Positions 1 to 64,000 of a stretch of 64,000 nt of DNA are shown one piece after another (within the stretch, counting starts at the first letter, position 1; each line of letters opens with the position of its first letter). This DNA is from an uncultured Candidatus Saccharibacteria bacterium. Lineage in GTDB: Bacteria; Patescibacteriota; Minisyncoccia; UBA6257; 2-01-FULL-56-20. Under the pieces are notes generated by a model. It was not told the DNA's origin. It saw nothing but the letters and a program-made list of their open reading frames with translations, and ran no database searches. The stretch covers positions 6,436 to 70,435 of the forward strand of contig CAYLWL010000003.1 in NCBI GenBank assembly GCA_964387675.1, given 5' to 3'. A program made the position numbers and the translations under genes.

Positions 1-1
1 A

Positions 2-814
2 ATCACGGGGCACGTGCTGCTGCGCAACCGCGATCGGAGCGATTCGGTGGGGGTACGGAGCAATCCGTTCACGTTGCGGCAAGCGCTCGCTTCGCTTGTG
101 TTCCAAACTCCGGTGTTCGCCGAAGAGGTTCCTCGGGAAAAAGTTGAAGTCGAGAGGCGCCTCGCGCTTTCCGAGTTCGAATACGCGGATCCCGACAACG
201 ACGGCATTTACACCGCCACGATTACGATGCCGAACGTATACGGAGAATACGATATTGTCACTATCATTTCTTACAAAGATCCGGAACTCGGAACCCGACA
301 GATCATGCTTACGGCGGTCGTGGATCCCGAAGGGTATGTGTATGAAAAACAGGGAGGCAAGGAAGCCCGTATCGCGCAAGCCACTGTTTCGCTTTACTCG
401 CTCAATCCCGCGACAAATAAGTACGAATTGTGGCCGGCAGAGGAATACAGCCAGCACAATCCGCAAGTGACAGATATGAGCGGTTCATACGCCTTCCTGG
501 TTCCTCCGGGCAACTATTATCTTGCGGCAAAAGCTCCGGGCTACGCGAAGTATACCGGACAGCAGTTTTCCGTATCCGCGGGCAAAGAAGTACACCTCGC
601 GATCGAACTTCGCCCGCAAGGCATACTCCCCGGCGTCGATTGGGAAACGGCGGTTATCGTACTCGTGATTTTGCTCCTCGTTCTCAATTTCTTGATGGAT
701 CGCAGAAGAAATCGTCTTCCGCCACCCGAGCCGCCGCGATTTTATCCCCCCGCTTCCCAAGAGAAACCGCCGGAGATATATCCCAACGCCGACGGGACGC
801 GCCGGCCAATGTAA
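2..814 (+). CDS. Partial (5'-truncated by window edge) secreted/membrane protein with carboxypeptidase-regulatory-like beta-sandwich domain, C-terminal TM helix and Pro-rich tail
   Basis: Frame is open to the window start. The motif GSYAFLVPPGNYYLAAKAPGYAKY...VHLAIELRP is typical of CarboxypepD_reg-like domains. A hydrophobic stretch VIVLVILLLVL is followed by PPPEPPRFYPP. Confidence 0.45.
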   Translation: MTGHVLLRNRDRSDSVGVRSNPFTLRQALASLVFQTPVFAEEVPREKVEVERRLALSEFEYADPDNDGIYTATITMPNVYGEYDIVTIISYKDPELGTRQIMLTAVVDPEGYVYEKQGGKEARIAQATVSLYSLNPATNKYELWPAEEYSQHNPQVTDMSGSYAFLVPPGNYYLAAKAPGYAKYTGQQFSVSAGKEVHLAIELRPQGILPGVDWETAVIVLVILLLVLNFLMDRRRNRLPPPEPPRFYPPASQEKPPEIYPNADGTRRPM

Positions 815-860
815 TTATTAAAACCAAAGGTCTTTTGAAAAACTAACCCAACAAAACACT

Positions 861-1220
861 ATGGAAAAGAAAGCGTTAACGATCGCCGTGGCGATTCTTC
901 TCATCTTCGGGATATTCTCCGTTTCCCAATACTTCAAACTCCAGCGTGAACTGAAAAGCGCGCAGGCCGAGATTGCTCTCGTGAAGGAAGGCCCGTCGAG
1001 CATGGAGGTTCTCGACTTCGCGAGGGCGTTCGTCGAAAAAGTGCTTCGAGCCAAAGGAGAGGTGAGCTTCGAAACCCGGCTGCAGCTCGAGAACATGGTT
1101 CGGGATCTGAAAGACCGGGAATTGCTGGATCGGTGGAACGCGTTTGTTGAGAGCCAGACGGAAACCGAAGCCCAGGAGCAGGTGAAGCTTTTGCTCTCTC
1201 TCTTGCTGAAGAAGATATAA
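861..1220 (+). CDS. Small membrane-anchored hypothetical protein
   Basis: 119 aa ORF with an N-terminal TM helix (LTIAVAILLIFGIFSV) and a coiled-coil-like remainder. No recognisable family. Confidence 0.35.
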   Translation: MEKKALTIAVAILLIFGIFSVSQYFKLQRELKSAQAEIALVKEGPSSMEVLDFARAFVEKVLRAKGEVSFETRLQLENMVRDLKDRELLDRWNAFVESQTETEAQEQVKLLLSLLLKKI

Positions 1221-1229
1221 GATTGACCG

Positions 1230-2702
1230 ATGACACGTTTCTTCGAAATCCTTCCGGGAGCTCTCGCGTGGAGCACCCTAGTTTTGGTGATTGTTTTTTC
1301 GAGGGTTTTGCCCAGCTTTGTTTCTATTTTTATCATACTGTTCGACATTTACTGGCTTCTCAAAACCATATACCTCTCTCTTCATCTGCGAGCCACATTT
1401 ACGGCGATGAAGAAGAATATGAAGATCGACTGGGCAGAGCGTTTGCGAAGGATTCCGCGGTCGCAAGACCTTTACCATTTGATCATCTTGCCGATGTATA
1501 AGGAGCCCTACGAGGTGGTGCGGGAAAGCTTCGAGACCATCCTCGGCGCTCATTACCCGAAAGACAGATTTATCGTTGTTCTCGCCACGGAAGAGCAAGG
1601 AGGGAAAGAGGCGCAAGAAACCGCCAAAAAAATCGAGAAAGAATTCGGCGACGCGTTTTTCAAGTTTTTAGCGATCACGCACCCTGCCGGTCTTCCGGAA
1701 GAAATTCCCGGAAAGGGTTCGAACGAAACATGGGCCGGAAAAGAAGTGAAACGGCTTGTGGTTGATCCTTTGGGGCTGGATTACAAAAAGATACTTGTTT
1801 CCGTTTTCGACGTGGACACACAGGTGTTTCCGGAATACTTCGGACGGCTGGCGTATGTTTTTTTGACCTCGGAGAAACCCTTGCGCGCCATCTACCAGCC
1901 GGTACCGCTTTTCACGAACAACATTTATCGGGCGCCGGCTTTGGCGCGCGTCGTTTCGTTCTCCGCCACGTTTTGGCAGATGATGCAACAGTCGCGGCCG
2001 GAGCGGCTCACTTCTTTTTCTTCGCAGTCCATCCCTTTTCAGGTCTTGGTAGACATCGGTTTTTGGAACACGGACATCGTTTCCGAGGACTCCAGGATTT
2101 TTTGGCAGTGTTTTTTGCACTACGGCGGCGATTTTCGGGTGGAGCCGCTCTTGTACCCGGTTTCGATGGACGCGAACGTTGCCCCGACGTTTTGGGGCAC
2201 GATGAAAAATATTTACAAACAGCAGCGTCGCTGGGGCTGGGGCGTGGAGAACATTCCGTATATGCTCGATGGCTTCAGGAAAAATCCGAACATTTCCCCC
2301 GCTCAAAAGAGATACTGGACGTTCAATGTGCTTGAAGGGTTCCATTCGTGGGCGACGAATTCTTTGATGATCTTCGTGCTTGGCTGGCTGCCGCTCGCGC
2401 TCGGCGGGAAGAGTTTTAACTACACCCTGCTTTCATATAACTTGCCCCAAGTTACCCGGTATATCGTTACCATCTCGATGATTGGCGTGATGAGCTCGGC
2501 GGTTTTGGCGATTCTTTTACTGCCGCCGCGCCCTTCGTGGTTCAAGCCGAAACATTATCTTGTATATTTTTTGGAGTGGATACTGATTCCCATCACGATC
2601 AACGTATTCGGAGCTCTGCCGGGCCTTGAAGCGCAAACAAGGATGATGCTTGGAGGGAAGTTCAGATTGGGATTTTGGGTAACGCCAAAACATAGAGCTT
2701 AG
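1230..2702 (+). CDS. Family 2 glycosyltransferase, processive (cellulose-synthase-like) type, multi-TM
   Basis: 490 aa with N- and C-terminal TM segments. It has a QQRRW motif (QxxRW of processive GT2) and an acidic DxD-like region (FDVDTQ). Confidence 0.7.
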   Translation: MTRFFEILPGALAWSTLVLVIVFSRVLPSFVSIFIILFDIYWLLKTIYLSLHLRATFTAMKKNMKIDWAERLRRIPRSQDLYHLIILPMYKEPYEVVRESFETILGAHYPKDRFIVVLATEEQGGKEAQETAKKIEKEFGDAFFKFLAITHPAGLPEEIPGKGSNETWAGKEVKRLVVDPLGLDYKKILVSVFDVDTQVFPEYFGRLAYVFLTSEKPLRAIYQPVPLFTNNIYRAPALARVVSFSATFWQMMQQSRPERLTSFSSQSIPFQVLVDIGFWNTDIVSEDSRIFWQCFLHYGGDFRVEPLLYPVSMDANVAPTFWGTMKNIYKQQRRWGWGVENIPYMLDGFRKNPNISPAQKRYWTFNVLEGFHSWATNSLMIFVLGWLPLALGGKSFNYTLLSYNLPQVTRYIVTISMIGVMSSAVLAILLLPPRPSWFKPKHYLVYFLEWILIPITINVFGALPGLEAQTRMMLGGKFRLGFWVTPKHRA

Positions 2703-3192
2703 TAGGTGGTAAGTAGTAAGTAGTAGGTGGTAGAATCGAAATATGGCCGAAAAATTGAACATTAAATCCTATAGAGACCTAATCATCTGGCAGAGAACAA
2801 AATCTTCCGCTGTTTTGATATATAAAATAACCGAAAAGTTTCCTACATCCGAGCTTTACGGCATTACGAGCCAAATGCGTCGTGCTGCTGTTTCTATGCC
2901 ATCGAATATCGCAGAGGGATTTAGAAGAAAGTCGGTAAAAGAAAAATTACAATTTTTGCGTATGGCTTACGGATCTGGTGCCGAACTGGAAACTCAACTG
3001 GAAATTAGTCGCGATTTGGGATACTTGAGTGATCAGGATTATAAAAATCTATCTACTGAATTAGACCAGACCATGAAGATGATGAATAGAACAATTAACA
3101 CGCTGGAGAATTAGGTTTGATATAATGAAAGCATCCGGAAACCAATGAAAAAATCAGATTCTACCTACTACCTACTACTTACTACCTACTCG
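2702..3192. mobile_element. Inverted-repeat-bounded cassette carrying a four-helix-bundle gene (MITE-like/IVS-like element)
   Basis: Left arm GTAGGTGGTAAGTAGTAAGTAGTAGGTGGTAGAA (2702-2736). Its reverse complement TTCTACCTACTACCTACTACTTACTACCTAC lies at about 3157-3190. A solo arm copy sits inside uvrC at 57278-57303. Confidence 0.5.
2743..3114 (+). CDS. Four-helix-bundle protein (23S rRNA intervening-sequence protein family; Avd-like fold)
   Basis: 123 aa. Conserved N-terminal motifs L(I)IWQ..., MPSNIAEGF and GSGAELETQLEIS are typical of TIGR02436/PF05635 family proteins. Confidence 0.8.
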   Translation: MAEKLNIKSYRDLIIWQRTKSSAVLIYKITEKFPTSELYGITSQMRRAAVSMPSNIAEGFRRKSVKEKLQFLRMAYGSGAELETQLEISRDLGYLSDQDYKNLSTELDQTMKMMNRTINTLEN

Positions 3193-3963
3193 TCAAGGCG
3201 TGGTTTCACCCTGATCGAGCTCCTCATTTTTGCGGCAATTTTTGCCGGCATCATGATCGCTTTTATATCGATCCTGGTCGTCGTGACGGGCATAGAGGCG
3301 CGCCAGTCGTCGGTGGCCGAAGTGAATCAGCAAAGCCAGTTTCTCCTCCAGCAGATAGAACAGCTCACCGAACGGTCAAGCGTTATCGAATTGCCGGAGA
3401 ATACGGCGACGACCACTCTCATGTTACGGATGCCGTCGCCCTCTGAAGATCCAACCTACCTCACGCTTTCAGACGGGATAGTGTACTTACAGCAAGGCGC
3501 CGGTTCGCAGAATGCTCTTACCTCCAACAAAGTTGTTGTTTCATCGCTCACCTTTACCAAAAAATCCAACGCGCCGGGCCACGATTCGGTTTCCGTATCA
3601 TTCCTTGTGAGCTACAACAGCCAAAGCGTGAAACGGCAATTCTCCCAGACACTGAACACCGCGATCGCGAGGGTCTCGGCGGCCACGTTCGATTCAAACG
3701 TGATTCCTTCCTCGACGGCAACCTACGATCTTGGGGTATCATCCCAAATTTGGAGATCGATCAACAACAAGATTTATTTCAGTGGCTCGAACATAGGCAT
3801 CGGTGTTGTCTCCCCGAATGCTCTTCTCCAAGTGTCCGGCGGAGACGTCTATGTGGATACGGTCGGGAAGGGGATGATAGTACGCGCTCCGGACGGCGGA
3901 TGTTGGCGGATTACGGCCAAAAATGCCGGCGCTTATAATTCTGATTCAGTAGTTTGCCCGTAA
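3145..3963 (+). CDS. Type IV pilin-like protein (prepilin-type N-terminal cleavage/methylation domain)
   Basis: RRGFTLIELLIFAAIFAGIMIAF is a classic prepilin leader (G|FTLIE) plus hydrophobic helix. The annotated N-terminus (MKKSDSTYYLLLTTYSS) is encoded by the right IR arm of the upstream cassette, so the true start is uncertain. Confidence 0.65.
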   Translation: MKKSDSTYYLLLTTYSSRRGFTLIELLIFAAIFAGIMIAFISILVVVTGIEARQSSVAEVNQQSQFLLQQIEQLTERSSVIELPENTATTTLMLRMPSPSEDPTYLTLSDGIVYLQQGAGSQNALTSNKVVVSSLTFTKKSNAPGHDSVSVSFLVSYNSQSVKRQFSQTLNTAIARVSAATFDSNVIPSSTATYDLGVSSQIWRSINNKIYFSGSNIGIGVVSPNALLQVSGGDVYVDTVGKGMIVRAPDGGCWRITAKNAGAYNSDSVVCP

Positions 3964-4022
3964 GAAAAGGTCTGTGGATAACCAGACTTCCAAACGCCGC
4001 GCGAAGTTATACAATAAAAAAG

Positions 4023-4562
4023 ATGGGGTCTAAGAGTAACGTTATCGTAATAGTGGTCGCTGTGGCGGTGATGGCCCTTTTGGTTGTTTTCGGAGTCGTG
4101 TTGAAAAATAAAGGGGGCAACGAAGGGCCTTCTTTGGGGGACTCCGCCGTTTCAAGAGACGTCACCGTCACCAGAGAGCCCGCTCCGGCAAACGTTTTTG
4201 TTCCGAGCGCAGGCGCGAAAAACGTTCCCGCGAACGTCGCTGTCCCCAAAGCGATTTCCAAGAGCGGCCCTCTTAGCGACGCGAGTTATCGCAGTTTTAC
4301 CGTCGCGGCTGACGGCGGAAGGTTTATGCCCGATACCGTGATTGTCAAACAGGGAGATACCGTGGATCTGAATATTACCGCGGTAGACGGGGATTATGAT
4401 TTTACCCAGCCGGATTTCGGGTTCAAGACGGTTATCGCGAAAGCAACCACCCAAAACATTCAATTCCAAGCCACGGCGACCGGTCGATTTGCTTTCTACT
4501 GCTCCCTCTGTGGCGGGCCGTCACAAGGGCCTCTGGGCTACATCGTGGTAGTTCAAAAATAG
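4023..4562 (+). CDS. Membrane-anchored cupredoxin-like domain protein (CuA-like FYCSLCGG motif)
   Basis: The internal ATG at 4023 (MGSKSNVIVIVVAVAVMALLVV, a TM anchor) is the more plausible start than 3954. The C-terminal beta-rich domain ends with FYCSLCGGPSQGPLGYIVV, which resembles cupredoxin/CuA loops but lacks the full ligand set. Confidence 0.4.
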   Translation: MGSKSNVIVIVVAVAVMALLVVFGVVLKNKGGNEGPSLGDSAVSRDVTVTREPAPANVFVPSAGAKNVPANVAVPKAISKSGPLSDASYRSFTVAADGGRFMPDTVIVKQGDTVDLNITAVDGDYDFTQPDFGFKTVIAKATTQNIQFQATATGRFAFYCSLCGGPSQGPLGYIVVVQK

Positions 4563-4589
4563 CCGAATATGGTAGAGTAGGACATAAGC

Positions 4590-4889
4590 ATGGAGAATAA
4601 GTCTTCAAAAATGACAATTGATAAACTGGGAGAAATGAGCCAGCGGGAGTTTATCGCGATTCGTTCGGAAATGATGGACACGCGCGCAGAACTCAAAGAA
4701 GAGATACTTATATTAAGAGAAGATGTTTCTATTTTGCGTCGTGATATGGAAGCAGGTTTTCAGGGTTTAAGCGTGGGTATGAAAGAAATTATGATCAAAC
4801 TCAACGAAATTCAAGCTGATGTGATTGAAATTCACGATCTCCGCGGCAGGGTTGAGCGGCTGGAAAAGAAAGTCAGTTTATCAAACTAA
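4590..4889 (+). CDS. Hypothetical coiled-coil protein
   Basis: 99 aa and heptad-rich (ELKEEILILREDVSILRRDMEAG...). No family recognised. Confidence 0.4.
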   Translation: MENKSSKMTIDKLGEMSQREFIAIRSEMMDTRAELKEEILILREDVSILRRDMEAGFQGLSVGMKEIMIKLNEIQADVIEIHDLRGRVERLEKKVSLSN

Positions 4890-4922
4890 AGTAATAAAAA
4901 ATAAATTAAAATTTAAAAAATT

Positions 4923-5405
4923 ATGCTTCCTAAAAAAATCTTAATTCTACTCGTTGCCGCTGTCGTCGTAATCCTGGCGTTCGGCATCTGGCTCGGTTCG
5001 CTTATTTTGCGCGAGAAGAAAATTAATCCCGCGGGCTCTTCCCAATACTCCGCCGTGTATCTTACGACAGGCGACATTTACTTCGGCAAGCTTTCCTGGT
5101 TTCCGTATCCGCGGCTGAAGAACGTCTGGTTTTTGCAGAGATCGGTTGGCCAGAATAATCAAGTCCAGCTCGGCATCGGTCAATTCAACAACGCGTTCTG
5201 GAGTCCGGTGGACGAGGTTCGCTTAAACCCAAAGCAGATTATTTTGTGGGCGACTCTGCGGAATGACAGCCAGGTTATCAAAGTGTTCGACAATCCGAGC
5301 TTACTCCAGCAATCTTCTCCTTCCGCTGACGGAAGCGCGCCTCAGATTTCTCCTTCAACGAGCACCTTTAGCGGCCCATCGGGTCAGCCGCCAAGCAGAA
5401 ATTAG
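4923..5405 (+). CDS. Hypothetical membrane-anchored protein with Ser/Pro-rich C-terminus
   Basis: N-terminal TM helix (ILILLVAAVVVILAFGIWLGSLIL) and a low-complexity SP-rich tail. Confidence 0.4.
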   Translation: MLPKKILILLVAAVVVILAFGIWLGSLILREKKINPAGSSQYSAVYLTTGDIYFGKLSWFPYPRLKNVWFLQRSVGQNNQVQLGIGQFNNAFWSPVDEVRLNPKQIILWATLRNDSQVIKVFDNPSLLQQSSPSADGSAPQISPSTSTFSGPSGQPPSRN

Positions 5406-5477
5406 TCCGCCCACCAGGACTTGAACCTGGAACCGTCTCCTTAAGAGGGAGCTGCTCTGCCATTGAGCTATGGGCGG
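5406..5477 (-). tRNA. tRNA-Lys (anticodon CTT)
   Basis: Reverse complement folds as a cloverleaf. Acceptor CCGCCCA/TGGGCGG, D-stem GCTC/GAGC, anticodon loop CTCTTAA (anticodon CTT), T-arm CCAGG-TTCAAGT-CCTGG, discriminator A. No encoded CCA. Confidence 0.75.
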
Positions 5478-5520
5478 AAGATTATTTACTTCTTATATTG
5501 TAGTTTATAGAGCGAGCTTT

Positions 5521-5647
5521 TCTCTTTTCGAGAAGCTATCGGACCCAGCCGCAGCTTGGTCTCCGACCGGAGTCGGAGTGCGGCTGGGGAGATGCAGGCG
5601 CGTTCCGACCGCTGGAGTCGGAACGACGCCGGTTCTCGAAAAGAGAA
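5521..5647. repeat. GC-rich structured element, family D copy A, bounded by 14-bp inverted repeat
   Basis: TCTCTTTTCGAGAA at 5521-5534 pairs with TTCTCGAAAAGAGA at 5634-5647. The core CTTGGTCTCCGACCGGAGTCGGAGTG is shared in reverse orientation with the copy at 43486-43635. Confidence 0.5.
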
Positions 5648-5710
5648 ATGCGAGCGGAGTTATCCACAGCCCTCCCCAACCGATTTGTTATAATAATTCT
5701 AACGTAAGAA

Positions 5711-5950
5711 ATGAGCAAAAGAAACCTCGTCGTCCTTATCGTGGTTGTGGCAGTGGTCGCGGGAGCGCTCTATTGGTACTTTGTAATGAACAAAGGGGCT
5801 TTTGTCGCTCCCGAAGAGGCCGCACCCGCTCCCCAGACATTGGGCGGCGATATTTATGAAAAAAGCCAGAATCCCATTCAGGATAAAGTTCCAACGCTTG
5901 ATCCCGTTGCAAACCCCGTTCAAGGTCTCTATAAAAATCCATTTCAATAG
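5711..5950 (+). CDS. Small membrane protein (hypothetical)
   Basis: 79 aa, N-terminal TM helix (LVVLIVVVAVVAGALYWYFV). Confidence 0.35.
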   Translation: MSKRNLVVLIVVVAVVAGALYWYFVMNKGAFVAPEEAAPAPQTLGGDIYEKSQNPIQDKVPTLDPVANPVQGLYKNPFQ

Positions 5951-5956
5951 AAAACT

Positions 5957-8491
5957 ATGCAAAAGTCCATATCCTTCACAAATGCAAAATTTTGGATAGC
6001 CCTCTTTATCGTAGCGGGAGCTCTTTTGGCGAGCTACGCAATTTTAGCAGTCGCTCACGCGCAAACACAAACGAGCGAGCCGACCGACGAGGACGTCAAA
6101 GCAAGCGGTATCACTTTTCCGGTTCCAGAGCTTGGCAACTGCGGCAGTAAAGACGAATGTCGGAGTTACTGTAACGACCAAAGCAATATGGAGGCGTGTA
6201 TCAGCTTCGCCAAATCGCACGGTTTGATGAACAAAGACGAAGCGGAGCGTGCAGAGAAATTCAAAACGGCGTTGCGGGGAGGAACCACTCCTGGGGGGTG
6301 TACCAATCCCGGCCAGTGCCAGGCGTTCTGCGGTGATGTCAAGAATATGGAGGTGTGCGTCAAGTTTGCGGAAGAGCATGGCGTGAAAGACAAACACATC
6401 GAACAGGCAAAGAAAGTTTTAAACCATATCAAGTCGGGCGGCCAAACGCCGGGAGGGTGCGGTTCCGAACAAAGCTGTAAGCAGTATTGCAGTGATTTCA
6501 GCCATGCCGAAGAATGTTTCGAATTCGCCAAAAAGATCGGGATCGTGCAGGCGCGGGGGCAGGCAGGAGTTCGGGCCGGAGAAAGAGCGGGATTTGAAGA
6601 CGAAGAAATCCCCAACGAGGAGCAGTTCCAAAAATTCATTCAACTCGCGAAAAGCGGCGAGACGCCGGGTGGTTGTAAATCGAAAGATGCTTGCGAGTCC
6701 TATTGTCAAGGCGGAAACCACATGGAAGAATGCGTCGCTTTCGGCGAGAAAGTTGGCTTTGTTTCTGCCGAAGAGGCCCAGATGATGAGAAAGTCCGGCG
6801 GCAAAGGGCCGGGGGGATGCAACAGCCGCGAATCCTGCGAATCTTTCTGTAATGATCCAGCGCATCAAGAAGAGTGTTTCAAGTTCGCTGAAGAGCATGG
6901 ATTTGTGAAGCACGAAGAGGTGCAGAGAACGAAAGAAGGGTTTGTGCGTTTGCGCGCGGGTCTTGAGCAAGCGCCTCCGGAGGTTGCGGAGTGTTTGAAA
7001 GCGGCCGTGGGGGAAAACGTTCTCGACAATATCCAATCCGGACAGATTACTCCGGGTCCCGAAATCGGCAACAGCGTGAAGGGTTGTTTCGATAAGTTTG
7101 GCCACCAGAGCGGTTCTCGCCAGCTCTTCAAGGACGCGCCGCCGGAAGTTTCCACTTGTCTCAAAGAAAAACTGGGGAGTGAGTTTGCAAAGGTGCAATC
7201 AGGGGAGAGCATGCCGAGCCCGGAAACGGCAGACACGCTCCGAGTTTGTTTCCAGCAGGCGCAATTTGAAAAAGGCGGATTCCAGTTTGGCGGCCCGCAA
7301 GGTCAGGGTGACGAGCGGGGTCAACCGCAAGGCGGACAAGGCGGTTTTCCGCCCGCGCCCGGTGAACGAGGTCAAGGTTTTAGCGCTCCTTCAGCAGGAC
7401 AATTCTTGCGGAATGCTCCTCCCGGGGTCTCAACTTGTCTTAAGGAAAAACTTGGCGACAAACTCGAGGCGATACAATCCGGAGGAGAACAGCCGGGTCC
7501 GGAGTTTGGTCAGACGCTAAAATCCTGCTTCCAGGAATTCAATCCTCAAAACGATAGAATGCCGCCTCCTCGTCCCGATGAACAGCGCGGCGGTCAAGGA
7601 GGCGAGGGGAGTGGTTTTCTTCCCGCGCCCGGCGAGCGTGGTCAACAGGGTGGTTTTGAACAAGGCCAAGGGGGCTTCCGGGGAGAAGGACAGTTCGAAC
7701 AAGGCGGCGAACAACCGCTTTTCAACAAGAGGCCGTACCCTCAATCGGTGCCATCATTTAACACGCCATCTCCGTATCCAAGGCCTCCCGTCGGCAGTGA
7801 GCAGTATCCCTCTCCCGCTGGCGGCTACAGTTCAGACCCGACTACTGGTTGCGTTCAAGCCGGCGGAAAGTGGGACGTTGCAACAAAGCATTGTGAGATG
7901 CCAAGCACATCGCCAAGTACAGTTCCCAGCGGCGGCTACAGTTCAGACCCAGCCACCGGTTGCGCTCAAGCAGGTGGAAGGTGGGATACCGCGACAAAAC
8001 ACTGTGAGATGCCAGCGAGCACGACATCGCCGAGTAGCCAACCTTCACCGTCAAGCGGCACTCCTCCGCCAAGCGGCGGTTACAGTTCCGACCCGGCTAC
8101 CGGTTGCGCTCAAGCCGGCGGAACATGGGATACGTCGACGAATTACTGCAAAATGCCGGGGAGCACGTCGCCAACTCCAACGAGCGGCACAACTCAACCG
8201 TCAACGACCGATACGCACAGCTGTCCCTCCGGCCAATACTGGAACGGATCCACTTGTATGAGTTCTACGAATACAAGCGGAGGCACAACATATCCGCAGC
8301 CATCTACGTATGAACAACCATCCACATATCAACAACCATCTTTATATCAACAGCCGACAACTCAATCATACCCAAGCGGCGGCAGTTACACTCCTCCTCC
8401 GTCGGACTCCGGTTCCGGAAGCTATACTCAGCCACCTCCACCGCCCCCGGGAGGAAACTTGTTCCAGATTTTCAAGTGGATAGTGCGATAA
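5957..8491 (+). CDS. Large secreted Cys-rich repeat protein (six 4-Cys ~45-aa repeats, Gly/Gln-rich linker, three 2-Cys GGYSSDPATGC repeats, Pro/Thr/Ser-rich tail)
   Basis: 844 aa with an N-terminal TM/signal (FWIALFIVAGALLASYAILAVAHA). It has six repeats of TPGGCxxxxxCxxYCxDxxxMEECxxFAxxHG, then a low-complexity GQG/PAPGERGQ region, then three repeats of GGYSSDPATGCAQAGGxWDTATKHCEMP. Confidence 0.6.
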   Translation: MQKSISFTNAKFWIALFIVAGALLASYAILAVAHAQTQTSEPTDEDVKASGITFPVPELGNCGSKDECRSYCNDQSNMEACISFAKSHGLMNKDEAERAEKFKTALRGGTTPGGCTNPGQCQAFCGDVKNMEVCVKFAEEHGVKDKHIEQAKKVLNHIKSGGQTPGGCGSEQSCKQYCSDFSHAEECFEFAKKIGIVQARGQAGVRAGERAGFEDEEIPNEEQFQKFIQLAKSGETPGGCKSKDACESYCQGGNHMEECVAFGEKVGFVSAEEAQMMRKSGGKGPGGCNSRESCESFCNDPAHQEECFKFAEEHGFVKHEEVQRTKEGFVRLRAGLEQAPPEVAECLKAAVGENVLDNIQSGQITPGPEIGNSVKGCFDKFGHQSGSRQLFKDAPPEVSTCLKEKLGSEFAKVQSGESMPSPETADTLRVCFQQAQFEKGGFQFGGPQGQGDERGQPQGGQGGFPPAPGERGQGFSAPSAGQFLRNAPPGVSTCLKEKLGDKLEAIQSGGEQPGPEFGQTLKSCFQEFNPQNDRMPPPRPDEQRGGQGGEGSGFLPAPGERGQQGGFEQGQGGFRGEGQFEQGGEQPLFNKRPYPQSVPSFNTPSPYPRPPVGSEQYPSPAGGYSSDPTTGCVQAGGKWDVATKHCEMPSTSPSTVPSGGYSSDPATGCAQAGGRWDTATKHCEMPASTTSPSSQPSPSSGTPPPSGGYSSDPATGCAQAGGTWDTSTNYCKMPGSTSPTPTSGTTQPSTTDTHSCPSGQYWNGSTCMSSTNTSGGTTYPQPSTYEQPSTYQQPSLYQQPTTQSYPSGGSYTPPPSDSGSGSYTQPPPPPPGGNLFQIFKWIVR

Positions 8492-8505
8492 GGAAGATAA
8501 ACCAC

Positions 8506-8535
8506 AAACCGCTCTCGAAGAGAGCGGTTTGTGTG
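8506..8535. terminator. Bidirectional rho-independent terminator between convergent genes
   Basis: Hairpin AAACCGCTCTC-gaa-GAGAGCGGTTT followed by a T-rich tract. A-rich on the opposite side, serving the minus-strand peptidase gene. Confidence 0.5.
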
Positions 8536-8564
8536 TTTTCGTTATTCAATCTGTTTGTGCGACG

Positions 8565-9428
8565 TTACAGCTGATCGGCGTTGCTCACGATACTCCGCAA
8601 AACTTCGATGGATTTTTCCACATCTTCGATGCTTGCCTCTTCGTGCGGCGTGTGATTATTCTCAACAGGAATTTCGACGGCCAATACCCCCACATCAGGC
8701 ACGAAAGTAAACTCTATCGAATCGTTGGCGTTGCCCTCCGCGTAACTGACACCGGGTTTCTTCGGGTGAATGATTTTTGCGATTTTCTTCAACATTGCCG
8801 CCGGGAAATAGAATTGCTTGCCGGGTTTTTTAAGACCCGAAGAGGTATACACGATGGGGCCATCGCCCACGTTCCCCATTCGTGTAACGTCCACCACGAT
8901 TATCAACTTCGGCTTATCGGTCTCGGCGGCTAACTTTTCTGCCGCATATCGCGCCCCGGCATTATAAACGCCATCAGGCAATGTCCTTGCTTCGAGATGC
9001 GTTTGCCCGCCTTGTTCGACTTCTCGTTCTGATTCCTCTTCAACCGTAAAGAGTACCGAAGGCCGAAGACCTTTTCGGATGAGCTGAAGAATGATCGAGA
9101 GTCCCAAAGCGTCATCAAGCCGGCCCCTTAATCGATCTTTTTCCAAAACAGCTTTTTCGCCCCTGCCGACTTTATCCATATGAGCGCATACGAGGACACG
9201 CCTCTGGTTTTCATCTCTCGACTTTGCCCAAAGATTGCCCTTATCGTCTACGGAACAGTCCATTCCTAAACTTTCGAGAATGCTTTTCAAGCGGCCCCTT
9301 ATCGCCATTTCTTCCCCGGAAAAACTGTCGAGCGAAGAAAATTCTCGCAAATCTCCAATCAGAGCTTCCAGATTCTTTTCTTGCTCGATTTTGTCGGACA
9401 AGAGATTCTTTTCTAAATGTTCATTCAT
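8565..9428 (-). CDS. M42-family (FrvX/glutamyl aminopeptidase-like) metallopeptidase
   Basis: 287 aa. LVCAHMDKVG resembles the M42 AHMDEIG metal-binding motif, and the overall length and organisation fit. Confidence 0.55.
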   Translation of the reverse strand: MNEHLEKNLLSDKIEQEKNLEALIGDLREFSSLDSFSGEEMAIRGRLKSILESLGMDCSVDDKGNLWAKSRDENQRRVLVCAHMDKVGRGEKAVLEKDRLRGRLDDALGLSIILQLIRKGLRPSVLFTVEEESEREVEQGGQTHLEARTLPDGVYNAGARYAAEKLAAETDKPKLIIVVDVTRMGNVGDGPIVYTSSGLKKPGKQFYFPAAMLKKIAKIIHPKKPGVSYAEGNANDSIEFTFVPDVGVLAVEIPVENNHTPHEEASIEDVEKSIEVLRSIVSNADQL

Positions 9429-9429
9429 A

Positions 9430-10296
9430 TTACTTTTTCTCGCCCGTGAGCAGGTAGTGATATTCCTTTTTGTATGCCGGACCGAGTTCTTCTTTAAACT
9501 TGTCTATACCTTTGTCGTGCGCCCCCGTGCCTAAAGAGAACTCTTTGCGATCCGCAAACATCCTGGCTCGCTCATGATGTAAAAAACGACTGAGCCCCTT
9601 ATATTGATAATCTACTTTTAAGTGGAGCCCCACCCACTGATCCGAATTTTCGCAAGCGATGCCCCAAGCCAAACCGGCCATTCTACCGTCGATCTCAACG
9701 TACGCTTGTTTGATATCATATTTGTTCAGGTTGTCCAAGCAGAACTGGAAGAACTCCTCGGATTCTTCGAACGTTATGCTCTCGTGTTCTTTTTGAGATT
9801 TCCAAAAGTTGTAAAACTCGATTATCTTTGCTTTGTTTGACTCACTGGCTAAGGAATACACATAGCTGGAGCGGAATTTATTCACCCTATTTTTGAGATC
9901 TCCTTTCGGCTCGACGAATTCATCTGTCGCGTAAAAAAACTCCGCTCCCATCGGTTTACTCATCAGGATTTCGATATTTCCTTTTTTGATGTTCGTGATA
10001 TCTTCCTGGGTTGCGAACGCGGTGGAGCAGCGAACCCAATTTTCTTTTTTCTTCGGCATAAAAATACAGGGGAATTCATTCGGGTAGAGAGTATCTTGCC
10101 ACACGAGGAGCGATTCGCCGTTTCTCTCGAACGTATACGCGGCAAAGTCCAAGTAGGGCCTGGTGCTGAAGTAGGAAAAAGGGAGCCCTTTTTGCAATTC
10201 AGAATGTCTATCGCTCGCAAACTTTTCCATATCACTCATTGAATCATTAAAAAGTTCCGGCGTCCACTTTTTTTTCGTCCCCAGCAGGAATCTCAC
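9430..10296 (-). CDS. Hypothetical protein, possibly GNAT-fold DUF2156/MprF-C-terminal-like acyl/aminoacyl transferase
   Basis: 288 aa. The fold assignment is tentative, from G..W.GLHLKVDYQYKGLSRFL.HERAR-like motifs. Its stop overlaps the start of the M42 gene, so the two are probably co-transcribed. Confidence 0.35.
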   Translation of the reverse strand: MRFLLGTKKKWTPELFNDSMSDMEKFASDRHSELQKGLPFSYFSTRPYLDFAAYTFERNGESLLVWQDTLYPNEFPCIFMPKKKENWVRCSTAFATQEDITNIKKGNIEILMSKPMGAEFFYATDEFVEPKGDLKNRVNKFRSSYVYSLASESNKAKIIEFYNFWKSQKEHESITFEESEEFFQFCLDNLNKYDIKQAYVEIDGRMAGLAWGIACENSDQWVGLHLKVDYQYKGLSRFLHHERARMFADRKEFSLGTGAHDKGIDKFKEELGPAYKKEYHYLLTGEKK

Positions 10297-10341
10297 GTCG
10301 CCCCGTTTTGCGGGACTCCTTAAAACCCAGCGGTTTTAATA

Positions 10342-10409
10342 CCTGCCTGCCGGCAGGCAGGTTTCCGCCTCGGGGAAACTACCGTTTCCCCTGCCTGCCG
10401 GCAGGCAGG
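10342..10409. repeat. Two copies of a perfect 20-bp GC-rich palindrome CCTGCCTGCCGGCAGGCAGG (10342-10361, 10390-10409); a third copy at 16349-16368 upstream of tuf
   Basis: Read directly from the sequence. Each copy is preceded by GGTTTTA. They sit upstream of the divergent tRNA-Arg and the 9430-10296 gene. Confidence 0.6.
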
Positions 10410-10483
10410 CCGGCCCCTTTCCCGTTCGACTCCTGCCGGATTAAGTAAAAACAGGATTACATCAATCTTGTTTTTACTTAATG

Positions 10484-10556
10484 CGTCCCCGGCAGGAGTC
10501 GAACCCGCAACCTCTTGGTTCGAAGCCAAGCGCTCTATCCATTGAGCTACGGGGAC
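10484..10556 (-). tRNA. tRNA-Arg (anticodon TCG)
   Basis: Reverse-complement cloverleaf. Acceptor GTCCCCG/CGGGGAC, D-stem GCTC/GAGC, anticodon stem CTTGG/CCAAG with loop CTTCGAA (anticodon TCG), T-arm GCGGG-TTCGACT-CCTGC, discriminator G. Confidence 0.75.
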
Positions 10557-10636
10557 ATCTTCTTTAACGTTAAAAGGAGGACCGCGTATCGTCAAGGAAG
10601 CTGGAACCGAGCGAGAGATTCGACTAGAATAAGGAG

Positions 10637-11278
10637 ATGGGCGATCCAATTCTCCTTATTTTCCAGCTTCTGGTTTTGGTGCTTTCCGTCGTGGTGCACG
10701 AACTCTCGCACGGATATGTGGCGGAGCGGTTGGGGGATCCGACGGCGCGGCTGGCAGGACGGCTGACGTTCAACCCCCTCAAGCATCTTGATCCCTTCGG
10801 TTCTTTTATGCTGCCGGCTTTGCTTTGGTTCTTGACCGGCGGCCAGATGATGTTTGGCTGGGCAAAACCGGTTCCGTACAATCCGCTGAATCTCAAGGAC
10901 CCTCTTGCGGGCGGCGGCAAAATCGCCGCGGCCGGGCCGCTCTCAAACTTTTTCATCGCGGCGGTGTTCGGGATTTTGTTCAGGATTCTTTCCGCGTCGG
11001 GCTTTGTGACCGAATTCTCGGCCGTCCTCTTTTCGATCGTCATCTATATCAACATTCTTCTTGCCGTTTTTAACCTGGTGCCGATCCCGCCCCTCGACGG
11101 ATCGAAGGTGCTGTTCTCGGTGTTGCCGAAAAAAGAATCGAGCGTGCGCCTAGCGATGTTTTTGGAGCGTTACGGAATGGCGCTCGTGATATTTTTTATT
11201 TTCTTCGGCTTCGACCTTATTCTGCCGATTATCAATTTGCTTTTTCGGTTCATAGCGGGCTGGGGAGCAGCGCTCTAA
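10637..11278 (+). CDS. M50-family (site-2 protease/SpoIVFB-like) intramembrane zinc metalloprotease
   Basis: 213 aa, polytopic, with HELSHGYVA (HExxH) in a TM helix. Downstream LDGSKV resembles the LDG motif of the family. Confidence 0.7.
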   Translation: MGDPILLIFQLLVLVLSVVVHELSHGYVAERLGDPTARLAGRLTFNPLKHLDPFGSFMLPALLWFLTGGQMMFGWAKPVPYNPLNLKDPLAGGGKIAAAGPLSNFFIAAVFGILFRILSASGFVTEFSAVLFSIVIYINILLAVFNLVPIPPLDGSKVLFSVLPKKESSVRLAMFLERYGMALVIFFIFFGFDLILPIINLLFRFIAGWGAAL

Positions 11279-11480
11279 TTTGTTTGACAATACTGCGGTG
11301 TTTGACGATACTGCAAGAAGTATTTGCGCCTCATTTTTAGGGAGGTTGGATCTTGAAAAATCAAACGAGAGCCGGTTTTTTGCTGTTGGGGATACTGCTT
11401 ATAGCGGGCATTCAGAGCGTTTGGGCTCAGCACCTGGACCGAAAGCTGAACATTTTTATTTCGCAAATTCTTTAATGAGA

Positions 11481-11510
11481 TTGACGCATCGACCTTTCCC
11501 GTGCTATAAT
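11481..11510 (+). promoter_or_regulatory. Sigma-70-like promoter (TTGACG -N18- TGcTATAAT)
   Basis: -35 TTGACG at 11481-11486. Extended -10 TGCTATAAT at 11502-11510. GGAGG lies 7 nt before the ATG at 11533. Confidence 0.4.
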
Positions 11511-11532
11511 TCCAGGTGGTAAAACACCGGAG

Positions 11533-11817
11533 GTGCGTATGAGAAAGCGTGAAGCCAGGAGGAAGAGGCAGAAGAACCATGCGGGCAACCGCGAGAGCTG
11601 GGCCGCTCGTCGTGAGCGGAAGCGCCGCGAGCATGTGGGCAACCACGTGATCGTGGAAAGCCCTACACCCTCGTCGACGGAAACGTCCCGGGTAACCATG
11701 TTGCCCGAGACGGTCGTCAATATCGTCGACCGAGTGGCGGCATCCGCGCGGCCGCTTCCCTCTATCCTTCCGGGGGCGGAAGCGGATCGGTTCGTTCAAA
11801 CCGGTTCGCATCGCTGA
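11533..11817 (+). CDS. Small Arg/Lys-rich hypothetical protein (94 aa) in a locally GC-rich island
   Basis: It has a consensus promoter, a GGAGG RBS and a strong downstream terminator. The N-terminus is highly basic (RMRKREARRKRQKNHAGNRESWAARRERKRREH). Confidence 0.25.
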   Translation: MRMRKREARRKRQKNHAGNRESWAARRERKRREHVGNHVIVESPTPSSTETSRVTMLPETVVNIVDRVAASARPLPSILPGAEADRFVQTGSHR

Positions 11818-11835
11818 CACGCGGCGACGACTTAT

Positions 11836-11875
11836 GGGGCAGGACTTATGGTCCTGCCCCTCAAAATTGTTTCTG
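11836..11875 (+). terminator. Rho-independent terminator
   Basis: 10-bp stem GGGGCAGGAC-ttatg-GTCCTGCCCC followed by TCAAAATTGTTTCTGTT. Confidence 0.5.
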
Positions 11876-11962
11876 TTATAAATGATTAATCTGTTAAGAT
11901 GTAAACAATTTAGGGTTATTGACCATTAATCTCTTTTCGTATACTATTTCTTAACATACGAA

Positions 11963-11995
11963 GCAAAGAGCAAAGAGCCGAGAGCAAAGAGCGAG
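11963..11995. repeat. Solo copy of the IR arm of the second four-helix-bundle cassette (GCAAAGAGCAAAGAGCCGAGAGCAAAGAGC)
   Basis: Near-identical to 60983-61012. Located in the rpsL upstream region. Confidence 0.55.
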
Positions 11996-12073
11996 TTTCG
12001 AAATATCGAAATCGAAATACCAATATTGCAAGTTTGCCCCTACGCTCTTAGCCCTACGCTCTTAACAAACACC

Positions 12074-12487
12074 ATGCCTACTATTCGACAACTCATTAAA
12101 CACGGACGGCACGTATTGAAGTCGAAGCCCAAGTCACCGGCCCTGTCTTTTTATTTCAACACGTTGAAAAATCGGCCGGTCGATTCCGGGTCGCCATTCA
12201 AGCGAGGAGTGTGTCTCAAAGTGTTCACGCAAACACCCAAGAAACCGAACTCGGCGTTGCGGAAAGTGTGCCGCGTGCGGCTCACGAACGGCATGGAGGT
12301 GACCGCGTACATTCCGGGCGAGGGGCACAATTTACAGGAACACTCGATTGTCGTGATTCGCGGCGGCCGCGTCAAAGACCTGCCCGGCGTGCGGTATCAC
12401 GTCGTGCGCGGCATTTTGGACACTGGGGGGGTGGATAATAGGAAACAACAAAGGAGTAAATACGGCGCGAAACGGGCAAAGAAATAG
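12074..12487 (+). CDS. rpsL: 30S ribosomal protein S12
   Basis: [12 protein letters not shown]...[11 protein letters not shown]...[16 protein letters not shown]...RGG. The start is taken at the conserved MPTIRQL, because the upstream in-frame Met lies in repeat sequence. Confidence 0.9.
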
Positions 12488-12506
12488 TATCACCTAACAC
12501 CGATAC

Positions 12507-12974
12507 ATGCGTAAAAAACGTGTCTATAAAAAATACCACGAACCGGATATGACATACGACCGAATCGATGTCGGCCGGTTTATTAATTATGTGATGCGTG
12601 ATGGCAAGAAATCGACCGCCGAGAGAATTGTTTATTCGGCTTTTGACCGCGTGAAAGAATTGACAAAAGAGGAGCCGGCAAAGGTGTTTGAGAAGGCGCT
12701 CGAAAACGTCTCGCCGGTCTTGGAAGTAAAATCGCGGCGCGTGGGAGGAGCGAATTATCAGGTGCCGATGGAGGTGCGCCCCGAGCGGCGTTTTATGCTT
12801 GCCACCCGCTGGATCATAGGCGCCGCCCGTTCGCGGAAAGGGAAGGGGATGGCGATCAAGCTTGCCGAAGAGATCGTTGCCGCATCCAAAAACGAAGGCG
12901 CGGCGATCAAAAAGAAACAAGACACGCACCGCATGGCCGAGGCAAACAGGGCATTCGCGCATTTCGCGAGATAA
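12507..12974 (+). CDS. rpsG: 30S ribosomal protein S7
   Basis: Follows rps[17 protein letters not shown] and the C-terminal [11 protein letters not shown] are characteristic of S7. Confidence 0.9.
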
Positions 12975-12977
12975 GAT

Positions 12978-15098
12978 ATGCCCCGACTGTATCCGATAGA
13001 AAAGGTACGTAATATCGGCATTATTGCCCATATCGACGCCGGGAAGACCACCGTCTCCGAGCGCGTGCTTTTTTATACCGGCGTTTCTCACAAAATCGGC
13101 GAGGTGCACACGGGTGATACCGTGATGGATTGGATGGAACAGGAACGCGAACGGGGGATCACCATCACCTCCGCCGCCACCACGGCTTTTTGGATACCGA
13201 CGCATGTTAGCAAAGAGCAAAGAGCAAAGAGCAAAGAGGACGAGCACATGATCAATTTAATCGATACTCCGGGACACATCGATTTTACCGTGGAGGTCAA
13301 GCGCTCGCTTCGCGTTTTGGACGGCGCCGTCGTCGTGTTCGACGGCGTGGCCGGCGTTGAGCCCCAGTCGGAAACCAACTGGCGTTACGCGGACGAATAC
13401 CACGTGCCGAGAGTTTGCTTTATTAACAAGCTGGACAGAATGGGCGCGAGCTTCGAGAAAAGTTTCGAGTCCATCAAAGATCGTCTTACTCAAAACGCCA
13501 TCCCCATCCAGCTCAACATCGGCCTCGAGGGGGATTTTAAGGGAGTAATAGATCTTCTTGAGGATAAGGCCTACGAATTCCAAGGGGAGCACGGCGAACG
13601 CATCGTCGAGGTTCCGACTCCGGACAATATGAAAGAGTCCATCAAAAAGCACCGCCACGAACTGATCGAAAAGATCGTTGATAATGACGACGAGCTGATG
13701 GCGGGCTATCTTGAGGGAAAAGACATAGACATTGCTTCGCTCAAGAAAGTTTTGCGGAAGGCCGTCATCGAGAACAAGATCGTGCCGGTGATGTGCGGTT
13801 CGGCCCTGAAGAACAAGGGAGTCCAGTTCATGCTCGACGCGGTGGTTGATTACCTGCCGTCTCCGCTTGACATTCCGCCGGTCAAGGGCATTGACCAAAA
13901 GACCGGAGCGGAAGTGTTTCGGCACCCCAAAGACGAAGAGCCGTTTTCCGCGCTCGCGTTCAAAATAGCGACCGATCCGTACGTGGGAACGCTCACATAC
14001 TTCAGGAATTATTCCGGCGTGCTCAAGAAGGGCTCGTATATTTTGAACTCCACGAAAGGCCAGCAGGAGCGCGTGGGCCGCGTCGTCCGCATGCACGCGA
14101 ACTCAAGGGAAGAAGTGGACGAAATTTACGCCGGTGAAATCGCGGCGATCGTCGGCTTGAAGAACACGACGACGGGGGACACCCTGTGCTCTCCCGACGC
14201 GCCTTTGGTGCTCGAGAGGATCACGTTTCCCGAGCCCGTCATCGGCATTCGCATTGAACCCAAAACGAAAGCCGACCAGGAGAAAATGGGCACTGCTCTG
14301 CATCGTCTCGCGGAAGAAGACCCGACGTTCCGCGTTGCCGGGGACCCGGAAACCGGAGAAACCATCATCTCCGGCATGGGCGAACTGCATTTGGAAATTA
14401 TCGTCGACCGGATGAAGCGCGAGTTCAGCGTCGATGCCTCCGTTGGCAGGCCGCAAGTCGCGTATAAAGAAACGATCATGGCCGAAGCCGAGGCGGAAGG
14501 AAAATACATCAAGCAGTCGGGGGGTCGCGGCCAATACGGGCACGTGCGCTTGCGCGTAAAGCCCCTGGAACGTGGCAAGGGATTCGAGTTTATCGACGAG
14601 ATCAAAGGAGGCGTCATTCCGCAGGAGTTCATCGCTCCGGTTGAAAAAGGCGTGAAGGAGGCGCTTGACAAAGGCGTGATCGCGCATTATCCGATGGTGG
14701 ATATCGAGGTGACGCTCTACGACGGATCGTTCCACGAAGTTGATTCTTCGGAGGCGGCGTTCAAGATCGCGGGATCCATGGCTCTCCAGGAAGCCGCGAA
14801 GCGCGCGAAGCCGGTGATTCTTGAGCCCGTTATGAAAATTCAAGTCGTGATCCCCACGGAATTTTTAGGAGAAGTTACGGGCAATTTGAATTCGAAACGC
14901 GGAAGAATCGAAGAACTTTCCGACCGGCCGAACGTTAAAGTGATCGACGCCAAAGTCCCGCTTTCCGAAATGTTCGGATATGCCACGGAACTTCGCTCGA
15001 TGACGCAAGGACGAGGGGCATTCACGTTAGAGTTTGATCATTACGAACCCGCCCCCCAAAATGTTGCCCAACTCATAATTGAAGGCAAAAAAAGGTAG
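12978..15098 (+). CDS. fusA: Elongation factor G
   Basis: [18 protein letters not shown] and full EF-G domains. It contains an in-frame (CAAAGAG)3 repeat-derived insertion (KEQRAKSKE) just before DTPGH. Confidence 0.95.
13209..13232 (+). repeat. (CAAAGAG)3 heptanucleotide repeat in-frame within fusA; solo fragment of the GCAAAGAGC arm family
   Basis: AGCAAAGAGCAAAGAGCAAAGAGG read directly from the sequence. It encodes [10 protein letters not shown] between switch-region motifs. Confidence 0.8.
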
Positions 15099-15408
15099 GG
15101 CAGAGAAAAAATCTCTTTCCTCAACCCGGATTTTTTGTTCCAGCGACAAAAAATCCTTGTCCTCGTGACGGCGGCCCTCCGACATGAAAACGGAGGGACC
15201 AAGCCCGTCTGCCGCGGAGTTTTGGAAAGAGTTTCTTCTCTTGCGTGAAGTCCGAGCGGGTAAGTCTTATTTCTCCATTGAGGTATATTTGCAACAAGTT
15301 GCCCGCCGAAAAGTCTCAAGCGTGCTGGACGAGTACAGTAAGTATACAAAAAAGCACGCGGCTGCTATACTCCAAGAAGCTCAATAACTTGTAAATAAGG
15401 AGGGCGTC

Positions 15409-16206
15409 GTGCTGCTTGAGTTGAGAATCAGGACGATATTGATTTGCTGCACGATGTTTCTTTTGAGGCCCGCCCTACTTGTGGCCGAAGAACCTGGCAA
15501 TTCCCAGAATCAGCTTGTGCTCAAGGAAGGGCTGAATTATTTTTACAACAGCGACTCCGAATCCGCGAACAGGAAGTTCGACGAATACATCGCGCTCGAG
15601 CCGGACGATCCGGTGGGATATTGGAGAAAGGCCTTGAGCATTTTCCTTCGCGTGAGATCCGAACAGAAAACCGACACGCCGAAGTTCAGCGAGAATCAAC
15701 GCGACGAGCTTATTACGCTCATCAATCAAGGGATTGGCGGGGCGAATACGAGAATACAAAGAGGTGATCAGTCGGACTTCAACCTCTATGTGAAAGCGTG
15801 CTTGTATTCCATCAAGGCCGGTGTGGAGTTCTCGAACGTTTCCATCTGGGCCGCGAGAGGCAGTATGAGAACCGCGATAGGCATTGCTCAGCGATCTCAA
15901 TACCAGGACGCGAAGTATCTCATCGGTCTCACCAACTACCGGGGAGCCGACCGAAACATCATCTTCGGCCTGGCAGGTCTTCCGCATGATCGCGACAAGG
16001 GTCTCAACCTGATTTTCGAAGCCGCGATCCAGAATAACGGTACCTTTGCCGACGATATCTGGTTCGCTGTCTTCAGCATCGAAACGGACAAGAGGAACGA
16101 GCGGTACTACAACCGAGCGACCGTGAGCCGCCTCTTTGAATACCTCTTTGCCAAATACCCGCACAACATGATTTTGCAGAGATACCTGAAAGAAAACAGG
16201 AAATAG
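15409..16206 (+). CDS. Hypothetical secreted protein inserted between fusA and tuf
   Basis: GTG start with AAGGAGG 6 nt upstream. Signal-peptide-like N-terminus (ILICCTMFLLRPALLVAEEP). 265 aa, possibly helical-repeat. Confidence 0.45.
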   Translation: MLLELRIRTILICCTMFLLRPALLVAEEPGNSQNQLVLKEGLNYFYNSDSESANRKFDEYIALEPDDPVGYWRKALSIFLRVRSEQKTDTPKFSENQRDELITLINQGIGGANTRIQRGDQSDFNLYVKACLYSIKAGVEFSNVSIWAARGSMRTAIGIAQRSQYQDAKYLIGLTNYRGADRNIIFGLAGLPHDRDKGLNLIFEAAIQNNGTFADDIWFAVFSIETDKRNERYYNRATVSRLFEYLFAKYPHNMILQRYLKENRK

Positions 16207-16224
16207 ACCTCATCTCGAAAGCGT

Positions 16225-16253
16225 CCCCAGCTCGCGTTGCTGGGGATTTTCTT
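16225..16253 (+). terminator. Rho-independent terminator
   Basis: CCCCAGC-tcgcgtt-GCTGGGG followed by ATTTTCTTG. Confidence 0.45.
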
Positions 16254-16374
16254 GTCCACAGCCCCTCCCTTGACAGAAGAACCCTATCTGGCTTAAAATC
16301 CATTAAGATATAAATTAAATAGGTCGAAGAATGAGCTTTTAGGTTTTACCTGCCTGCCGGCAGGCAGGGCTTAT

Positions 16375-16444
16375 AGGTTTTAGAGTCCGGCGGTTGTCGG
16401 ACTAAAAGCTAGCACCTAGCACCTAACAGCTAAAAGCTAATTTT
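16375..16444. repeat. Family H intergenic repeat (AAAAGCTAA-containing), upstream of tuf; inverted-orientation copy at 45716-45783
   Basis: AAAAGCTAGCACCTAGCACCTAACAGCTAAAAGCTAA compared with GGTGTTAGCTGTTAGCTTTTAG...AAAAGCTAAAAGCTAA. Confidence 0.4.
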
Positions 16445-17644
16445 ATGGCAGAAAAAGAAAAATTCAGCAGGGCCAAGCCGCACGTGAACGTGGGGACCAT
16501 TGGCCACGTCGACCACGGCAAGACCACCTTGACCGCGGCCATCACGCACATCCTTCACTTGAAGGGTTGGGCGAAAAAAGAAGAGTCTGTCGACCAAATC
16601 GATAACGCTCCGGAAGAAAAGGCGCGCGGTATCACGATCGCTTTGCACCACTCGGAGTACGAGTCCGAAAAGCGCCACTACGCGCACATTGACGCTCCGG
16701 GACACGCCGACTACATCAAAAACATGATTACGGGCGCCGCCCAGATGGACGGTGCGATTTTGGTGGTTGCCGCCACCGACGGCCCGATGCCGCAAACGAG
16801 AGAGCACATTCTTTTGGCTCGTCAGGTGGGCGTGCCTTCGGTGATTGTTTTCTTGAACAAAGTTGACCAAGTGGACGACAAAGAATTGATAGATCTCGTC
16901 GAATCCGAAGTCCGCGAACTTTTGAAGAAATATGAATTTCCGGGAGACACGACCCCGATCATCCGCGGTTCGGCGCTCAAGGCCTTGAATGCCAAGTCGG
17001 CAGACGACGCCGACGCGAAGCCGATCATGGATTTGGTCGCCGCCCTCGACGAGCACATTCCGACTCCTGTCCGCGATCTCGACAAACCGTTCCTTATGCC
17101 GATCGAAGACATTTTCTCGATTGAAGGCCGCGGAACCGTGGTCACCGGAAGAGTCGAAAGGGGAAAGGTGAAAGTGAACGAAGAAGTGGAAATCATCGGT
17201 TTGAGGCCGACCCAAAAGACCGTCATCACTGGCATCGAAATGTTCAACAAGCTCTTGGATGAAGGTATGGCCGGAGACAACGTGGGCGCTTTGCTCCGCG
17301 GTTTGAAGAAAGAAGACGTGGAGCGCGGTCAGGTGGTTGCGAAGCCGGGGAGCGTAACGCCGCACACCGAATTCGAAACGGAGGTGTATGTTCTTTCGAA
17401 AGAGGAAGGCGGCAGGCACTCGCCATTCTTCGCTGGATACAAGCCCCAGTTCTACATCAGGACGACCGACGTTACGGGCGAAGTAACTTTGCCAACCGGC
17501 ATGGAAATGGTCATGCCCGGTGACACCGTGAAGCTCAACGTAAAGCTTATTTCTCCGGTCGCTCTTGAAGAGAAGCAGAGGTTTGCCATCAGAGAAGGCG
17601 GAAAGACGGTTGGCGCGGGGGTCGTGACGAAGATCTCGAAATAG
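16445..17644 (+). CDS. tuf: Elongation factor Tu
   Basis: [22 protein letters not shown], and full-length 399 aa. Confidence 0.95.
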
Positions 17645-17710
17645 TATCAAGTGTCATAAGTATCAAGGCGATAAGTCCTGACACTTGACACCTGACACCT
17701 GACACGATAT

Positions 17711-18043
17711 ATGGCCAAAAAGAAAGAAATTGATCTCCCGCAAAAATTGCGTTTGCGGATCAAGTCATACGATCACAAGTTGATAGACAATTCCGCCCGC
17801 CAGATCATTGAGGCGGCGGAGCGGAACGACGCCAAAATCGTGGGCCCCGTGCCGCTGCCGACGGAGATCAAGCGCTACACCGTGAACCGCTCGACTTTTG
17901 TCCACAAGGATTCCCGCGAGCAATTCGAACTCCGCGTCCACAAGCGGCTCGTGGAAATCCTCAACCCCTCGGCCAAAATAATCGAATCATTGTCAAATCT
18001 CAATCTCCCGGCTGGGGTGGATGTGGAAATAAAAATGGTCTAA
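17711..18043 (+). CDS. rpsJ: 30S ribosomal protein S10
   Basis: [21 protein letters not shown]...GPVPLPT...FELRVHKRL. Confidence 0.9.
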
Positions 18044-18046
18044 ATG

Positions 18047-18075
18047 AAAAATCCCGCAGTGCGGGATTTTTCTTG
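18047..18075 (+). terminator. Rho-independent terminator immediately after rpsJ
   Basis: AAAAATCCCGC-agt-GCGGGATTTTTCTTG. Confidence 0.55.
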
Positions 18076-18082
18076 ATCTCCC

Positions 18083-18670
18083 ATGGACTTCGAGCGCGAT
18101 TTCCCGAAATTACGGAGCGATATAGTGTTTCAAACCGGCTTGCTGGGCGAGCCGTTTACGTTTCACGGCACATGGGGGCTCTTCAGCCCGACGGCGATTG
18201 ACGAAGGAAGCAGGTTGCTTTTGGAGAATATAGAAATCAAAAAGAATGGCATATCTCTCGATATCGGCTGTGGATACGGAGCGCTCGGAATACCCATTGC
18301 GAAACTTTCCCCCGAAGGCAAAGCGCATCTCGTGGACAAAGATTATGTCGCCATAGAGTACGCCAAGAAAAACGCGAAACTCAACGGCGTCAATAACTGC
18401 GAGATATATTTAAGCAACGGATTCAGCAAGGTTCCAAACGTGGAATTCGACCTTATTGTTTCCAATTTGCCCGCCAAAGTCGGCAAAGAGCTTTTCTGGA
18501 TATTTCTTGACGACGCCAAAAAACACCTGAAACCCGGAGGCAGGATATATGTCGTTACCATCTCGGGACTCCGCGAATTCATAAAACGGAATTTCAACGA
18601 CTTCTTCGGGAACTACGAAAAAGTGAAACAAGGCAGGAGCTATACCGTCGGCCTGGCGGTGAAGAAATAG
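18083..18670 (+). CDS. Class I SAM-dependent methyltransferase, small-domain (RsmC/RlmG-like N2-G rRNA methyltransferase family)
   Basis: LDIGCGYGALGIPIA (motif I) and DLIVSNLP (NPP-like motif IV). 195 aa. Confidence 0.55.
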   Translation: MDFERDFPKLRSDIVFQTGLLGEPFTFHGTWGLFSPTAIDEGSRLLLENIEIKKNGISLDIGCGYGALGIPIAKLSPEGKAHLVDKDYVAIEYAKKNAKLNGVNNCEIYLSNGFSKVPNVEFDLIVSNLPAKVGKELFWIFLDDAKKHLKPGGRIYVVTISGLREFIKRNFNDFFGNYEKVKQGRSYTVGLAVKK

Positions 18671-19078
18671 CAGAGTTCGCTACACTTGCAGGCTTCTTAC
18701 TTTTTGATTTAAAATAACTAGCGCAAGCGGGGATTTTGGTAGGAGCAATCCTTGATGATCAAAATGGCAAGATAGAATAGTCAGTGCGCTATACTTTCAA
18801 AATATGAAACTCTACCGATTTAGCCCCATAGCAGACAAAGGACAACTCCTCGCGGCGATTGCGCATATCCACTTTGCGTGTTTTGAGTTATGCAAACAGG
18901 CCCTTGGTTATATGAGACCAAGAGACACGACAGAGAAAGTCAGAACGAAAATTGCTACGCCCACCACATAACCGCTCCCACTACATGTACCTAATATATA
19001 GATGCGATCGCAACTATATATTAGTTTGGTAAATTGTACTCCATTTGATTATGGTTCGGGTTTTGGTACAATCGATGT

Positions 19079-19435
19079 ATGAAAAATATCGCACCGGAAA
19101 TTTTTAGAAAAAGGGTACTTGTTGACGCAAGGTATGGTATCTTGGTCTCAGAACAAACTGTTCGAGAGTATCTTATCGAACTTCCTAGCGCCCTGGACTT
19201 GCGTGTGTATGGCGACCCGATCGTTCATTCCACAAGCGGTCAGGGCAAATTGGAGAACCAAGGATACGACGGATTTGCACCCCTTATAGATTCGGGCATT
19301 TACATAGGAGTATGGTCCGGTAAAAAGTTTCTTTCCTCGGTTATCTACACCTGTAAGGATTTTTCCACGGAGAAGGCGATCGAGTTCATCAAGAACTTTT
19401 TCAAAACGAGCGAAATCGAGTTTAAGGAGTTTTAG
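19079..19435 (+). CDS. Pyruvoyl-dependent S-adenosylmethionine decarboxylase-like protein (class 1b AdoMetDC fold)
   Basis: 118 aa. GYDGFAPLIDSGIYIGVWSGKKFLSSVIYTCKD aligns by eye to GVSGVVVIxESHLTIHTWPEYGYAAxDxFTCGD of bacterial SpeH/SpeD, with DS in place of the ES processing site. Confidence 0.4.
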   Translation: MKNIAPEIFRKRVLVDARYGILVSEQTVREYLIELPSALDLRVYGDPIVHSTSGQGKLENQGYDGFAPLIDSGIYIGVWSGKKFLSSVIYTCKDFSTEKAIEFIKNFFKTSEIEFKEF

Positions 19436-19564
19436 CGGGGCTGTTGACACTCCTTGCGTTATACCCTATCATTACAGTATCTCTTTAATGGACGTTCTTA
19501 TCGTTAAATAGAGAGCGTTTTCACAAGGATAGCCACCGCCGGGCTACGCCTTGGCGGTTTTTGT

Positions 19565-19666
19565 TAAGCGAAATACTAATATACTAATTCGTGCGAATGA
19601 TACTAATGGATACTAATTCGTATTATTTGTATCATTAGCATGCATTCGTATATTGGTATCACATTT
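19565..19666. repeat. Family G intercistronic palindromic element (copy 1 of 5), ends at rplC start codon
   Basis: GCGAAATACTAATATACTAATTCGTGCGAATGATACTAATGGATACTAATTCGTATTATTTGTATCATTAGCATGCATTCGTATATTGGTATCACAT. Near-identical copies at 24525-24629, 25530-25630 and 33558-33664, and a diverged copy at 61839-61914. Confidence 0.75.
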
Positions 19667-20236
19667 ATGTTAATCGCTCGCAAGCACAAAATGACCCAAA
19701 TTTGGAAGGAGAACACCGTGATTCCCGTCACGGTGCTTAAGGCCGAACCGAATAATGTGGCGATCATCCGTACGAGCGAGAAGGATGGCTATACGGCTCT
19801 CCAGTTGCAGAGCGGGAAAGCGAGAAAAGAATTCGGCAAAAAAGACAAAACTTTGGATATATCGAAATTTAAGACCGGCGACGAGCTCGCGGTCGATTTT
19901 TTTGCCGAAGGAGACACGGTGGCCGTCTCCGGCACCGTGAAAGGCAGGGGATTCCAGGGTACGGTGAAGCGCCATGGCTTCGGCGGCGGACCGAAAACGC
20001 ATGGGCAGAAAAATCGTTTTCGCGCGCCGGGCTCCATCGGTTCCACCGCGTTTCAGCGCGTTGTTCCCGGAAGAAGGATGGCGGGGCACATGGGCACGAA
20101 CCGCGTGACCGTAAAAAATCTGAAGGTAGTTGGCGTGGATAAAGAAAAAGGAATTCTCTTTTTGCGGGGCGCGGTTCCCGGCGCGAGAGGCGGAGTCGTT
20201 GAAATTGTAAAAATCAAAAATCAAAAATCAAAATGA
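19667..20236 (+). CDS. rplC: 50S ribosomal protein L3
   Basis: MTQIWKENTVIPVTVL... Start placed at MLIARKHKMTQIW. Upstream in-frame codons belong to the family G repeat. Confidence 0.9.
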   Translation: MLIARKHKMTQIWKENTVIPVTVLKAEPNNVAIIRTSEKDGYTALQLQSGKARKEFGKKDKTLDISKFKTGDELAVDFFAEGDTVAVSGTVKGRGFQGTVKRHGFGGGPKTHGQKNRFRAPGSIGSTAFQRVVPGRRMAGHMGTNRVTVKNLKVVGVDKEKGILFLRGAVPGARGGVVEIVKIKNQKSK

Positions 20237-20328
20237 CAATGCAAAATGTAAAAATGAATAAATTAAAAGTCGTGTCCGCAGGACCCCATAATTTTGCATT
20301 TTGATATTTACATTTTGCGTTTACCAGC
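20237..20328. repeat. Family F intercistronic element (copy 1 of 2); copy 2 at 24002-24113
   Basis: AAAAATCAAAAATCAAAATGACAATGCAAAATGTAAAA...GTCGTGTCCGCAGGACCCC...ATTTTGCATTTTG contains internal inverted repeats (CAAAATGCAAAAT / ATTTTGCATTTTG). Confidence 0.7.
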
Positions 20329-20982
20329 ATGAAAGCCACCGTTTACAATTTGAAGAACGAAAAAGTGGGCGAGATGGAATTGCCATCGTCGATCTTCGAA
20401 GCGAAGTGGAACCCCGTGCTCGTGGCGCAGGTTTTGCGCGCCCAGCTTGCCAACTCGCGCCGGCCTTGGGCTCACGCGAAAACGAGAGCCGAAGTGCGCG
20501 GCGGAGGCAGAAAACCCTGGAGACAAAAAGGAACAGGCAGAGCGAGGCACGGCTCTACTCGTTCTCCTCTCTGGGTCGGCGGCGGAAAAGCGCACGGCCC
20601 GAACAAACTCCGCGATTATAGCCAGAAAGTCAATAAAAAAATGGCCCGCTTGGCGCTTTTTTCCGCGCTCGCCAAGAAGCTCAAAGAGAACCAGCTCAAA
20701 GTGTTCGAAGACATGAACATTGCGGAGCCGAAAACCAAAGTCCTTTCCGCGACTCTCAAGCATCTTTTAAATTTGAAAAAAGATCACAAGAAGATGGACG
20801 TGCTCATGGTCGCCGACCGAGAGAACGCGAACGTTCGGCGCGCCTCATCTAACCTGGTGAAAGCGAAAACACTCGACGCACAATCGCTTAACATCTACGA
20901 CGTTTTGAACCACAAGAATATTTTCGTCGATAAAGCATCGGTTGGCGCGCTCACGAAACACTATGCTAGAAAACAGAAATGA
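20329..20982 (+). CDS. rplD: 50S ribosomal protein L4
   Basis: RGGGRKPWRQKGTGRARHGS...GGGKAHGP. Confidence 0.9.
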   Translation: MKATVYNLKNEKVGEMELPSSIFEAKWNPVLVAQVLRAQLANSRRPWAHAKTRAEVRGGGRKPWRQKGTGRARHGSTRSPLWVGGGKAHGPNKLRDYSQKVNKKMARLALFSALAKKLKENQLKVFEDMNIAEPKTKVLSATLKHLLNLKKDHKKMDVLMVADRENANVRRASSNLVKAKTLDAQSLNIYDVLNHKNIFVDKASVGALTKHYARKQK

Positions 20983-21058
20983 GAAATGAGACATGAGACA
21001 TGAGAAATGAGGAACGAAATACACGAAACCTAATCCCTCATATCTCATATCTATCATT
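20983..21058. repeat. Family E intercistronic palindromic element (GAGAAATGAG...CTCATTTCTC type), copy 1
   Basis: Copies fill the spacers at 21332-21417, 22240-22314, 23251-23329, 26464-26533, 27102-27196, 27746-27835, 28737-28822 and 29261-29323. A diverged copy is at 28190-28271 and a partial one at 62605-62645. Confidence 0.75.
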
Positions 21059-21331
21059 ATGAATACTTTCATCATCAAAAAGCCATTGATTACGGAACGC
21101 GCGACGAATTTGAGCAAACTCGGCAAATATGTTTTTATGGTTGCCGATTTTGCCACGAAGCCGGAGGTCAAAAAAGCGGTCAAGGAAATTTATAAAGTTG
21201 ATGCCGTTTCCGTGAACATCGTGGTGAAGCCGTCCAAAAAGAAAAGGATGGGATCGCTCAAGGGTCGGCGTAAAGGTTATAAAAAGGCGATTGTTACCCT
21301 GAAGAAAGGGCAGAAAATCGAGATACAGTAA
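21059..21331 (+). CDS. rplW: 50S ribosomal protein L23
   Basis: LITERATNLSKLGKYVFMVADFATKPEVKKAVKEIYKVDAVSVNI. Confidence 0.9.
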   Translation: MNTFIIKKPLITERATNLSKLGKYVFMVADFATKPEVKKAVKEIYKVDAVSVNIVVKPSKKKRMGSLKGRRKGYKKAIVTLKKGQKIEIQ

Positions 21332-21417
21332 GAAACTAGAAATGAGACATGAGAAATGAGGAACGAAATACATAAAACCTAATCTCTCATCTCTAATTTC
21401 TCATATCTATAAAATCA
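21332..21417. repeat. Family E element, copy 2
   Basis: AGAAATGAGACATGAGAAATGAGGAACGAAATACATAAAACCTAATCTCTCATCTCTAATTTCTCATATCT. Confidence 0.75.
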
Positions 21418-22239
21418 ATGAAAACCTATTCACCAACAACTCCATCGAGGCGAAGCATGACCGGCGTTGACTACGGCGCCTTGAGCAAAAAGCAACCCTA
21501 TAAACCGCTTCTTGTTCGGCTCAAATCAAATGCCGGCAGAAACTCGCAAGGGAGAATCACCGTGCGCCACCAAGGTGGAGGCAACAAAAAGCTGTACAGG
21601 ATGGTCGACTTTATGCAGAATACCCTGAATGCCAAGGCGGCTGTGGAATCGATTGAATACGATCCGTACCGGACGGCGTTCATCGCTCTCATCAAATATC
21701 CGAACAACGCGAAGAGTTATATTCTTGCGCCGAATACGCTGAAAGCGGGAGACACCGTTTTGGTGGCCGAAGCGGCGCCCCTCAAAGTCGGTAATCGTCT
21801 GAAGATGAAGAACATCCCCGTCGGTTACCAGGTGCACAGCGCGGAACTTTTGCCGGGACATGGCGGGAAGCTCGCGCGCTCGGCCGGTTCGTACGCCGAG
21901 GTTTTGGCGAACGCCGACGGTTACACGGACTTGAAATTGTCTTCGGGAGAAGTGCGGCGCGTTCCGTGGGAAGGGTTCGCCTCCGTCGGGCAGGTTTCGA
22001 ACGCGGAGCATAATCTTGTCGTTATCGGCAAGGCGGGAAGATCGCGGTGGCTCGGCGTGCGCCCCACAGTGCGCGGAAAAGCGATGAACCCGGTTGATCA
22101 CCCCTACGGAGGAGGCGAAGGGAGCCAGCCGCGCGGCACGAGAAAACCGAAGACCCTGTGGGGCAAGATCACCGGCGGCCATAAAACTCGAAACAAAAAG
22201 AAGTGGTCGAGCAAGATGATAGTTAAACGCAGAAAGTAG
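21418..22239 (+). CDS. rplB: 50S ribosomal protein L2
   Basis: 273 aa. GRNSQGRITVRHQGGG...HPYGGGEG. Confidence 0.95.
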   Translation: MKTYSPTTPSRRSMTGVDYGALSKKQPYKPLLVRLKSNAGRNSQGRITVRHQGGGNKKLYRMVDFMQNTLNAKAAVESIEYDPYRTAFIALIKYPNNAKSYILAPNTLKAGDTVLVAEAAPLKVGNRLKMKNIPVGYQVHSAELLPGHGGKLARSAGSYAEVLANADGYTDLKLSSGEVRRVPWEGFASVGQVSNAEHNLVVIGKAGRSRWLGVRPTVRGKAMNPVDHPYGGGEGSQPRGTRKPKTLWGKITGGHKTRNKKKWSSKMIVKRRK

Positions 22240-22314
22240 AAATGAGGCATGAGAAATGAGGAACGAAATACACAAAACCTAATCTCTCATATCTAATTTC
22301 TCATATCTTTTACC
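22240..22314. repeat. Family E element, copy 3
   Basis: GAAATGAGGCATGAGAAATGAGGAACGAAATACACAAAACCTAATCTCTCATATCTAATTTCTCATATC. Confidence 0.75.
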
Positions 22315-22641
22315 ATGTCCAGAAGTTCCAAAAAGGGTCCCTACGTCGATCCAAAACTCTTAAAAAAGATTTCCAAACTGAAGCCGGAGAGCGCGCCGGT
22401 TATTAAAACGTGGTCCAGAGCATCCGAGATTTCTCCGGAAATGGTTGGTTTTATCATCGGCGTTCACAACGGCAAAGTGTTTACCGAGGTCAGAATTTCG
22501 GAGGATATGGTGGGCCATCGGCTCGGCGAGTTTTCTCCGACGAGAAAATTCGTGCGGCACGGCGGAAAGATACAAAAAGAACTGGAGCAAAAGACCGCGC
22601 AGGCAGCGGCTCCGGCGGCGGCAAAAGAAACCAAAAAGTAA
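22315..22641 (+). CDS. rpsS: 30S ribosomal protein S19 (with C-terminal extension)
   Basis: [15 protein letters not shown]...[13 protein letters not shown]. Confidence 0.9.
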
Positions 22642-22728
22642 TCACTAATAACGCGAATACCGGCAAATAACGCTAAGACGACTCGCATTATTACCTAAAA
22701 ACGATTAGCATTATTCGCGAATACTCCC
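22642..22728. repeat. Cargo-less (empty) copy of the AATAACGCGAATA / TATTCGCGAATACTCC inverted-repeat element that elsewhere carries the GxxExxY gene
   Basis: Both arms face each other with a ~50-bp spacer. The right arm ends at the rplV ATG. Confidence 0.6.
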
Positions 22729-23250
22729 ATGACGAAGCAAACGGCAAAACTGAATTACTTGCGAATGACGCCACGAAAAGTGCGGCTGGTTGCCGATCTT
22801 ATCAAGGGCCTGCCTATTAACGAAGCCGAGGCCCAGCTTTTGACGATCCGCAAAAGAGCTGCGGTGCCGCTGTTGAAACTTCTGCGTTCGGCGATGGCCA
22901 ACGTGAAGAACAATAAAAAGTTGAGCGAAGAGAGATTTTTCATAGAAACCTTGAAGGTGGACGGCGGGCCGATGCTCAAACGGTTCCTTCCGCGCGCGCG
23001 CGGCATGGCAACGCCGATTCAGAAAAAAATGAGCCACGTGACGATGGTGCTCGCGGAGCATCCGGACGCGAAGCCGCCTCGGTTCAAGATCGTAGTTCGG
23101 AAGAAAACCAAACTGCCGCCCGGTTCCGAGGGCCCGGTCCGGAGACAAAAGCCAGAGAGGCCGAAAAAGCCGGAACAGGAGGGAGCGAAACCGAAGTCGA
23201 CCGGTTTCTTCAAGAAACTATTCAGGCGGAAAGCCGGATTCGCTAAATAA
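22729..23250 (+). CDS. rplV: 50S ribosomal protein L22 (with basic C-terminal extension)
   Basis: RMTPRKVRLVADLIKGLPINEAEAQL... Confidence 0.9.
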   Translation: MTKQTAKLNYLRMTPRKVRLVADLIKGLPINEAEAQLLTIRKRAAVPLLKLLRSAMANVKNNKKLSEERFFIETLKVDGGPMLKRFLPRARGMATPIQKKMSHVTMVLAEHPDAKPPRFKIVVRKKTKLPPGSEGPVRRQKPERPKKPEQEGAKPKSTGFFKKLFRRKAGFAK

Positions 23251-23329
23251 GAAAACAGAAATGAGAAAGGAGAAATTAGGAACGCTTAACGACCTCATTT
23301 CTCATATCTAATCTCTCATCTCTAACACC
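23251..23329. repeat. Family E element, copy 4 (diverged)
   Basis: GAAATGAGAAAGGAGAAATTAGGAACG...CCTCATTTCTCATATCTAATCTCTCATCTC. Confidence 0.65.
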
Positions 23330-24001
23330 ATGGGACACAAAATTAATCCATTATCACTACGAGTCGGCGTCACGAAGAACTGGCCAGTCAGATGGTTTAT
23401 TAAAGGTAAGTACGCCAAGTTTTTGGAGGAGGACGAAGCGATACGGAACGTGATCAGGTTGAAAATCGGCCAGGCCGGCATTTCCGCGATCGAGATAGAA
23501 CGAACCCAAGGGAGCGTCAAAGTTTTCATCAAAGCCGCGAGGCCCGGGTTCGTAATCGGCCGAGGCGGAAAAGGCATCGAGGATCTGAACAAAGCAATAG
23601 AGAAGGCCTTGAAAAAGGTCCGCAAAGTAAAAACCGCGATTGCTTTAAGCGTGAACGTGGAGGAATTGAAGAGATCGGAAATCGCCGCGCCGTACGTCGC
23701 CCAGCAAATCGCCTGGGATCTCGAGAAGCGTCTGCCGTTCCGGAGAACGCTGAAAAAATATCTTGAAGGAATTATGCAAAACAGGGAAGTGAAGGGAGCG
23801 AAGATCATGATGTCGGGCAGATTGGACGGCAACGAAATAGCGAGGACGGAGTGGCTGGCCAAGGGGTCATTGCCTCTTCAGACATTCCGCGCCGACATCG
23901 ACTATGGAACATCCACCGCTTTTACGACCTATGGAACAATCGGAATAAAGGTGTGGATATATAAGGGCGAGATATTCGCTGACGCTCAAAATAAAAATTA
24001 A
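23330..24001 (+). CDS. rpsC: 30S ribosomal protein S3
   Basis: MGHKINPLSLRVGVTKNW..., with KH and S3-C domains. Confidence 0.9.
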   Translation: MGHKINPLSLRVGVTKNWPVRWFIKGKYAKFLEEDEAIRNVIRLKIGQAGISAIEIERTQGSVKVFIKAARPGFVIGRGGKGIEDLNKAIEKALKKVRKVKTAIALSVNVEELKRSEIAAPYVAQQIAWDLEKRLPFRRTLKKYLEGIMQNREVKGAKIMMSGRLDGNEIARTEWLAKGSLPLQTFRADIDYGTSTAFTTYGTIGIKVWIYKGEIFADAQNKN

Positions 24002-24113
24002 AAAATCAAAAATCAAGATGACAATGCAAAATGTAAAATTAAATAAATTAAAAGTCGTGTCCGCAGGACCCCTAAATTTTGCATTTTGATCTTTGCATTT
24101 TGCATTTACTGAT
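24002..24113. repeat. Family F element, copy 2
   Basis: Near-identical to 20237-20328. Confidence 0.7.
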
Positions 24114-24524
24114 ATGTTGATTCCAAAGAAAGTAAAACATCGTAAGTGGCAGAAAGGCCGCTCGAAGAGACGGCTTGTGGAAACGCGCGGTCTTACTTTG
24201 AATTATGGCCAATATGGTTTAAAATCCCTGGAAGCGGCGTGGCTCAATTCTCGCCAGATCGAGGCGGCGCGGAAAACCATAACGAATTTCTTGAAGCGCA
24301 GCGGCCGCCTGTGGATCAGGGTTTTTCCGGATAAACCGATCACTCAGCAAGCTCCGGAGAAAACGTTGGGCGGCGGCAAGGGCAGTGTCGAATATTATGT
24401 TTTTCCGGTGAGGCCGGGGAGGATTATTTTCGAGATTGACGGCGTTCCCAAAGAAACCGCCACCGAGGCGCTCCGGCTGGCTTCTTATAAACTGCCGTTC
24501 AAAAGCAGAATCATAACCAAATAA
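24114..24524 (+). CDS. rplP: 50S ribosomal protein L16
   Basis: MLIPKKVKHRKWQKGR... Start at the ATG at 24114. The ORF track's TTG at 24093 lies in the repeat. Confidence 0.9.
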   Translation: MLIPKKVKHRKWQKGRSKRRLVETRGLTLNYGQYGLKSLEAAWLNSRQIEAARKTITNFLKRSGRLWIRVFPDKPITQQAPEKTLGGGKGSVEYYVFPVRPGRIIFEIDGVPKETATEALRLASYKLPFKSRIITK

Positions 24525-24629
24525 CAAGCGAAATACTAATATACTAATTCGTGCGAATGATACTAATGGATACTAATTCGTATTATTTGTATCATTAGCA
24601 TGCATTCGTATATTGGTATCACATTATTC
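24525..24629. repeat. Family G element, copy 2
   Basis: Near-identical to 19565-19666. Ends at the rpmC start. Confidence 0.75.
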
Positions 24630-24836
24630 ATGAGAAAGAAAGAAATCCAAGAATTAAAAATGAAGCCCGCGGCCGAGCTCCAAAAGTTCCTGAAAGACGG
24701 ACGGGAACGGCTCCGCTCGTTGAAGTTCGATTTGGCCGCAGGCAAAGTGAAAAACGTGAAGGAGCTCCGCACGCTCAAAAAAGACCTCGCGAGAGCCAAC
24801 ACGTTCATACACGCTTCCCGGTCGGGGAATAAATAA
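24630..24836 (+). CDS. rpmC: 50S ribosomal protein L29
   Basis: MRKKEIQELKMKPAAELQKFLKDGRERLRSLKF. Confidence 0.85.
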   Translation: MRKKEIQELKMKPAAELQKFLKDGRERLRSLKFDLAAGKVKNVKELRTLKKDLARANTFIHASRSGNK

Positions 24837-24840
24837 ACTT

Positions 24841-25107
24841 ATGGAACAAGTCAAAAAAAGAAAAATAACCGGCGTCGTGGTCAGCGACAAAATGATGAAA
24901 ACGAGAGTGGTTGAGGTCAAACGATCGAAGAAGCACCCGAAGTATCTCAAGTACTACACGGTGACGACCAAGTTTAAAGCCCATGACGAAAAGAACGATT
25001 ACCACGTGGGCGATGTGGTTATTATGGAAGAAACCAGGCCTCTCTCGAAAGAGAAGAGGTGGCGCATTATTGGAGTAGTCGCTAATAATGCGAATAAAAA
25101 GAGGTAA
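24841..25107 (+). CDS. rpsQ: 30S ribosomal protein S17
   Basis: ITGVVVSDKMMKTRVVEVKR...YHVGDVVIMEETRPLSKEKRW. The last 8 codons (ANNANKKR) are encoded by the AATAACGCGAATA repeat arm. Confidence 0.9.
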   Translation: MEQVKKRKITGVVVSDKMMKTRVVEVKRSKKHPKYLKYYTVTTKFKAHDEKNDYHVGDVVIMEETRPLSKEKRWRIIGVVANNANKKR

Positions 25108-25160
25108 TAACGCGAATCCGCGTTATTAAATAAAAATTAGCGTTATTCGCGAATACTACA
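25078..25160. repeat. Second cargo-less copy of the AATAACGCGAATA/TATTCGCGAATACT element, overlapping the rpsQ 3' end and ending at the rplN ATG
   Basis: GCTAATAATGCGAATAAAAAGAGGTAATAACGCGAATCCGCGTTATTAAATAAAAATTAGCGTTATTCGCGAATACTACA. Confidence 0.6.
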
Positions 25161-25529
25161 ATGATCCAAGAACGCTCAATACTCAAGGTGGCCGACAACA
25201 GCGGCGCGAAGATCGTGCGGTGCTTTAGAATTCTGGGCGGCACAAGAAGGCGATACGCGAGGATCGGCGATATCATCGTGACCTCCGTTCAGGTGGCCGA
25301 GCCGCGCAAGACCATCAAGAAAAAAGACATTGTGAAGGTTCTGATCGTTCGGCAGAGAGCTCCGTTGCGGCGCAAAGACGGCTCGTATATCCGTTTCGAC
25401 GACAACGCCGTCGTGGTGATAGATGCCAAGCGCGAGCCGGTCGCGACAAGAATCTTCGGCCCGATGCCGCGCGAGCTCAAAGAAAAAGGGTTCGATACCC
25501 TTATGACAATGGCGGAAGAAATCGTATAA
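25161..25529 (+). CDS. rplN: 50S ribosomal protein L14
   Basis: MIQERSILKVADNSGAK... Confidence 0.95.
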   Translation: MIQERSILKVADNSGAKIVRCFRILGGTRRRYARIGDIIVTSVQVAEPRKTIKKKDIVKVLIVRQRAPLRRKDGSYIRFDDNAVVVIDAKREPVATRIFGPMPRELKEKGFDTLMTMAEEIV

Positions 25530-25630
25530 GCGAGATACTAATATACTAATTCGTGCGAATGATACTAATGAATACTAATTCGTATTATTTGTATCATTAG
25601 CATGCATTCGTATATTGGTATCACATGTAT
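25530..25630. repeat. Family G element, copy 3
   Basis: Near-identical to 19565-19666. Confidence 0.75.
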
Positions 25631-25936
25631 ATGAACATTAAAAAAGGTGACCAAGTAAAAATTCTTTCCGGAAAAGACCGGGGCAAAACCGGAGCCGTGT
25701 TAAACGTTTTCCCGAAAGACGGGAAAATTTCGGTGGAAGGATTGAACGTGTATAAAAAACGGGTGCGCCCGAAGCGCCAGGGGCAGAAGGGCGAAACGGT
25801 TTTAGTGCCGAGGTCTTTTTACGCTTCCAAGGCGATGGTGATCTGTTCGAATTGCAAAGAGCCGGCTCGTTTGGGTCATCGTTTGGAAGGCAAGAAGAAG
25901 GTCCGCTACTGCAAAAAGTGTAAAGCGGCGATATAG
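25631..25936 (+). CDS. rplX: 50S ribosomal protein L24 with C-terminal C4 zinc-ribbon-like extension
   Basis: KOW motif KKGDQVKILSGKDRGKTG. The C-terminus CSNCKEPARLGHRLEGKKKVRYCKKCK replaces the usual L24 C-terminal half. Confidence 0.85.
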   Translation: MNIKKGDQVKILSGKDRGKTGAVLNVFPKDGKISVEGLNVYKKRVRPKRQGQKGETVLVPRSFYASKAMVICSNCKEPARLGHRLEGKKKVRYCKKCKAAI

Positions 25937-25944
25937 TAAGAAAC

Positions 25945-26463
25945 ATGACACAGCACAAATCTAAACAATCAAATCTTGGCTTTGAAGCAACAAAGTTTCT
26001 TGAGAAAGTTGTGATTGACGTTGGCGTGGGACGCTTGAGCGGCCAGCCGAATTTCGAAGAAAAAGCGCTCTCTCAAATCACGAAAGATCTCTCTCTCGTT
26101 GCTGGTCAGAAGCCGCAGGTGAGGCGCGCGAAGAAGTCAATCGCCGGATTCAAAACGAGGGAAGGCCAGATCGTCGGTTTAAGAGTAACGCTCCGAAAAA
26201 AGAAAATGGTTGATTTTTTCGAGCGGCTCATTAGAATAGTATTGCCGCGCGTGCGAGATTTCAGGGGGCTCGATCCGAACATTATCGATCAAGGCGGCAC
26301 GTTGAACATCGGCCTCAAGGAATCAGTTGTTTTTCCGGAAATCAACCCGGAGCAGTCGCCCATTTCATTTTCGCTGGGAATCAGCGCGGTTCCAAGAATA
26401 AAAAATCGGGAAAAATCAGTCGAACACTTCAGAGCCCTCGGGGTACCATTAAAAAAGAAATGA
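25945..26463 (+). CDS. rplE: 50S ribosomal protein L5
   Basis: FEATKFLEKVVIDVGVG...RDFRGL. Confidence 0.9.
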   Translation: MTQHKSKQSNLGFEATKFLEKVVIDVGVGRLSGQPNFEEKALSQITKDLSLVAGQKPQVRRAKKSIAGFKTREGQIVGLRVTLRKKKMVDFFERLIRIVLPRVRDFRGLDPNIIDQGGTLNIGLKESVVFPEINPEQSPISFSLGISAVPRIKNREKSVEHFRALGVPLKKK

Positions 26464-26533
26464 GAAATAAAGAAATGAGAAATTAGGATTTTCGTCCTCA
26501 TGTCTCATCTCTTATGCCTCATATCTTGTCACC
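26464..26533. repeat. Family E element, copy 5 (diverged)
   Basis: GAGAAATAAAGAAATGAGAAATTAGG...CCTCATGTCTCATCTCTTATGCCTCATATC. Confidence 0.65.
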
Positions 26534-26719
26534 ATGCCTAAAACATCCTGGATAGCAAGAAGTAAAAAACAGCCGAAACATAAAACACGCGACGTGAATC
26601 GGTGTTTTCGATGCGGCAGAAAACGCGGCTATATGCGGGATTTTAATCTTTGCAGGATTTGTTTTCGGGAAATGGCGAGCCATCAAGAGATACCCGGAGT
26701 AAAAAAAGCAAGCTGGTAA
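26534..26719 (+). CDS. rpsN: 30S ribosomal protein S14 (type Z, zinc-binding)
   Basis: 61 aa. [23 protein letters not shown]. Confidence 0.9.
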
Positions 26720-26723
26720 ATTC

Positions 26724-27101
26724 ATGTATTACGATTTATTGCCAAAACTGAAGAATGCCGAAGCCGCGGGGAAAGAAACGGTTTTGGCGCCTTTTTCCAA
26801 GATGGATCTGAGCGTCTGCAAAATTCTTGCCGACGCCGGTTATATCAAAGACGCCAAAGAAAAAACACTGGGCCGCAAGAGATTTATCGAAATCCGGATG
26901 TTCGGCAGAAGAAAGCGCCTCATCAACGGCGTGAAGATTATGAGCAAGCCAAGCAGGCATTTGTATTTTTCGTATACCGACCTCCGCCCGGTGAAAAGCG
27001 GCCACGGGATCGGCGTCATATCGACTTCCAAAGGGATGATGACGCAAAAAGAAGCCAGAAAAAAGAAGGTCGGCGGGGAATATTTGTTCCAAATATGGTG
27101 A
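26724..27101 (+). CDS. rpsH: 30S ribosomal protein S8
   Basis: YYDLLPKLKNA...ILADAGYIKD...GIGVISTSKGMMT. Confidence 0.9.
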   Translation: MYYDLLPKLKNAEAAGKETVLAPFSKMDLSVCKILADAGYIKDAKEKTLGRKRFIEIRMFGRRKRLINGVKIMSKPSRHLYFSYTDLRPVKSGHGIGVISTSKGMMTQKEARKKKVGGEYLFQIW

Positions 27102-27196
27102 ATAGCTAGAAATCAGATATGAGATATGAGACATGAGAAATGAGGGACGAAATAAAAACCTAATTTCTCATTTCTAATTACTCATCTCTAACTACC
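27102..27196. repeat. Family E element, copy 6
   Basis: GATATGAGATATGAGACATGAGAAATGAGGGACG...CCTAATTTCTCATTTCTAATTACTCATCTCTAAC. Confidence 0.75.
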
Positions 27197-27745
27197 ATGA
27201 GCCGTTTAATCAAAAAACCAGTTCAAATATTGCCCGGCGTCCAGGTAAAAATAGACGGCGACTTTTTGGTTTTTAACGGCCCGAAAGGCGAGAACCGGCT
27301 CAGGATACCGGCATCGGTTGAGTTAAAAATTGACGCGGAGAACATTTGGCTCACGGCGAAAACGGAAAGCGAGCTCAATAAGGCCGTGTACGGAACAACG
27401 TGGTCGCTCATCAGGAATTCCGTGAATGGCGCCGCGAACGGCTTTATGAAGGTTTTAGAGATTGAGGGGGTTGGCTACCGCGCGGCTCTTGAGGGCAAGG
27501 AATTGGTTCTCTCGCTGGGTTATGTGAATCCGGTGCGCGTCAAGGTGCCGGACGGCATCGCAATCGAGGTTGAGAAAAACGTCATAAAAGTTTCCGGACA
27601 CGATAAAGATTTAGTCGGCAGAACCGCCTCGACTATCCGGGCCCTCAAAAAACCGGAGCCGTACAAGGGAAAGGGAATCCGATATCGGGGAGAAATTATC
27701 CGGAGGAAGGTCGGCAAGAAAGCGGGAGCGACGGCCGCCACATAA
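27197..27745 (+). CDS. rplF: 50S ribosomal protein L6
   Basis: MSRLIKKPVQILPGVQVKIDGDFLVFNGPKGE. Confidence 0.9.
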   Translation: MSRLIKKPVQILPGVQVKIDGDFLVFNGPKGENRLRIPASVELKIDAENIWLTAKTESELNKAVYGTTWSLIRNSVNGAANGFMKVLEIEGVGYRAALEGKELVLSLGYVNPVRVKVPDGIAIEVEKNVIKVSGHDKDLVGRTASTIRALKKPEPYKGKGIRYRGEIIRRKVGKKAGATAAT

Positions 27746-27835
27746 GAAATAAGACATGAGAAATGAGAGATGAGGAACGGAACACGTAAAAACCTAATTT
27801 CTCATTTCTAATTACTCATCTCTATTATATATACC
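27746..27835. repeat. Family E element, copy 7
   Basis: GACATGAGAAATGAGAGATGAGGAACGG...CCTAATTTCTCATTTCTAATTACTCATCTCTATT. Confidence 0.75.
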
Positions 27836-28189
27836 ATGAACCCCAGAAAACGTCTCAACAAAATACGGACGCGACGAACGGCAAGAACACGGGCCAAGAT
27901 TTTCGGCACGGCGAAAAAGCCGCGTCTTGCCGTGTCGCGCAGTAACCGTTATATTTATGCCCAGTTGATCAACGACGAAGCTGGACGAACCGTGGTTCAT
28001 GGTTCGGGCCAGGAGGTGAAGGGCAAGAAGCCGAAAACGGAAGTTGCCGCCTTGGTGGGAGAGTTGATCGGAAAAAGGGCGGTGGAAAAAGGGGTTACCT
28101 CGGCGGTTTTTGATCGCCGCGCGTATAAGTATCATGGTCGAATTAAGGCGCTGGCCGAAGGAGCGCGAAAGGCCGGACTTAAGTTATAA
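27836..28189 (+). CDS. rplR: 50S ribosomal protein L18
   Basis: [23 protein letters not shown]. Confidence 0.9.
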
Positions 28190-28271
28190 GACATCAGAAA
28201 CTAGACATCAGAAATCAGAACGTAGCCAACCCAAACTAATTACTGATAACTGATAACTAATCCCTATTAAT
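28190..28271. repeat. Diverged family E-like element (CATCAGAAAT...CTGATAACTGAT variant)
   Basis: GACATCAGAAACTAGACATCAGAAATCAGAACG...TAATTACTGATAACTGATAACTAAT has the same architecture with CAG/CTG in place of GAG/CTC. Confidence 0.55.
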
Positions 28272-28736
28272 ATGTTTCGACGTCCCGAGAAAAACTTAAA
28301 AAAAGAAGAGTTCAAAGATAAGGTGTTGGATCTGCGGCGGGTTACTCGCGTTGTTGCCGGAGGAAAACGCTTTCGTTTTCGCGCCACCGTGGTGCTTGGC
28401 GATGAGAAAGGCAGGGTGGGCATAGGCGTGGCGAAGGGGCTCGATGTCGCTCAATCCGTGGCGAAAGCGAAAACGGCGGCAAATAAGAATATGATGAGGA
28501 TTCCCCTTAAAGACGAACGGACGATAGCTCACGAGGTGTACGCGAAATACAGCGCCGCCAAGGTGCTCTTGAAGCCCGCCGGTTCCGGCCACGGTCTCCG
28601 GGCCGGAGGAGCGGTGCGTTCCGTGTTGGCCTTGGTCGGCATAAAAGACGCTACCGCGAAATGTCTTGGCAGGACCCCCAACAAACTGACGAATGCCATG
28701 GCAACGCTCGAGGCGTTGAAAAAATTAAAAGCATGA
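28272..28736 (+). CDS. rpsE: 30S ribosomal protein S5
   Basis: RVTRVVAGGKRFRFRATVVLGDEKGRVGIGVAKG. Confidence 0.9.
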   Translation: MFRRPEKNLKKEEFKDKVLDLRRVTRVVAGGKRFRFRATVVLGDEKGRVGIGVAKGLDVAQSVAKAKTAANKNMMRIPLKDERTIAHEVYAKYSAAKVLLKPAGSGHGLRAGGAVRSVLALVGIKDATAKCLGRTPNKLTNAMATLEALKKLKA

Positions 28737-28822
28737 AAAGGAATTAGACGAGAGACATTAGACATTAGGAACGACTTACATAAAACCTAATTTCTCATTT
28801 CTAATTACTCATCTCTATTACC
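28737..28822. repeat. Family E element, copy 8 (occupies the position where rpmD/L30 is normally found)
   Basis: AGACATTAGACATTAGGAACGACTTACATAAAACCTAATTTCTCATTTCTAATTACTCATCTCTATT. Confidence 0.7.
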
Positions 28823-29260
28823 ATGCAGCTGCACGAGCTCAAAAAATTCAGAAATAAAAACAAAAAACGCATCGGCCGCGGCGGCAAGCGCGGCAGTTAT
28901 TCGGGGCGCGGCGTGAAGGGTCAGAAATCGAGAGCGGGGAGGAGGATTCGCCCGGCAGAAAGAGATTTGATTATACGCCTGCCGAAGCGGCGCGGTTTTC
29001 GAAACAAACCCAAGAGTCCCAAGCCGATGGTTTTCAACCTGAAAGATTTGTCGAAGTATATCAAGACCCATTCCGAGAAAGGGAAAAGTTTGGTTATCGA
29101 TAAAACGTTCTTGCGGGAAGTCGGTCTTGTGCCGACCCATTATCGCGGTGAAGTGAAAATCTTGGGAATGGGAGAGGTGTATGCCCCCGTGAAAGTTCAA
29201 GGATTAAAATTGTCGAAGAGTGCTAAGATGAAGGTTGAGAAAGTAAGATATGAGAAATGA
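28823..29260 (+). CDS. rplO: 50S ribosomal protein L15
   Basis: KRIGRGGKRGSYSGRGVKGQKSRAG. Confidence 0.9.
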   Translation: MQLHELKKFRNKNKKRIGRGGKRGSYSGRGVKGQKSRAGRRIRPAERDLIIRLPKRRGFRNKPKSPKPMVFNLKDLSKYIKTHSEKGKSLVIDKTFLREVGLVPTHYRGEVKILGMGEVYAPVKVQGLKLSKSAKMKVEKVRYEK

Positions 29261-29323
29261 GATATGAGGGACGGAACGTATAAAAACCTAATTTCTCATC
29301 TCTAATTACTCATCTCTATTGCC
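29261..29323. repeat. Family E element, copy 9
   Basis: GATATGAGAAATGAGATATGAGGGACGG...CCTAATTTCTCATCTCTAATTACTCATCTCTATT. Confidence 0.75.
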
Positions 29324-30595
29324 ATGAACCGTTTTCTCCAAATATTTAAAATCCCCGACTTGCGCAACAAAATCCTCATCGTGGTCGGTCTTTTGGCCGC
29401 GTACCGGCTTCTTGCGGTCATTCCCATTCCGGGAGTCGACGCAATCCGGCTTGAGAATTATTTCAACTCCAACCAGTTTTTGGGATTTTTGAACTTTTTC
29501 TCCGGCGGCGGTTTGTCCAATCTGTCGGTCGTGATGCTCGGCGTGGGCCCCTATATTACCGCCACCATCATCATGCAGCTTCTCACCATCATTTTCCCGA
29601 AGCTGAAGCAGATATATTACGAAGAGGGCGCCCGAGGCCAGGCCAAGTTCAACCAGTACTCGCGGCTTATCACCGTGCCGCTTGCGGTTCTTCAGGCGTA
29701 CGGTTTTCTCTCTCTTCTTATCTCGCAAAACGTGATTGATCGGCCGGACTTTTTCAGTTTAGTGAGAAACGTCTTGGTGATCACGGCCGGTTCCATGATC
29801 GCGCTCTGGCTCGGCGAACTCATCAGCGAACAAAAAGTGGGGAATGGGATATCGCTCATCATTTTGGCCGGTATCGTGGCGGGGCTTCCAAATGACGTTG
29901 GGCTTGCGCTCGCGACCTACACCCCAAATCTCTTGCCGACCTACGCGGGATTTATTATTGTGGCCGTTTTGCTTGTTGCCGGTGTTGTGTATCTCAACGA
30001 AGGCGAACGTAAAATCCCGATTGCCTACGCAAGGCGCGTGCGCGGAATGAAAATGTACGGCGGCGCCCAGAGTTATCTGCCGCTCAAGGTGAACCAGGCA
30101 GGCATGATCCCTCTCATATTCGCGATCTCCGTCTTGCTTTTCCCGCAATTTATCGCTCAAGCGGCTTCTATTCTCTCTCCGGATTTGGCGGTCCGCATCA
30201 ATACTTTCGTCACCAACTTTTTGAACAACCAGCTGTTCTACGGATTGTTCTACTTCCTCTTGGTTTTCGTCTTTACGTACTTCTATACGGCCATCACTTT
30301 CAATCCGGAGGAGGTCGCGAAAAATCTTCAGCGTGGCGGGGGATTCGTGCCCGGCATCCGGCCCGGCGAGGCGACTGCCACGTTTTTCTCAACCGTCATC
30401 AACCGGCTCACGTTCTTTGGGGCGGCGTTTCTCGGCCTCATCGCGATATTGCCGCTTATCATTCAGCGGCTGACCGGCGTTCAGGTTTTGAATATCTCGG
30501 GCACCGCTCTTTTGATCGTGGTGGCGGTCGCCTTGGAAACGATGCGCCAGATCAATTCCCAGCTCACGGTTCGCGAATACGAGGGGCTCGAATAG
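29324..30595 (+). CDS. secY: Preprotein translocase subunit SecY
   Basis: 423 aa with 10 TM segments and conserved SecY motifs (GVGPYITATIIMQLL, PLKVNQAGMIPLIFA). Confidence 0.95.
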   Translation: MNRFLQIFKIPDLRNKILIVVGLLAAYRLLAVIPIPGVDAIRLENYFNSNQFLGFLNFFSGGGLSNLSVVMLGVGPYITATIIMQLLTIIFPKLKQIYYEEGARGQAKFNQYSRLITVPLAVLQAYGFLSLLISQNVIDRPDFFSLVRNVLVITAGSMIALWLGELISEQKVGNGISLIILAGIVAGLPNDVGLALATYTPNLLPTYAGFIIVAVLLVAGVVYLNEGERKIPIAYARRVRGMKMYGGAQSYLPLKVNQAGMIPLIFAISVLLFPQFIAQAASILSPDLAVRINTFVTNFLNNQLFYGLFYFLLVFVFTYFYTAITFNPEEVAKNLQRGGGFVPGIRPGEATATFFSTVINRLTFFGAAFLGLIAILPLIIQRLTGVQVLNISGTALLIVVAVALETMRQINSQLTVREYEGLE

Positions 30596-30906
30596 TTTTT
30601 TGAAGAACCTGCTCCGGCGGCGAAAATGATATTCGCTCGGCTTAATTTTTTAAGCAAACGAAGCGGTTCCCGTCGCGTTTTTCGCTCCGACCATTTCGTT
30701 TGCAGATAAAAAATTCGCGCCTCGTTCGTTCATTTTTATGCCGCCTCCACTTACGGTTCCTCAAAAAGCTATTCTTCGCCTTGGTGAAAACCGTTTCTGT
30801 TTCCGATAACCCCACCGCAAAAGAGTTATTCCTGCGCTCGAAAAGAAAACATCATACCAAGAACTTGCGCTACGAGCGGTAGTTTTATAAAATACGAGAA
30901 GCCATT

Positions 30907-31449
30907 TTGTTACAAAGCGGGGAGGCCGGCGTGAGAGAACTGAAAGCCGTGATAATCCTTGCCGTGCTTGTGCTGGGATCGGTGATTGTCTACCGGCCCG
31001 TCGCGGATTTCGCAAGATCGTTTCCGTATAAGTTCGAAGCACGCGGCTACGTTGTTGTAGACGCAAGCCGGGAAATTCAAAAGCGATTCGACTCGGCAGT
31101 TCCTCAAGGGTCTTATGGAAATGCGAATGGCCCGGTGATTTTCTATTCATCTTTCTACGACGAGTCAACCCGCACTTATTTCTACAGAATCAGAAATAAT
31201 TCCAACAAGGAATTTTACGCCAGGTCCAGGATCTTTTTGATACTTCTGGGAGAGGCGAGCGTCGCGATTTCTTCGAAGAACGACCTTTATGCGGGGGTTC
31301 AGGACTTGCGTCCGCCCGTTGAGAGGGAGGAAACTTTGTATCTCGCCGACGATAGATACTCGCTAAACCTTAGCCGCGGCATTGGAATGAAGCTTGTGAT
31401 GCCGGAAGAAAAACCGCAGCATCATTTGGTGTGGAGGCCGCGTTATTAA
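30907..31449 (+). CDS. Hypothetical membrane-anchored protein
   Basis: N-terminal TM (AVIILAVLVLGSVIVY). No recognisable family. It sits where adk normally follows secY directly. Confidence 0.35.
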   Translation: MLQSGEAGVRELKAVIILAVLVLGSVIVYRPVADFARSFPYKFEARGYVVVDASREIQKRFDSAVPQGSYGNANGPVIFYSSFYDESTRTYFYRIRNNSNKEFYARSRIFLILLGEASVAISSKNDLYAGVQDLRPPVEREETLYLADDRYSLNLSRGIGMKLVMPEEKPQHHLVWRPRY

Positions 31450-31520
31450 CCTTGTTTACCTCGGCCTCTGGCCGAGGAATCTTTTTGGCTTAATTTTTTG
31501 ATTCTGCTACAATTGTAGAA

Positions 31521-32192
31521 ATGCGTAAAATCGCTATAGTCTTATACGGCCCGCCGGGATCGGGCAAGGGAACGCAGGCGAATCTTCTGGCAGACAAGCT
31601 TGGGATCACCCACTTTGACACGGGCAAATTTCTTGAGGCGGTCGTTCATGACCCGAAACGGCAGAGAGAAAAAGTTATAAAGCGTGAACGGAAAAATTTC
31701 GATACGGGGATTCTTGTGACCCCCAGTTTTACTTTAAGAGAAGTCGCGCGAGAGACAATAAGAATCGGTAAGTGCGGTTTGGGGATCATCTTTAGCGGCT
31801 CGCCCCGAACGGTCTACGAAGCGAGCGGTTTGTACCCTCTTTTTGAAAAATTATACGGTAAGAAGAACATTTATGTCTTTGAACTAAAGTTATCTCCCGA
31901 AGGTTCCATCGAGAGAAATTCCAGCCGACTGGTGTGCTCCGTTTGCGGCTACACGTTGCTTACTGCCTACTATCCATCGAAGAAGCCGCGGTATTGTCCG
32001 GTTTGCGCGGGGTCTTTTTATCGCCGGACTCTTGACAAGCCGGAAGTGATCAAGGTGCGACTGAAACAATATCGGGATCGCACCGAGCCGATCTTCGATC
32101 TCATCAAAAAGCATGGATACAAAGTCCATCAAATAGACGCTCGACCCGCTCCGCACAAAGTTCTGAAAAAATTACTCGGTTATTTTGGGTAA
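31521..32192 (+). CDS. adk: Adenylate kinase (long variant, Zn-binding lid)
   Basis: P-loop GPPGSGKGTQA. Lid CxxC...CxxC (CSVCGY...CPVCAG). It has an insertion relative to canonical Adk. Confidence 0.85.
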   Translation: MRKIAIVLYGPPGSGKGTQANLLADKLGITHFDTGKFLEAVVHDPKRQREKVIKRERKNFDTGILVTPSFTLREVARETIRIGKCGLGIIFSGSPRTVYEASGLYPLFEKLYGKKNIYVFELKLSPEGSIERNSSRLVCSVCGYTLLTAYYPSKKPRYCPVCAGSFYRRTLDKPEVIKVRLKQYRDRTEPIFDLIKKHGYKVHQIDARPAPHKVLKKLLGYFG

Positions 32193-32953
32193 TGGTAGAG
32201 ATTAAAACCCCGTCGGAAATCGAGCTCATGGCCGAAGGCGGCCGGATGCTCGCCGAGGTGCTCAAAGAACTGAAGCGCGCGACCCGCGCCGGCGTTTCCA
32301 CCAAGTTTTTAGACGAGTTTGCCCATAAGCTGATACAAGACCGCGGCGCGACGCCGGCCTTTTTGAACTATCTTCCGGCCTGGGGCAAGAAGCCCTACCT
32401 GTGCAGTTTGTGCGCTTCTTTAAACGACACCGTTGTGCACGGACTGCCGTCGGATTATGTGATAAAAGATGGCGACCTCGTAAAGCTGGATCTCGGCTTG
32501 AAGTACAAAGGATTTTATACCGATACGGCGACAACCGTTGCTGTGGGAAACGTTTCCAAAGAGGAAAAACGACTCATCAAAGTTACGGAAGATGCCCTGC
32601 AGAAAGGGATTGCCGAGGCGCGGGCGGGGAAAACGCTTGGCGATATCGGTTCCGCGATCCAAAAGCACGTCGAGAAGAACGGAATGTCGGTGGTGAAGAG
32701 TTTGACCGGCCACGGCATCGGCCGCGCTCTCCACGAAGAGCCGTCGGTTCTGAACGTGGGAAACCCCGGACACGGCCTTGAGCTTGAAGTCGGGATGGTT
32801 CTCGCAATCGAGCCGATGGTCGCGCTCGAATCGGGCGAGATCAAACAGCTCAAAGATGACAGTTTTATAACACGAGACGGGTCGCTTGCGGCTCACTTCG
32901 AACACACCGTCGCCATCACCGAAAAAGGGCCGAGGATATTGACCCTTCGATAA
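32192..32953 (+). CDS. map: Methionine aminopeptidase type I
   Basis: Pita-bread fold motifs (HGLPSDYVIKDGDLVKLDLG, TGHGIGRALHEEP, EPMV). Confidence 0.9.
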   Translation: MVEIKTPSEIELMAEGGRMLAEVLKELKRATRAGVSTKFLDEFAHKLIQDRGATPAFLNYLPAWGKKPYLCSLCASLNDTVVHGLPSDYVIKDGDLVKLDLGLKYKGFYTDTATTVAVGNVSKEEKRLIKVTEDALQKGIAEARAGKTLGDIGSAIQKHVEKNGMSVVKSLTGHGIGRALHEEPSVLNVGNPGHGLELEVGMVLAIEPMVALESGEIKQLKDDSFITRDGSLAAHFEHTVAITEKGPRILTLR

Positions 32954-33098
32954 ACTCAGGGTCAATCCTGAGCAAGGTCGAATGGATTGAGTTTTGAACA
33001 TCTATTTGCTACAATTTACATCAAGTATCAGGTGGCAGGTATCAAGAAGCAACGGAGGTGAGTTCTTGACGCTTGACACATGACACTTGACACATTGT

Positions 33099-33557
33099 AT
33101 GGCCAAATACTATCTCACCAAAGAGCGTCTCGAGGAGCTCAAAGAAGAGTTGGACGATCTGAAGAACAAGAAGCGCGTGGAGATCGCTGAACGGCTGAAG
33201 CACGCCAAGGAGTACGGCGACCTTTCGGAAAACTCCGAGTACGCGCAAGCGAGAGAAGATCAATCCGTCGTGGAGACGAGGATTTTCGAGCTCGAGGAGA
33301 TGCTCAAGAAAGCGGTCATTATTAAAAAGTCCGCGGGCGGGGACAAAGTCGAGGTGGGTTCGACGATAACCGCAAAAAAAGGCGATCATGTGGTGAGTTA
33401 CACCATCGTGGGAGCGTACGAAGCGAAACCGGAGGAAGGAAGGATTTCGGACCAGTCGCCCTTGGGCCGCGCGTTCTTGGGGCACCGCGTCGGGGACAAA
33501 GTGAGCGTTCAGACTCCGTCGGCGCTGGTTGAGTATCAGATTACGAAGATTGAGTAA
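33099..33557 (+). CDS. greA: Transcription elongation factor GreA
   Basis: MAKYYLTKERLEELKEEL...EYGDLSENSEYAQAREDQ... Confidence 0.85.
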   Translation: MAKYYLTKERLEELKEELDDLKNKKRVEIAERLKHAKEYGDLSENSEYAQAREDQSVVETRIFELEEMLKKAVIIKKSAGGDKVEVGSTITAKKGDHVVSYTIVGAYEAKPEEGRISDQSPLGRAFLGHRVGDKVSVQTPSALVEYQITKIE

Positions 33558-33664
33558 GCGAAATACCAATATACTAATTCGTGCGAATGATACTAATCAT
33601 ACTAATAACAGATTCGTATTATTTGTATCATTAGTATGCATTCGTATATTGGTATCACATTTTT
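33558..33664. repeat. Family G element, copy 4
   Basis: Near-identical to 19565-19666, with a small internal duplication. Ends at the lysS start. Confidence 0.75.
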
Positions 33665-35110
33665 ATGCTTGACGACCTCATTAACGAACGGTTAAAAAAA
33701 CTCGACGAGATCAAGAAGGCCGGCCTTGATCCGTATCCTGCGAGCGCCGCGAGAACCTTGGAAATTGCGGAGGCGCGCAAGAAGTTTGACGAGTTGAGCG
33801 CGAGCAAAAAGAGCGTGGTGTTGGCGGGGCGCCTTATGAGTATGCGGGATCAGGGCAATATTTCTTTTTTGGATCTGGCCGACGAGAGCGGGAAAATCCA
33901 GATCGTTTTCAAAAAGGATATTCTGTCGAAGTTCGATTTCTGGAAAGATGTTTTGGATATAGGCGATTTCGTTGAGGCCGGCGGCGTTCTTTTTAAGACG
34001 CAGAAAGGCGAGGAAAGTTTGGAGGTCCACGATTTTCGCATGCTCACTAAATCGCTTCGTCCGATACCGAGCGAGTGGTACGGCGTGCAGGATATAGAGA
34101 CACGCCTTCGCAAGCGGTATTTGGATTTGATCGCCAACAAGGAAACGCGGGAGTTATTCAGAAAAAAAGCCGTTTTCTGGCAGACCATTCGGAATTTTAT
34201 GATCAGGCAGGGATTTTTGGAGGTGTGGACGCCGGTTCTCGAAAACATTCCCGGCGGCGCGGACGCCGAGCCGTTTGTTACTCACCACAATGCTCTAGAC
34301 AGGGATTTTTACCTGCGCATTTCGCTCGAATTGCCGCTCAAGCGACTGCTTGTCGGCGGCTACGACAAGGTCTTCGAAATCGGCCGGCTTTTCAGAAACG
34401 AGGGTATCGACCGCGAGCATTTGCAGGAATATGACGATATGGAATTTTACTGGGGCTACGCCGATTACAAAGATGGCATGAAGTTTGTGGAAAAGTTGTT
34501 CAAGGCGGTCGTTAAAAACGCCGTCGGTTCGATGGAAACCGAATATGAGGGCGCCAAAATCAACTGGGACGGGAAGTGGCCAAAAGTTGATTATTTCTCG
34601 GCGTTCAAAAAAGAAGCGGGCTTGGATTTGAACAAAGTTAATGAAGATGCGTTAAGAAAAAAAGCTCGGGATTTGGGGGTTGCCGTTGACGTTACGTCGG
34701 GCAAGGGGCGACTCATAGACGCGATTTACAAAAAAACCGTAAGGCCAAAACTAATCCAGCCGTGTTTTTTGGTCGGCCATCCGGTGGAAATATCGCCCTT
34801 GGCGAAAGCGGACTCCAAGAATCCCAAGAAAGTTTTGCGTTTTCAGGTTGTGGCGGGAGGCACGGAATTGGGTAACGGTTTTTCAGAGCTCAATGACCCG
34901 ATTGATCAAAAAGAGCGTTTTCAGGCGCAAATGAAGTTGCGCGAAGCTGGCGACAAGGAGGCGCAGATGCTGGACGAGGATTTTGTGGAAGCGTTGGAGT
35001 ACGGCATGCCACCGGCGGTGGGCTTCGGCGTGAGCGAGCGACTGTTCGCGGTGTTGATGAATAAGCCCGTGAGAGAGACGGTGATTTTTCCTCCGATGCG
35101 TTTGGAGTAA
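33665..35110 (+). CDS. lysS: Lysyl-tRNA synthetase (class II)
   Basis: OB anticodon-binding N-terminus. Class II motifs FRNEG, and motif 3 near ERLFAVLMN. Confidence 0.9.
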   Translation: MLDDLINERLKKLDEIKKAGLDPYPASAARTLEIAEARKKFDELSASKKSVVLAGRLMSMRDQGNISFLDLADESGKIQIVFKKDILSKFDFWKDVLDIGDFVEAGGVLFKTQKGEESLEVHDFRMLTKSLRPIPSEWYGVQDIETRLRKRYLDLIANKETRELFRKKAVFWQTIRNFMIRQGFLEVWTPVLENIPGGADAEPFVTHHNALDRDFYLRISLELPLKRLLVGGYDKVFEIGRLFRNEGIDREHLQEYDDMEFYWGYADYKDGMKFVEKLFKAVVKNAVGSMETEYEGAKINWDGKWPKVDYFSAFKKEAGLDLNKVNEDALRKKARDLGVAVDVTSGKGRLIDAIYKKTVRPKLIQPCFLVGHPVEISPLAKADSKNPKKVLRFQVVAGGTELGNGFSELNDPIDQKERFQAQMKLREAGDKEAQMLDEDFVEALEYGMPPAVGFGVSERLFAVLMNKPVRETVIFPPMRLE

Positions 35111-35111
35111 T

Positions 35112-35572
35112 CGCGAATAACGCGAATAATCGGATGAATAACGCGAATAGTAAAATAGTCCTGCCAGAATTAAGTTACTCCATAATCGGAGCCGCCTTTA
35201 GAGTTTTTAATGAATTGGGGTGGGGATTTTCAGAAAAACATTATCAAGGTGCGCTCGCGAAGGAATTAGAAGATGCGGGTCTGCTATTTCGCCGAGAGGT
35301 TTATATCCCCTTCACTTACAAAAGTTCAACCATAGGTCGTTACTTTGCCGATTTCATTGTTAACGATAAGATTCTCCTAGAACTTAAAGTAGTTCCAAAA
35401 TTTGGATACGTTCATTTACATCAGGCATTGGGTCACTTGCATAGTGCAAAGTTGAAACTAGGAATATTAATCTACTTTACACGCGAAGGAATAAAGTATC
35501 GGAGGGTTGTTAATCCGGATGTATAATAATTCGCGTTATTTAATTAAAGATTCGAGTTATTCGCGATTACTC
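35112..35572. mobile_element. Inverted-repeat-bounded cassette carrying a GxxExxY (PD-(D/E)XK) gene
   Basis: Left arm CGCGAATAACGCGAATAATCGGATGAATAACGCGAAT contains the cargo start codon. The right arm is its reverse complement (ATTCGCGTTATTTAATTAAAGATTCGAGTTATTCGCG) and ends at the ATG of the next gene. Empty copies are at 22642-22728 and 25078-25160. Confidence 0.55.
35134..35526 (+). CDS. GxxExxY family protein (PD-(D/E)XK nuclease fold)
   Basis: 130 aa with a GALAKELEDAG motif. The N-terminal MNNANSK is encoded by the repeat arm. Confidence 0.8.
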   Translation: MNNANSKIVLPELSYSIIGAAFRVFNELGWGFSEKHYQGALAKELEDAGLLFRREVYIPFTYKSSTIGRYFADFIVNDKILLELKVVPKFGYVHLHQALGHLHSAKLKLGILIYFTREGIKYRRVVNPDV

Positions 35573-35573
35573 C

Positions 35574-35993
35574 ATGGCTAAGGTGATGGTTTTCGGTGTT
35601 TTCGATGGCATTCATGAGGGCCATCGAGCGCTTTTTCGAGAAGCAAAAAAATACGGCAAATACTTGGTCGCCGTGGTCGCGCAAGACAGGACGGTCGAAT
35701 ACTTGAAGGGCCATCTCCCGAAATATACTTTGGCGAAAAGAATCGAGGACTTGCAAAAAGAAAAACTGGTTAATGAAGTGGCGCTCGGCGACGCCGAGCC
35801 GGGAAGTTATGAAGTCATACTCAAGCATCGGCCGGACGTTCTCGCGCTCGGTTATGACCAGGAAGATTTCAAAGAAAACCTCGAGGAAAATCTGGAAAGA
35901 TTCGATTGGCGGCCGGAGATCGCGGTCTGTCGCTCCTACGAGCCGGAGAAATATCACAGCCACCTGCTTCATTTTGGCAAGTATAAAAATTAA
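35574..35993 (+). CDS. Cytidylyltransferase-like nucleotidyltransferase (HxGH motif; FAD synthetase N-domain-like)
   Basis: FGVFDGIHEGH, then a YLVAVV Rossmann-like segment. 139 aa. Confidence 0.55.
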   Translation: MAKVMVFGVFDGIHEGHRALFREAKKYGKYLVAVVAQDRTVEYLKGHLPKYTLAKRIEDLQKEKLVNEVALGDAEPGSYEVILKHRPDVLALGYDQEDFKENLEENLERFDWRPEIAVCRSYEPEKYHSHLLHFGKYKN

Positions 35994-36016
35994 AAAATCG
36001 AAACGTAAAGGATAAT

Positions 36017-36055
36017 ATCATTTCCGTTATAACATAATATTATGTTATAACGGAA
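36017..36055. repeat. Perfect AT-rich palindrome TTTCCGTTATAACATAAT|ATTATGTTATAACGGAAA between convergent genes; degenerate copy at about 52555-52595
   Basis: Read directly from the sequence. Could be a bidirectional terminator or protein-binding site. Confidence 0.55.
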
Positions 36056-36157
36056 ACAAAAAATTTGATTGCGGCTTAGTTTCCGTCTGCTCTTTTTATC
36101 TCTGCTCCCAAGATCGTAAAAATAAGCCCCTCCGACGCGCGTCGGAGGGGTGTTCGA

Positions 36158-37279
36158 TTACAGGTGCAAGAGCCGTATGATTCTGGAAACGTGTTTGCCA
36201 ATCGCCATGGACGCGGAAAGTCCGGGGGATTCGATGCCGATAAGATTGATCCAGAGAGGGTGGTTGTTATCCGCGCGCACGATAAAATCCGATTCCTGCG
36301 GAGTGTTCACGATTTTCGGCCTGATTCCCGAGTAGGCCCACCGGAGGTCTTCTTCTTTGATCGCTGGGCAAAACTTTTGGATTTCTTCGAGAAAAACTTC
36401 CACGGGAGTTTTGTCTTCTTCGTAATAATCTTTCGCAGGCACTGGCCTGGCATTGGGGCCGAAAAAGAGCCGTCCGCCAACTCGAGGGCTGAAGTGCGCT
36501 CCTTTTCCCGGTGAGTTTCGCGGAACTACGGGATACACGAGCCGTTTCACCAGTTCTCGTTTCGAGCCGATGATCTCATAGTACTCACCGCGCCACGGGT
36601 AAATCTTGTACTGCACGAATCCCGCAAGGCGCGCCACGTCGTCCGCGTAGAGCCCCGCGGAGTTTATCACGCTTCCCGCGAAAAACTCGAGATTTTCCGT
36701 TTCGAGCCGGTACCGTTTGCCGACATTGCCGGCTTTTTTGAGGCCCTCGCCGAAAAAGAAGCGCGCACCTCTCATTTCGGCATCGCGTCGCAGGGAGTTC
36801 ACGAAGGTCGGCGAGTCGATGACGCAAACACTCGGTATGAATATTCCCGCGAGCGCCCTGATGTTCGGTTCGAGCCGCTGTATCCCGAATGGCGAAAGAA
36901 ATTTGAAACCGATCTTTTGTTTTCTTCCGTAACGGAGGAGGTGGCGCAGATTTTGCCATTCCTGAAGCCCGCTCATCATCCCCGCGCAGGGAACAGAGAC
37001 GATCATTCCGCAACCCATTACCGCGAGCGATCTCTCGACCATATAACGCTCGGCTAATTCGCTTCCTTCCCGCGCGAATTTCGATTTGAGAAACGCGGGA
37101 TTCTGGTGAAAACCGGAATGGAGCACGCCGCTGTTTCTGCCGCTCGTTTCGAGTCCGGCGCCGGCCAGTTTTTCGAGAACCGCGATTTTGCGGCTCCGGT
37201 AATCAAGTGCGAGCTGTCGCGCGATGGCGCAGCCCACCACCCCGGCGCCGACGATCACAACGTCAAACTCGCTTTCCAT
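36158..37279 (-). CDS. FAD-dependent oxidoreductase (L-2-hydroxyglutarate oxidase LhgO-like)
   Basis: DVVIVGAGVVGCAIARQL dinucleotide-binding motif and C-terminal YSGIRP. Confidence 0.6.
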   Translation of the reverse strand: MESEFDVVIVGAGVVGCAIARQLALDYRSRKIAVLEKLAGAGLETSGRNSGVLHSGFHQNPAFLKSKFAREGSELAERYMVERSLAVMGCGMIVSVPCAGMMSGLQEWQNLRHLLRYGRKQKIGFKFLSPFGIQRLEPNIRALAGIFIPSVCVIDSPTFVNSLRRDAEMRGARFFFGEGLKKAGNVGKRYRLETENLEFFAGSVINSAGLYADDVARLAGFVQYKIYPWRGEYYEIIGSKRELVKRLVYPVVPRNSPGKGAHFSPRVGGRLFFGPNARPVPAKDYYEEDKTPVEVFLEEIQKFCPAIKEEDLRWAYSGIRPKIVNTPQESDFIVRADNNHPLWINLIGIESPGLSASMAIGKHVSRIIRLLHL

Positions 37280-37335
37280 AGCTCCTCGTTCTCGAATAAA
37301 GGTTCTTCTGGTATCTTACGACGAGAAGAGATAAA

Positions 37336-38388
37336 ATGAAAATCAATCTTAAAAACATGCGTAAAAGAAAAGTCATTATTTTAGGGTTCGGCGGAACCAT
37401 CGCGATGGTTCCCGATGCTCACGGGGTATTAAAGCCGGCGAAAGGCGTGGATGAGATTCTTGCTATCGTTCCGTCTCTCAAGGAAATGGCGGATATTTCA
37501 TTGCGCCAGCTGGAGAATCGCGATAGCACCAATATCAATCCCAACCACTGGACCAATCTGGCGCTTGCCATTCAAGAAATCCACGGCCAGGTTGACGGGA
37601 TTATCGTGACCCATGGGACCGACACGATGGCATACACGGCATCAGCTATTTCGCTCGCGCTTGGCCGCGGATTGAAAATTCCCGTTGTGTTTACCGGCTC
37701 GCAATTGCCGCTGATTGCCTACGGAACCGATGCGCGGTTTAATCTCGAGAACTCGATGAAGACGGTGCTTCGGGCATGCGAAGAAAGAATCGCGGAAGTG
37801 ATGATTGTTTTCAGCGAACGCGTTATGCGGGCAAGCCGGGCGATCAAAACGAGCGAAGCAAGTTTTCATGCTTTTGATTCCCCGGCATTCCCGCGTCTCG
37901 CGCGCGTTGATGCCATCGGAGTCCATTTTATTCCCGAAGTTCTCAAGGTTGACGAGGACGCACCGTTGAATGTGCTCCCAAACTTTGAGCATGGTATTTT
38001 CGCGATTGACCTGTTGCCCGGACTTGAGCCGGAGATCCTGTTTGGAGTCCTGCGTTCAGGAAAATGTAGAGGGCTTCTTTTCAAGTCGCTTGGCGCCGGC
38101 AATGTGCCGAGTGAGGAAGGTTACTCGCTCCTGCCGGTCATCCGCGAGGCCGTCGGTACTTTGAAGATACCCGTGCTTGTTTCCACGAAATTCGTGGGAG
38201 GAAAAGTGCATATGGAAATGTACGAACCGGGTAAATTGGCCCTTGAGGCAGGCGCCATTCCTACGGGGGACTTGACCGACGTTATGGCGCAAGTGAAGTT
38301 GATGTGGGCGCTGGCTCAAGGTTATACCTCGATGGAGGATTTAAAGAATATCATCAATACCAATATCGTCGGAGAAATTACGGCCTAG
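37336..38388 (+). CDS. L-asparaginase family protein (type I/GatD-like)
   Basis: ILGFGGTIAMV (TGGTIAG-like) and HGTDTMAYTAS (HGTDT) motifs. Confidence 0.75.
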   Translation: MKINLKNMRKRKVIILGFGGTIAMVPDAHGVLKPAKGVDEILAIVPSLKEMADISLRQLENRDSTNINPNHWTNLALAIQEIHGQVDGIIVTHGTDTMAYTASAISLALGRGLKIPVVFTGSQLPLIAYGTDARFNLENSMKTVLRACEERIAEVMIVFSERVMRASRAIKTSEASFHAFDSPAFPRLARVDAIGVHFIPEVLKVDEDAPLNVLPNFEHGIFAIDLLPGLEPEILFGVLRSGKCRGLLFKSLGAGNVPSEEGYSLLPVIREAVGTLKIPVLVSTKFVGGKVHMEMYEPGKLALEAGAIPTGDLTDVMAQVKLMWALAQGYTSMEDLKNIINTNIVGEITA

Positions 38389-38409
38389 AAACTCCCTCTT
38401 AATAGTTTT

Positions 38410-38898
38410 ATGCGCGAATATTTCACCGAAGCAGTTGTGTTGGATCGCGAGCCGTCGGGCGAACTGGATTTTAGAGTTTCTCTTTTTACCAAAAAATTCG
38501 GGAAGCTGATGGCGAAAGCAAAAAGCGCGCGGAAGATCACCTCGAAACTTTCCGGGCATCTTCTGCCCGGGAATATCGCCGACGTCCGGCTTATAGAAAA
38601 AAACGGGCTGCAGGTCGTGGATGCCATAAAAAAGAGTTCGACTTCTTCGGGCGCCGACCTCTTTCTGCTGAACAAAATTCTTGCCGACGCCGAACCGGAC
38701 CCCGCTCTTTGGCAAAAGGTTATCTCCGGCAATCTCCGGTGGGGTGAAGTTATAAAAATATTGGGGTGGGATCCCGAATTCGCTCTTTGTTCGGCTTGCG
38801 CCATTCCGAAGCCGGAGTCATTTAGTATTCGCGGCCAGGAGTTTTTCTGCCGCACGTGCGCTTTAAGATCCGGTCAAAAAGAGTTATTATATCTATAA
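38410..38898 (+). CDS. recO: Short RecO-like DNA repair protein (OB fold plus C4 zinc finger)
   Basis: N-terminus AVVLDREPSGELDFRVSLFTKKFGKLMAKAKSARK resembles the RecO OB domain. C-terminus has CSACA...CRTCA. Only 162 aa. Confidence 0.45.
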   Translation: MREYFTEAVVLDREPSGELDFRVSLFTKKFGKLMAKAKSARKITSKLSGHLLPGNIADVRLIEKNGLQVVDAIKKSSTSSGADLFLLNKILADAEPDPALWQKVISGNLRWGEVIKILGWDPEFALCSACAIPKPESFSIRGQEFFCRTCALRSGQKELLYL

Positions 38899-38935
38899 GT
38901 ACGGCACATGTCGCTTGTTACATGTCACTTGTCAC

Positions 38936-40720
38936 ATGCCCAATGAATCCCCGTGGGGAACAAAACCGAGTTTGAAAAGAGCGGCCTCCGAAGAAAAATC
39001 AATAGGAAGGGGCGTTTTTTGGCTCGTTGGAATAATCGTTCTGGGAATTGCGGCAGCCGGCGCTTATTACTTTTTACAGCCGCAAGGCGCGAATGTGGGA
39101 CTCGACTTTTCTAAGCCAAACCAGGTGCTTCTTGGGGACCCCTTAACGCTTTCCGTTTCCGCCTCGAATTACTCGGACGGCGTTTTAAGGGGGGCGAAAA
39201 TCTCGCTTTTTTTGCCGGAAGGAGTTTCTTTCACGGGACAGCCGCAAAGCCAGCGGGCGATGGAGCAAACATTGGGCGACGTGGGGCCAGGGAGCATCAA
39301 CCAGCAAGGGTTTTCGCTCATCGTCACCAGCGGTCCGAATTCGGTAAAGCGCATAGAAGCGAAATTGATCTATTCCACCGCGGGGAATCCCAATACCCAG
39401 TTCGAGCACGCGCAAAACGTCGATCTTTTGGTGGGACAGCCGGCGGTGAGCGTCAATCTTTCCTCGCCGGAGAATGTATTCAGCGGTGAGGAATTCCAGG
39501 TGCAAATTACGTATCTGAACAACACAGGCCGTGATTTTAAGAACCTGCGCCTGAAGATTGATTATCCGCCGATTTTCGAGTTCAAGAGAAGTTCCATGGC
39601 AACCGAGGATTCGAGCAATAATGTTTGGAGTATTGGCACGCTCACTGCCGGCTCCGGAGGGAATATCTCCGTTACGGGGAGCATCGTCGGTCAGGAAAAA
39701 TCGTTTTTCAGTTTCAACGGGTCGGTGGTCGCCGACTTTTTGGGCGTGACGTATACCATCAATACCCAGTCGGCGAACGTCGCCATTTCTCCGGCGCCGC
39801 TTTCGCTTGGAATCGTTTTGAGTAACGGTTCGGATTATGTCGTCCGCCCCGGAGACATGCTGGATTACGCTTTACAGTTCAAAAACAATTCCGACGTCGC
39901 GATGCAGAATGTCAACATAAAAGCCAAGCTGATCGGGGAAATGTTCGATTTTTCGAGCCTGCAGTCGGGAGCGGCTTTCGATTCTTTGACAAACACGGTT
40001 TCCTGGTCGCCGGCGACGACCGCGGGGCTTTCGAACGTCGCGCCGGGCGCAAGCGGCTCGGTGGATTTCCGCGTTCACGCGAGACAAACGTTCCCCATCA
40101 AATTCATCAGCGACAAAAATTATACTTTAAAAATCCAGGCCCGGATCGAGTCTCCCACGGTGCCGCAGAACACGACGGCGCAAAAAACCGTTTCCGTGGC
40201 CGATGTGGAACATAAGGTGGCCGGCCGGTTGGCGCTCACGGCAGAGGCATACTGGCGGGACGCCGCTTCCGGGATTTTGAACACAGGTCCTTATCCTCCG
40301 AAGGTCAACAAACCGACTCAATATACCGTTCATTGGCGATTGGCGAATTACGCGACTGACGTGTCGAGTATTATCGTTTCCGCTCACCTGCAATCAGGCG
40401 CCCGCTTTACCGGCAAGACGAAAAACACGGGAGGCGGTGTCGTAAATTACGACTCGAACTCCGGCTTGGTCACGTGGAATATCGCCTCCGTGCCGGCAAC
40501 GAAAGGCGTGGTGAGCGCCCCTCTCGAGCAGGTATTCCAAATCGAAGTAACACCTGCTATAAATCAAGTGAACCAGAATATAGTGTTTTTGAGCGAGAGC
40601 AAGGCGGAAGGCAACGACGTGTTTACGGGACTTTCCATAAGCGCGGGCGCGCCGCAACTGGATTCCAATTTGCCGTATGACAAAACGATTGCCGTGTCGG
40701 ACAGAACCGTAAAACAATAA
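38936..40720 (+). CDS. Large membrane-anchored/secreted beta-rich repeat protein (possible DUF11-type repeats)
   Basis: TM anchor VFWLVGIIVLGIAAAGAYYF, then ~550 aa of repeated Ig-like-looking segments (…VSVNLSSPENVFSGEEFQVQITYLNNTG…). The real start is probably at MPNESP or later. Confidence 0.45.
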   Translation: MPNESPWGTKPSLKRAASEEKSIGRGVFWLVGIIVLGIAAAGAYYFLQPQGANVGLDFSKPNQVLLGDPLTLSVSASNYSDGVLRGAKISLFLPEGVSFTGQPQSQRAMEQTLGDVGPGSINQQGFSLIVTSGPNSVKRIEAKLIYSTAGNPNTQFEHAQNVDLLVGQPAVSVNLSSPENVFSGEEFQVQITYLNNTGRDFKNLRLKIDYPPIFEFKRSSMATEDSSNNVWSIGTLTAGSGGNISVTGSIVGQEKSFFSFNGSVVADFLGVTYTINTQSANVAISPAPLSLGIVLSNGSDYVVRPGDMLDYALQFKNNSDVAMQNVNIKAKLIGEMFDFSSLQSGAAFDSLTNTVSWSPATTAGLSNVAPGASGSVDFRVHARQTFPIKFISDKNYTLKIQARIESPTVPQNTTAQKTVSVADVEHKVAGRLALTAEAYWRDAASGILNTGPYPPKVNKPTQYTVHWRLANYATDVSSIIVSAHLQSGARFTGKTKNTGGGVVNYDSNSGLVTWNIASVPATKGVVSAPLEQVFQIEVTPAINQVNQNIVFLSESKAEGNDVFTGLSISAGAPQLDSNLPYDKTIAVSDRTVKQ

Positions 40721-40721
40721 T

Positions 40722-40889
40722 ATGATGAGCAAGATGCGTTTTTCGGAACCGGCGGTTCGTCTGCTCCTGCGGCAGACGCCCGCCTGGCTCTCGGGCTTCT
40801 CGACCGAGCACAGAGAGAATTCTCTCTGTGCTCGGTACCAAGCCGAGAAGCCCTCCGAGGTCTTCCTCAAAACGCATCTTGCTCATCAT
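40722..40889. repeat. GC-rich structured element, family D copy B, bounded by 21-bp inverted repeat
   Basis: ATGATGAGCAAGATGCGTTTT...AAAACGCATCTTGCTCATCAT. Internal motifs TTCGGAACCGGCGGTTCG and CTTCCTCAAAAC are shared with copies C and D. Confidence 0.55.
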
Positions 40890-40902
40890 TAGCGCGTAGA
40901 AT

Positions 40903-42219
40903 ATGACGGAGGACATGAAACAAATCAAAGAAGAAAACAATCTAATGGAAAAAGTAGTTTCGCTTTGCAAGAGGCGCGGTTTTATTTTTCCGGGCTCGGA
41001 GATTTATGGCGGCCTTGCGAATTCATGGGATTATGGCCCCTTAGGAGTGGAGCTGAAGAACAACATCAAGCAGCTGTGGTGGAATATGTTCGTCCACAGA
41101 CGGGACGATGTGGTCGGGATTGACGCGGCGCTCATTATGAATCCGAAGGTGTGGGAAGCGAGCGGGCACACAGGAGCCGGTTTTGCGGATCCGCTCATCG
41201 AATGCCGCAAGTGCCATGAGCGTTATCGCCTTGATCAGCTCGAAGAAAAGAAATGTCTTAACTGCGGCGGAAAGGAATTCACGGAACCGAAAATGTTCAA
41301 CATTCTTATGAAAACTTATCTCGGAGCGGTTGAAGGAGACAAATCCGAGGTTTATCTCCGAGGAGAGACCGCGCAAGCGATGTTCGTTGACTTCAAAAAT
41401 ATCCTTGATACCACAAGAAAAACTCTGCCATTCGGTGTCGCGCAAATAGGAAAGGCGTTTCGTAACGAAATCACGCCCGGAAATTTCATTTTCCGCACAC
41501 GCGAATTCGAGCTGATGGAGGTTGAGTATTTCGTCAAGGAGGAAAACTGGGAAAATTACTTCGAATATTGGCGGAAAGAAATGAACGGCTGGCTTAAAGA
41601 AATCGGAGTAGATATGAGAAAGATTCACGAAGTAGAAATTCCGGAAGGAGAACGGGCACACTATTCGAAACGGACGATCGATTTTGAATACGATTATCCT
41701 TTTGGCCAGAAAGAGCTTTACGGACTTGCGTATAGAACCGATTTCGATCTAAAGAACCACTTTAAGGAGCCGCCATACCGCGATCCGGAGACCGGCGGAG
41801 AATTCTGGCCGCACGTCATCGAACCCGCGTTGGGCGTAGACCGCTCGGTTCTTGTTGTTCTTCTCGATGCCTACACGGAGGAAAAAGACCGCGTCGTACT
41901 CAAACTCAAACCTCGCCTCGCGCCGTATAAAGCCGCAGTTTTCCCGCTTCTCGCGAACAAGCCGCAACTCGTGGAGAAGGCTCGTGAAGTATTCCGAAAT
42001 CTGAAGTCCGATCTCCGATATCCGATCGCATGGGACGACCGCGGCAACATCGGTAAGCGTTACTACTCACAAGACGAGATCGGCACGCCTTTTTGTATCA
42101 CAATTGACTTCGATAGTTTGGACAAAAACGACGTTACGGTGAGAGACAGGGATACGGCGAAACAAGAAAGAGTGGCGATAGCCGATCTCAAAGAGTATAT
42201 CTCCGGTAAAATTCGCTAG
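40903..42219 (+). CDS. glyQS: Glycyl-tRNA synthetase, dimeric alpha2 (archaeal/eukaryote-like GlyQS) type
   Basis: RRGFIFPGSEIYGGLANSWDYGPLG, an insertion domain with C..C...C..C, and a C-terminal anticodon-binding domain. Confidence 0.85.
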   Translation: MTEDMKQIKEENNLMEKVVSLCKRRGFIFPGSEIYGGLANSWDYGPLGVELKNNIKQLWWNMFVHRRDDVVGIDAALIMNPKVWEASGHTGAGFADPLIECRKCHERYRLDQLEEKKCLNCGGKEFTEPKMFNILMKTYLGAVEGDKSEVYLRGETAQAMFVDFKNILDTTRKTLPFGVAQIGKAFRNEITPGNFIFRTREFELMEVEYFVKEENWENYFEYWRKEMNGWLKEIGVDMRKIHEVEIPEGERAHYSKRTIDFEYDYPFGQKELYGLAYRTDFDLKNHFKEPPYRDPETGGEFWPHVIEPALGVDRSVLVVLLDAYTEEKDRVVLKLKPRLAPYKAAVFPLLANKPQLVEKAREVFRNLKSDLRYPIAWDDRGNIGKRYYSQDEIGTPFCITIDFDSLDKNDVTVRDRDTAKQERVAIADLKEYISGKIR

Positions 42220-42225
42220 ATTCAG

Positions 42226-43488
42226 ATGAAGTTTGTTGTAGAGGGTGGAAAAACTTTGCAAGGTGAAATCGAAGTACGGGGCGCGAAGAACTCTGTGATG
42301 AAAGCGATGGCCTGCTCGCTTCTTTTTGACGAGCCGGTAGTTCTCGAGAATGTGCCCTTGATCGAAGATGTGTTTAGGATGGCAGAGCTTTTGGAGAACC
42401 TGGGCGCGAAGGTAGAAAAAACGGGCGAGCGGAGTTTCCGGCTTGATCCAAGCGCTGCCGAAGGCACCGATTTGAGGAAAGAAATAGCCAAAAGACTGCG
42501 GGCATCGATCGTTATCGCGGGACCGCTCCTCGCGCGCAACAAAAAGGTTTCCTCTCCCCACCCCGGCGGATGCGTGATAGGGAAGAGGCCCATCGATCTG
42601 TTTCTTGATGGCTGGAGGGCTATGGGGGCGAACGTTACGGACGGCGAAGCCGGATTCGAGGTCGAAGCGGAAAAGTTGAAAGGAACGGATTTTACGTTCC
42701 GCGTGGTGAGCGTGACCGGAACGGAAACGTTGATGATGACCGCCGTGCTCGCCGATGGAAAAACGGTCTTGCGGAACGCGGCGATGGAGCCGGAAATTCC
42801 GGCGCTCGCGAAGTTTTTGAATGATTCCGGAGCCGAGATCAGCGGCGCGGGTACGCCGACCGTCGAGATTGTGGGTACGGGAGGACGATTGCTTCGCGCC
42901 AAAAGTCCTTTCCGGATTATTCCCGACAGGATTGAGGCGGGAAGTTTTTTGATACTGGGCGCGGCATTGGGCCGCAACGTGAAGATCAAAAACTGCAACC
43001 CCGAGCATCTTGCTTCTGTTATCGCGACATTGATCAGCGCGGGAGTGCCTATCGGCATCGGGAGAGATTGGATCTCCGTTTCGCGTCCTCCGAAGATTTC
43101 CGCTCTCGATGTGAAAACGAAAGAGTACCCCGGTTTCCCGACCGATTTGCAGGCGCCGATCACCGCGCTGATGACCCAGGCGGAAGGCGAAAGCAAGATC
43201 GTTGAAACCATATTTGAGAATAGGTTTGGGTATATTGAGGACTTAAAACGAATGGGCGCGAATATTATTTTGTGCGATCCACAGAGAATTTTAGTGAAAG
43301 GACCGACGGAACTCCGCGGACGGGAAATAGAAAGCCCGGATTTGCGAGCGGGGCTTGCGTTCGTGATCGCCGCGCTTCTCGCAAAAGGGGGGTCCGTGGT
43401 GAGTAATGTGTATCAAATCGACCGCGGATACGAAAAAATCGACGAGCGGTTGCGTTTGTTGGGAGCAGAGATAAAGAGAGTGGACTGA
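42226..43488 (+). CDS. murA: UDP-N-acetylglucosamine 1-carboxyvinyltransferase
   Basis: MKFVVEGGKTLQGEIEVRGAKNS..., an EPSP-synthase fold. The active-site Cys region is replaced by ...PGGCVIGKRPID. Confidence 0.9.
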   Translation: MKFVVEGGKTLQGEIEVRGAKNSVMKAMACSLLFDEPVVLENVPLIEDVFRMAELLENLGAKVEKTGERSFRLDPSAAEGTDLRKEIAKRLRASIVIAGPLLARNKKVSSPHPGGCVIGKRPIDLFLDGWRAMGANVTDGEAGFEVEAEKLKGTDFTFRVVSVTGTETLMMTAVLADGKTVLRNAAMEPEIPALAKFLNDSGAEISGAGTPTVEIVGTGGRLLRAKSPFRIIPDRIEAGSFLILGAALGRNVKIKNCNPEHLASVIATLISAGVPIGIGRDWISVSRPPKISALDVKTKEYPGFPTDLQAPITALMTQAEGESKIVETIFENRFGYIEDLKRMGANIILCDPQRILVKGPTELRGREIESPDLRAGLAFVIAALLAKGGSVVSNVYQIDRGYEKIDERLRLLGAEIKRVD

Positions 43489-43635
43489 TTTCTGCGGCAC
43501 TGCTCTTCGGAACCGCGGTTCGCTCGCTCCAGCGGCTCGCGCCCGCTGCCTCTCGGCAATTCGACTCCGACTGCGGTTGGAGACCAAGCTCGAATTGCCT
43601 CCGAGAGCTTCCTCAAAACAGCGCGGCAGAAATCA
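43486..43635. repeat. GC-rich structured element, family D copy C
   Basis: TGATTTCTGCGGCAC...CAGCGCGGCAGAAATCA terminal inverted repeats. The core ACTCCGACTGCGGTTGGAGACCAAG is the reverse complement of the core of copy A. Confidence 0.55.
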
Positions 43636-43654
43636 ATTTTATAAAAGAAATGAA

Positions 43655-43690
43655 AGCGGCCGCCAAATTTGGCGGCCGATTATTTATGAA
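43655..43690. terminator. Bidirectional terminator (perfect palindrome GGCCGCCAAATTTGGCGGCC)
   Basis: Flanked by A-rich sequence on the 5' side and T-rich on the 3' side. Lies between convergent murA and the lipoprotein gene. Confidence 0.5.
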
Positions 43691-43706
43691 AGAAGCGGGT
43701 TCTTCG

Positions 43707-44396
43707 TTATTGGCTTGGTATTTTCTTCAGTTTTTCAGTCCACTCAAAGTCAAAAACAATCTCAGCGGCTCTTACGTTTTTGACTGCTTCTTCAAGATAG
43801 GTAATAGTTTCTTCCAGCCGTCCATAGCCAATACTTATTGCTCCGGCGGTGAAGTAAAGGTCGTGAAGCTCTTTTGCTTTTTGATATGCATGTTCTCCTT
43901 CGCGGTCGTGAACGGGCTTAACCCCTTTTTCTTCGTAGCCCTCCAGCTTTTTTCTAATCTCCCAGTACTGCCTAAGTAATTTCTTTACTTCTGGGTCAAT
44001 CTCGACATTCCTTGATGAGAGATGTCTGTAGAATCCGGCAAACATTTCTTCTTTGGCAAACCGGATTTCTTTTCGAGCGTCCTCCACATCTCCTTTCGTG
44101 AGAGACTTTTCCGCACGCTCAAGAGCCAACAAACCCCACTTGAGATCGTCTCTGATAATTTCGTCGTAGCCGCTTTTGCCTTGGCCGGGAAATAATCCAT
44201 GCTCCCTGATTGTTTCCCAGACGTCACGCGGGGTACTTCCCTTGACGCCAGTCTCTTTTTGAATTGTCTGTATAAGCTCGGTGATTTCTTTCTGTTCCGG
44301 CGATAGATTTGGTTTTTGCGCAATAGTAGGTTTGTTGTCTCTACAGCCACCCAGACCGAAAGTTACAATCACAATAAGGGCGAGAACTCTTTTCAC
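43707..44396 (-). CDS. Hypothetical lipoprotein
   Basis: MKRVLALIVIVTFGLGGC has a lipobox-like LGGC. The 229-aa mature region is charged and helical. Confidence 0.5.
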   Translation of the reverse strand: MKRVLALIVIVTFGLGGCRDNKPTIAQKPNLSPEQKEITELIQTIQKETGVKGSTPRDVWETIREHGLFPGQGKSGYDEIIRDDLKWGLLALERAEKSLTKGDVEDARKEIRFAKEEMFAGFYRHLSSRNVEIDPEVKKLLRQYWEIRKKLEGYEEKGVKPVHDREGEHAYQKAKELHDLYFTAGAISIGYGRLEETITYLEEAVKNVRAAEIVFDFEWTEKLKKIPSQ

Positions 44397-44469
44397 TTGC
44401 CACCCCTTTTATCAAAAACTGGAAACTAATTAGAGTATATAACGAGCTTTTGGCTTGTCTAGGGTGGGT

Positions 44470-44662
44470 GTGAGTGCCGCACCGTTCTGAGGAAGCTCTC
44501 GGAGCTCCGATGGGCTTGGTCTCGAGAGAAGCGAGAGCCATCGGAGCGAGAGGCAGGCCCGATTTGCCGTCCCGACCAGAGGTCGAGGATCCTCGATTCC
44601 GCAAAGCGGAATCGGGACTGGAATAAATCGAGGCCGGTTCCGAATGGCGGTGTGGCACTCAC
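44470..44662. repeat. GC-rich structured element, family D copy D (inverted orientation relative to B/C)
   Basis: GTGAGTGCCGCACCG...CGGTGTGGCACTCAC terminal inverted repeats. GTTCTGAGGAAGC and GGCCGGTTCCGAATGGCGG are reverse-complement matches to motifs in copy B. Confidence 0.55.
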
Positions 44663-44706
44663 GTATCATCTTTACATTTCGATTTTTTAGTTTTACACTT
44701 ACCAAG

Positions 44707-45714
44707 ATGTTTACCAAGAAAATAGGCATTGATTTGGGGACCGCGAACACGGTCGTTTTCGTGCCGGGGCGCGGTTTTGTGATCAACGAACCCACTATTG
44801 TGGCTCTTACGAAGCCGGAGAATTCCGTTCTCGCGGTGGGTGTCGAGGCAAAAGAGATGATCGGCCGGACACCGGAGGAGATTGTGGCTTATAGGCCCCT
44901 CAAAGACGGCGTAATCGCGGACTACTACATCACGAAAGCGATGCTCACGTATTTCATCTCGAAGGCGGTCGGCTGGTTCAATATTTTGAAGCCGGATGTT
45001 GTCGTTTCCGTGCCCGCCGGCATCACGCAGACGGAGCGAAGGGCGGTCATCAACGCGTCGCGCGAAGCGGGCGCGAGGAACGCGTTTATCGTCCGGGAAC
45101 CGGTGCTCGCGGCCTTGGGAGCCGGTATTCCCATAAACGCGAGGTCGGGAAACATGATCATCAACATCGGCGGCGGCACGTCCGAGGTGGCGGTGATAGC
45201 GCTCGGCAATATCATCTCATGGACCAGCTTGCGCATCGCCGGCAACAAATTCGATCAGGCGATCAGCGACTATGTGAAGAAGAAATATGCTCTCGCGATC
45301 GGAGAGCAAACGGCCGAAAACGTAAAAATAGAAATCGGGTCTGCCCTGAACACCAAAGATAAAATGGAATATCAGCTTCGCGGCCGCGATTTGATCACCG
45401 GATTGCCGAAGGACATAGTAATCACCTCGAACGAAATCGCGGACGCCCTCAATCCGTTGCTTGTCGAGATCGCGAGCTCGATTCAGAACGTTTTCAATGT
45501 CACTCCGCCGGAACTCGTGGCCGACATTATGGAGAAGGGGATTATTCTTTCCGGTGGCAGTGTCCAGCTTCATCACCTCCCCGAGTTTTTTGAGAGATTC
45601 CTGGGGGTGCAGGCCTATGTGGCGGAAGACCCGCTTTTCTGCGTTGCCAAAGGTACGGGGCTCATCTTAAGCCATTTGGATACCTATAAGCGCACGTTAC
45701 TCAATAAACGATAG
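44707..45714 (+). CDS. mreB: Rod shape-determining protein MreB
   Basis: KIGIDLGTANTVVFV...Actin-like ATPase motifs. Start taken at MFTKKIGIDLG. Upstream in-frame codons lie in the GC-rich element. Confidence 0.9.
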   Translation: MFTKKIGIDLGTANTVVFVPGRGFVINEPTIVALTKPENSVLAVGVEAKEMIGRTPEEIVAYRPLKDGVIADYYITKAMLTYFISKAVGWFNILKPDVVVSVPAGITQTERRAVINASREAGARNAFIVREPVLAALGAGIPINARSGNMIINIGGGTSEVAVIALGNIISWTSLRIAGNKFDQAISDYVKKKYALAIGEQTAENVKIEIGSALNTKDKMEYQLRGRDLITGLPKDIVITSNEIADALNPLLVEIASSIQNVFNVTPPELVADIMEKGIILSGGSVQLHHLPEFFERFLGVQAYVAEDPLFCVAKGTGLILSHLDTYKRTLLNKR

Positions 45715-45715
45715 A

Positions 45716-45783
45716 GCTTTGAGGTGTTAGCTGTTAGCTTTTAGGGGGAATACTAAAAGCTAAAACTTATAAGCTAAAAGCTA
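45716..45783. repeat. Family H repeat, second copy (inverted orientation)
   Basis: See the entry at 16375-16444. Confidence 0.4.
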
Positions 45784-46611
45784 ATGTTAATCGGCCACGA
45801 AAAATCAATCTCTGATCTTAAACGACTCGCAAAGAGCGGGGCGTTGCCGCACGGTTACATTTTTTCCGGTCCATCGATGGTGGGAAAACGCTTGGTTGCG
45901 CTCGGCTTCGCAAATTATCTCGAAACGGGCAAATTCGAAGAAGGGGGTTTATTGCAAGACGCGATTCTTATCCGCCCGGACGAAAAAGGCACCCTGGGAA
46001 TTGACGCTATACGAACGTTAAAAAACTTTTTATGGCAGAAACCGGTATTCAGTTCTCGCCGCGCCGCCATCATCGACGAAGCGGAATTATTAACAACCGA
46101 AGCGCAGAATGCTCTTCTTAAGATCGCCGAGGAGCCGCCACCGTCGACTCTTTTAATTCTCGTGACGAGCGATATCGAAGCATTGGCGCCGACGCTCAGA
46201 TCCCGCCTGTCAAGAATCTATTTTTCTATCGTATCGAAAGGTTCCATTCTGGAGCTTCTTCAAAAAATGGGACTGCCGAAAAAAACGGCCGATGATATAG
46301 CGGAGCGGTCTTTCGGCAAGCCCGGACTGGCTTCTCGGTTGGTGAATGACGACGCGCTCAAGGCCCGATTACAATCCGCGAGTACTCTCTGCAAAGTATC
46401 AGGGGATAAAAGGCGCGCTTTTATTAAGGGTTTGTTGGACGACGAAGAATTTGATTTCAACGCATTTTTGGACGCGATGATCTTGAACATAGTTCCCGAG
46501 GCGAAGCAGAACCCCCAATTTTGGCATCAATTACTCGAACTGCGGGGCAAAGAGGCCTCCTTTAACCTTAATCCGAGATTACAACTGGATAATCTCACCC
46601 GGGATTTATAA
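45784..46611 (+). CDS. holB: DNA polymerase III delta-prime-like AAA+ clamp-loader subunit
   Basis: HGYIFSGPSMVGKRLVALGFANYL (degenerate P-loop), IIDEAELLTTEAQNALLKIAEEPP, and TSDIEALAPTLRSR (SRC-like). Confidence 0.6.
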   Translation: MLIGHEKSISDLKRLAKSGALPHGYIFSGPSMVGKRLVALGFANYLETGKFEEGGLLQDAILIRPDEKGTLGIDAIRTLKNFLWQKPVFSSRRAAIIDEAELLTTEAQNALLKIAEEPPPSTLLILVTSDIEALAPTLRSRLSRIYFSIVSKGSILELLQKMGLPKKTADDIAERSFGKPGLASRLVNDDALKARLQSASTLCKVSGDKRRAFIKGLLDDEEFDFNAFLDAMILNIVPEAKQNPQFWHQLLELRGKEASFNLNPRLQLDNLTRDL

Positions 46612-46620
46612 AATAAAAGT

Positions 46621-47184
46621 ATGTCATCTGCGGGAGAAACATACCTGAAAGAGTTGGAGGCAGATTTGAAAGTCGTAGCCGGTAAGCTGGGCGAGGAACT
46701 TAAGATGATTCGCGGCAACCGGCCCTCGGTTGATCTGATCGAGAATATCAAAGTCAGCATCTATGAACAAGAGATGACCGTAAAACAACTCGGTTCCATT
46801 TCCGTTGTGCCGCCGCGAGGGATTCAAATAGCGGTGTGGGACAAAACCGCCGTGGGCGCGGTGATGAAGGCGATCGAAAACGCGAAAATCGGGCTCTCGG
46901 TTTCGAATGACGGGAATAATATTATTGCCAATCTTTCGGCCCTGGGCGATGAGCGGCGCGAGGAGCTCTCGAGGATTGTCAAAAAAACGAGCGAGGGTTT
47001 CAGGATTCAGGTGCGCGCCAGGCGCGATGACGCGATCAAAAAACTTCGCGACTCCGAGGGCGAAAAGGAGATAAGCGAGGACGAAGCATTCAAGGCAAAA
47101 GAGAAGATCCAGAAAGCGGTTGACGAGGCGAATAAGCAGATCGAGTCGGCAGTTGAGGGCAAACTGAGGGAACTCGCAGAGTAA
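46621..47184 (+). CDS. frr: Ribosome recycling factor
   Basis: 187 aa. RGNRPSVDLIENIKV...VPPRGIQIAVWDK. Confidence 0.85.
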   Translation: MSSAGETYLKELEADLKVVAGKLGEELKMIRGNRPSVDLIENIKVSIYEQEMTVKQLGSISVVPPRGIQIAVWDKTAVGAVMKAIENAKIGLSVSNDGNNIIANLSALGDERREELSRIVKKTSEGFRIQVRARRDDAIKKLRDSEGEKEISEDEAFKAKEKIQKAVDEANKQIESAVEGKLRELAE

Positions 47185-47337
47185 AAAGCAGCCATCTTTA
47201 TAGTACTATGCTATAGCATAGTACTATGATCTATCATAGCGCCTCGCAGTGAGGCCGTTGCGCTTTACAACTTTATAAAAAGTGTTCTCTTATTCTCTCA
47301 TTCGCGCGAATTAGCCGAAGAGAAAAAGAAAAATGAA

Positions 47338-47366
47338 AATCCGCCGCGGTGTTGTTGCGGCGGATT
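47338..47366 (-). terminator. Rho-independent terminator for the minus-strand small gene
   Basis: ATCCGCCGC-ggtgttgtt-GCGGCGGAT. The minus strand reads a T-rich tract after the stem. Confidence 0.45.
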
Positions 47367-47404
47367 GTGTACGATTTGTGCCGATTCGTTACAACCGAAC
47401 TTCG

Positions 47405-47668
47405 TTACAACCGAACCAAGTCGATGGCATGCAATTCAAGCCATCGCATCATTTCCTGAAGCTTGGACTCAGCTTTAGGGCCGAGCTTGATAGTAGGTGG
47501 AAGACGAGAAAATTGCTCGCTGTCAATTCCTAATTCTTCTAGTATTGCTGATCTGATCTCCCTACGATACGCGTCAAACTGGGATACGTATTGTGAATTG
47601 GGTCCAAAGAAATATATCATTTTTATCTGCATCTGAAGAGCAGAGCAAACATCGGCTAGAGTTGTCAT
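47405..47668 (-). CDS. Hypothetical small protein (87 aa), orphan
   Basis: Isolated minus-strand ORF with its own terminator. No recognisable motif. Confidence 0.3.
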   Translation of the reverse strand: MTTLADVCSALQMQIKMIYFFGPNSQYVSQFDAYRREIRSAILEELGIDSEQFSRLPPTIKLGPKAESKLQEMMRWLELHAIDLVRL

Positions 47669-47729
47669 CCAGCTTACCTCCTCGAGCTTATCTTGTGACT
47701 ATACGAAGAGTGGCATATAAGTTATACTT

Positions 47730-48770
47730 TTGTCAATGATTATTTTAATCGTCATCGTCGGTCTTTCACTTCTAATTCTCGGCCATGAGGCAGGGCACTT
47801 TTTTGTAGCCAAGCTGTTCAAGTTAAGAGTGGATGAGTTCGGTTTCGGTTTTCCGCCGCGGATGTTTGCCAAGAAGAAAGGCGAGACCGAATACAGTTTC
47901 AACTGGCTGCCGTTTGGAGGATTTGTGAGAATCGCGGGCGAAGACGGAGAGTTCGGTCTCAAAAACGGTGATGGATCAACCGATAAAAACCGTCTCTTCT
48001 TCGCGCAACCGGCCTGGAAAAAAGGCCTCATCATTTTGGCGGGCGTGGCCACGAATTTTGTGCTCGGATGGTTCCTGATCTCCGCGATTTTGATGGTCGG
48101 TATTCCCAAAGCCGTCATCATAAGCTCCGTTCAGCCGGATTCGCCTGCGGCTCGGATAGGGCTGCAACCGGCGGACATCGTGAGCAATTTTTCCACCGCC
48201 AAAGATTTTACTCGTTTCGTGAAGGAACACGCGGGGCAGACGGTGGATCTTGAAATAAAAAGAGGAGATCGGCATCTTACTCTTTCGGTCGTGCCCCGCA
48301 AAGAAACGAAGCCGGGAGAAGGGGCGGTCGGAGTGGTTTTGGTTGACGCCGGAGAAGATCGGCAGGGAATTCTCACCGCGGCCTGGGATGGCCTGCGTCG
48401 GGCGCTTATGATTTCCGGCCTTACGTTCCAATCGCTTTACGAACTGGTCAAAACACTGTTCTTCGACGGGTCGCTTCTTCCGGGAGTCGTGGGGCCGGTC
48501 GGAATTTTCTCGGTCGCCGCGGAAACCGGGAAAATCGGCTTGATCTATTTGGTGCAACTCATCAGTATCATTTCTCTCAATTTGGCCGTGATCAACCTTG
48601 TTCCATTTCCGGCGCTTGACGGCGGAAGGTTCTTGATGATCCTCATAGAGAAAATGAAGGGCTCGCCGATTTCGAGGAAAACCGAGGCGATCGTCAACGC
48701 GACGGGGTTTCTGTTTCTCATCGCCTTGATGATCGCGCTCACCGCGCGTGATGTGGGGAAGTTGTTCTAA
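47730..48770 (+). CDS. rseP: RIP metalloprotease RseP (M50 site-2 protease with PDZ domain)
   Basis: HEAGHFFVAK (HExxH) in TM1, a central PDZ-like region, and C-terminal NLVPFPALDGG. Confidence 0.8.
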   Translation: MSMIILIVIVGLSLLILGHEAGHFFVAKLFKLRVDEFGFGFPPRMFAKKKGETEYSFNWLPFGGFVRIAGEDGEFGLKNGDGSTDKNRLFFAQPAWKKGLIILAGVATNFVLGWFLISAILMVGIPKAVIISSVQPDSPAARIGLQPADIVSNFSTAKDFTRFVKEHAGQTVDLEIKRGDRHLTLSVVPRKETKPGEGAVGVVLVDAGEDRQGILTAAWDGLRRALMISGLTFQSLYELVKTLFFDGSLLPGVVGPVGIFSVAAETGKIGLIYLVQLISIISLNLAVINLVPFPALDGGRFLMILIEKMKGSPISRKTEAIVNATGFLFLIALMIALTARDVGKLF

Positions 48771-48775
48771 TCATT

Positions 48776-49984
48776 TTGAGAAGCGGGGTTCACATCTGGC
48801 AGCCGCACGATATTCAGCACCTTTTCAGTTTATCTGAACAATGGGCGACGAAAAATCGCCGTCCGATCGTAGTATTCGCTGATCAGTTCGACAATTGGCT
48901 GGGAATTCACAGCAACGTGGCGGCCCAGCTCGAAATCGAACTTGACGGTTTCTCCGGTCGGCGAGAAGGAGTATACTTTATAGCCACCGCCCAGCAAGAA
49001 CCGCGGGAATTCGGCGGATCCATGTTTCGTTCGGGAAGAATCGAAACCGAGGTTGCATTCAGCGATCCTGATCGGCGGCAACAAATCGAACTTTTAGAGG
49101 GGTTTTTACATCGATATCCGCATGATCCCGATATCGATATCGGCAACCTCATACACCTGCTTGACGTTCCGACACCTGCTGACCTTAAGGCCTTTGTTGA
49201 CGACGCATTTGTTTGTGCTCTGCAAGAGGTTGCGGTCGCGAAAGTGAAAAAAGAGAAGGGTTGGGCTTCGAAGGAAGCAAAAGTTACCGAGAACTTGCTT
49301 ATTGATGTGTTTCTTCCTCAAGTATTGGATCCGAAAACGGGGCACACGATGTCGCCCGAAGAAGAACGTGGTGTGGCCATCCACGAGATGGGCCATGTTG
49401 TTGTGGCAAGGGCGCTCGGTGTGCCTGCGCACTCCGTATCTTGCAGGCCGGGACTGGAATCGCTTGGATTGATGTATCAAGGAGATAGCGGTTTGGAAAG
49501 AAAAAATCCGTTCGTCGAGGAAAGGTATGCGATGATTTGCATCGGTCTGGGAAGTATCGAGGCCGAGACGCTTCTCGATGTGCCGCCCAATATAGGTTGT
49601 AATGCCGATCTCCACAATGCGGCGGATATGGCACAGCGTTTGATCGCGACCGGCGTCGACCCCCAAAGCCCGCTGGTTCCGAAATATGGAAGGTTGCACT
49701 TTCATCCGGGCGGCGACGTGGACGATGAAGGCAAGGTGGGTCCACCACAAATCTCCGAAGAGCTGAAAGGGGACCTTGAAAAAGCGGTGGTGCTGGTTTT
49801 GAGAGAAAGACAAGCGATGGCCCGCAACATCGTTGCTTTCTTCGGAAAGGAATTGATTGGCATGCTTGCCGACGCCTTGATTGCCAAACCGAACAAAGTG
49901 ATGCTGCAAAAAGAATTGGATCGGCTCCTCGAGCCGAAACTTAGTGAGTTCAGAAGTAAGCATAACATTGTCGAAATCCAATAA
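48776..49984 (+). CDS. N-terminally truncated FtsH-like protein: lacks TM region and Walker A, degenerate Walker B, intact M41 HEMGH motif
   Basis: PIVVFADQFD corresponds to the Walker B position (hhhhDEhD). ATAQQEPREF...RSGRIETEVAFSDPDRRQQIEL corresponds to the AAA C-terminal lid. HEMGHVVVA is the protease HExxH. Confidence 0.55.
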   Translation: MRSGVHIWQPHDIQHLFSLSEQWATKNRRPIVVFADQFDNWLGIHSNVAAQLEIELDGFSGRREGVYFIATAQQEPREFGGSMFRSGRIETEVAFSDPDRRQQIELLEGFLHRYPHDPDIDIGNLIHLLDVPTPADLKAFVDDAFVCALQEVAVAKVKKEKGWASKEAKVTENLLIDVFLPQVLDPKTGHTMSPEEERGVAIHEMGHVVVARALGVPAHSVSCRPGLESLGLMYQGDSGLERKNPFVEERYAMICIGLGSIEAETLLDVPPNIGCNADLHNAADMAQRLIATGVDPQSPLVPKYGRLHFHPGGDVDDEGKVGPPQISEELKGDLEKAVVLVLRERQAMARNIVAFFGKELIGMLADALIAKPNKVMLQKELDRLLEPKLSEFRSKHNIVEIQ

Positions 49985-50097
49985 CGCAGAAGCCGTTTCA
50001 TTCCTTGCTCCGACCGCGGTCGGAGCAATTTTATTCCATTTTTCGGGTGTGCATAACTCAACTTCCGAAGAGATCGAGACATTGTATAATAAATAGT

Positions 50098-51378
50098 ATG
50101 AGAAAAGTTTTCTCTCTCAAATTCATCCTCGTTGCCCCCTTTTTTCTCCTTGCGTTTTTCTATGCCTTTCATTTGGCGCGGGGATTCACCGGCCCCTCCT
50201 CAAGCGCCGGCGTCGGCAGCGGCGTCATTTCCAGCTTGAACGGCAATATCGGCATCGGGACGGCAACACCCGGCGCCTTGCTTCACCTTCTTGGCGCCTC
50301 TCCTTATCTCCGGCTCGATTGTACGTCCGCGAACTGCGGCGCGTTCGAGCTCCGCGTCGACACCTCGGGCGGATCCAAATACTTCGCGGTCTATGACGTC
50401 AATAATTCGACCCAGCCCTTTACTATTCTGAACAGCGGCAATATCGGCATTGGAACAACCACCCCCGCCTATCCCTTGAGCGTGGCCGGCGCCGTTTACT
50501 CCTCCTCCGGAGGATTCCGCTTTCCGGACGGCACCACGCAGACCACCGCCGCAAGCGGCGGCGCCACTGTGAACGCCTCAAATGTGACGGCCGGTGTTTT
50601 CGCCTCCGGCAACTTCTCCTTCCCGTCTTCCCTCGGCATCGCGACCACCACCCAGGTGAGCTTGCCCCAAGCCCTCTCGGTCTATGGCGGAGGATACTTC
50701 AGCGGCAACGTCGGCATCGGGACGACGGCGCCGGGAGCGAAGTTGCATATCTATGATCCCGTAGGAAGTAGTGCCGATGCGTGGCTTAAAATTGAATCGG
50801 ACAGCGCTAGTTCTGACGCGAGATTAGATTTTGATGGCGCTACTGGACGTGACGGAATAATACGATTTTTGCAGACAGGAACGATTGAGGCAAGAATCGA
50901 CTACGATAGTGCTACAGGAGATCTAATATTTTCTAAAGGATCAGCCGTTGGAAGCAACCTTGTTATTGATACATCCGGCAACGTCGGCATCGGGACGACA
51001 AGTCCGAGCTATAAGTTGCATGTTGCAGGAGATGTCGGCGCGACCGCTTTTTACTATACCTCCGACGCGCGCCTCAAGGCAGACATCCGCCCAACCGGCG
51101 GTCTGGAGATCATAAGCGGTTTGCGCGGGGTGACATTTTCGTGGAAGAATTCCGGAAAACGGAGCGCCGGTTTTATCGCCCAGGAGGTGGAGCAAGTTTT
51201 GCCCGAAGCGGTTTCTACTGATTCTGCGACAGGACTAAAGTCATTGAACTACGGCGCGCTCTCGGCGCCGATCGTGGAGGCGATCAAAGAGCTGGAGCGC
51301 GACTCGGAGGCGAAAGGTCAAAAGATCGCGGAGCTGGAACGAGAAATAGAGGAATTAAAACAGGTTCCGGGGAGATAA
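50098..51378 (+). CDS. Tail-fibre-like surface protein with GN(I/V)GIGTTxP repeats and C-terminal intramolecular-chaperone (peptidase S74) domain
   Basis: Signal/TM at the N-terminus. Four GNIGIGT motifs. The C-terminus DARLKADIRPTGGLEIISGLRGVTFSWKN...AGFIAQEVEQVLPEAV...LNYGAL plus a coiled coil is typical of the S74 self-cleaving chaperone. Confidence 0.55.
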   Translation: MRKVFSLKFILVAPFFLLAFFYAFHLARGFTGPSSSAGVGSGVISSLNGNIGIGTATPGALLHLLGASPYLRLDCTSANCGAFELRVDTSGGSKYFAVYDVNNSTQPFTILNSGNIGIGTTTPAYPLSVAGAVYSSSGGFRFPDGTTQTTAASGGATVNASNVTAGVFASGNFSFPSSLGIATTTQVSLPQALSVYGGGYFSGNVGIGTTAPGAKLHIYDPVGSSADAWLKIESDSASSDARLDFDGATGRDGIIRFLQTGTIEARIDYDSATGDLIFSKGSAVGSNLVIDTSGNVGIGTTSPSYKLHVAGDVGATAFYYTSDARLKADIRPTGGLEIISGLRGVTFSWKNSGKRSAGFIAQEVEQVLPEAVSTDSATGLKSLNYGALSAPIVEAIKELERDSEAKGQKIAELEREIEELKQVPGR

Positions 51379-51387
51379 TTTTCGTCA

Positions 51388-52452
51388 ATGAAGAGTGTTC
51401 GCAAGCTGAATTATTTGAATGTCGCAATACTGGTTGCGGCTTTTTCAATGTTTGGTTTCATCGTTCTGCGCGCGGCTACGACCTATCGGCTGAATACCGG
51501 CACAACTTCCGATATCACGGAATTTAACACCTGCAAGAAGGTTGCCAATTCCACCGGCAAAGACCTCTTTATTCCCACCAACTCCTCCGCGGAGTGGTCT
51601 TCTTTCTACAATAATATTCCTTCAGGCGTGACGATTTCCACCTGTGACGTTATCGTCACGTATAGCGGGGCGGCAAATGGCACTCACAACCTCTCTGCGA
51701 GCGGCTCGCTTGCTCTAACAACCCCGGGCAACTACACAATCTCCTTCGGTCGCAGTGCCAATATCCGGATTAGGGGCGTAGCTGGCGGCGGAGGCGGAGG
51801 TTCTGGAAGTTGGGTATATGGGGGCATTGGAGGCGGCGGTGGTGGTGGAGGTGGTGGAAGTGCCAATACAGACGGCGTGGTGGTGAGCGTTACTGCGACG
51901 AGTTACTCTGCGTCGGTTGGAGACGGTGGGGCGGGAGGTCCCGGTGGAAACGATGTGGAAACGAACGGTAGTGCGGGTGGCAATACCGCCTTCGGTTCAT
52001 GGTTGAGTCTGGCAGGCGGCGGTTATGGCAAAAGCCCGGGATCTGGTGGCGGAGGCGGGAGTTCTAACGGCGCCAACGGTGGTTGCGAGAGTCACGGCTC
52101 ATCGGGTATTACCGGCGGCGGCGGAGGTGGCGGTTCAAGCAGTAATTGCATAGGAGGTAATGGTGGGGCGGGATCCAGTCAGAATCCGGGCTGTGAGGCG
52201 AGAAGCGGCGGCAGCGGCACCAGGTCCTATTGCTCTTCCCCCGAAGCGCAGGGTGGTGTCACAGGTAATTGCGGCGGCGCAGGCGGCGGCGGTGGTGGGG
52301 GTGGCGTGAACTTGCTTGGTATAACCGGCAATCGAGGCGGCGGCGGTGGTGGCGGTGGCGCAAGCAAATGTGGAGGCAGTGGCCCTGGTGCAGCAGAAGG
52401 CGGCAGCGGCGGCAAAGGAAGTAGTGGCGCTCTGACAATTACGCTGGAATAA
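51388..52452 (+). CDS. Glycine-rich secreted protein
   Basis: N-terminal TM/signal, a ~120-aa globular region, then ~200 aa dominated by GGGGG/GGSG runs with scattered Cys. Confidence 0.45.
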   Translation: MKSVRKLNYLNVAILVAAFSMFGFIVLRAATTYRLNTGTTSDITEFNTCKKVANSTGKDLFIPTNSSAEWSSFYNNIPSGVTISTCDVIVTYSGAANGTHNLSASGSLALTTPGNYTISFGRSANIRIRGVAGGGGGGSGSWVYGGIGGGGGGGGGGSANTDGVVVSVTATSYSASVGDGGAGGPGGNDVETNGSAGGNTAFGSWLSLAGGGYGKSPGSGGGGGSSNGANGGCESHGSSGITGGGGGGGSSSNCIGGNGGAGSSQNPGCEARSGGSGTRSYCSSPEAQGGVTGNCGGAGGGGGGGGVNLLGITGNRGGGGGGGGASKCGGSGPGAAEGGSGGKGSSGALTITLE

Positions 52453-52819
52453 AAATGAAAACTCGCGGTCTCCAAGAACGGAGCATATTCGCGGCGTTGG
52501 GAATCCTCCTCTTCTTGACTTTCGCGTTCCTTTCTTTTTCCCTCTAATCCAATCTTTTCCGTTATAACATAATATTATATTATAATGGAAAAGAGAAAAA
52601 AGAGAACGAGAAAAAGAATAGAATAAGAGGGACGCATCCGGATGTTCACTGTCCGTTTGCTATAATAGAAGCATGTACCTTTCTGACACCCCTTCGACTC
52701 CGCTCCCTCGACAGAACTAGGGACAAGTCGGGGCAGGCCCTTCGATAGAGCTCGGGGCAAGCCCCTAGGCAATCGCATCTTCATACTATGAAGAAAAGAT
52801 CATCCACAACCATTCCTTC

Positions 52820-52840
52820 GAGAGAGAGAGAGAGAGAGAG
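52820..52840. repeat. (GA)10 dinucleotide microsatellite 8 nt upstream of the likely start codon of the giant fibre gene
   Basis: GAGAGAGAGAGAGAGAGAGAG read directly from the sequence. Confidence 0.9.
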
Positions 52841-52847
52841 TAACACC

Positions 52848-55800
52848 ATGCCCCGACTCCGCTCTCTACAACTCGTTTACCTCGCCTCCTTCCTCCTCTC
52901 TTCATTCCTCTTTGCCCCTCCACTCTTGGCCGCCCCTCCTTCCTCCCCGTATACCCCCGGAGAGACCCTGAATCCCACCTGCTCCCCCGGAGACGCGAAT
53001 TGCACGGTCGTCGCTCCCCCCGCGGGAACCGGCTCCGCGGGACTCCTGACCTACTGGAGCGCCTCCTCCACCGTCTCATCCTCCCTCTCCCTCTTCTGGG
53101 ACAACCCCAACATACGCCTCGGCATCGGCACCTCCCAGCCCTCCTCCACCTTTCACATCATCGCGGGAACGACGGGCGCGACCACCCTGCAACTGATGGG
53201 ACTCCCCAACCAGACCGGGAATCTTCTCACGGTCGGATCATCCTCCGGACAACGCTATTTCACCATCTCGTCCCTCGGACTTGCATCGTCTACCGAGTTT
53301 CGCTCTCCGAGTTCGACGATCGATACCCTCTTCCTTACCTCGGCGTCCTCCACCAACCTCTCCCTCTCCGGCTACGGCCTCTTTCCCACGCTCCTTGCCC
53401 AGAACGCCGTGGGACTCGGCTCTCTTTCCACTTCCACCTCCCTCGTTTTCATCCAGGGGACGCAGGTGGCGTCAACCACACTCAACCTCCGAGGCACAAC
53501 CAACCAAACCGCCAATCTCCTCACGATCGCGAGTTCAACGGGAATCAACTTCTTCACGATTGGCCCAACTGGCCTCGCTTCCTCCACCGAGTTCAGGGCC
53601 AACTCGTCCACCATCGCCTCGCTCTACGATTTCAACGGCAACAAGTACGCCACCTCGAGCGCCTTCACCGCTGGCGTTGACACCCAGCTCTTATTTGGCC
53701 AACTCGGAGGAGGAGCAACCTCGAGCATTGCTTTCACGATCACCACCTCCACCTCCCAACTCCTCTTTTCCGGCTCCAATGTCTCCATCGCTCCGGTCGG
53801 AACCTCCACCTCCCTCGTCTTCCTGCAGGGAAGCCAGATAACATCCACCACGCTCAATATCTTCGGCGCCGCGGCCCAGACCGCGTCTCTCCTCTCCATC
53901 TCCTCCAGCACCGGCATCCCTCTTTTCAACATCAATGCCATAGGCCAAGTAGCCATCGCCACCTCTACCTACCCCTCATCGAGCACCCTGCTGACCATCG
54001 CCTCCTCAAGCCAGATATTCAATATCTCCGCGGGAGGCAACATCATGATTGGGACCTCGACCTCTCCCAATGCCGCGCTTCTGCAGATCGCGACGACCAC
54101 CAATATCTTCACGATCTTGAGCAACGGGAGAGTGGGAATCGGAACCTCGACGCCGGGTTCCGCCCTTGACGTGAAAGGCACCTTGCGTCTGTCGGGTTCC
54201 GCGTCGGGATATGTGGGATTCGCTCCAGCCGCCGCGGCGGGAGCAACCACCTATACCCTCCCTTCCGCCGACGGCTCATCGGGACAAGTCCTTACCACCG
54301 ACGGCTCGGGGACTTTGTCCTGGACGACGAAAGTAGAGGGCACCTCCCAGGACTTCAAAGGACTTTCCTTGAGAACCCATCCCAACGCGAACATCGCCAC
54401 CACCACGGTCTATCTTGACCACGCAGACGAGATCGTGATGGATACCGGGAACCGGGTGGCAACCTGGGACGACCTGTCGGCTGACATCACCGTATCAGGA
54501 GCCGGAGGACTGGATACCGGTTCTGAAGCCGCTTCCACTTGGTATGAGATTTATGCGATACGAAAATCATCTGATGGCACAAAGAATCTCTTGCTTCATA
54601 GGGCCAAGGATTATTTTTTGGATGAGGATTTTTCAACTGGCGATGATCAGTCACAAGGGATTCGGCGCACGACTAATAGTGTTACTTCTGTTGCTCAACA
54701 GTTTGAGGTTGATACTTCCGGGCTTGTTGAATTTGTCGACGTATATCTTCTTCGCGCCGGATCGGTAAGCGGACGGTTGTGGGCCGAGCTCTATGCAGAT
54801 AGCGGAGGAGCGCCAACGGGTTCAGCGCTTGCCACTTCTGACAAAATCGACGCCTCACTTATATCGACTAGTGCCCAATGGATACGTTTGCCGTTCCGTT
54901 CGCCTGTTACATTGAGTGCCACGCCGACAATTTACCATCTTGTGCTGACAGGCGACTGGACACAAAGTGATACGGTAACTATCAGCTGGCGCGCAGACAG
55001 CACATCGCCGACCTATGCTCGCGGATCATTTGAGCGTAAAGAATCTGGCAGTTGGGTAGAATATTCCGATATTGATGTGTTGTTCAAAATCTATGTCACC
55101 CGCAACGACACCTCGGTCACCATGCCGACCGGCTATGACCAGAAAGCGAAGGTGGGGTATGTATATAACGATAGCGGGAGTAACTTTAGCCCATTCGTGG
55201 CCAATGATCGGCGCGTAACCTATCAAACTACGTTCAATACGGGCAGCATCACGGCGACGATTATGACGTTAACCGACGTGTCATCATCACTGCCACCAGT
55301 TGCCGTCAGCGACGTGTTCGGCACGGCAGAGAACAGCGCGGTCAACGATTGGCTGCGTATTCTGGGCGTCCCAGACGGCTATTCGGCGAATGGCTATCCA
55401 ATTTCTGTCCCGACTGCAAATGCCACAGTATTTGCGGGAGGTATCTCAACTGAATATCAAGCGTTATATTTTCAGGTTAGTTCTGGAACTGGAATATTCC
55501 GACTGCGAGGCTACACTTGGGGCTCCACCGGCGGCGCGGACCTGGCTGAAGAATATCTGGTGGATGACGAAAGCATCAACGCCGGAGACATCGTGTCTCT
55601 GACCTCTTTTGGTACCAACTATGTCGAGAGAGCCGCCGCCTCCTCTTCATACCCGGTCCTCGGCATCGTCTCCACCAAGCCGGGCATAGTCCTCAAGGAC
55701 TGGTCATACAGCCCCCGGAATACGAGGAATGTGGCTCTCACCGGCCGCGTCCCGGTCAAGGTTACCGAAGAGAACGGCCCGATCAAGACAGGGGATCGCC

Positions 55801-56435
55801 TCACCCTCTCGGCAACGACCCCCGGCTATGCGATGAAGATGACCGAGCCGGGCCAATCAATAGGTATTGCTATGGAATCGTCGGAGAACAAAGACCCCGA
55901 CGCTACGGTCCCGACGCAAGGATCGGGACAGGTCGGGACGGGCAAAATCCTCGCCTTCATCAATTTGACCTATTGGATACCGGATATATCTGCATCAACA
56001 TCCACCGATGCTTCCGCTTCCACCTCAACTGTTGCATCAACCGACTTCTCACTCGACGGCCTGATGAAATACATCGTGAACAAACTCAAAAATGTTCTGG
56101 AGATCGTCTTCGAGAAAGGACTCCTCAAGGTGGCGCATCTGATTACGGATCTTGTGGAGACGAAAAAGGTTGTGACGGAAGAAGTGGTGACCGAAAAACT
56201 GGAATTGAAAGACGCGGCAACGGGCGGGGTGTATTGCGTCAAGATGCTGAACGGTCAGTTGGCGAGCGTGTCGGGAGGATGCGGGTCAGACGCGCAATCT
56301 TCAACCTCGACGGCAGAATCCGATTCCACTTCCAGCTCTGCCACGAGTTCCGTTTCGGACTCCGACAATTCCGATTCTGCCGCAAGTTCAACCGATTCGA
56401 CGGCCGATACTAACAGCACTTCGACTGAGCCGTAA
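52848..56435 (+). CDS. Giant (~1195 aa) surface fibre-like protein with Ser/Thr-rich repeats and acidic Ser-rich C-terminus
   Basis: The start at MPRLRSLQLVYLASFLLSSFLFAPPLLAAP (signal peptide) is preferred over the upstream ATG at 52788. It has repeated ...LLTIASSTGINFFTIGPTGLASSTEFR... modules, motifs shared with the 50098 protein, and a C-terminus of SDSTSSSATSSVSDSD. Confidence 0.55.
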   Translation: MPRLRSLQLVYLASFLLSSFLFAPPLLAAPPSSPYTPGETLNPTCSPGDANCTVVAPPAGTGSAGLLTYWSASSTVSSSLSLFWDNPNIRLGIGTSQPSSTFHIIAGTTGATTLQLMGLPNQTGNLLTVGSSSGQRYFTISSLGLASSTEFRSPSSTIDTLFLTSASSTNLSLSGYGLFPTLLAQNAVGLGSLSTSTSLVFIQGTQVASTTLNLRGTTNQTANLLTIASSTGINFFTIGPTGLASSTEFRANSSTIASLYDFNGNKYATSSAFTAGVDTQLLFGQLGGGATSSIAFTITTSTSQLLFSGSNVSIAPVGTSTSLVFLQGSQITSTTLNIFGAAAQTASLLSISSSTGIPLFNINAIGQVAIATSTYPSSSTLLTIASSSQIFNISAGGNIMIGTSTSPNAALLQIATTTNIFTILSNGRVGIGTSTPGSALDVKGTLRLSGSASGYVGFAPAAAAGATTYTLPSADGSSGQVLTTDGSGTLSWTTKVEGTSQDFKGLSLRTHPNANIATTTVYLDHADEIVMDTGNRVATWDDLSADITVSGAGGLDTGSEAASTWYEIYAIRKSSDGTKNLLLHRAKDYFLDEDFSTGDDQSQGIRRTTNSVTSVAQQFEVDTSGLVEFVDVYLLRAGSVSGRLWAELYADSGGAPTGSALATSDKIDASLISTSAQWIRLPFRSPVTLSATPTIYHLVLTGDWTQSDTVTISWRADSTSPTYARGSFERKESGSWVEYSDIDVLFKIYVTRNDTSVTMPTGYDQKAKVGYVYNDSGSNFSPFVANDRRVTYQTTFNTGSITATIMTLTDVSSSLPPVAVSDVFGTAENSAVNDWLRILGVPDGYSANGYPISVPTANATVFAGGISTEYQALYFQVSSGTGIFRLRGYTWGSTGGADLAEEYLVDDESINAGDIVSLTSFGTNYVERAAASSSYPVLGIVSTKPGIVLKDWSYSPRNTRNVALTGRVPVKVTEENGPIKTGDRLTLSATTPGYAMKMTEPGQSIGIAMESSENKDPDATVPTQGSGQVGTGKILAFINLTYWIPDISASTSTDASASTSTVASTDFSLDGLMKYIVNKLKNVLEIVFEKGLLKVAHLITDLVETKKVVTEEVVTEKLELKDAATGGVYCVKMLNGQLASVSGGCGSDAQSSTSTAESDSTSSSATSSVSDSDNSDSAASSTDSTADTNSTSTEP

Positions 56436-56512
56436 GTGAAGGATTTTGTCCCTCCGCCACGGCTTTGCGCCGCGGCGGATTTGTTTTATTGTAGGTAGGT
56501 ATTTTCATTTGT

Positions 56513-57790
56513 ATGCATCGAGAAAACTTATATAAAAACCTCCCCGATTCTCCGGGCGTATATCTTATGAAGGATGCGTGCGGGGCCGTGATCTATGTCG
56601 GCAAGGCCGGAAATTTGAAAAGACGGGTATCGAGTTACTTCGCGAGAGCCCACGATTTGCGGATCGAGCGATTGGTAAACGAAATTAAAAAGATCGACTG
56701 TCAGAAAACGGACACCGCGCTCGAGGCCTTGATTTTAGAGTCCAAGCTCATCAAACGGCTTAACCCCAAGTTCAATGTCAAAGAAAAAGACGACAAAAGT
56801 TTTTTGTACGTCGCGATTACCAAAGAAAAGTTTCCGCGCGTGCTTTTGGCGAGAGGGTCAAGGGTCAAGAGTCAGGGGTCAAGAATTGATGATTGGTATG
56901 GACCCTTTACTTCGGCCGGCAGTATCCGCGAGGCATTGAAGATTTTGCGCCGGATTTTCCCGTGGAGCAACCACATAGTGACAAGGGACATGAGACAAGC
57001 GACAAGGGACGCCACCAAGCCATGTTTCGATTACGAGATCGGCCTTTGTCCGGGAACCTGCATCGGCGCGATAAGCAGCAAAGATTATTTGAAAAATATC
57101 AACCGGCTCAAATTGTTTTTTGCGGGCAAGAAGCTTCGGGTACTGGGGTCTTTGCAAAAGGAAATGAAAGCGGCGAGCAAGCGCCTGGAATTCGAGAAGG
57201 CCGAAAAACTCCGCCGCCAGATATTCGCCCTTCAACATATTCGCGACACGGCGCTGATTAATGAAGAGCCGTTTCCACATACTACCTACTACCTACCACA
57301 TACTTTTCGTATTGAGGGCTACGACATCTCCAACATCTCCGGCGCTTCCGCCGTCGGCGCGATGGTGGTGTTCAGGGGCGATCATCCGCGGAAAGACGAG
57401 TATCGGAAGTTCAAAATAAAAACAATCCACGGTTCTCATGATGTCGGCATGCTCCGCGAAGTTCTCGGGCGTCGATTTGGAAATTGGAAATTGGAAATTG
57501 GAAATTCGAAGAGATGGCCTCTGCCCGACCTCATTCTTGTCGACGGCGGCATTCCCCAGGTGAACGCCGCGCGATCGGTGCTTCGCGAATATGGCCTTGC
57601 CATCCCGATTGTGGGCATAGCCAAGGGGCCAACGAGAAAAAGGAATGACGTTATCGGGATTATTCCAGCGGGCATTAGTCGAAAAACGCTTATCCGCGTG
57701 CGTGACGAAGCGCACCGCTTCGCCATCGGTTATCACAAAAAACTCCGCGGCAGAGAATTCATTCCTCGAACTAACGAACGGTCACTTTGA
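56513..57790 (+). CDS. uvrC: Excinuclease ABC subunit C, short form lacking C-terminal (HhH)2 domain, with several repeat-derived in-frame insertions
   Basis: GIY-YIG (GVYLMKDACGAVIYVGKAGNLKRRVSSY), a UVR domain (LEFEKAEKLRRQIFALQHI), and an RNase H-like endonuclease region. Insertions are at 56850-56885, 56975-57015, 57278-57303 and 57479-57506. Confidence 0.8.
   Translation: MHRENLYKNLPDSPGVYLMKDACGAVIYVGKAGNLKRRVSSYFARAHDLRIERLVNEIKKIDCQKTDTALEALILESKLIKRLNPKFNVKEKDDKSFLYVAITKEKFPRVLLARGSRVKSQGSRIDDWYGPFTSAGSIREALKILRRIFPWSNHIVTRDMRQATRDATKPCFDYEIGLCPGTCIGAISSKDYLKNINRLKLFFAGKKLRVLGSLQKEMKAASKRLEFEKAEKLRRQIFALQHIRDTALINEEPFPHTTYYLPHTFRIEGYDISNISGASAVGAMVVFRGDHPRKDEYRKFKIKTIHGSHDVGMLREVLGRRFGNWKLEIGNSKRWPLPDLILVDGGIPQVNAARSVLREYGLAIPIVGIAKGPTRKRNDVIGIIPAGISRKTLIRVRDEAHRFAIGYHKKLRGREFIPRTNERSL
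57479..57506 (+). repeat. (GGAAATT)4 heptanucleotide tandem repeat inside uvrC coding sequence
   Basis: Read directly from the sequence. It encodes GNWKLEIGNS. The unit length is not a multiple of 3. Confidence 0.9.
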
Positions 57791-58571
57791 GCTTGAGAGA
57801 AGAATAGACGTCCGAGTAAAAGTCGTATATCCCCGGGAAAAGAGACGATGTGTCGAAGGTATACGATGCGCCCGGTTCTACCACGAACGGACTGTAGCTC
57901 CCGACAATGATTCGGTGCGTGACCGAGTCGTTGTTTATGAATGTGATGTTGTCTTTCTGCCGCACATTGAGCATGGAGGGCGAGAAAACGTAATTTTTGA
58001 TCGGGACAGTGTATTCTCCGATGGGGGCCTCGCTTTTATAGATGAGCGAGAACACGCCGCTCGATGCTTCCGGAATCTGGCTCCTGTCGAACTTGATTTT
58101 TATGATATAGTCGCCGTGCTCCACGTTTTTCTTTTGGGAGCCGTACCGGCTTACGGCAACATCTTGTCCGTTCCACGCGAATGACGTTTGGTGAGCGCCG
58201 GTTTCGGAATTGATCCATCCCGTGACCGACTTGTCGGATGCTTTTACGAGATAGATAGAGCCCGGCAAGCCGCTTTCTTTATTCCAGCTAATTGTATTCG
58301 TTTCTCCAATCACCCATTTTTCGGACACGGTTGGGGATACGAGAGAAACGGACTTCGACGTTTGCGGCGCGGGGGCGGGCGATTTGGGCGCGGGCGGCGT
58401 CGGCGCGGCGGCGGATGTCTGCGTTTGTTCCTGGGGAGCCGGCGGGTTTTGAGCGGCGGGGTATTCTTGCGAAGGCGCTTCTTTGGAGTATCGTGTCAAA
58501 AAACTGACCACGCCCAAAGCCAGTACCACTATAATGAGCACGAGCACGATGAGGGGTTTTGTCCTGAACAT
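57771..58571 (-). CDS. Membrane-anchored protein with Pro/Ala-rich linker and C-terminal cupredoxin-like beta domain
   Basis: TM LIVLVLIIVVLALGVVSFL, a linker PPAPQEQTQTSAAAPTPPAPKSPAPAPQ, and a C-terminal ~100 aa beta-rich region. Its 3' end overlaps the uvrC 3' end by 20 nt (convergent). Confidence 0.45.
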   Translation of the reverse strand: MFRTKPLIVLVLIIVVLALGVVSFLTRYSKEAPSQEYPAAQNPPAPQEQTQTSAAAPTPPAPKSPAPAPQTSKSVSLVSPTVSEKWVIGETNTISWNKESGLPGSIYLVKASDKSVTGWINSETGAHQTSFAWNGQDVAVSRYGSQKKNVEHGDYIIKIKFDRSQIPEASSGVFSLIYKSEAPIGEYTVPIKNYVFSPSMLNVRQKDNITFINNDSVTHRIIVGSYSPFVVEPGASYTFDTSSLFPGIYDFYSDVYSSLKLKVTVR

Positions 58572-58628
58572 GATTTCTATTATAACATAGCGAGCTCGCG
58601 GGTCTTTTTATTTTTCGCTATAATCTTT

Positions 58629-60350
58629 ATGATGCTCGCCGAAGAAATAAAAAACTTTTTGCACGGAGACGTCGCGGCGGATGACGCAACGCTCTCGGAT
58701 TACAGCCACGACTATTCAATTTTTAGGGTTAAGCCGAGTGTCGTTGTCTTTCCAAAGGATACTGATGATATAAAAAACTTAGTCGCTTTTGTTGCTAAAA
58801 AAGCAACAAGCGGCGAGAAAATGTCGCTCACGGGGCGTTCGGCCGGAACCGACATGACTGGCGGGCCACTCACGGAGTCCATCGTTGTCTCATTCACGAA
58901 ATACTTTAATCATATTAAGGAGATTAAGGAGTTGCCCTTCGACGCGGTTCGACCCGGCTCACCACAAGCGACTCAAAGTGATGGCGGCTACGCCATCATC
59001 GAGCCGGGCGTTTACTTCCGCGATTTTGAAAAAGAACTTTCGAAGAGGGGGTTGCTGTATCCTCCGTATCCCGCATCAAAAGACATTTGCGCATTGGGCG
59101 GTATGGTTTCCAACAATTCGGGCGGAGAAAAGACGTTGGCTTACGGGAAAACAGAGGATTATGTTGAAGAACTGAAAATGGTCTTAAGCGACGGAGAAGA
59201 GTATATTCTCAAGCCACTCTCCAAGCCGGAACTTGAAGCGAAGATTCGCGAGCAAACCTTCGAGGGAGGGTTGTATCGCGATCTCTATACATTGATAACT
59301 GATCACTATGCCCTCATCATGTCCGCCAAGCCCGACGTTTCCAAAAACTCCGCCGGTTACGCCCTGTGGAACGTATGGGACGGAAAAACATTCGACATAA
59401 CGAAATTGATAGTCGGTTCGCAGGGAACACTGGGACTCGTGACGGAGGCAAAGATCCGGCTCGTCAAGCCAAAAAAGTATTCACGGATGGCCGTTGTATT
59501 TCTGAAGGACTTTGGGCCGCTCGCCGAACTGATCGCGGAGATTTTGCAGTTTAAGCCGGAAGGCCTTGAGTCCTACGACGACAAAACATTGAGCGTCGCT
59601 TTGAAGTTTTTGCCGGGGATCATCAGGTCCATGGGCGGAAACTTTTTCAAGCTCATGTGGCAGTTTTTGCCGGAGATACTCATGGTGTTAAGGGGCGGTT
59701 TTCCTAAAATGGTGATGCTCGTTGAACTCACTTCCGACGATGAAACGGAGGTCAAGAATCGCCTTGCGGCCCTAAGGATTGCGTTGGGGAAATATAGAGT
59801 GCGGGTGCGGATATTGAAAAACCAGGATGAATCGAAGAAGTACTGGACCATCCGCCGGCAGAGTTTCAAGTTACTCCACGATCATTCCACGGGGAAAGAT
59901 ACGGCGCCGTTCATAGACGACATCATCGTGAAACCGGAATATCTGCCGGAGTTTTTGCCGAAACTCAACGCGATTTTGGACAAATACAAAAATGATTTGG
60001 TCTACACGATCGCGGGGCATCCCGGCAACGGCAATTTCCACATTATTCCGCTGATGAATTTGAAGAAACCCAACACCCGTTCTCTTATTGCCGAACTTTC
60101 CGACGAGGTGTATCGGCTTGTTTTTGCGTATAAGGGTTCGATGACGGCGGAGCACAATGACGGATTGATCCGAAGCCCGTACCTGGAAAAGATGTACGGC
60201 AAGGACGTGGTCAAGCTTTTCGAAGAAGTAAAAAAGATTTTCGACCCCCTGAACATCTTCAATCCCGGAAAAAAAGTTGGCGGGAGCTTGGAGTACAGCT
60301 TAGACCATCTTGCCGCGGCACAAACGAAGCCGCACCATGCTATAAGCTAA
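58629..60350 (+). CDS. FAD-linked oxidase (PCMH-type FAD-binding domain; GlcD/D-lactate dehydrogenase-like)
   Basis: VVVFPKDTDDIKNLVAFV...MSLTGRSAGTDMTGGPL FAD-binding motifs. The start is placed at the first ATG after the divergent gene. The ORF-track 5' extension is low-complexity and overlaps the minus-strand gene. Confidence 0.7.
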   Translation: MMLAEEIKNFLHGDVAADDATLSDYSHDYSIFRVKPSVVVFPKDTDDIKNLVAFVAKKATSGEKMSLTGRSAGTDMTGGPLTESIVVSFTKYFNHIKEIKELPFDAVRPGSPQATQSDGGYAIIEPGVYFRDFEKELSKRGLLYPPYPASKDICALGGMVSNNSGGEKTLAYGKTEDYVEELKMVLSDGEEYILKPLSKPELEAKIREQTFEGGLYRDLYTLITDHYALIMSAKPDVSKNSAGYALWNVWDGKTFDITKLIVGSQGTLGLVTEAKIRLVKPKKYSRMAVVFLKDFGPLAELIAEILQFKPEGLESYDDKTLSVALKFLPGIIRSMGGNFFKLMWQFLPEILMVLRGGFPKMVMLVELTSDDETEVKNRLAALRIALGKYRVRVRILKNQDESKKYWTIRRQSFKLLHDHSTGKDTAPFIDDIIVKPEYLPEFLPKLNAILDKYKNDLVYTIAGHPGNGNFHIIPLMNLKKPNTRSLIAELSDEVYRLVFAYKGSMTAEHNDGLIRSPYLEKMYGKDVVKLFEEVKKIFDPLNIFNPGKKVGGSLEYSLDHLAAAQTKPHHAIS

Positions 60351-60358
60351 AATTAAGA

Positions 60359-60380
60359 AGCGCGGTCCGAAGACCGCGCT
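60359..60380. terminator. Bidirectional terminator between convergent genes
   Basis: AGCGCGGTC-cgaa-GACCGCGCT. Confidence 0.5.
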
Positions 60381-60387
60381 GTGCGAG

Positions 60388-60696
60388 TTATCCGTAGATC
60401 AACTTGTAGGCCATGATCATGAGCCCAAGAAACAGAGTTATAGAATTGAAGCCAATGAGAACCCTATTTTTTATTCTCGCGCCGTACCACAGCCAGAGAA
60501 CTACGCCCACGCAAAAGATTGAAAACGTGGCAAGAGAGATGATTTCTGCCGGATTCGGACGGTTTTTCCAAACGGCTATCACTTGCGGAATAAAAGAGGT
60601 TGTCGTAAGAAGTCCGGCCAGAAGCCCGATGCGTTCGTCGCTTTTGTGATTGCTCACGCGGCACCTCGTTTTTGATCTTTGCAATGCTGGGTGCAA
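60388..60696 (-). CDS. SemiSWEET / PQ-loop family sugar transporter
   Basis: Three TM helices with a PQ motif (TSFIPQVIAVWKNR). Length is about 90-100 aa, typical of bacterial SemiSWEETs. Confidence 0.7.
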   Translation of the reverse strand: MHPALQRSKTRCRVSNHKSDERIGLLAGLLTTTSFIPQVIAVWKNRPNPAEIISLATFSIFCVGVVLWLWYGARIKNRVLIGFNSITLFLGLMIMAYKLIYG

Positions 60697-60830
60697 CTTA
60701 CCATTTTTTATCTAAAAAGTCAATTTTTCGCACGCAACTTGACCTCAATCTGAAAATGCACTAAGATAAAAAATAGGATTTAGGATTTGTAACGCAGGAG
60801 TAATAATCCTAGATTCTAGATTCTCGTCTC

Positions 60831-60983
60831 ATGGGCGGCGTACCGGTAAAACATCACTCAAAAGGAAAAGTAGGCCGGAGACGGTCTCATTTGGCGCTCA
60901 AAAAGCAGCGTCTTTTCGTTTGTGCAAACTGCGGCGGGCCAAAGGTGGCGCATCGGGTTTGCAGACAGTGCGGGAAGTCGTAG
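60831..60983 (+). CDS. rpmF: 50S ribosomal protein L32 (zinc-binding form); below the 60-aa ORF-track cutoff
   Basis: Manually translated: MGGVPVKHHSKGKVGRRRSHLALKKQRLFVCANCGGPKVAHRVCRQCGKS. It matches the bacterial L32 pattern RR.H.AL......C.NCG.PK..HRVC..CG. Confidence 0.8.
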   Translation: MGGVPVKHHSKGKVGRRRSHLALKKQRLFVCANCGGPKVAHRVCRQCGKS

Positions 60984-61392
60984 CAAAGAGCAAAGGGCCG
61001 AGGGCAAAGAGCATACAGCATGTTTAGATTTGAAAACTTAGAAATTTGGCGCTTGGGCGTTGATTATGGCAAAGATTGTTACAAAATTTCCTCATCTTTT
61101 CCCGGGCATGAAAGATTCGGGTTGGGTGACCAGCTTCGTCGAGCCGCTATCTCCATTTCCAACAATATCGCAGAAGGATCTGTTGGCTCCACGGCAAACT
61201 TTAAAAAATATCTCGTCACCGCATTGGGTTCAACTCTAGAAACTGTCAATATATTGAATTTTGCTTGCGAAGTTGGTTACATAACCGCCAATATTAAGGA
61301 AGAAATGTATGGTAGGGCAGAGTTGTTAATTAAGAAGTTAAGAGCGTTTTCTAAAGTTTTAAACCCTTAGCTCTTTGCTCTTCGCTCTTTGC
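60983..61392. mobile_element. Second inverted-repeat-bounded cassette carrying a four-helix-bundle gene, inserted with no spacer between rpmF and nusB
   Basis: Left arm GCAAAGAGCAAAGGGCCGAGGGCAAAGAGC (60983-61012). Right arm GCTCTTTGCTCTTCGCTCTTTGC (61370-61392) is its imperfect reverse complement. Solo arm copies at 11963-11995 and 13209-13232. Confidence 0.55.
61020..61370 (+). CDS. Four-helix-bundle protein (23S rRNA intervening-sequence protein family), second copy
   Basis: 116 aa. LEIWRLGVDYGKDCYKI..., ISNNIAEGS and GSTLETVNIL are paralogous to the protein at 2743-3114. Confidence 0.8.
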   Translation: MFRFENLEIWRLGVDYGKDCYKISSSFPGHERFGLGDQLRRAAISISNNIAEGSVGSTANFKKYLVTALGSTLETVNILNFACEVGYITANIKEEMYGRAELLIKKLRAFSKVLNP

Positions 61393-61400
61393 AAAATTTT

Positions 61401-61838
61401 ATGGCCACGCGGCATCTTATAAGAACAGTTATCCTCCAATCCCTCTATGAATGGGATTTTTACGCCCAAAAAAGAGATATTGTGGCGATTTTGGACAGAA
61501 ATCTTTCCGAATACGCCCCCGGGATCGACGAGCCGGAATTCGCCTGGAAGATTTTGAACGGCATCGCCGAGCGCATCAAGGACCTGGACAACGTCATCAC
61601 GAAAGCCGCTCCGGAGTGGCCGCTCGACAAAATCGCCGTTATCGACAGAAACATTTTGCGCATCGGCCTTTACGAACTTTTGTACGCCGATCCGAACGAA
61701 GTGCCTCCAAAAGTTGCCATCAACGAAGCGATAGAACTTGCCAAAAACTATGGCGGCCCGAACGCCGCGCGATTCATCAACGGAGTTTTGGGAACGATTT
61801 ATCGTGAACTCGAGGCAAGCAAAGGAATAACTAAGTGA
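61401..61838 (+). CDS. nusB: Transcription antitermination factor NusB
   Basis: [19 protein letters not shown]...[17 protein letters not shown]...[24 protein letters not shown]. Confidence 0.85.
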
Positions 61839-61914
61839 GATACCAATATACGAATTCATGCGAATGATACTAATCATACAAATTCGTATTATTTAGTATC
61901 ATATTCCTAATATC
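61839..61914. repeat. Family G element, copy 5 (diverged)
   Basis: GATACCAATATACGAATTCATGCGAATGATACTAATCATACAAATTCGTATTATTTAGTATCAT. Confidence 0.6.
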
Positions 61915-62604
61915 ATGCAACCAAAACCAGACAACCTTGAGGAAAAAGTCGGGGTAAAATTCAAGAATCCCGATTTGTTGATCGAGGCCCTCACGCACCG
62001 CTCGTATCTCAACGAATATCCGAAGTGGCGCCTGCCGCATAATGAACGCCTTGAGTATCTGGGCGACGCGGTTTTGGAACTCATGGTCACCGAAGAACTA
62101 TTCTCCCGATTCCCGAGTTATCCGGAGGGACAGCTTACCGTTTTGAGGGCGGCGCTCGTGAATTATCAAACGCTGTCTAAAATCGCCGAAGAAATAAAAC
62201 TGCAAAGTTTTATTTTGCTTTCGCGGGGAGAAAAGAAAGATATGGGCAAGGCGCGAGAGGTGATTCTCGCGAACGCGATGGAGGCGGTCATCGGGGCGAT
62301 GTATCTCGACCATGGTTTTGAGCCGACCAGGAAGTTCGTTAAAAAGTTCGTTATGGCGCGCCTCGACGAAATTATGAAGACCAAAAGCTATAAAGACGCG
62401 AAGAGCGAGCTTCAGGAGATAGTGCAGGAACGATTGAAAGTTACGCCGACGTATAAGGTCTTGGAAGAGTCCGGGCCGGCTCATAAGCGAGTTTTCAAAA
62501 TCGGGGTTTATTTCGGAGAAAAACTCATTGCTTCCGGCTCTGGCGCCTCAAAGCAAGACGGCGAGATCGAAGCGGCGAAGGAGGCAGTGAAGAGGTATAG
62601 ATAG
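61915..62604 (+). CDS. rnc: Ribonuclease III
   Basis: ALTHRSYLNE, the ERLEYLGDAVLEL signature, and a C-terminal dsRBD. Confidence 0.9.
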   Translation: MQPKPDNLEEKVGVKFKNPDLLIEALTHRSYLNEYPKWRLPHNERLEYLGDAVLELMVTEELFSRFPSYPEGQLTVLRAALVNYQTLSKIAEEIKLQSFILLSRGEKKDMGKAREVILANAMEAVIGAMYLDHGFEPTRKFVKKFVMARLDEIMKTKSYKDAKSELQEIVQERLKVTPTYKVLEESGPAHKRVFKIGVYFGEKLIASGSGASKQDGEIEAAKEAVKRYR

Positions 62605-62691
62605 AGAGTAGAAATGAGATATGAGAAATGAGGGTTTTTGAATCCTTATCTCCGACTTTGACCACGACTGGTTTATGAGTATAATGTAGGT

Positions 62692-62880
62692 ATGCTCGCA
62701 AGTTCCAAGCAAAATTTAATAGTTCCGTTGTCTGTCACGTTACCCCAAATCGCGGACGCCTTGCGGAAACTCTCGAAAAGCGATCTCGAGACCCTTGAGG
62801 TTCTTCTTGACAAGCGCGCGATGTCCGCACTTCAAAAAAGCGTGCGGGAATCAAATCGTGGAAAGCGGAGAGAGTTATAG
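62692..62880 (+). CDS. Putative antitoxin (partner of RelE/ParE toxin)
   Basis: 62-aa ORF ending 2 nt before the toxin start. The assignment rests only on its position. Confidence 0.35.
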   Translation: MLASSKQNLIVPLSVTLPQIADALRKLSKSDLETLEVLLDKRAMSALQKSVRESNRGKRREL

Positions 62881-62882
62881 CC

Positions 62883-63179
62883 ATGAAGCAATGGAGGGTT
62901 TTTATCACGCCCACAGCCGAAAAGTTGGCGAAAAATCTTGAACCTAAAGCGAAGCATTTCATTCTCAACGAATTCCCGGATATCGTAAGAAAAAATCCGT
63001 TGGCTGGCGATAAGCTCTCCGGGCCACTTTCGTGGCTACGGAGTTTTCATTTTTCAAGTGAGGGAAAACCTTATAGAATTGCATATAGTGTCAACCTAGA
63101 AGAATCAGAAATAGTCGTTCACTATATGGGGTATCGGGGAAAGTTTTATGAAAAACTACGGAGGCATTTTGGTCGCTAG
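62883..63179 (+). CDS. RelE/ParE-family type II toxin
   Basis: 98 aa. The FHFSSEGKPYRIAYSVNLEESEIVVHYMGYRGK pattern matches the RelE/ParE core. Confidence 0.55.
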   Translation: MKQWRVFITPTAEKLAKNLEPKAKHFILNEFPDIVRKNPLAGDKLSGPLSWLRSFHFSSEGKPYRIAYSVNLEESEIVVHYMGYRGKFYEKLRRHFGR

Positions 63180-63309
63180 TAATTTTATGGGCGGCTCCGG
63201 CGCGTCAAAACAGGAAATGGAAATCGAAAATTACGAGTAATGGCTCATTATGCGAAGCGTCCCAAAAGGTTTAGAAATTAGATATTAGTAATTAGAAATT
63301 TCGCAAGAT

Positions 63310-64000
63310 ATGCCCCATCTTCTCAAGCGCCTCGAACTCAACGGATTCAAGTCCTTCGCCGGAAAGACCGTTTTGGAATTCCCGGCCGGGATCACGGCGA
63401 TCGTGGGGCCGAATGGCTCCGGCAAATCGAACGTGGTGGACGCCATCCGATGGCTTCTTGGAGAACGCGACACCAAAAATCTCCGCGGCGCGAAGGTGGA
63501 GGACTTGATTTTCGCGGGCACCATAAAGCGTCCGCGGATGGGACAAGCGCAGGCCAGTTTACATTTTGAAAATAAAAATAAGTTTTTCCCGGTTGATTTT
63601 GCGGAGGTTACGGTCTCAAGGCAGGTCTCCCGCGACGGCGCAAGCCAGTATTTTTTGAACAAATCGGAAATTTTACTCCGCGACCTCGTCGATTTTTTCG
63701 CCAAAGCCCGGCTCGGTTCAAGGGGGCTTATTATTATCGGTCAGGGGAACAGCGATGTTTTTATAGAGTCCTCGCCCCAAGAGCGGCGAGAGATGATGGA
63801 AGAGATTTTGGGTCTCCGCGAGTATCAAATCAAGCGGGCCGACGCGGAACGCCGGCTCAAAAACAGCGTCATCAACTTGGATAAAGTGAAAGCTCTTATC
63901 GAGGAAATCCTGCCGCACTTGCGATCACTGCGCCGCCAGACATCGCGTTGGGAAAAACGCGGGACGATGGAAGAAGAGTTGAGATCTTCGGAAAACGAGT
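63310..64000 (+). CDS. smc: Chromosome segregation protein SMC (N-terminal fragment, continues past window end)
   Basis: LKRLELNGFKSFAGKTVLEFPAGITAIVGPNGSGKSNVVDAIRWLLGE (Walker A and SMC N-terminal signature). No stop codon before position 64000. Confidence 0.85.
   Translation, partial: MPHLLKRLELNGFKSFAGKTVLEFPAGITAIVGPNGSGKSNVVDAIRWLLGERDTKNLRGAKVEDLIFAGTIKRPRMGQAQASLHFENKNKFFPVDFAEVTVSRQVSRDGASQYFLNKSEILLRDLVDFFAKARLGSRGLIIIGQGNSDVFIESSPQERREMMEEILGLREYQIKRADAERRLKNSVINLDKVKALIEEILPHLRSLRRQTSRWEKRGTMEEELRSSENE

What the first reader, a model, noticed from the sequence alone, without database searches (positions are those of the whole stretch)
50098..56435. Three-gene surface-fibre cluster: S74-chaperone tail-fibre-like protein, Gly-rich protein and a ~1200-aa fibre sharing sequence modules
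Gene 1 (50098-51378) has GN(I/V)GIGTTxP repeats and a C-terminal domain (…GFIAQEVEQVLPEAV…) matching the self-cleaving intramolecular chaperone of phage tail spikes and endosialidases, followed by a coiled coil. Gene 2 is Gly-rich. Gene 3 is a 1195-aa S/T-rich fibre whose internal modules (LLTIASSTGINFFTIGPTGLASSTEFR, IGIGTSTP) echo gene 1. There are no capsid, terminase or integrase genes nearby, so this looks like a cellular appendage rather than a prophage. One possibility is an attachment organelle for an episymbiotic lifestyle, assembled with a phage-derived chaperone.
Basis: partly seen in the sequence, partly recalled or inferred. Interest (0 to 1): 0.65.

Follow-up and report, generated by a model that had tools for sequence, protein, structure and literature searches.

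The report
Phage-tail-fibre-like surface fibres in CPR bacterium
A tiny, uncultivated "candidate phyla radiation" bacterium carries, among housekeeping genes, three exported proteins built from phage tail-fibre parts (two with self-cleaving folding domains, one tipped with a phage receptor-binding domain), which are good candidates for how such bacteria grip other cells but are a variant of a fibre type already described in the predator Bdellovibrio.

Summary
Window 50098-56435 holds three same-strand ORFs in a Candidatus Liptonbacteria (CPR) chromosome, flanked by RseP and an FtsH-like gene on one side and UvrC on the other. No phage capsid, terminase or integrase gene was found in the ORFs scanned across the 64 kb. 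Each protein has one N-terminal export or anchor segment.

- **g1** is a short fibre with four GN[IV]GIGTxxP motifs and a canonical Peptidase_S74 chaperone (Pfam E=2e-16; Ser322/Lys327 in SDARLK). Its best solved relative is the Bdellovibrio MAT fibre Bd2133.
- **g2** is Gly-rich (PF21722). Its N-domain follows an S74 fibre gene in 8 further loci directly and in 2 at 0.85-1.4 kb, so g1 and g2 form a conserved pair.
- **g3** appears to be a separate unit. A paralogue with a mosaic, swapped tip lies at another locus in a 99.5%-identical MAG. Its aa ~497-893 are homologous to the last tail gene of uncultivated, high-GC siphovirus-like phages. Its aa ~895-1045 fold like the phi29 gp12 (Peptidase_G2) auto-chaperone, with an invariant DxAE.

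Best reading: Sec-exported, self-maturing adhesive fibres, a CPR variant of MAT-type chimeric fibres. A role in host attachment is plausible but untested. The "three-gene unit" and "shared modules" claims are only partly right.

The parts
50005..50028 (+). Terminator-like hairpin (10-bp stem followed by a T run) after the FtsH-like gene. It sets g1 off as the start of a new transcription unit. An extended -10-like TGTATAAT lies at about 50083-50090.
50098..51378 (+). g1: 426-aa short tail-fibre-like protein. Annotated in NCBI as 'tail fiber domain-containing protein', Candidatus Liptonbacteria.
50098..50181 (+). g1 N-terminal export or anchor segment (MRKVFSLKFILVAPFFLLAFFYAFHLAR). It is the only hydrophobic segment in the protein.
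50242..51006 (+). g1 shaft with four GN[IV]GIGTxxP capping motifs (aa 49, 114, 203, 294). aa 91-181 align to the Bdellovibrio MAT fibre Bd2133 (8OND) at E=1e-17.
51061..51375 (+). g1 Peptidase_S74 intramolecular chaperone (aa 322-426). The predicted scissile and catalytic Ser322 and the Lys327 lie in YYT-SDARLK. The terminal helix (aa ~385-422) belongs to the chaperone.
   Evidence: mechanism from PMC4690869
51388..52452 (+). g2: 354-aa Gly-rich exported protein, starting 9 nt after g1.
51505..51651 (+). g2 conserved N-domain (C.K..N.sG..yF[IV]PT....EW..F...C). In 8 of 11 further loci an S74 fibre gene lies directly upstream, and in 2 more one lies within 0.85-1.4 kb.
51718..52419 (+). g2 Gly_rich_2 domain (PF21722). 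It has 14 Gly-rich segments, including G6 to G10 runs.
52551..52594 (.). AT-rich palindrome in the g2-g3 spacer. It is also present at 36017-36056 and upstream of the g3 paralogue in L001. Homology with the paralogue locus begins at 52530.
52848..56435 (+). g3: 1195-aa long fibre (alternative start at 52788).
52848..52931 (+). g3 signal-peptide-like N-terminus (MPRLRSLQLVYLASFLLSSFLFAPPLLA).
53025..54125 (+). g3 S/T-rich shaft with five copies of an LLxIxSS...F.I...G...IGTST-type module (aa 126, 224, 348, 381, 411).
54093..54329 (+). g3 79-aa 'collar' motif (GRVGIGTSTPGSALDVKGTLRLSG...YTLPSADGSSGQVLTTDGSGTLSWTT). It is 72-86% identical in fibre proteins of Bdellovibrio, Bacteroidota and other CPR bacteria.
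54336..55526 (+). g3 tip domain (aa ~497-893). The model is all-beta with pLDDT ~97. It is homologous (mostly 40-56% identity) to about 400-600-aa proteins that end at the same position; the two traced are the last tail gene of uncultivated siphovirus-like phages. The most variable part between paralogues is aa ~600-790.
55530..55982 (+). g3 C-terminal auto-chaperone-like module (aa ~895-1045) with the fold of the phi29 gp12 C-terminal fragment (Peptidase_G2 type). The motif is G-A-D898-L-A900-E901.
55983..56432 (+). g3 C-terminal tail: an S/T linker, a predicted helix (LDGLMKYIVNKLKNVLEIVFEKGLLKV), a two-Cys hairpin and an acidic S/T/D-rich end. The helix and Cys part is conserved in CPR homologues.

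Best explanation
These are chromosomal genes of a Candidatus Liptonbacteria (CPR/Patescibacteria) cell. They encode Sec-exported, probably trimeric surface fibres assembled from phage tail-fibre modules. There appear to be two units.

**Unit 1 (g1 + g2).** g1 is exported and folds outside the membrane into a short beta-helical fibre. Folding is nucleated from its C-terminal S74 intramolecular chaperone, which then removes itself by Ser322/Lys327 autoproteolysis. g2 is the conserved partner encoded 9 nt downstream. It has an export signal, a conserved ~45-aa N-domain and a variable C-domain, which here is a polyglycine-type Gly-rich domain. It most likely works with the fibre, either as a docking or anchor protein or as a tip adhesin in the manner of phage gp38.

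**Unit 2 (g3).** g3 is a long fibre that is N-terminally anchored or secreted. It consists of an S/T-rich shaft, a highly conserved collar and a distal receptor-binding-type domain of phage origin. Behind these sits a second kind of C-terminal auto-chaperone (phi29 gp12/Peptidase_G2 type, DxAE motif), which is predicted to assist trimer folding and probably to be cleaved off. Paralogues with exchanged tips exist in the same species.

**Most likely role.** The fibres probably serve specific adhesion to another cell's surface, such as a host or partner bacterium. This would be analogous to the Bdellovibrio MAT fibres.

**Shown:** the domain identities, the export signals, the non-prophage context, the conservation of the g1-g2 pair, the phage homology of the tip and the mosaic paralogue.

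**Inferred:** trimerisation, autocleavage, surface display, the g1-g2 physical interaction and the adhesion target.
For: **Cellular context.** The neighbours are aaRS, MurA, MreB, HolB, Frr, RseP and an FtsH-like gene upstream, then UvrC and others downstream. The window also holds a ribosomal-protein operon. No phage structural or integration family was found in the ORFs scanned across 64 kb. The same arrangement is present at 99.5% nucleotide identity in MAG GCA_016204365.1.

**Export.** Each of g1, g2 and g3 has exactly one strongly hydrophobic segment, placed right after a K/R-rich start. The same holds for several CPR homologues: L007, L009, P0002, P0270, P0304 and P0313, and P0123 further in. 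Phage versions of the tip (P0133, P0151) have no such segment.

**g1.**
- It matches PF13884 at E=2e-16.
- The SDARLK dyad has the same Ser/+5 Lys spacing as T5 pb1 Ser1264/Lys1269 and fits the SDxxxK motif of the MAT fibres.
- The best PDB sequence hits are Bd2133 (8OND, E=1e-17), S16 gp37 (6F45, E=1e-5), 8OJN and MYRF.

**MAT precedent.** The Bdellovibrio fibres are surface-located. Thirteen carry S74 and eight carry other tips. S74 cleavage was shown experimentally, and one tip binds prey glycan (PMC10769870).

**g1-g2 pair.**
- The g2 N-domain directly follows an S74 fibre gene in Jorgensenbacteria (L020, E=1e-10) and Falkowbacteria (L064).
- It also does so in 6 of 9 metagenome loci. Two more have S74 within 1.4 kb, and one has none.
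- The C-terminal domains of these partner proteins differ from one another.
- In L065, a Gly_rich_2 domain replaces S74 on a g1-like shaft, next to pilin, cupredoxin-like, signal peptidase and S74 fibre genes.

**g3 tip.**
- A search of 1.84 billion representatives gave 10,066 hits. Hundreds are about 400-600-aa proteins that end exactly at g3 aa ~891.
- The two that were traced sit last in siphovirus-like tail modules.
- There are 42 IMG/VR loci.
- The AF2 model has pLDDT ~97. It matches phage baseplate and tail-tip proteins in the PDB and tail-fibre proteins in BFVD.
- In genomes, full-length relatives were found only in CPR MAGs or a MAG labelled only 'bacterium' (Saccharibacteria, Nomurabacteria). 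Where the whole gene is on the contig they are >1000-aa proteins, and the two loci checked lie among housekeeping genes.

**g3 chaperone.**
- 11 of 40 homologues match PF11962 Peptidase_G2.
- A profile of the module hits the GADYAE region of PBCV-1 P22.
- The AF2 model (pLDDT 86) has its best PDB fold matches to the phi29 gp12 C-terminal fragment 3GQH (TM 0.56) and to 3SUC.
- D898, A900 and E901 are conserved in 34/34, 33/34 and 33/34 homologues.

**Mosaic paralogue.** Nucleotide identity along the gene runs 91-98%, then 63-87%, then 93-98%, then ~50-60%.
Against: - Nothing here is experimental. Surface display, trimerisation and cleavage are inferred from homology.
- g3 itself does not reach any Pfam family. 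Its G2 assignment rests on transitive homology and on a monomer model with a moderate Foldseek score (E=3e-4, TM ~0.56). The same fold also occurs in non-proteolytic phage cement and decoration proteins.
- From my own memory, not checked here: phi29 gp12 autocleavage was reported to involve ATP, which would not be available outside the cell.
- g3 carries about 150 further residues after the chaperone module. This is atypical for a terminal chaperone.
- No similarity to the conserved N-terminal domain of Bdellovibrio MATs was detected. This could be tested only against one Bdellovibrio protein, P0037.
- g2 has no detectable similarity to gp38.
- The tip is only ~45-55% identical to the phage proteins, so there is no sign of recent exchange. 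The hosts of those phages are unknown.
- No Liptonbacteria have been cultured, so an episymbiotic lifestyle is itself an assumption for this organism.
Confidence: 0.62

Rival explanations
1. Remnant of a prophage or tailocin tail-fibre module. On this reading the genes are decaying or domesticated virion genes with no cellular surface role.
For: Every module has phage relatives. g1 matches S74 and 41 PHROG families, nearly all tail families. The g3 tip is the last tail gene in phage contigs. The g3 chaperone module folds like phi29 gp12. The region has somewhat higher GC (0.56-0.59) than the window as a whole (0.51).
Against: No other phage gene was found in the ORFs scanned across 64 kb. All three proteins, and their CPR homologues, carry N-terminal export or anchor segments that the phage versions lack. 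The ORFs are intact and are conserved at 99.5% in a second MAG. Homologous long fibres sit alone among housekeeping genes in Saccharibacteria and Nomurabacteria. The raised GC is probably explained at least partly by the Gly, Ala, Ser and Thr content.
Confidence: 0.07
2. Exported fibres whose job is not host-cell recognition. Possibilities include a structural cell-coat or S-layer-like component, adhesion to abiotic particles or biofilm matrix, CPR-to-CPR aggregation, or a phage decoy that soaks up phages or blocks their receptors.
For: The same evidence for export and fibre architecture applies as for the best explanation. No ligand is known. S/T-rich shafts and acidic tails are common in matrix and coat proteins. 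S74 fibre homologues occur in many non-episymbiotic phyla, including Bacteroidia, Planctomycetes and KSB1.
Against: The g3 tip belongs to a family that, in the two phage contigs traced, occupies the receptor-binding position of the tail. The tip is the part that varies between paralogues, as expected for specificity determinants. The closest characterised family, the MAT fibres, binds prey glycans. The g2-like partners have variable C-domains.
Confidence: 0.22
3. g3 is a diversity-generating-retroelement (DGR) target, or the cluster belongs to a trimeric autotransporter or type IV pilus machine.
For: An Avd-like gene (PF05635) lies at 61020-61370. JGI labels several homologues 'trimeric autotransporter adhesin'. 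S74 fibre genes lie next to pilin and PilD genes in L064 and L065. A pilin-like protein in the window (3145-3963) carries the fibre capping motif.
Against: No ORF of RT size in the window is left without a scan or a non-RT assignment, and no template/variable repeat pair involves g1-g3. Pfam finds no YadA-type anchor domain in g1-g3, and to my knowledge CPR cells lack an outer membrane. g1-g3 lack the G|FTLIE prepilin motif.
Confidence: 0.04

Closest known systems
Bdellovibrio bacteriovorus MAT (mosaic adhesive trimer) fibres (Caulton et al. 2024, PMC10769870)
   Same: - Both are cellular, not viral, tail-fibre-like proteins with a signal sequence.
- Both have beta-helical shafts with the GxxGIGTxxPxxxL capping loops. 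g1 aligns to Bd2133 at E=1e-17.
- Both families split into S74-terminated members (SDxxxK) and members with other tips.
- Both show mosaic or 'tip-swapped' paralogues.
- A Bdellovibrio fibre protein (P0037) shares the g3 collar motif at 72-75% identity.
   Different: - The organism is a CPR bacterium; to my knowledge these lack an outer membrane.
- The MAT-specific ~130-aa N-terminal domain was not detected.
- The g3 tip is a phage siphovirus-type distal tail domain followed by a G2-type (phi29 gp12-like) auto-chaperone. Neither is among the tip types reported for the MAT fibres (beta-sandwiches, TNF-like, C-type lectin).
- g1 is much shorter (426 aa against about 1000 aa) and has a conserved downstream partner gene (g2).
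Peptidase_S74 intramolecular chaperone of phage tailspikes and fibres (K1F endosialidase, T5 pb1, S16 gp37; also eukaryotic MYRF)
   Same: g1 matches PF13884 above the Pfam threshold. It has the Ser-x4-Lys dyad preceded by Thr, and the C-terminal helix. The domain sits at the C-terminus, directly after the last capping motif.
   Different: The protein has an export signal and is encoded in a cellular chromosome. Cleavage has not been demonstrated.
phi29 gp12 pre-neck appendage C-terminal auto-chaperone (Peptidase_G2, PF11962; PDB 3GQH, 3SUC)
   Same: The best PDB fold matches of g3 aa 891-1048 are to this domain. Eleven of 40 homologues match PF11962. The D-x-A-E motif is invariant. The module sits after the receptor-binding part of a fibre. 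In phi29 the mature protein ends at residue 691, so the C-terminal domain is removed.
   Different: g3 itself is below Pfam detection. It is followed by about 150 extra residues. The preceding domain is a multi-beta-sandwich tip rather than a beta-helix tailspike. The setting is extracellular.
T2/S16-type phage long tail fibre tip: gp37 (S74 chaperone) plus gp38 adhesin (polyglycine-II sandwich)
   Same: The gene order is the same: an S74-terminated fibre followed immediately by a Gly-rich protein. S16 gp37 has PF13884, and gp38 starts 27 nt downstream. g1 aligns to S16 gp37. The g2 family has a conserved N-domain and a variable C-domain, as gp38 does. It also has G6 to G10 runs, like the G8 run of gp38.
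   Different: There is no detectable sequence similarity between g2 and gp38 or PF05268/PF21721. g2 has an export signal. Its fold was not tested.

Membership tests
Peptidase_S74 intramolecular chaperone (g1) | Match to PF13884 above the gathering threshold | tested here: met
   60.3 bits against a cut-off of 22, E=2.2e-16, aa 322-372
Peptidase_S74 intramolecular chaperone (g1) | Catalytic Ser with Lys five residues downstream (SDxxxK) | tested here: met
   YYT-S322-DARL-K327. The spacing is the same as T5 Ser1264/Lys1269 and fits the MAT SDxxxK motif.
Peptidase_S74 intramolecular chaperone (g1) | Autoproteolytic release after trimer folding | not testable with these tools
   Needs expression of wild type against S322A or K327A.
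Bdellovibrio MAT fibre family | N-terminal signal sequence on a tail-fibre-like protein encoded outside a prophage | tested here: met
Bdellovibrio MAT fibre family | Shaft homologous to MAT beta-helix with capping loops | tested here: met
   g1 against Bd2133 (8OND) at E=1e-17, with the GNVGIGT..P..KLHV motifs aligned. The g3 collar is 72-75% identical to a Bdellovibrio fibre protein.
Bdellovibrio MAT fibre family | Conserved ~130-aa beta-rich N-terminal domain after the signal peptide | tested here: inconclusive
   No N-terminal similarity between g1 or g3 and the one Bdellovibrio protein available, P0037. Bona fide MAT N-domains were not available for comparison.
Bdellovibrio MAT fibre family | Trimeric fibre on the cell surface that binds another cell's glycans | not testable with these tools
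   No multimer prediction or experiment was possible.
Peptidase_G2 / phi29 gp12 auto-chaperone (g3 aa 895-1045) | Match to PF11962 | tested here: not met
   g3 and its C-terminal fragment give no Pfam hit. Eleven of 40 homologues do (best E=9e-8), so homology is transitive only.
Peptidase_G2 / phi29 gp12 auto-chaperone (g3 aa 895-1045) | Fold of the gp12 C-terminal domain | tested here: met
   AF2 model with pLDDT 86. The top Foldseek PDB hit is 3GQH_A (E=3e-4, TM 0.56/0.54), and 3SUC gives TM 0.57.
Peptidase_G2 / phi29 gp12 auto-chaperone (g3 aa 895-1045) | Conserved acidic D-x-A-E motif at the N-terminal edge of the domain. That this is the catalytic Asp/Glu site is recalled from memory. | tested here: met
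   D898 34/34, A900 33/34, E901 33/34. The same GADYAE motif is aligned in PBCV-1 P22.
Prophage or tailocin tail module | Adjacent tube, tape-measure, baseplate, capsid, terminase or integrase genes | tested here: not met
   None in the ORFs scanned across the 64 kb. In contrast, phage loci L003 and L005 carry them.
gp38-type tail-fibre adhesin (g2) | Match to PF05268 GP38 or PF21721 Gp38_N, or similarity to S16 gp38 | tested here: not met
   Only the gene order and the Gly-rich style agree.
Trimeric autotransporter adhesin | C-terminal YadA-type membrane anchor | tested here: not met
   No such Pfam domain in g1-g3.
DGR variable protein | Nearby reverse transcriptase and a template/variable repeat pair | tested here: not met
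   No ORF of RT size is left without a scan or a non-RT assignment, and no repeat involves g1-g3. Only an Avd-like gene at 61020-61370.

The most novel reading that the evidence does not exclude
CPR bacteria may recognise their host cells with membrane-anchored fibres whose tips are receptor-binding domains taken from phages that infect those same hosts. The closest phage carriers of the g3 tip are 60-68% GC, unlike CPR genomes at 30-56%. If this is right, tip-to-phage homology could be used to predict the unknown hosts of uncultivated CPR lineages.

In addition, the g1-g2 pair may be a cellular counterpart of the phage gp37-gp38 system. In that system a self-cleaving S74 fibre is capped, after chaperone release, by an exchangeable adhesin; here that would be a polyglycine-II-type domain.
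Probability: 0.22. Interest if true: 0.8.

Novelty: new variant of a known kind. Interest (0 to 1): 0.55.

Why it matters
How ultrasmall CPR/Patescibacteria find and hold on to their hosts is largely open. Type IV pili, a T4SS and unspecified 'multiple adhesins' have been implicated in Saccharibacteria (PMC10633639, PMC12206443).

This locus points to a concrete and widespread candidate class: exported fibres built from phage tail-fibre parts, which need no cytoplasmic assembly factor because each carries its own self-removing chaperone. The variable, phage-derived tips and the conserved fibre-partner gene pair give testable specificity determinants. They may also offer a bioinformatic handle on CPR host range.

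It also extends the Bdellovibrio MAT concept of cellular use of phage receptor-binding fibres to a very different lifestyle and cell envelope. It adds a second chaperone type (G2) to the repertoire used by cells.

Tried and rejected
1. **Prophage flank search.** Pfam scans of about 40 window ORFs found no phage structural or integration genes.
2. **DGR.** Self-blastn found no TR/VR pair, and there is no RT.
3. **Direct family assignment of g3.** Pfam, PHROGs, NCBIfam and PDB sequence searches all came back empty.
4. **First structure job on the g3 C-terminal module.** The first AF2 job left g3 aa 894-1110 unmodelled (pLDDT <50). A second job with a dedicated alignment was needed.
5. **GenBank phages.** tblastn of the g3 tip, of g2 and of the phage neighbours' large tail proteins found nothing useful. 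The phage relatives are known only from metagenomes.
6. **g2 against S16 gp38.** BLASTP, and Pfam GP38 and Gp38_N, gave no similarity. Local phmmer with the g2 Gly-rich domain did not even recover the L065 Gly_rich_2 protein.
   - An alignment-based genome scan failed with too diverse an alignment and was repeated with a narrower one.
   - The Xiang et al. 2009 phi29 gp12 paper is not held. The catalytic Asp/Glu and ATP statements are therefore from memory.
8. **Literature.** Searches for CPR plus tail fibre, S74 or endosialidase found no paper describing such fibres in CPR. PF21722 is mentioned nowhere.
9. **Rfam.** It found only two tRNAs in the window.

Full report
**1. Observation.**

The region 50098-56435 contains three same-strand ORFs:
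- g1: 50098-51378, 426 aa.
- g2: 51388-52452, 354 aa.
- g3: 52848-56435, 1195 aa. An upstream ATG at 52788 would add 20 residues, but the closest homologue is called from MPRLRS.

g1 has four GN[IV]GIGTxxP motifs at aa 49, 114, 203 and 294. It matches Pfam Peptidase_S74 (PF13884) at aa 322-372 with E=2.2e-16, and 41 PHROG families, nearly all tail families. g2 is 29.7% Gly and matches PF21722 Gly_rich_2 at E=1e-6. g3 is S/T-rich and matches nothing in Pfam, PHROGs, NCBIfam or PDB sequences.

The 'shared modules' between g1 and g3 reduce to the neighbourhood of one capping motif...F(T)IL(N)SG(N/R)(I/V)GIGT(T/S)TP..., 37 aa, pairwise E=3e-5.

**2. Organism and context.**

g1 is 100% identical to an NCBI protein named 'MAG: tail fiber domain-containing protein [Candidatus Liptonbacteria bacterium]'. 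Contig JACQKV010000017 of MAG GCA_016204365.1 is 99.5% identical to window 40098-54116. The window is therefore CPR/Patescibacteria chromosome.

The gene order around the cluster is: class II aaRS, MurA, MreB, HolB, Frr, RseP, a truncated FtsH-like gene, then g1-g2-g3, then UvrC, a cupredoxin-like protein and an FAD oxidase. Further away lie a ribosomal-protein block, LysRS/AspRS-type aaRS, RecO, asparaginase, RNase III, a pilin-like protein and several large secreted proteins. No capsid, terminase, portal, tube, tape-measure or integrase family was found in the ORFs scanned across the 64 kb. The ribosomal-protein block and a few short ORFs were not scanned.

A strong terminator-like hairpin (50005-50028) precedes g1. 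g1 and g2 are 9 nt apart. g2 and g3 are separated by 335-395 nt that contain an AT-rich palindrome (52551-52594) and a TATAAT-like box.

**3. Export signals.**

Each of the three proteins has exactly one strongly hydrophobic 19-mer window. In each it lies directly after a K/R-rich N-terminus: MRKVFSLKFILVAPFFLLAFFYAFHLA, MKSVRKLNYLNVAILVAAFSMFGFIVLRA and MPRLRSLQLVYLASFLLSSFLFAPPLLA.

The same is true of several CPR homologues of g3: Saccharibacteria L007, Nomurabacteria L009 and P0002, with P0123 carrying its segment further in. It is also true of g1 homologues P0270, P0304 and P0313. The phage-encoded versions of the g3 tip (P0133, P0151) have only a short hydrophilic N-terminus.

This is the most direct sequence evidence that these are exported or membrane-anchored cellular proteins rather than virion parts.

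**4. g1.**

The C-terminal domain reads ...GDVGATAFYYT-S322-DARL-K327-ADIRP...GFIAQEVEQVLPEAV...LNYGALSAPIVEAIKELER...IAELEREIEELKQ.

Ser322 and Lys327 have the i/i+5 spacing of the S74 dyad. Examples are T5 pb1 Ser1264/Lys1269 with a preceding Thr (PMC4690869) and the SDxxxK motif of Bdellovibrio MATs (PMC10769870). The terminal helix is part of the S74 chaperone, as shown by the alignment to S16 gp37 (6F45) through aa 422.

The best solved-structure relative of g1 is not a phage protein. It is Bd2133 (8OND, E=1e-17), followed by S16 gp37, the Bdellovibrio entry 8OJN and MYRF.

More than 2000 homologues exist at E<1e-10. They occur in CPR bacteria (Jorgensen-, Falkow-, Lipton-bacteria, Minisyncoccia), Woesearchaeota, KSB1, Planctomycetes and Bacteroidia. 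The nearest non-self homologue is only 36% identical.

**5. g2 and the g1-g2 pair.**

g2 consists of an export segment, a ~45-aa domain with two Cys (TCKKVANSTGKDLFIPTNSSAEWSSFYNNIPSGVTISTC) and a Gly-rich domain. The Gly-rich domain has 14 Gly-rich segments and G6 to G10 runs, and aa 125-354 are 41.7% Gly.

The N-domain recurs directly downstream of an S74 fibre gene in several places:
- In a Jorgensenbacteria genome (L020, 3-nt gap, pairwise E=1e-10).
- In a Falkowbacteria genome (L064).
- In a metagenome scan, 9 loci carry the domain. Six have an S74 domain ending no more than ~180 nt upstream of the matched motif on the same strand. Two have one 0.85-1.4 kb upstream. One has none.

The C-terminal parts of these partners differ from one another. 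L020, for example, is Cys-rich with a MopE-like motif.

In L065, a Gly_rich_2 domain sits on a g1-like shaft (37% identity to g1 aa 7-242). That gene lies beside a pilin-like gene, a cupredoxin-like gene, a signal peptidase I gene and the closest g1 homologue.

So g1-g2 is a conserved two-gene module with a constant N-domain and an exchangeable C-domain in the second protein.

A phage precedent exists for this order. S16 gp37 carries PF13884 and is followed 27 nt later by gp38. gp38 is a monomeric adhesin with an N-terminal fibre-attachment domain and a polyglycine-II sandwich whose variable loops set host range (PMC6851490). This remains an analogy.

**6. g3 anatomy.**

(a) Signal-like N-terminus.

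(b) S/T-rich shaft, aa ~60-426, with five repeats.

(c) A 79-aa collar, aa 416-494. It is 72-86% identical in hundreds of fibre proteins from Bacteroidota, Bdellovibrio and CPR bacteria.

(d) Tip, aa ~497-893.
- An exhaustive phmmer search gave 10,066 hits at E<1e-3 and 310 at E<1e-30. Hundreds are proteins of about 400-600 aa that end exactly at g3 aa ~891.
- The two that were traced are the last gene of siphovirus-like tail modules: head-closure, tail-completion, tube, a ~1000-aa protein at the tape-measure position, Dit-like and Tal-like proteins, then this protein. One contig also has an integrase.
- A further 42 IMG/VR contigs carry it. GenBank phages do not.
- The AF2 model is all-beta with pLDDT ~97. 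Its best fold matches are phi812 baseplate proteins, the Bxb1 tail tip and the Douge central fibre in the PDB, and tail-collar, tail-fibre and minor tail proteins in BFVD (47 hits at E<1e-3).

(e) Auto-chaperone-like module, aa ~895-1045.
- Homologues share the consensus G[AS]D[LVIFY]AE.Y...GD.V...G[IV][IV]ST.PG...VALxGRVPVKV..ENG.I..GD.L..S..PGYAMK...IGKALE, and many end a few residues later.
- Eleven of 40 match PF11962 'Peptidase_G2, IMC autoproteolytic cleavage domain'.
- A profile of the module hits the GADYAE region of PBCV-1 P22.
- A dedicated AF2 model (pLDDT 86, pTM 0.82) has its best PDB matches to the phi29 gp12 C-terminal fragment (3GQH, TM 0.56) and to pre-mature gp12 (3SUC). These are followed by phage cement proteins of the same fold.
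- D898, A900 and E901 are essentially invariant.
- Mature phi29 gp12* ends at residue 691, so this domain is removed in the phage (PMC6542822). That Asp/Glu of a D-x-A-E motif are the catalytic residues, and that ATP is involved, is my recollection of Xiang et al. 2009. That paper is not held.

(f) A ~150-aa tail with a helix, a two-Cys hairpin and an acidic S/T/D-rich end. It is conserved in CPR homologues.

**7. Distribution and evolution of g3.**

Among 185,579 species-representative genomes, near-full-length relatives of the tip were found only in CPR MAGs or a MAG labelled only 'bacterium'. These are two Saccharibacteria, one Nomurabacteria and one unnamed 'bacterium'. Where the whole gene lies on the contig, the proteins are 1096-1343 aa. 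The two loci checked lie among RF, FtsE-like, GatA and cupredoxin-like genes. More distant partial matches occur in diverse MAGs.

The phage contigs with the closest short versions are 60-68% GC. CPR loci are 30-56% GC. This suggests, indirectly, that those phages infect high-GC non-CPR bacteria.

MAG GCA_016204365.1 breaks its assembly inside g3. It also holds a second g3-like gene (P0001) at a different locus, behind TIM, SIMPL and a UvrA-like gene. Nucleotide identity between the two copies is mosaic:
- 91-98% over the first 450 nt.
- 63-87% over nt ~500-1060.
- 93-98% over nt 1060-1660, covering collar and tip base.
- ~50-60% over the tip core (aa ~600-790).

This is the 'tip-swapping' pattern described for the MAT fibres.

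**8. Interpretation.**

The best-supported reading is that these are exported, self-maturing fibres, that is, a CPR variant of the MAT-type chimeric fibres. Intramolecular chaperones suit proteins that must fold after Sec export without cytoplasmic helpers.

g1+g2 and g3 are best treated as two units that happen to be adjacent here. Adhesion to another cell is the most likely function, for three reasons. The tip family occupies the receptor-binding position in the phage contigs traced. The variable parts are the distal ones. The nearest characterised family binds prey glycans. No test of binding, localisation, trimerisation or cleavage was possible.

Rivals:
- A prophage remnant is unlikely, given the export signals, the context, and the solitary homologues in other CPR genomes.
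- Non-host adhesion, or a coat or decoy role, cannot be excluded.
- DGR, autotransporter and pilus membership failed their defining tests.

**9. Novelty.**

g1 is already annotated automatically as a tail-fibre-domain protein, and cellular S74 fibres are known from Bdellovibrio. Four things appear new relative to the literature I could search:
- The description of such fibres in CPR bacteria.
- The conserved S74-fibre/partner gene pair.
- A long fibre that combines a siphophage distal-tail domain with a G2-type auto-chaperone and a conserved tail.
- Its mosaic paralogy.

I rate it a new variant of a known kind, of moderate interest. It would rise in interest if the tips prove to report host specificity.

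Noticed in passing
window 19565-19668, 24526-24625, 25527-25630, 33555-33662, 61832-61902; also 20209-20324/23994-24109; and 20982-21052, 21331-21408, 22231-22308, 27112-27190, 27742-27826, 28738-28820, 29238-29320: There are at least three families of 70-115-nt intergenic repeats between ribosomal-protein and neighbouring genes. Two copies are 100% identical over 100 nt. One member (19560-19672) folds into a long near-perfect hairpin (-34 kcal/mol, z=-4.9) with UACUAAU-type sub-repeats. There is no Rfam match.
   Followed up: partly
window 36017-36056 and 52551-52594; L001 9680-9723: The same ~40-nt AT-rich perfect palindrome occurs in the g2-g3 spacer, at a second intergenic site, and upstream of the g3 paralogue in the related MAG.
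   Followed up: partly
window 3145-3963 and 3954-4562: A type IV prepilin-like protein (RRG|FTLIELL) has a C-terminus that carries the tail-fibre capping motif SGSNIGIGVVSPNALLQVSG. It is followed by a cupredoxin-like protein. The pair is 48-50% identical to a pair in L065 that lies next to Gly_rich_2, signal peptidase I and S74 fibre genes. Cupredoxin_1-like genes also flank S74 or long-fibre genes in L009, L020 and L021, and at window 57771-58571.
   Followed up: partly
window 54093-54329 (g3 aa 416-494): A 79-aa collar motif is 72-86% identical between CPR, Bdellovibrio and Bacteroidota fibre proteins. This is far more conserved than the rest of these proteins, and it is unexplained.
   Followed up: partly
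window 61020-61370: An Avd-like four-helix-bundle gene (PF05635 23S_rRNA_IVP, E=9e-26) has no reverse transcriptase or template repeat nearby. A similar gene (bAvd) lies at the edge of the Jorgensenbacteria fibre locus L020.
   Followed up: partly
window 48776-49984: This is a truncated FtsH-like protein of 402 aa. The HEMGH zinc site is retained, the AAA match is only weak, and I saw no N-terminal membrane segment. It lies directly downstream of RseP and upstream of g1.
   Followed up: no
window 5957-8491: An 844-aa secreted protein has many repeats of a Cys-containing ~45-aa unit (...GGC.....C..YC.....H..EC..FA...G...) and Gly/Gln/Pro-rich low-complexity stretches. It has no Pfam or NCBIfam match.
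   Followed up: no
window 52454-52546: A 30-codon ORF (MKTRGLQERSIFAALGILLFLTFAFLSFSL) starts 2 nt after the g2 stop and would encode a single transmembrane peptide. It may be a chance ORF.
   Followed up: no
L008 1050-4952 and 4928-5878 (Saccharibacteria MAG): The g3-like fibre is split here. The tip ends one ORF, and the G2-type chaperone module begins an overlapping 316-aa ORF (P0232). This is either a frameshift or assembly error, or a naturally separate chaperone.
   Followed up: no
L002 (protein P0003, 1312 aa): A metagenomic relative of g3 carries the same tip and G2-type module, followed by a weak Peptidase_S74 match and a second partial copy of the G2-type module. Both chaperone types therefore seem to occur in one protein.
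   Followed up: no

Follow-up and report, generated by a model that had tools for sequence, protein, structure and literature searches.

Heptanucleotide tandem repeats (STRRs) were reportedly described in cyanobacteria by Mazel et al. in 1990, and Rickettsia is said to carry palindromic elements (RPEs) that sit in frame in protein genes, as told by Ogata et al. in 2000. RPEs are palindromes of 100–150 bp with a family consensus, and the ultra-small Patescibacteria are known for odd insertions in both rRNA and proteins. Related repeats with the unit TAACTGA are known in Beggiatoaceae, cyanobacteria, and Bacteroidetes (PMC4679880), and the intervening element in the 23S rRNA of Coxiella contains tandem heptamers, GACAGAT, in variable copy number (PMC4990558). 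Our literature search found no paper tying heptanucleotide or simple sequence repeats (SSRs) to Patescibacteria, and none with the (GGAAATT)4 array described below or its peptides.

The window analysed here, that is, the whole stretch of 64,000 nucleotides, contains a uvrC gene that encodes the following domains.

56513–57790, + strand: uvrC, short form, 425 aa, with GIY-YIG, Cys-rich loop, UVR, and RNase H-like endonuclease, and no HhH2
56552–56776, + strand: GIY-YIG 3'-incision nuclease domain, aa 14–88 (PF01541; PDB 1yd6, 1ycz)
57140–57238, + strand: UVR (UvrB-binding) motif, aa 210–242 (PF02151, 34.5 bits versus a cut-off of 21.5)
57305–57727, + strand: RNase H-like 5'-incision endonuclease domain, aa 265–405 (PF08459, E 2.7e-41; PDB 3c65, 2nrt)

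The gene is an ordinary short uvrC typical for its lineage. Its product scores 366 bits against the equivalog profile TIGR00194 (cut-off, 285) and 59 bits against the Cho model (cut-off, 367), and its closest homologue is 69% identical at the amino acid level. Cho proteins are without the whole C-terminal endonuclease half of UvrC; the window protein resembles them as a UvrC-family nuclease missing part of the canonical C-terminus, but it has the endonuclease half and misses the HhH2 tail only. The ORF is intact and the catalytic and invariant residues are all kept, including Y28, R38, E71/E76, and N88 of the GIY-YIG domain, which are invariant across orthologues (Y17 is nearly so), and the D-D-H catalytic residues D271, D344, and H401, which are invariant among UvrC orthologues. 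The upstream ATG at 56513 is backed by the N-terminus LYKNLPDSPGVYLMKD, which is conserved in orthologues; the database copy of the product (P0001) starts 18 aa later.

A sequence-only reading of the window had pointed out that the C-terminal HhH2 pair is missing. The absence itself was confirmed, with no match to any HhH family in profile searches of the product, which ends ~20 aa past the endonuclease domain. It is not peculiar to this gene, however: the best 120 homologues (Paceibacteria-type, 386–458 aa) all stop at the same point without HhH2 (120/120). A tail of ~55 aa containing HhH is retained in the UvrC of Saccharibacteria and Omnitrophota. The same reading had suggested looking for a separate HhH2 ORF; none was detectable in the window, where tblastn with five HhH tails from Saccharibacteria and Omnitrophota gave a best E value of 0.36, which is noise. 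Absence of HhH2 is the norm of the whole Paceibacteria-type clade and not specific to the uvrC of the window. The tail was probably lost in the lineage, the short form being standard among Paceibacteria-like Patescibacteria.

Within the ORF, Tandem Repeats Finder (TRF) located four tracts.

56854–56883, + strand: tract 1, TRF unit AGGGTCA x4.3 (unit GGGTCAA), 82% matches, 30 nt
56977–57010, + strand: tract 2, (GACAAGG)x4.4, degenerate, 79% matches (TRF span 56980–57010)
57277–57304, + strand: tract 3, (TACTACC)x3.6, 83% matches (TRF span 57280–57304)
57477–57510, + strand: tract 4, TTGGAAA x4.9, 96% matches, with a perfect (GGAAATT)4 core at 57479–57506

The ORF list and TRF agree with the earlier description of four in-frame tandem-repeat tracts at these positions, and also with its picture of a mosaic inasmuch as conserved domains are broken by them. 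The "three or four different repeat families" of that description collapse into one class, as all four tracts have a period of 7 and are ~30 nt each; the first, which had been taken for an octamer, has the heptamer unit GGGTCAA, and the units of tracts 1 and 2 are one base apart (GTCAAGG versus GACAAGG). Three of the four tracts are degenerate. Tract 1 codes for aa 115–124 (GSRVKSQGSR), in a loop between two beta strands, and represents a net gain of ~5 codons relative to orthologues; tract 2 codes for aa 156–166 (VTRDMRQATRD), in the loop separating two invariant residues of the Cys-rich motif, H154 and C171; and tract 3 codes for aa 256–264 (HTTYYLPHT), in the linker joining the UVR and endonuclease domains. 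Tract 4 is a net insertion of 30–33 nt (10–11 codons; GNWKLEIGNS(K)) between the helix 310–323 and the strand 340–344. The product aligns with orthologues on either side of each tract, so the frame is maintained. An AlphaFold2 model has low-confidence coil exactly at all four tracts, with pLDDT <50 for aa 120–123 (tract 1), 153–185 (tract 2), 253–263 (tract 3), and 327–332 (tract 4). As modelled, the four tracts occupy surface loops or linkers of UvrC.

The window derives from a metagenome-assembled genome, and a related locus, L057, contains a scaffolding artefact, so one might ask whether the tracts reflect misassembly, sequencing error, or a decaying pseudogene. Given the intact ORF, the full set of catalytic residues, and the recurrence of like in-frame tracts in the orthologous loops of independent assemblies from NCBI, JGI, and Logan, we consider this explanation almost certainly wrong.

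The uvrC tracts belong to one genome-wide class of ~30-nt heptanucleotide arrays. The window contains 25 period-7 tracts, compared with 0.1 expected from Markov shuffles; other periods are represented by 0–4 tracts, except for period 14, which also has 25 and is taken to represent the same arrays, because the repeat finder lists arrays at both periods. Related contigs totalling 804 kb contain 317 period-7 tracts, and 7–52 for the other periods. The units in the window group into families (19 identical-unit pairs versus 1.7 expected), and the module size of ~30 nt is constant in coding and non-coding DNA. Most arrays are intergenic or lie at gene boundaries, mostly as hairpin arms, and intergenic array pairs form hairpins with z scores of −3.8 and −4.1. 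None of the intragenic units tested has a stop codon on the sense strand, and the boundary or intergenic units tested contain a stop on the + strand in 6/7 cases. Two loci outside uvrC with arrays of this class serve as references below.

2701–3190, + strand: reference cassette, with a 123-aa four-helix-bundle gene at 2743–3114 (23S_rRNA_IVP / bAvd-like; PF05635, E 2.9e-38)
13209–13238, + strand: EF-G array, perfect (AGCAAAG)x4.3, in frame, aa 78–87, in the loop before DTPGH

The arms of the reference cassette (2701–2733 and 3163–3190) are 28-nt inverted heptamer arrays that are 93% complementary and consist of the tract-3 unit. This unit has 8 matches to ACTACCTACTACCTAC in the window (0.01 expected), all of them in tract 3 or in the two arms, which bears out the earlier description of 57278–57303 as a solo cassette arm. 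Similarly, the unit of the EF-G array is the arm unit of a second four-helix-bundle cassette at 60982–61392. For tracts 1, 2, and 4, no cassette partner was found within the window. The uvrC tracts are at most cassette remnants (solo arms), not cassettes, because no tract has an inverted partner arm inside uvrC and the local RNA fold at the four tracts is not significant (z −1.4 to +1.1). Small cassettes with a PD-(D/E)XK gene also occur in this genome.

Like STRRs and TAACTGA repeats, the class has a 7-nt unit, repeated a few times in each of many sets across a genome, and an excess over other periods; it is mostly intergenic, near start or stop codons, enters ORFs only in the stop-free orientation, and has a patchy phylogeny and no known mechanism. 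It differs from them in comprising many unit families, in its sharply fixed ~30-nt module, often paired as hairpin arms, and in that the Patescibacteria arrays lie repeatedly in frame in loops of UvrC, EF-G, LeuRS, SecA, LepA, and GuaA. The cassettes of the window are like the 23S rRNA intervening sequences of Coxiella and Leptospira (PMC4990558), with an ORF of ~120 aa (PF05635) in the loop and an inverted-repeat stem of ~28 bp, but they lie between protein genes and not in rRNA, and each uvrC tract is a lone arm that lacks both a partner arm and an ORF.

The tracts could themselves be functional. As RNA, they might base-pair in trans with complementary cassette arms or with the 5' leader of uvrC and so give rise to substrates for RNase III or cover the ribosome-binding site; alternatively, they might be peptide loops under selection. 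On the same strand, the 5' cassette arm at 2701–2733 is complementary to tract 3, which also partly complements GTAGGTAGGTA at 56494–56504, just upstream of the uvrC start codon; 23S intervening-sequence stems of the size of the cassette stems are RNase III substrates (PMC4990558); and synonymous positions of tract 2 and of the LeuRS arrays discussed below are more conserved than expected. However, the leader match extends over only 8–9 nt, the uvrC tracts have no detectable local fold, and in-gene arrays occur in both orientations. Furthermore, units vary between orthologues at the same site, and there is therefore no conserved peptide or pairing partner. We judge a function of either kind to be quite improbable.

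Comparison of orthologous loci places the tracts in an evolutionary frame. Across 80 Patescibacteria loci, the density of period-7 tracts is 4 times higher in uvrC than in the flanks, and their positions recur. In the codon alignment, orthologues reuse the same loops with differing heptamer units. Site 2 is occupied by (GACAAGG), (GACAAGA)4, (GAAGCAA)4, or an in-frame insert of ~100 nt, and site 3 by (TACTACC), (CTAAATC)4, (CTAAATT)4, or (GGAAATT)4, three of these four site-3 variants spanning exactly 10 codons between conserved flanks. Tract 2 is 82% identical to its counterpart in P0002 at both the nucleotide level and third positions, versus a third-position identity of 45% elsewhere, and, judging from the alignment, it and the (GACAAGA)4 array of the closest relative are of common descent. 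Tract 4 is not present in the closest relatives and is therefore recent; for the same reason, it is no conserved regulatory feature. The native site-4 sequence in relatives, AAG AAT GAC TGG, partly resembles the GGAAATT unit. Among 75 orthologues, 7 was the best period in 17/106 inserts versus ~10% of control segments, and since this enrichment is weak, many loop inserts are not, or are no longer, recognisable as heptamer arrays; we did not retain the idea that all UvrC loop inserts are heptamer-derived.

The ~100-nt insert at site 2 of some orthologues (e.g., P0024) has inverted-repeat-like arms, judged by eye, and as an in-frame insert with such arms it is RPE-like. The class as a whole shares with RPEs the translation of a dispersed non-coding repeat in housekeeping proteins at fold-compatible surface positions, but the uvrC tracts are tandem heptamers of ~30 nt that are not palindromic alone.

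That orthologues differ in unit at the same site would also be expected if each tract had arisen by local polymerase slippage on short native repeats in variable loops, unrelated to the other arrays and with 7 nt as the favoured register; the native site-4 sequence offers a possible local seed. In the summary of Mrazek et al. 2007 given in PMC4679880, heptanucleotides are the most abundant class of long SSRs in many prokaryotes, and a polymerase-register explanation is put forward. Slippage does not readily account for unit families common to distant loci, for a module size fixed at ~30 nt in coding and non-coding DNA, or for different units filling exactly 10 codons between the same site-3 flanks.

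The distribution of the tract-4 array bears on the same question. A metagenome search, ascertained on the exact 28-mer of (GGAAATT)4, returned at least 120 contigs, and in 88 of the 120 contigs listed the array lies deep within long ORFs, in both orientations, with array length peaking at 30–33 nt. Host genes among ten examined include those for LeuRS (four cases), SecA, LepA, GuaA, HypF, and UvrC; identical modules sit in essential genes of many organisms. Three LeuRS orthologues share one and the same array, located at an identical codon position, even though the proteins are 44–49% identical and third-position identity is about 30–38%; this favours copying, or maintenance at the nucleotide level, over drift. 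In 1.24 Mb comprising 83 loci fetched independently via uvrC homology, 21% of tract units are within one mismatch of GGAAATT, compared with 2.8% expected. A search of the metagenome contigs for the flanks of tract 4 at variable spacing (flank-N{12,42}-flank) gave no match, and thus no further contig from this strain. Both the skew of units toward the GGAAATT superfamily over the 83 loci and the identical array at one codon of LeuRS genes diverged to saturation speak against local slippage, which we regard as unlikely.

A further possibility, which we put forward tentatively and think more doubtful than not, is that the ~30-nt modules, above all the GGAAATT superfamily, constitute an active, sequence-specific micro-element of Patescibacteria, with a dedicated copying or patch-replacement process that would place and exchange them in loops of housekeeping genes and keep the arrays homogeneous in nucleotide sequence across lineages with saturated synonymous sites. 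Its copying process may be linked to the Avd-like four-helix-bundle and PD-(D/E)XK cassettes with like-unit arms. A four-helix-bundle or PD-(D/E)XK gene was present on 7/120 (GGAAATT)4 contigs, and a consistent physical linkage of the array to such genes was accordingly set aside.

The sequence-only reading had seen in tract 4 a potential mutator on/off switch, that is, a contingency locus in which (GGAAATT)4 reversibly frameshifts a gene of nucleotide excision repair. The premise is sound: the core of tract 4 consists of four perfect units, and a change of ±1 unit does frameshift uvrC, with truncation at aa 380 or 347 and loss of the 5'-incision residues D344 and H401. There are precedents in Coxiella, where the copy number of the intervening-sequence heptamer differs between strains (PMC4990558), and in H. 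influenzae, where the hmw genes phase-vary through 7-bp repeats (PMC8262952), and slippage may still occur in a perfect tract of four units. As in SSR contingency loci such as hmw1A (PMC8262952), the unit length cannot be divided by three, and a change in unit number therefore shifts the frame or alters expression; unlike in those loci, uvrC-type tracts are short and lie in core or essential genes, not in surface or restriction-modification genes. Equally perfect four-unit arrays occur in the essential genes for EF-G in the window and for LeuRS, SecA, LepA, and GuaA elsewhere, where the off state would be lethal. Tract 4 also has only about four units, and the tracts of typical contingency loci are longer than that. 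Finally, the 80 orthologous loci contain about 26 uvrC tracts, none of them frameshifted. Taken as a programmed switch, tract 4 is very unlikely, and the mutator claim is not supported. Split matches were seen in 2/80 orthologous loci: the frameshift in L027 lies away from any tract, and a 430-nt insert in L057, considered as a full cassette in uvrC, is actually a scaffold gap plus a duplicated gene start.

On the evidence above, the uvrC tracts are probably near-neutral passenger heptamer modules in loops of a working, lineage-typical short UvrC, and not a switch. In this model, uvrC would code for a functional short-form protein in which each of four surface loops or linkers has received a ~30-nt module of about four heptanucleotides, and the modules would be part of a genome-wide set of heptanucleotide arrays that resembles the STRRs of cyanobacteria. 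Such arrays would mostly make the arms, ~28–32 nt long, of hairpins located at gene boundaries and on either side of small cassettes that resemble intervening sequences and carry a four-helix-bundle or PD-(D/E)XK gene. Within genes, the modules expected to persist are those with a unit that is stop-free on the sense strand, a frame-keeping length, and an insertion-tolerant loop as their site, and these would simply be translated into short low-complexity peptides. We infer that gene conversion, patch replacement, or micro-transposition copies the modules in from arrays that already exist, and that they are not locally grown; they are probably near-neutral, the risk of frameshift being a cost and not a programmed switch. 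Recent in-ORF repeats that add low-complexity, probably disordered segments are also a feature of Borg tandem repeats (PMC9879509). Borg repeats differ in that they reportedly originate locally and have in-ORF units divisible by three. The arrays described here have a 7-nt unit and keep the frame through their total length, and the same array occurs in unrelated genes and organisms.

With a mutator switch in uvrC unlikely, the main interest lies in the class that the gene exposes: 30-nt heptanucleotide modules translated in essential, universally conserved proteins of Patescibacteria, recurring at loop positions and present as identical DNA in genes otherwise diverged to saturation. If the modules are copied and not locally grown, they would rank with the smallest DNA elements known to be templated or to propagate themselves and would be a source of lineage-specific protein loops; were an active micro-element involved, this would amount to a previously undescribed remodelling of core proteins in ultra-small bacteria. 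The link to Avd-like four-helix-bundle cassettes makes the role of 23S intervening-sequence proteins testable in a new setting. The tracts are, moreover, natural markers of strain-level variation. They can also distort marker-gene alignments and phylogenies and mislead gene callers, as in P0001, which is annotated 18 aa short.

The uvrC of the window is ordinary and typical of its lineage, and it happens to be a hotspot for heptamer tracts. Its product scores 366 bits against the NCBIfam equivalog TIGR00194 (cut-off 285), both nuclease domains align with solved UvrC fragments (1yd6, 3c65, and 2nrt), and in a 27-sequence UvrC alignment Y28, R38, E71/E76, N88, D271, D344, and H401 are invariant, with Y17 nearly so. 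The best homologues (386-458 aa, 59-69% identity to the query) belong to Patescibacteria and, where named, to Paceibacterota, Liptonbacteria, or Parcubacteria. The database copy of the protein (P0001, 407 aa) begins at Met19, the difference concerning 56513-56566; conservation of LYKNLPDSPGVYLMKD in orthologues supports the upstream ATG at 56513 as the likely start.

Domains and heptamer tracts of uvrC (domains by Pfam, tracts by Tandem Repeats Finder)
56513-57790, forward strand, uvrC ORF, 425 aa, identified as UvrC
aa 14-88, GIY-YIG domain
aa 210-242, UVR motif
aa 265-405, UvrC RNase H-like endonuclease domain (E 2.7e-41)
56854-56883, tract 1, AGGGTCA x4.3, 82% matches, after LLARG
56980-57010, tract 2, GACAAGG x4.4, 79% matches, between invariant H154 and C171
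57280-57304, tract 3, TACTACC x3.6, 83% matches, in the linker from UVR to endonuclease domain
57477-57510, tract 4, TTGGAAA x4.9, 96% matches, after RRF; perfect core (GGAAATT)4 at 57479-57506

The sequence-only reading had noted a missing C-terminal helix-hairpin-helix pair (HhH2), and indeed no helix-hairpin-helix family among the Pfam and NCBIfam profiles matched the product, which ends about 20 residues past the endonuclease domain. This truncation is not peculiar to the window gene: none of the best homologues carries an HhH Pfam domain, and all C-termini in the 27-sequence alignment fall within about ten residues of one another; the absence is lineage-wide. An HhH tail of about 55 aa is kept in Saccharibacteria and Omnitrophota UvrC from the same locus set (L062, L064, L067, L068, and L076). 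A separate HhH2-like ORF was not found within the window (best E 0.36), and the gene downstream of uvrC is convergent.

The picture of uvrC as a mosaic with in-frame repeats holds, since four tracts lie inside the intact ORF, each where the earlier reading had placed it. The unit length it gave for the first tract does not stand: tract 1 is a heptamer array, so that period 7 is common to all four. The supposed several families thus reduce to a single period-7 class, in which the units of tracts 1 and 2 are one base apart (GTCAAGG versus GACAAGG). The proposed match to a cassette arm was borne out for tract 3, whose unit also makes up both arms of the first four-helix-bundle cassette: 8 matches were counted (0.01 expected), confined to those three places. 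Inverted-repeat and folding tests detected neither a partner arm nor a significant local fold for any uvrC tract.

Length variation among UvrC homologues clusters at few sites, the tract positions among them. In an AlphaFold2 model built on the homologue alignment (mean pLDDT 73.8), coil with pLDDT below 50 comprises residues 91-94, 120-123, 153-185, 253-263, 327-332, and the C-terminal 417-425; mapping the tracts onto it (aa 115-124, 156-166, 256-264, and 322-333) showed that they coincide with the second to fifth of these segments. The Cys-rich motif at 56972-57061 (aa 154-183) reads H154-x16-C171-x7-C179-x3-C183, the His being invariant. E. coli UvrC holds an Fe-S cluster by four Cys with spacing x11, x7, and x3, and we take H154 to stand where that protein has its first cluster Cys; tract 2 would then lie within the first inter-ligand loop of a putative Fe-S motif. 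Across orthologues this loop varies in length between about 10 and about 45 residues.

The four uvrC tracts belong to one genome-wide class. Under one scoring scheme the window contains 25 period-7 tracts, versus 0.1 in Markov shuffles, and 0-4 tracts at each of periods 2-6, 8-13, and 15; the 25 at period 14 were taken as period-7 arrays because the repeat finder lists them at both periods. A laxer scan gave 39 tracts, among which 19 pairs share an identical unit (1.7 expected). Most are found at the boundaries of genes, often in inverted pairs folding as hairpins (for example 27100-27200, z = -3.8, and 20960-21060, z = -4.1), and the hairpin run at 20-30 kb is set between genes for ribosomal proteins (L3, L2, L6, and L15). 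About seven tracts are clearly intragenic, four of them in uvrC. None of the intragenic units tested has a stop codon on the sense strand, whereas six of the seven boundary or intergenic units tested have one on the forward strand; GGAAATT has none in any of six frames. Inverted pairs with a wider spacing enclose single small genes, forming cassettes.

Cassettes with inverted repeat arms
2701-3190, cassette 1, ~120-aa four-helix-bundle gene at 2743-3114 (PF05635 23S_rRNA_IVP, bAvd-like), arms GTAGTAG/CTACCTA
60982-61392, cassette 2, ~120-aa four-helix-bundle gene at 61020-61370 (PF05635 23S_rRNA_IVP, bAvd-like), arms AGCAAAG/CTTTGCT
35103-35574, PD-(D/E)XK_3 cassette, PF13366 gene at 35134-35526 (130 aa), 46-nt inverted arms of period 9, CGCGAATAA

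The arms of the four-helix-bundle cassettes are inverted arrays of tandem heptamers, about 23-28 nt long, and the PD-(D/E)XK_3 element, arranged in the same way, is a cassette of a second type. In Coxiella, the 23S rRNA intervening sequence has an S23p four-helix-bundle ORF and a 28-bp inverted-repeat stem that RNase III cleaves, together with tandem GACAGAT heptamers in strain-variable copy number (PMC4990558). The four-helix-bundle cassettes of the window have a like architecture but are sited between protein genes.

A codon alignment of the window gene with the DNA of three relatives, P0002 (69% identical, syntenic), P0005, and P0024, revealed different modules in the same loops.

Modules at the four loop positions
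Site 1: window (GGGTCAA)4; P0002 degenerate AGTCAnn; P0005 none; P0024 (AAAAGCT)4
Site 2: window (GACAAGG)4.4; P0002 (GACAAGA)4, near perfect; P0005 (GAAGCAA)4, perfect; P0024 ~100-nt in-frame insert
Site 3: window (TACTACC); P0002 (CTAAATC)4; P0005 (GGAAATT)4; P0024 (CTAAATT)4
Site 4: window (GGAAATT)4; P0002 none; P0005 non-heptamer insert; P0024 none

Three of the four site 3 modules span exactly ten codons between conserved flanks; modules there have been exchanged at unchanged length. The site 4 array adds a net 10-11 codons that are missing in P0002 and P0024, and tract 4 is therefore recent. Tract 2 is old, since P0002 shares it: nucleotide and third-position identity are both 82% there, as opposed to 45% at third positions in the rest of the gene. 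Across 80 Patescibacteria uvrC loci from a genome collection (1.1 Mb of flanks), period-7 tracts reach four times the density of the flanks inside uvrC (2.7 versus 0.65 per 10 kb) and recur near query positions ~120, ~245-255, and ~345-365.

Other core genes carry such arrays in frame. EF-G has a perfect 30-nt (AGCAAAG)x4.3 at 13209-13238, in the variable loop before DTPGH, with the arm unit of the second four-helix-bundle cassette; LepA in a metagenome locus (L107) has (AATTTCC)4 at the equivalent loop. In the closest relative's locus (L081), (AAATCCG)4.4 lies at 8763-8793, inside a called arginyl-tRNA synthetase gene (7350-9092). At least 120 metagenome contigs contain the exact 28-mer (GGAAATT)4. 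Among the matches listed, 88 of 120 lie deep within long ORFs, the GNWKLEI orientation accounting for 31 and the ISNFQFP orientation for 57, and array length has a sharp peak at 30-33 nt; the 120 contigs listed contain 317 period-7 tracts, versus 7-52 for other tested periods (5-11). The ten host ORFs that were identified encode four leucyl-tRNA synthetases (LeuRS), SecA, LepA, GuaA, HypF, a YYY-domain membrane protein, and another UvrC. Three of the LeuRS genes (L091, L116, and L145) carry the identical array AATTTCCAATTTCCAATTTCCAATTTCCA (AATTTCC x4) at one codon, after SEGAxI, at 44-49% amino-acid identity and saturated third positions (29-38% identity). The LeuRS model covers L145 over its full extent without a break, and the array thus takes the place of native residues and adds no length. 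The fourth gene (L105) has (GAAATTC)4 at that codon and a second array, (AATTTCC)4, at aa 691.

Independent local slippage could account for period-7 tracts, and site 4 may hold a partial native seed. It fits less well with the identical array at one codon of saturated LeuRS genes, the fixed size of about 30 nt in coding and non-coding DNA, the equal-length swaps at uvrC site 3, and unit composition: in 1.24 Mb of Patescibacteria loci, unselected for GGAAATT because they were fetched via uvrC homology, units within one mismatch of GGAAATT make up 21% of 105 period-7 tracts versus 2.8% predicted by composition. These four observations fit better with pre-formed modules being copied, or with arrays being maintained as nucleotide sequence; as class members, the uvrC tracts would, by inference, have been copied in.

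The earlier reading had also proposed a mutator on/off switch at tract 4. Its mechanical premise is sound: losing one unit shifts the frame to a stop at aa 347 and gaining one to a stop at aa 380, either change removing D344 and H401, while three-unit changes keep the frame. A programmed switch is nevertheless not supported, as equally perfect arrays occur in essential genes, tract 4 has only four units and is missing from the nearest relatives, the other three uvrC tracts are degenerate, and no frameshift affects any of about 26 tracts in the 80 orthologous loci. Split uvrC matches there were limited to L027, whose frameshift lies away from any tract, and L057. An apparent 430-nt insertion in the latter, a Colwellbacteria scaffold, was rejected as an assembly artefact (7140-7270; N run and duplicated uvrC 5' end). 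A flank-gap-flank search around tract 4 in metagenome contigs returned no further contig of the window's strain.

The heptamer class is a more interesting result than the uvrC gene. Heptanucleotide repeats, which include the cyanobacterial STRRs, are recognised in some bacteria, though unexplained. The commonest long SSR class is reported to be that of heptanucleotides, for which there is a polymerase-register hypothesis (PMC4679880). TAACTGA repeats, found in Beggiatoaceae, cyanobacteria, and Bacteroidetes at 2-6 copies per set, are mostly intergenic and occur within ORFs in the stop-free orientation only (PMC4679880). Our literature search turned up no publication dealing with heptanucleotide or simple repeats in Patescibacteria, nor one containing the (GGAAATT)4 array or its peptides. 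The behaviour of the class in this group, with fixed 30-nt modules, in frame in core genes and identical in DNA despite saturated synonymous sites, appears undescribed so far.

In the ribosomal-protein operon (20960-29320), heptamer hairpins (AGAAATG... / ...CTCATTT) lie between nearly all gene pairs, and several genes terminate within an array whose unit gives a stop in all three frames; the final codons of the L3 gene are (AAAAATC)x3.6 (20209-20233), making its C-terminal tail repeat-encoded. The ORF upstream of uvrC (52788-56435, 1215 aa) is rich in Ser, Thr, and Ala, has a signal-like N-terminus, and probably encodes a large surface protein. Between the two genes, at 56440-56490, a GC-rich hairpin, CCGCCACGG...CCGCGGCGG, is followed by TTTGTTTT; it looks like an intrinsic terminator and would leave very little space for a uvrC promoter. 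The Shine-Dalgarno-like GTAGGTAGGTA (56494-56504, 9-19 nt upstream of the start codon) and tract 3 (TACCTACC) share 8-9 nt of complementarity, which could reflect chance or long-range pairing.

Rickettsia palindromic elements are the classical repeats translated within housekeeping proteins. The stop-free, in-frame insert of about 100 nt at site 2 of L083 (P0024), P0003, P0006, P0021, and P0100 resembles them in being translated within the protein; it adds 25-45 residues between FPWSxH and RPC, and its arms, judged by eye, resemble inverted repeats (GCGAAT-type units).

Follow-up and report, generated by a model that had tools for sequence, protein, structure and literature searches.

The window, that is, the whole stretch of 64,000 nucleotides that was analysed, belongs to the genome of a CPR bacterium of the Liptonbacteria/Paceibacteria. 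It contains the gene block rpmF-nusB-rnc, in which the spacer between rpmF and nusB is filled by an open reading frame (ORF) for a four-helix-bundle (4HB) protein and by the two heptamer arrays that flank it, here called arms (Table 1). The arms abut stop codons and leave zero free spacer. Direct reading of the sequence places the start of GCAAAGAGCAAAGGGCCGAGGGCAAAGAGC at position 60983, the final base of the rpmF stop codon, and GCTCTTTGCTCTTCGCTCTTTGC spans positions 61370 to 61392. The original prediction had described a 4HB gene between rpmF and nusB, with arms beginning at the rpmF and 4HB stop codons and with no spacer, and its coordinates were exact.

Table 1 Positions of the rpmF–nusB cassette, its host genes and the related elements of the window
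Feature	Position	Strand	Description
Promoter-like site	60739-60767	+	TTGACC-17-TAAGAT; upstream of rpmF; sole + strand promoter-like match 5' of the cassette
rpmF (ribosomal protein L32)	60831-60983	+	Upstream host gene; Pfam PF01783 (L32p), E=2.6e-12; stop TAG 60981-60983
Left (5') arm	60983-61012	+	Purine-rich heptamer array GCAAAGA GCAAAGG GCCGAGG GCAAAGA GC; 30 nt; first base is the last base (G) of the rpmF stop
Cargo ORF	61020-61370	+	116-aa 4HB protein, S23p/Avd-like; PF05635 23S_rRNA_IVP / TIGR02436; stop TAG 61368-61370
Right (3') arm	61370-61392	+	Pyrimidine-rich complement GCTCTTT GCTCTTC GCTCTTT GC; first base is the last base (G) of the 4HB stop; 8 nt before the nusB ATG
nusB	61401-61838	+	Downstream host gene; Pfam PF01029, E=3.6e-32; start placed by homologues (MATRHL...)
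rnc (RNase III)	61915-62604	+	Pfam RNase III; third gene of the conserved rpmF-nusB-rnc block
Cargo-less arm pair upstream of rpsL	11956-12069	+	5' arm 11956-11991, loop ~45 nt, 3' arm 12036-12069
Array in fusA	13209-13238	+	Perfect (AGCAAAG)x4.3; 30 nt, in-frame, encodes 10 residues
First 4HB cassette	2700-3190	+	Left arm 2700-2737 (TAGTAGG x4.9), 123-aa ORF 2743-3114, right arm 3157-3190 (CTACCTA x4.3)
Third cassette, GxxExxY cargo	35103-35574	+	Between lysS and a cytidylyltransferase-like gene; arms 35103-35148 and 35529-35574, 130-aa ORF 35134-35526

The cargo ORF encodes a full-length member of the PF05635/TIGR02436 family with scores above the curated cut-offs. It matched model positions 1–105 of 106 of PF05635 (E=9e-26, 90.6 bits versus a cut-off of 33.8) and also TIGR02436 (E=9e-23, 80.6 bits versus a cut-off of 24). 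The protein contains the conserved motif NIAEG, and a search with the profile of its subfamily identified the pentameric XCC0516 of Xanthomonas (PDB 2GSC) as a homologue (E=4e-19). A site scan found neither a promoter-like nor a terminator-like site between rpmF and nusB. Zero Rfam families matched the arms or the cassette, either at the gathering threshold or at E≤1. No rRNA is present in the window, in which the Rfam matches are two tRNAs only. The cassette lies between rpmF and nusB and hence lacks the rRNA-helix location of classical intervening sequences (IVSs). None of the PADLOC defence models matched the three cargo proteins of the window cassettes.

The two arms were computed to pair over 22 bp with an energy of -37.9 kcal/mol. 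When the 431-nt region is folded in its entirety, the minimum-energy structure likewise pairs the left arm with the right one, which bears out the expectation that the arm pair forms a stem in the predicted RNA. The spacers on either side of the 4HB ORF fold weakly alone, with -4.5 kcal/mol upstream and -3.2 kcal/mol downstream. Folds were calculated spacer by spacer, since a sliding scan with 110-nt folds across the window had too permissive a threshold to be of use. Tandem repeat analysis (TRF) delimited period-7 arrays at 60982-61013 (4.6 copies) and 61366-61392 (3.9 copies). The motif GCAAAGAGC occurs 13 times in the window versus 0.78 expected, a count reached in 0 of 100 shuffles, and there are 47 arrays of period 7 or 14 in the window versus about 2.6 per block shuffle. 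These two excesses rule out chance low complexity as the origin of the arms. The minimum-energy fold of the window also contained a pairing of the first with the last 36 nt of the ORF, which was rejected as not conserved (-8.7 versus -8.6 kcal/mol).

Two other cassettes of the window have arms of different sequence. The first 4HB cassette has 37 bp of paired arms (-51.9 kcal/mol) and represents a second 4HB subfamily with GTAGGTA-type arms. The sequence of its 123-aa protein recurs unchanged in a GenBank entry under the name Candidatus Liptonbacteria, and the right arm of the cassette doubles as coding sequence for the leader peptide in a prepilin-like ORF at 3145-3963. Homologues of this cassette keep GTAGGTA/GTAGCAA-type arms in two contexts, the orthologous one between glycosyltransferase and pilin genes and a different one (locus L168). 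The third cassette has arms of 46 nt each, built of CGCGAATAA-type repeats, with 40 bp paired at -58.2 kcal/mol. Its cargo is a GxxExxY/PDDEXK_3 protein with a nuclease fold, and only one further locus of this kind turned up in the DNA that was retrieved. Two cassette families sharing one class of cargo had been proposed. The two 4HB families are present, but the cargo of the third cassette belongs to a different class.

The hairpin upstream of rpsL (fold z=-5.1), which is 49 kb away from the cassette, has a 5' arm identical to the left arm in 31 of 36 positions and a 3' arm identical to the right arm in 25 of 34, and the match extends for a few bases immediately outside the arm on both sides. 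Because both arms are homologous to those of the cassette, the hairpin is a copy of the complete arm pair that has no cargo and a loop shorter than the 356 nt of the cassette. A solo arm had been predicted here; the copy at 11963-11992 exists and carries no cargo, but it is the 5' arm of a full pair. The array predicted to lie in-frame in fusA is also real. It is located in a loop between the sequences ...TAFW and ...INLIDTPGH that is length-variable among EF-G homologues, and a complementary partner to it is absent.

The arms of the rpmF–nusB cassette represent one variety within a class of heptamer arrays that occurs genome-wide and for which cassette boundaries are not the sole setting. Nearly every spacer of the ribosomal-protein operon is a cargo-less hairpin of the form (AGAAATG-type)n - loop - (CTCATTT-type)n, which runs from the upstream stop codon to about 10 nt before the next start codon, and cargo-less heptamer hairpins far outnumber cassettes in the window. 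Nine arrays are wholly contained in ORFs: uvrC has four, fusA and the pilin leader have one each, and the remaining three, which are short (2–3 copies), lie in other genes. Across 564 kb of DNA from 80 relatives, too, seven is the most frequent array period. Both this prevalence and the cargo-less operon hairpins fit an alternative scenario in which the hairpins came first, as structures for the processing or stability of host mRNA comparable to the STRR (short tandemly repeated repetitive) hairpins of cyanobacteria, and the 4HB, GxxExxY and acidic ORFs (the last found in relatives) were caught in the loops, since such compact operons offer no other neutral place. The arms would then not be part of a mobile unit. 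We consider this order of events unlikely. That the rpsL-upstream hairpin has both arms in common with a cassette so distant speaks against it, as does the distribution of arm types described below.

Relatives were collected by a NusB profile scan of GTDB species representatives, which gave 80 loci from Paceibacteria/Liptonbacteria MAGs. The rpmF-nusB-rnc synteny is kept in nearly all of them, and in most the insert is missing, an arrangement that the original prediction had proposed to look for. The rpmF–nusB spacer of the relatives measures 0–359 nt and is mostly without any ORF; about 35 relatives have a short spacer and no hairpin, and about 15 have an ORF-less heptamer-repeat hairpin with diverse repeat units. 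The three closest relatives (loci L006, L008 and L010, with NusB 85–89% identical) carry at this site an unrelated acidic ORF of 73–84 residues, which in L006 is visibly enclosed in a different stem. A GCTCTTT-like motif precedes nusB in 17 of 77 relatives versus 0 of 74 upstream of rnc, so that the right arm could be partly native sequence. The ORF-less hairpins, the different cargo of the closest relatives and the motif upstream of nusB in cassette-free relatives all favour the capture of ORFs by pre-existing hairpins.

Intact 4HB genes at the rpmF–nusB site were found in the window organism and in metagenome contigs L089-L092, L096 and L100, and the relative L038 retains an internally deleted remnant of the gene, 64% identical over the remaining part. 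Altogether, the 4HB is present at this site in about 6 of approximately 90 related lineages. These hosts are scattered on the NusB tree, and the distribution is sporadic. The 4HB proteins of this site are mutually 66–70% identical, at a host NusB identity of either 53% or 74%. The window organism and that of L006/L170 have the first cassette through common descent, and the 4HB of this cassette is only 70% identical at a NusB identity of 89%; the 4HB thus normally diverges faster than NusB. The case of L089 therefore speaks for lateral transfer into this same site. The nearest homologue of the 116-aa protein is 75% identical, and near-identical copies were not seen among the homologues found, so the mobility is historical and not demonstrably current.

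The arms accompany the 4HB gene to other genomic locations. We analysed 64 unique metagenomic loci encoding members of the subfamily with 46–74% identity to the 116-aa protein. In these loci, the 4HB ORF is flanked by period-7 arms, with the commonest heptamers being of the GCAAATA type upstream and of the TATTTGC type downstream. The lag-7 autocorrelation over 45 nt on either side of the ORF was 0.53 and 0.50 versus a background of about 0.25. The arms contain medians of 4.6 and 4.1 heptamers and abut the start and stop codons of the ORF, and their period and motif are kept down to 46% protein identity. Duplexes of cognate arms had a mean energy of -25.6 kcal/mol, in comparison with -17.3 kcal/mol for dinucleotide-shuffled arms (57 of 64 loci, p=1e-10) and -21.5 kcal/mol for arms taken from other loci (43 of 64, p=8e-5). 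Since non-cognate arms pair almost as well as cognate ones, the signal of maintained complementarity is modest. These values come from 45-nt flanks; a non-cognate control with 90-nt flanks was misleading, because the arms of one family cross-pair.

Arms of the GCAAATA/TATTTGC type occur in at least eight operon-internal contexts: rpmF|nusB, tRNA-Thr|tRNA-Trp, tRNA-Pro|Arg|His clusters, histidine kinase|fpg, x|prgI, parA|parB, wzy|x and degT|capD. Cassettes 79–85% identical to each other occupy three different contexts. By manual count, a tRNA gene lies within about 150 nt downstream of the 4HB gene in approximately 33 of 60 scanned loci, in every case co-oriented with it, and all the protein genes examined that flank 4HB loci are co-oriented as well. 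The arm type follows the 4HB protein subfamily, and in many genomes it does so across contexts that are unrelated to each other. Local capture in pre-existing hairpins does not predict this. The claim that the cassette families are not a coincidence is thereby upheld, strongly so by the loci outside the window, with arms of the GCAAAGA/GCAAATA type in all 64 loci. It had been recognised from the start that the repeat might be a ubiquitous motif of the genome. The arms do belong to a genome-wide heptamer class, but the arm type is still tied to the cargo. Likewise, the suggestion of a general mechanism survives in the form of arm-ORF-arm families, although no mechanism had been put forward. The 4HB ORFs are under strong purifying selection, with a median dN/dS of about 0.09 in the subfamily.

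The arms could instead be the terminal inverted repeats of a DNA transposon or MITE mobilized by a transposase encoded elsewhere, with the stem important only as DNA and the 4HB gene a passenger. Such an element would account for the inverted termini, for the dispersal to many sites and for the cargo-less derivatives in the same genome. It would also agree with the wobble pairs of the arms, which have no strand asymmetry: the excess of G·U over A·C is not real in the three window cassettes, nor in the 64 homologous loci (E+ -25.6 versus E- -25.5 kcal/mol; 34 versus 30 loci). Therefore, pairing at the DNA level could matter equally. We nevertheless regard a transposon of this kind as improbable. 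Inspection by eye, including the comparison of filled with empty sites, revealed no target-site duplication or other direct repeat outside the arms (left TCGTAG|, right |AAAATTTTATG), and no transposase, reverse transcriptase or integrase was detected by Pfam among the scanned ORFs of the 64-kb window. The arms, being variable tandem arrays, lack the fixed sequence of such termini, and the strict co-orientation with host transcription also argues against a transposon. A gene that is only a passenger would not be expected to experience the strong purifying selection seen on the ORF.

PF05635 proteins are homologous to Avd, which has a four-helix-bundle fold and forms pentamers (PMC10053308). 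The protein of the first cassette weakly matches the Avd models NF033474 (29 bits) and PF22296 (24 bits). The 4HB gene might thus be a remnant or an accessory gene of a diversity-generating retroelement, but both scores are well under the curated cut-offs of 80 and 40 bits, the tested ORFs of the window include no reverse transcriptase, and the flanking repeats are complementary heptamer arrays instead of a template/variable repeat pair. A retroelement origin is therefore extremely improbable. The likeness to Avd nevertheless suggests, by analogy, a nucleic-acid-binding role for the 4HB protein. Integron cassettes resemble the units described here in their small, promoterless, co-oriented ORFs and in their imperfect inverted repeats. 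However, attC consists of one local hairpin on the 3' side of the ORF, which IntI recombines, whereas the arms of the rpmF–nusB cassette flank the ORF and pair with each other. The spacer downstream of the 4HB ORF alone reaches only the -3.2 kcal/mol given above, and the window ORFs tested contain no integrase.

The closest resemblance in anatomy is to the intervening sequences of 23S rRNA that carry S23p/PF05635 genes. They are present in Coxiella burnetii, Leptospira and Xanthomonas, with the ORF sense to the host transcript (PMC4990558). The Coxiella IVS is 428 nt long and has an S23p ORF in the loop of a stem formed by 28-bp terminal repeats, which RNase III cuts in the middle (PMC4990558). 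ORFs of the 23S_rRNA_IVP family have also been found within rRNA insertions of CPR bacteria (PMC11270868). The rpmF–nusB cassette and its kin share with these IVSs the size of about 410–430 nt, a PF05635 protein in the loop that is sense to the host transcript, a terminal complementary stem of 22–37 bp versus the 28 bp of Coxiella, the lack of their own promoter, a sporadic, laterally transferred distribution, and a place in highly transcribed operons of the translation apparatus. They differ in that the host site is a spacer of protein genes or tRNA genes and not an rRNA helix, that the arms are tandem heptamer arrays with cargo-less copies of the arm pair coexisting in the genome, and that excision by RNase III is putative. 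On the strength of this analogy, the insert between rpmF and nusB is reasonably likely to be an IVS-type selfish cassette residing in a protein-gene operon instead of 23S rRNA. The arm-gene-arm unit is probably a type of mobile element that is undescribed outside rRNA. In the literature, we found no description of IVS-type cassettes outside rRNA or of PF05635 genes with inverted repeats or heptamer arrays.

Two known classes of repeats resemble the arms alone. The STRRs of cyanobacteria are tandem repeats of 7 bp that form intergenic hairpins, for example between hupS and hupL, and their function is unknown (PMC2670836). Like STRRs, which lie between co-transcribed genes, the arms consist of tandem 7-bp units between genes that are probably transcribed together, and they are capable of forming hairpins, as determined by TRF and folding. 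However, STRRs have been described in filamentous cyanobacteria, not in CPR bacteria, and there are no reports that they flank ORFs or vary in step with a protein family. The Correia (nemis) elements of Neisseria are MITEs whose inverted repeats are RNase III substrates in mRNA (PMC2649163). As intergenic, co-transcribed inverted repeats with an effect on mRNA processing, they compare well with the cargo-less arm pairs, but their 26-bp terminal repeats are fixed, they are accompanied by target duplications and they contain no ORF, whereas the elements of the window have variable heptamer arrays, no duplication that could be seen, and the possibility of an ORF.

Based on the anatomy of the cassette and its similarity to rRNA IVSs, a mode of existence can be proposed. 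The heritable unit would be composed of an arm, the 4HB ORF and the complementary arm, each arm having about four to five heptamers. The cassette, which is without a promoter or terminator of its own and co-oriented within the host unit, would be expressed by read-through transcription from the rpmF promoter. In the transcript, the arms would pair in a stem of at least 22 bp and bring the rpmF stop codon beside the start of nusB. The candidate enzyme for cleavage of the stem is RNase III, encoded two genes downstream by rnc, which may cut the arms in the way in which it cuts the 28-bp stem of the Coxiella S23p IVS. Such cleavage would separate the RNA of the cassette from the host cistrons, enabling the 410-nt insertion to be tolerated. 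The cassette family may have spread rarely, over long times, to many operon-internal spacers, among them the rpmF–nusB site itself, which it may have entered by lateral transfer between distant Paceibacteria. Arm pairs that lack cargo, for example the one upstream of rpsL, would be deletion derivatives or non-autonomous derivatives of cassettes, and the half-deleted ORF of L038 shows a path towards them.

We speculate further that the pentameric 4HB protein recognizes the four to five heptamers of its own arms, with about one repeat per subunit, in RNA or single-stranded DNA, and promotes the copying of the arm-ORF-arm unit into transcribed spacers. The spacer hairpins and the arrays in fusA, uvrC and the pilin leader would then be non-autonomous copies or footprints. 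Such recognition would agree with the co-variation of the repeat unit of the arms with the protein subfamily, with the persistence of period and motif down to 46% protein identity, with the median heptamer numbers and with the strong purifying selection on the protein. This recognition of arms by their own cargo is nevertheless a doubtful proposition, and co-inheritance alone could explain the co-variation.

The pyrimidine-rich arm contains no stop codons, which would explain why NusB homologues in databases are called 10–50 residues longer than the protein of the window, and why arm sequence is read as a pilin leader or as protein loops. Stop-free arms therefore bear on the annotation of CPR genomes. 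Among the small bacterial genes that lack an explanation, those for PF05635/TIGR02436 and GxxExxY proteins are some of the most frequent, and to our knowledge no mode of spread has been described for rRNA intervening sequences. The rpmF–nusB locus and its approximately 70 relatives link the 4HB family, a stem-loop anatomy of the IVS type and STRR-like heptamer arms that are inherited with the protein, and they place the IVS-like anatomy in the spacers of mRNA and tRNA operons. This link leads to the predictions that RNase III cleaves within the arms, that the pentamer binds heptamer arrays and that populations contain filled and empty alleles. If the 4HB protein does recognize its own arms, the cassettes would constitute an unrecognized class of mobile elements of CPR bacteria, the large orphan family PF05635/TIGR02436 would acquire a function, and the heptamer repeats of the STRR type would be explained as well.

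In the first 4HB (four-helix-bundle) cassette, the right arm codes for the leader peptide of a prepilin-like ORF, the part 5' of a G|FT(L/V)IEL cleavage motif. In the orthologous loci L166, L170 and L171 of related genomes or metagenome contigs, the right arm likewise encodes a prepilin leader, although the arm sequences differ. Cassette arms invade coding sequences at places where the protein tolerates them. The reading frame of uvrC is uninterrupted and contains four heptamer arrays, the third of which is the complement of the arm unit of the first 4HB cassette. A short GTAGGTAGGTA is located immediately 5' of the uvrC start.

Positions of the arms, arrays, structured elements and hairpins in the window
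Feature	Position	Detail
Leader region of the prepilin-like ORF	3145-3200	includes right arm of first 4HB cassette
tuf / S10-spc operon	17645-29323	spacer hairpins
Structured element, copy 1	40722-40889	very stable fold
Structured element, copy 2	43486-43635	very stable fold
GTAGGTAGGTA	~56497-56510	
uvrC	56513-57790	
uvrC array 1	56854-56883	AGGGTCA x4.3
uvrC array 2	56980-57010	GACAAGG x4.4
uvrC array 3	57280-57304	TACTACC x3.6
uvrC array 4	57477-57510	TTGGAAA x4.9
Toxin/partner region	62610-63179	
ParE-like toxin	62883-63179	PF15781
Second hairpin family	19573-19617, 24533-24577, 25530-25630, 33558-33664, 61839-61914	

Directly after rnc lie a ParE-like toxin gene and, 5' of it, a 62-aa partner ORF, preceded by an (AGAAATG)x3.3 array. 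The pair is a further accessory insertion in the operon that hosts the rpmF-nusB cassette. The rpmF-nusB spacer of the closest relatives (L006, L008 and L010) contains an unrelated, acidic ORF of 73-84 aa, which carries the motif WAV(V/I/M)...G...V(V/L)K.GF..EE(D/A)A..W. The L006 ORF, for which Pfam gave no match, is visibly enclosed in a stem different from that of the window cassette. The composition of the 30 nt 5' of nusB was determined in 77 relatives. Positions -15 to -1 are enriched in T/A and depleted in G, and therefore nusB is not preceded by a Shine-Dalgarno-like signal in these relatives. The motif [GC]TCTTT occurs upstream of nusB in 17 of the 77, whereas none of 74 have it upstream of rnc. 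Database annotations of many NusB homologues exceed the window protein by 10-50 residues, an excess that is probably due to the absence of stop codons from the pyrimidine-rich arm.

Cassettes also occur in series. Locus L104 (190-1536) contains GxxExxY, a nuclease-fold ORF, followed by 4HB and tRNA-Trp. Two 4HB genes of different subfamilies flank neighbouring genes in L171 (1501-3166) and L168 (1-1872), and in L171 the second of the two carries arms of a type of its own (CTAATGA / TCATTAG).

A structured element that is not built from heptamers is present in two copies, each of which begins at the preceding gene's stop codon. It is ~150-170 nt long, with outer arms of 27 nt enclosing a three-way junction, and both copies share the motifs UUCGGAACCG... 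and ...CUUCCUCAAAAC. The first copy (folded as 40715-40905) reaches -112 kcal/mol (z=-12). Rfam contained no match for the element.

Nearly every spacer of the tuf / S10-spc ribosomal-protein operon is a hairpin with the layout (AGAAATG-type)n - AACGAAATACAYAAAA-like loop - (CTCATTT-type)n. The minus strand of these hairpins folds better, by up to ~17 kcal/mol, because the sense-strand mismatches are A.C; simple deamination bias predicts the opposite strand difference. Hairpins of a second family consist of ATACCAATATAC(G/T)AATTCGTGCGAATGATACTAAT... and its complement, with sub-repeats of 8-10 nt, and their sites in the window include the nusB-rnc spacer. The same family fills the rpmF-nusB spacer of L061, a locus from a different Liptonbacteria genome. 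Its presence both there and in the window indicates that hairpin families occur in more than one species.
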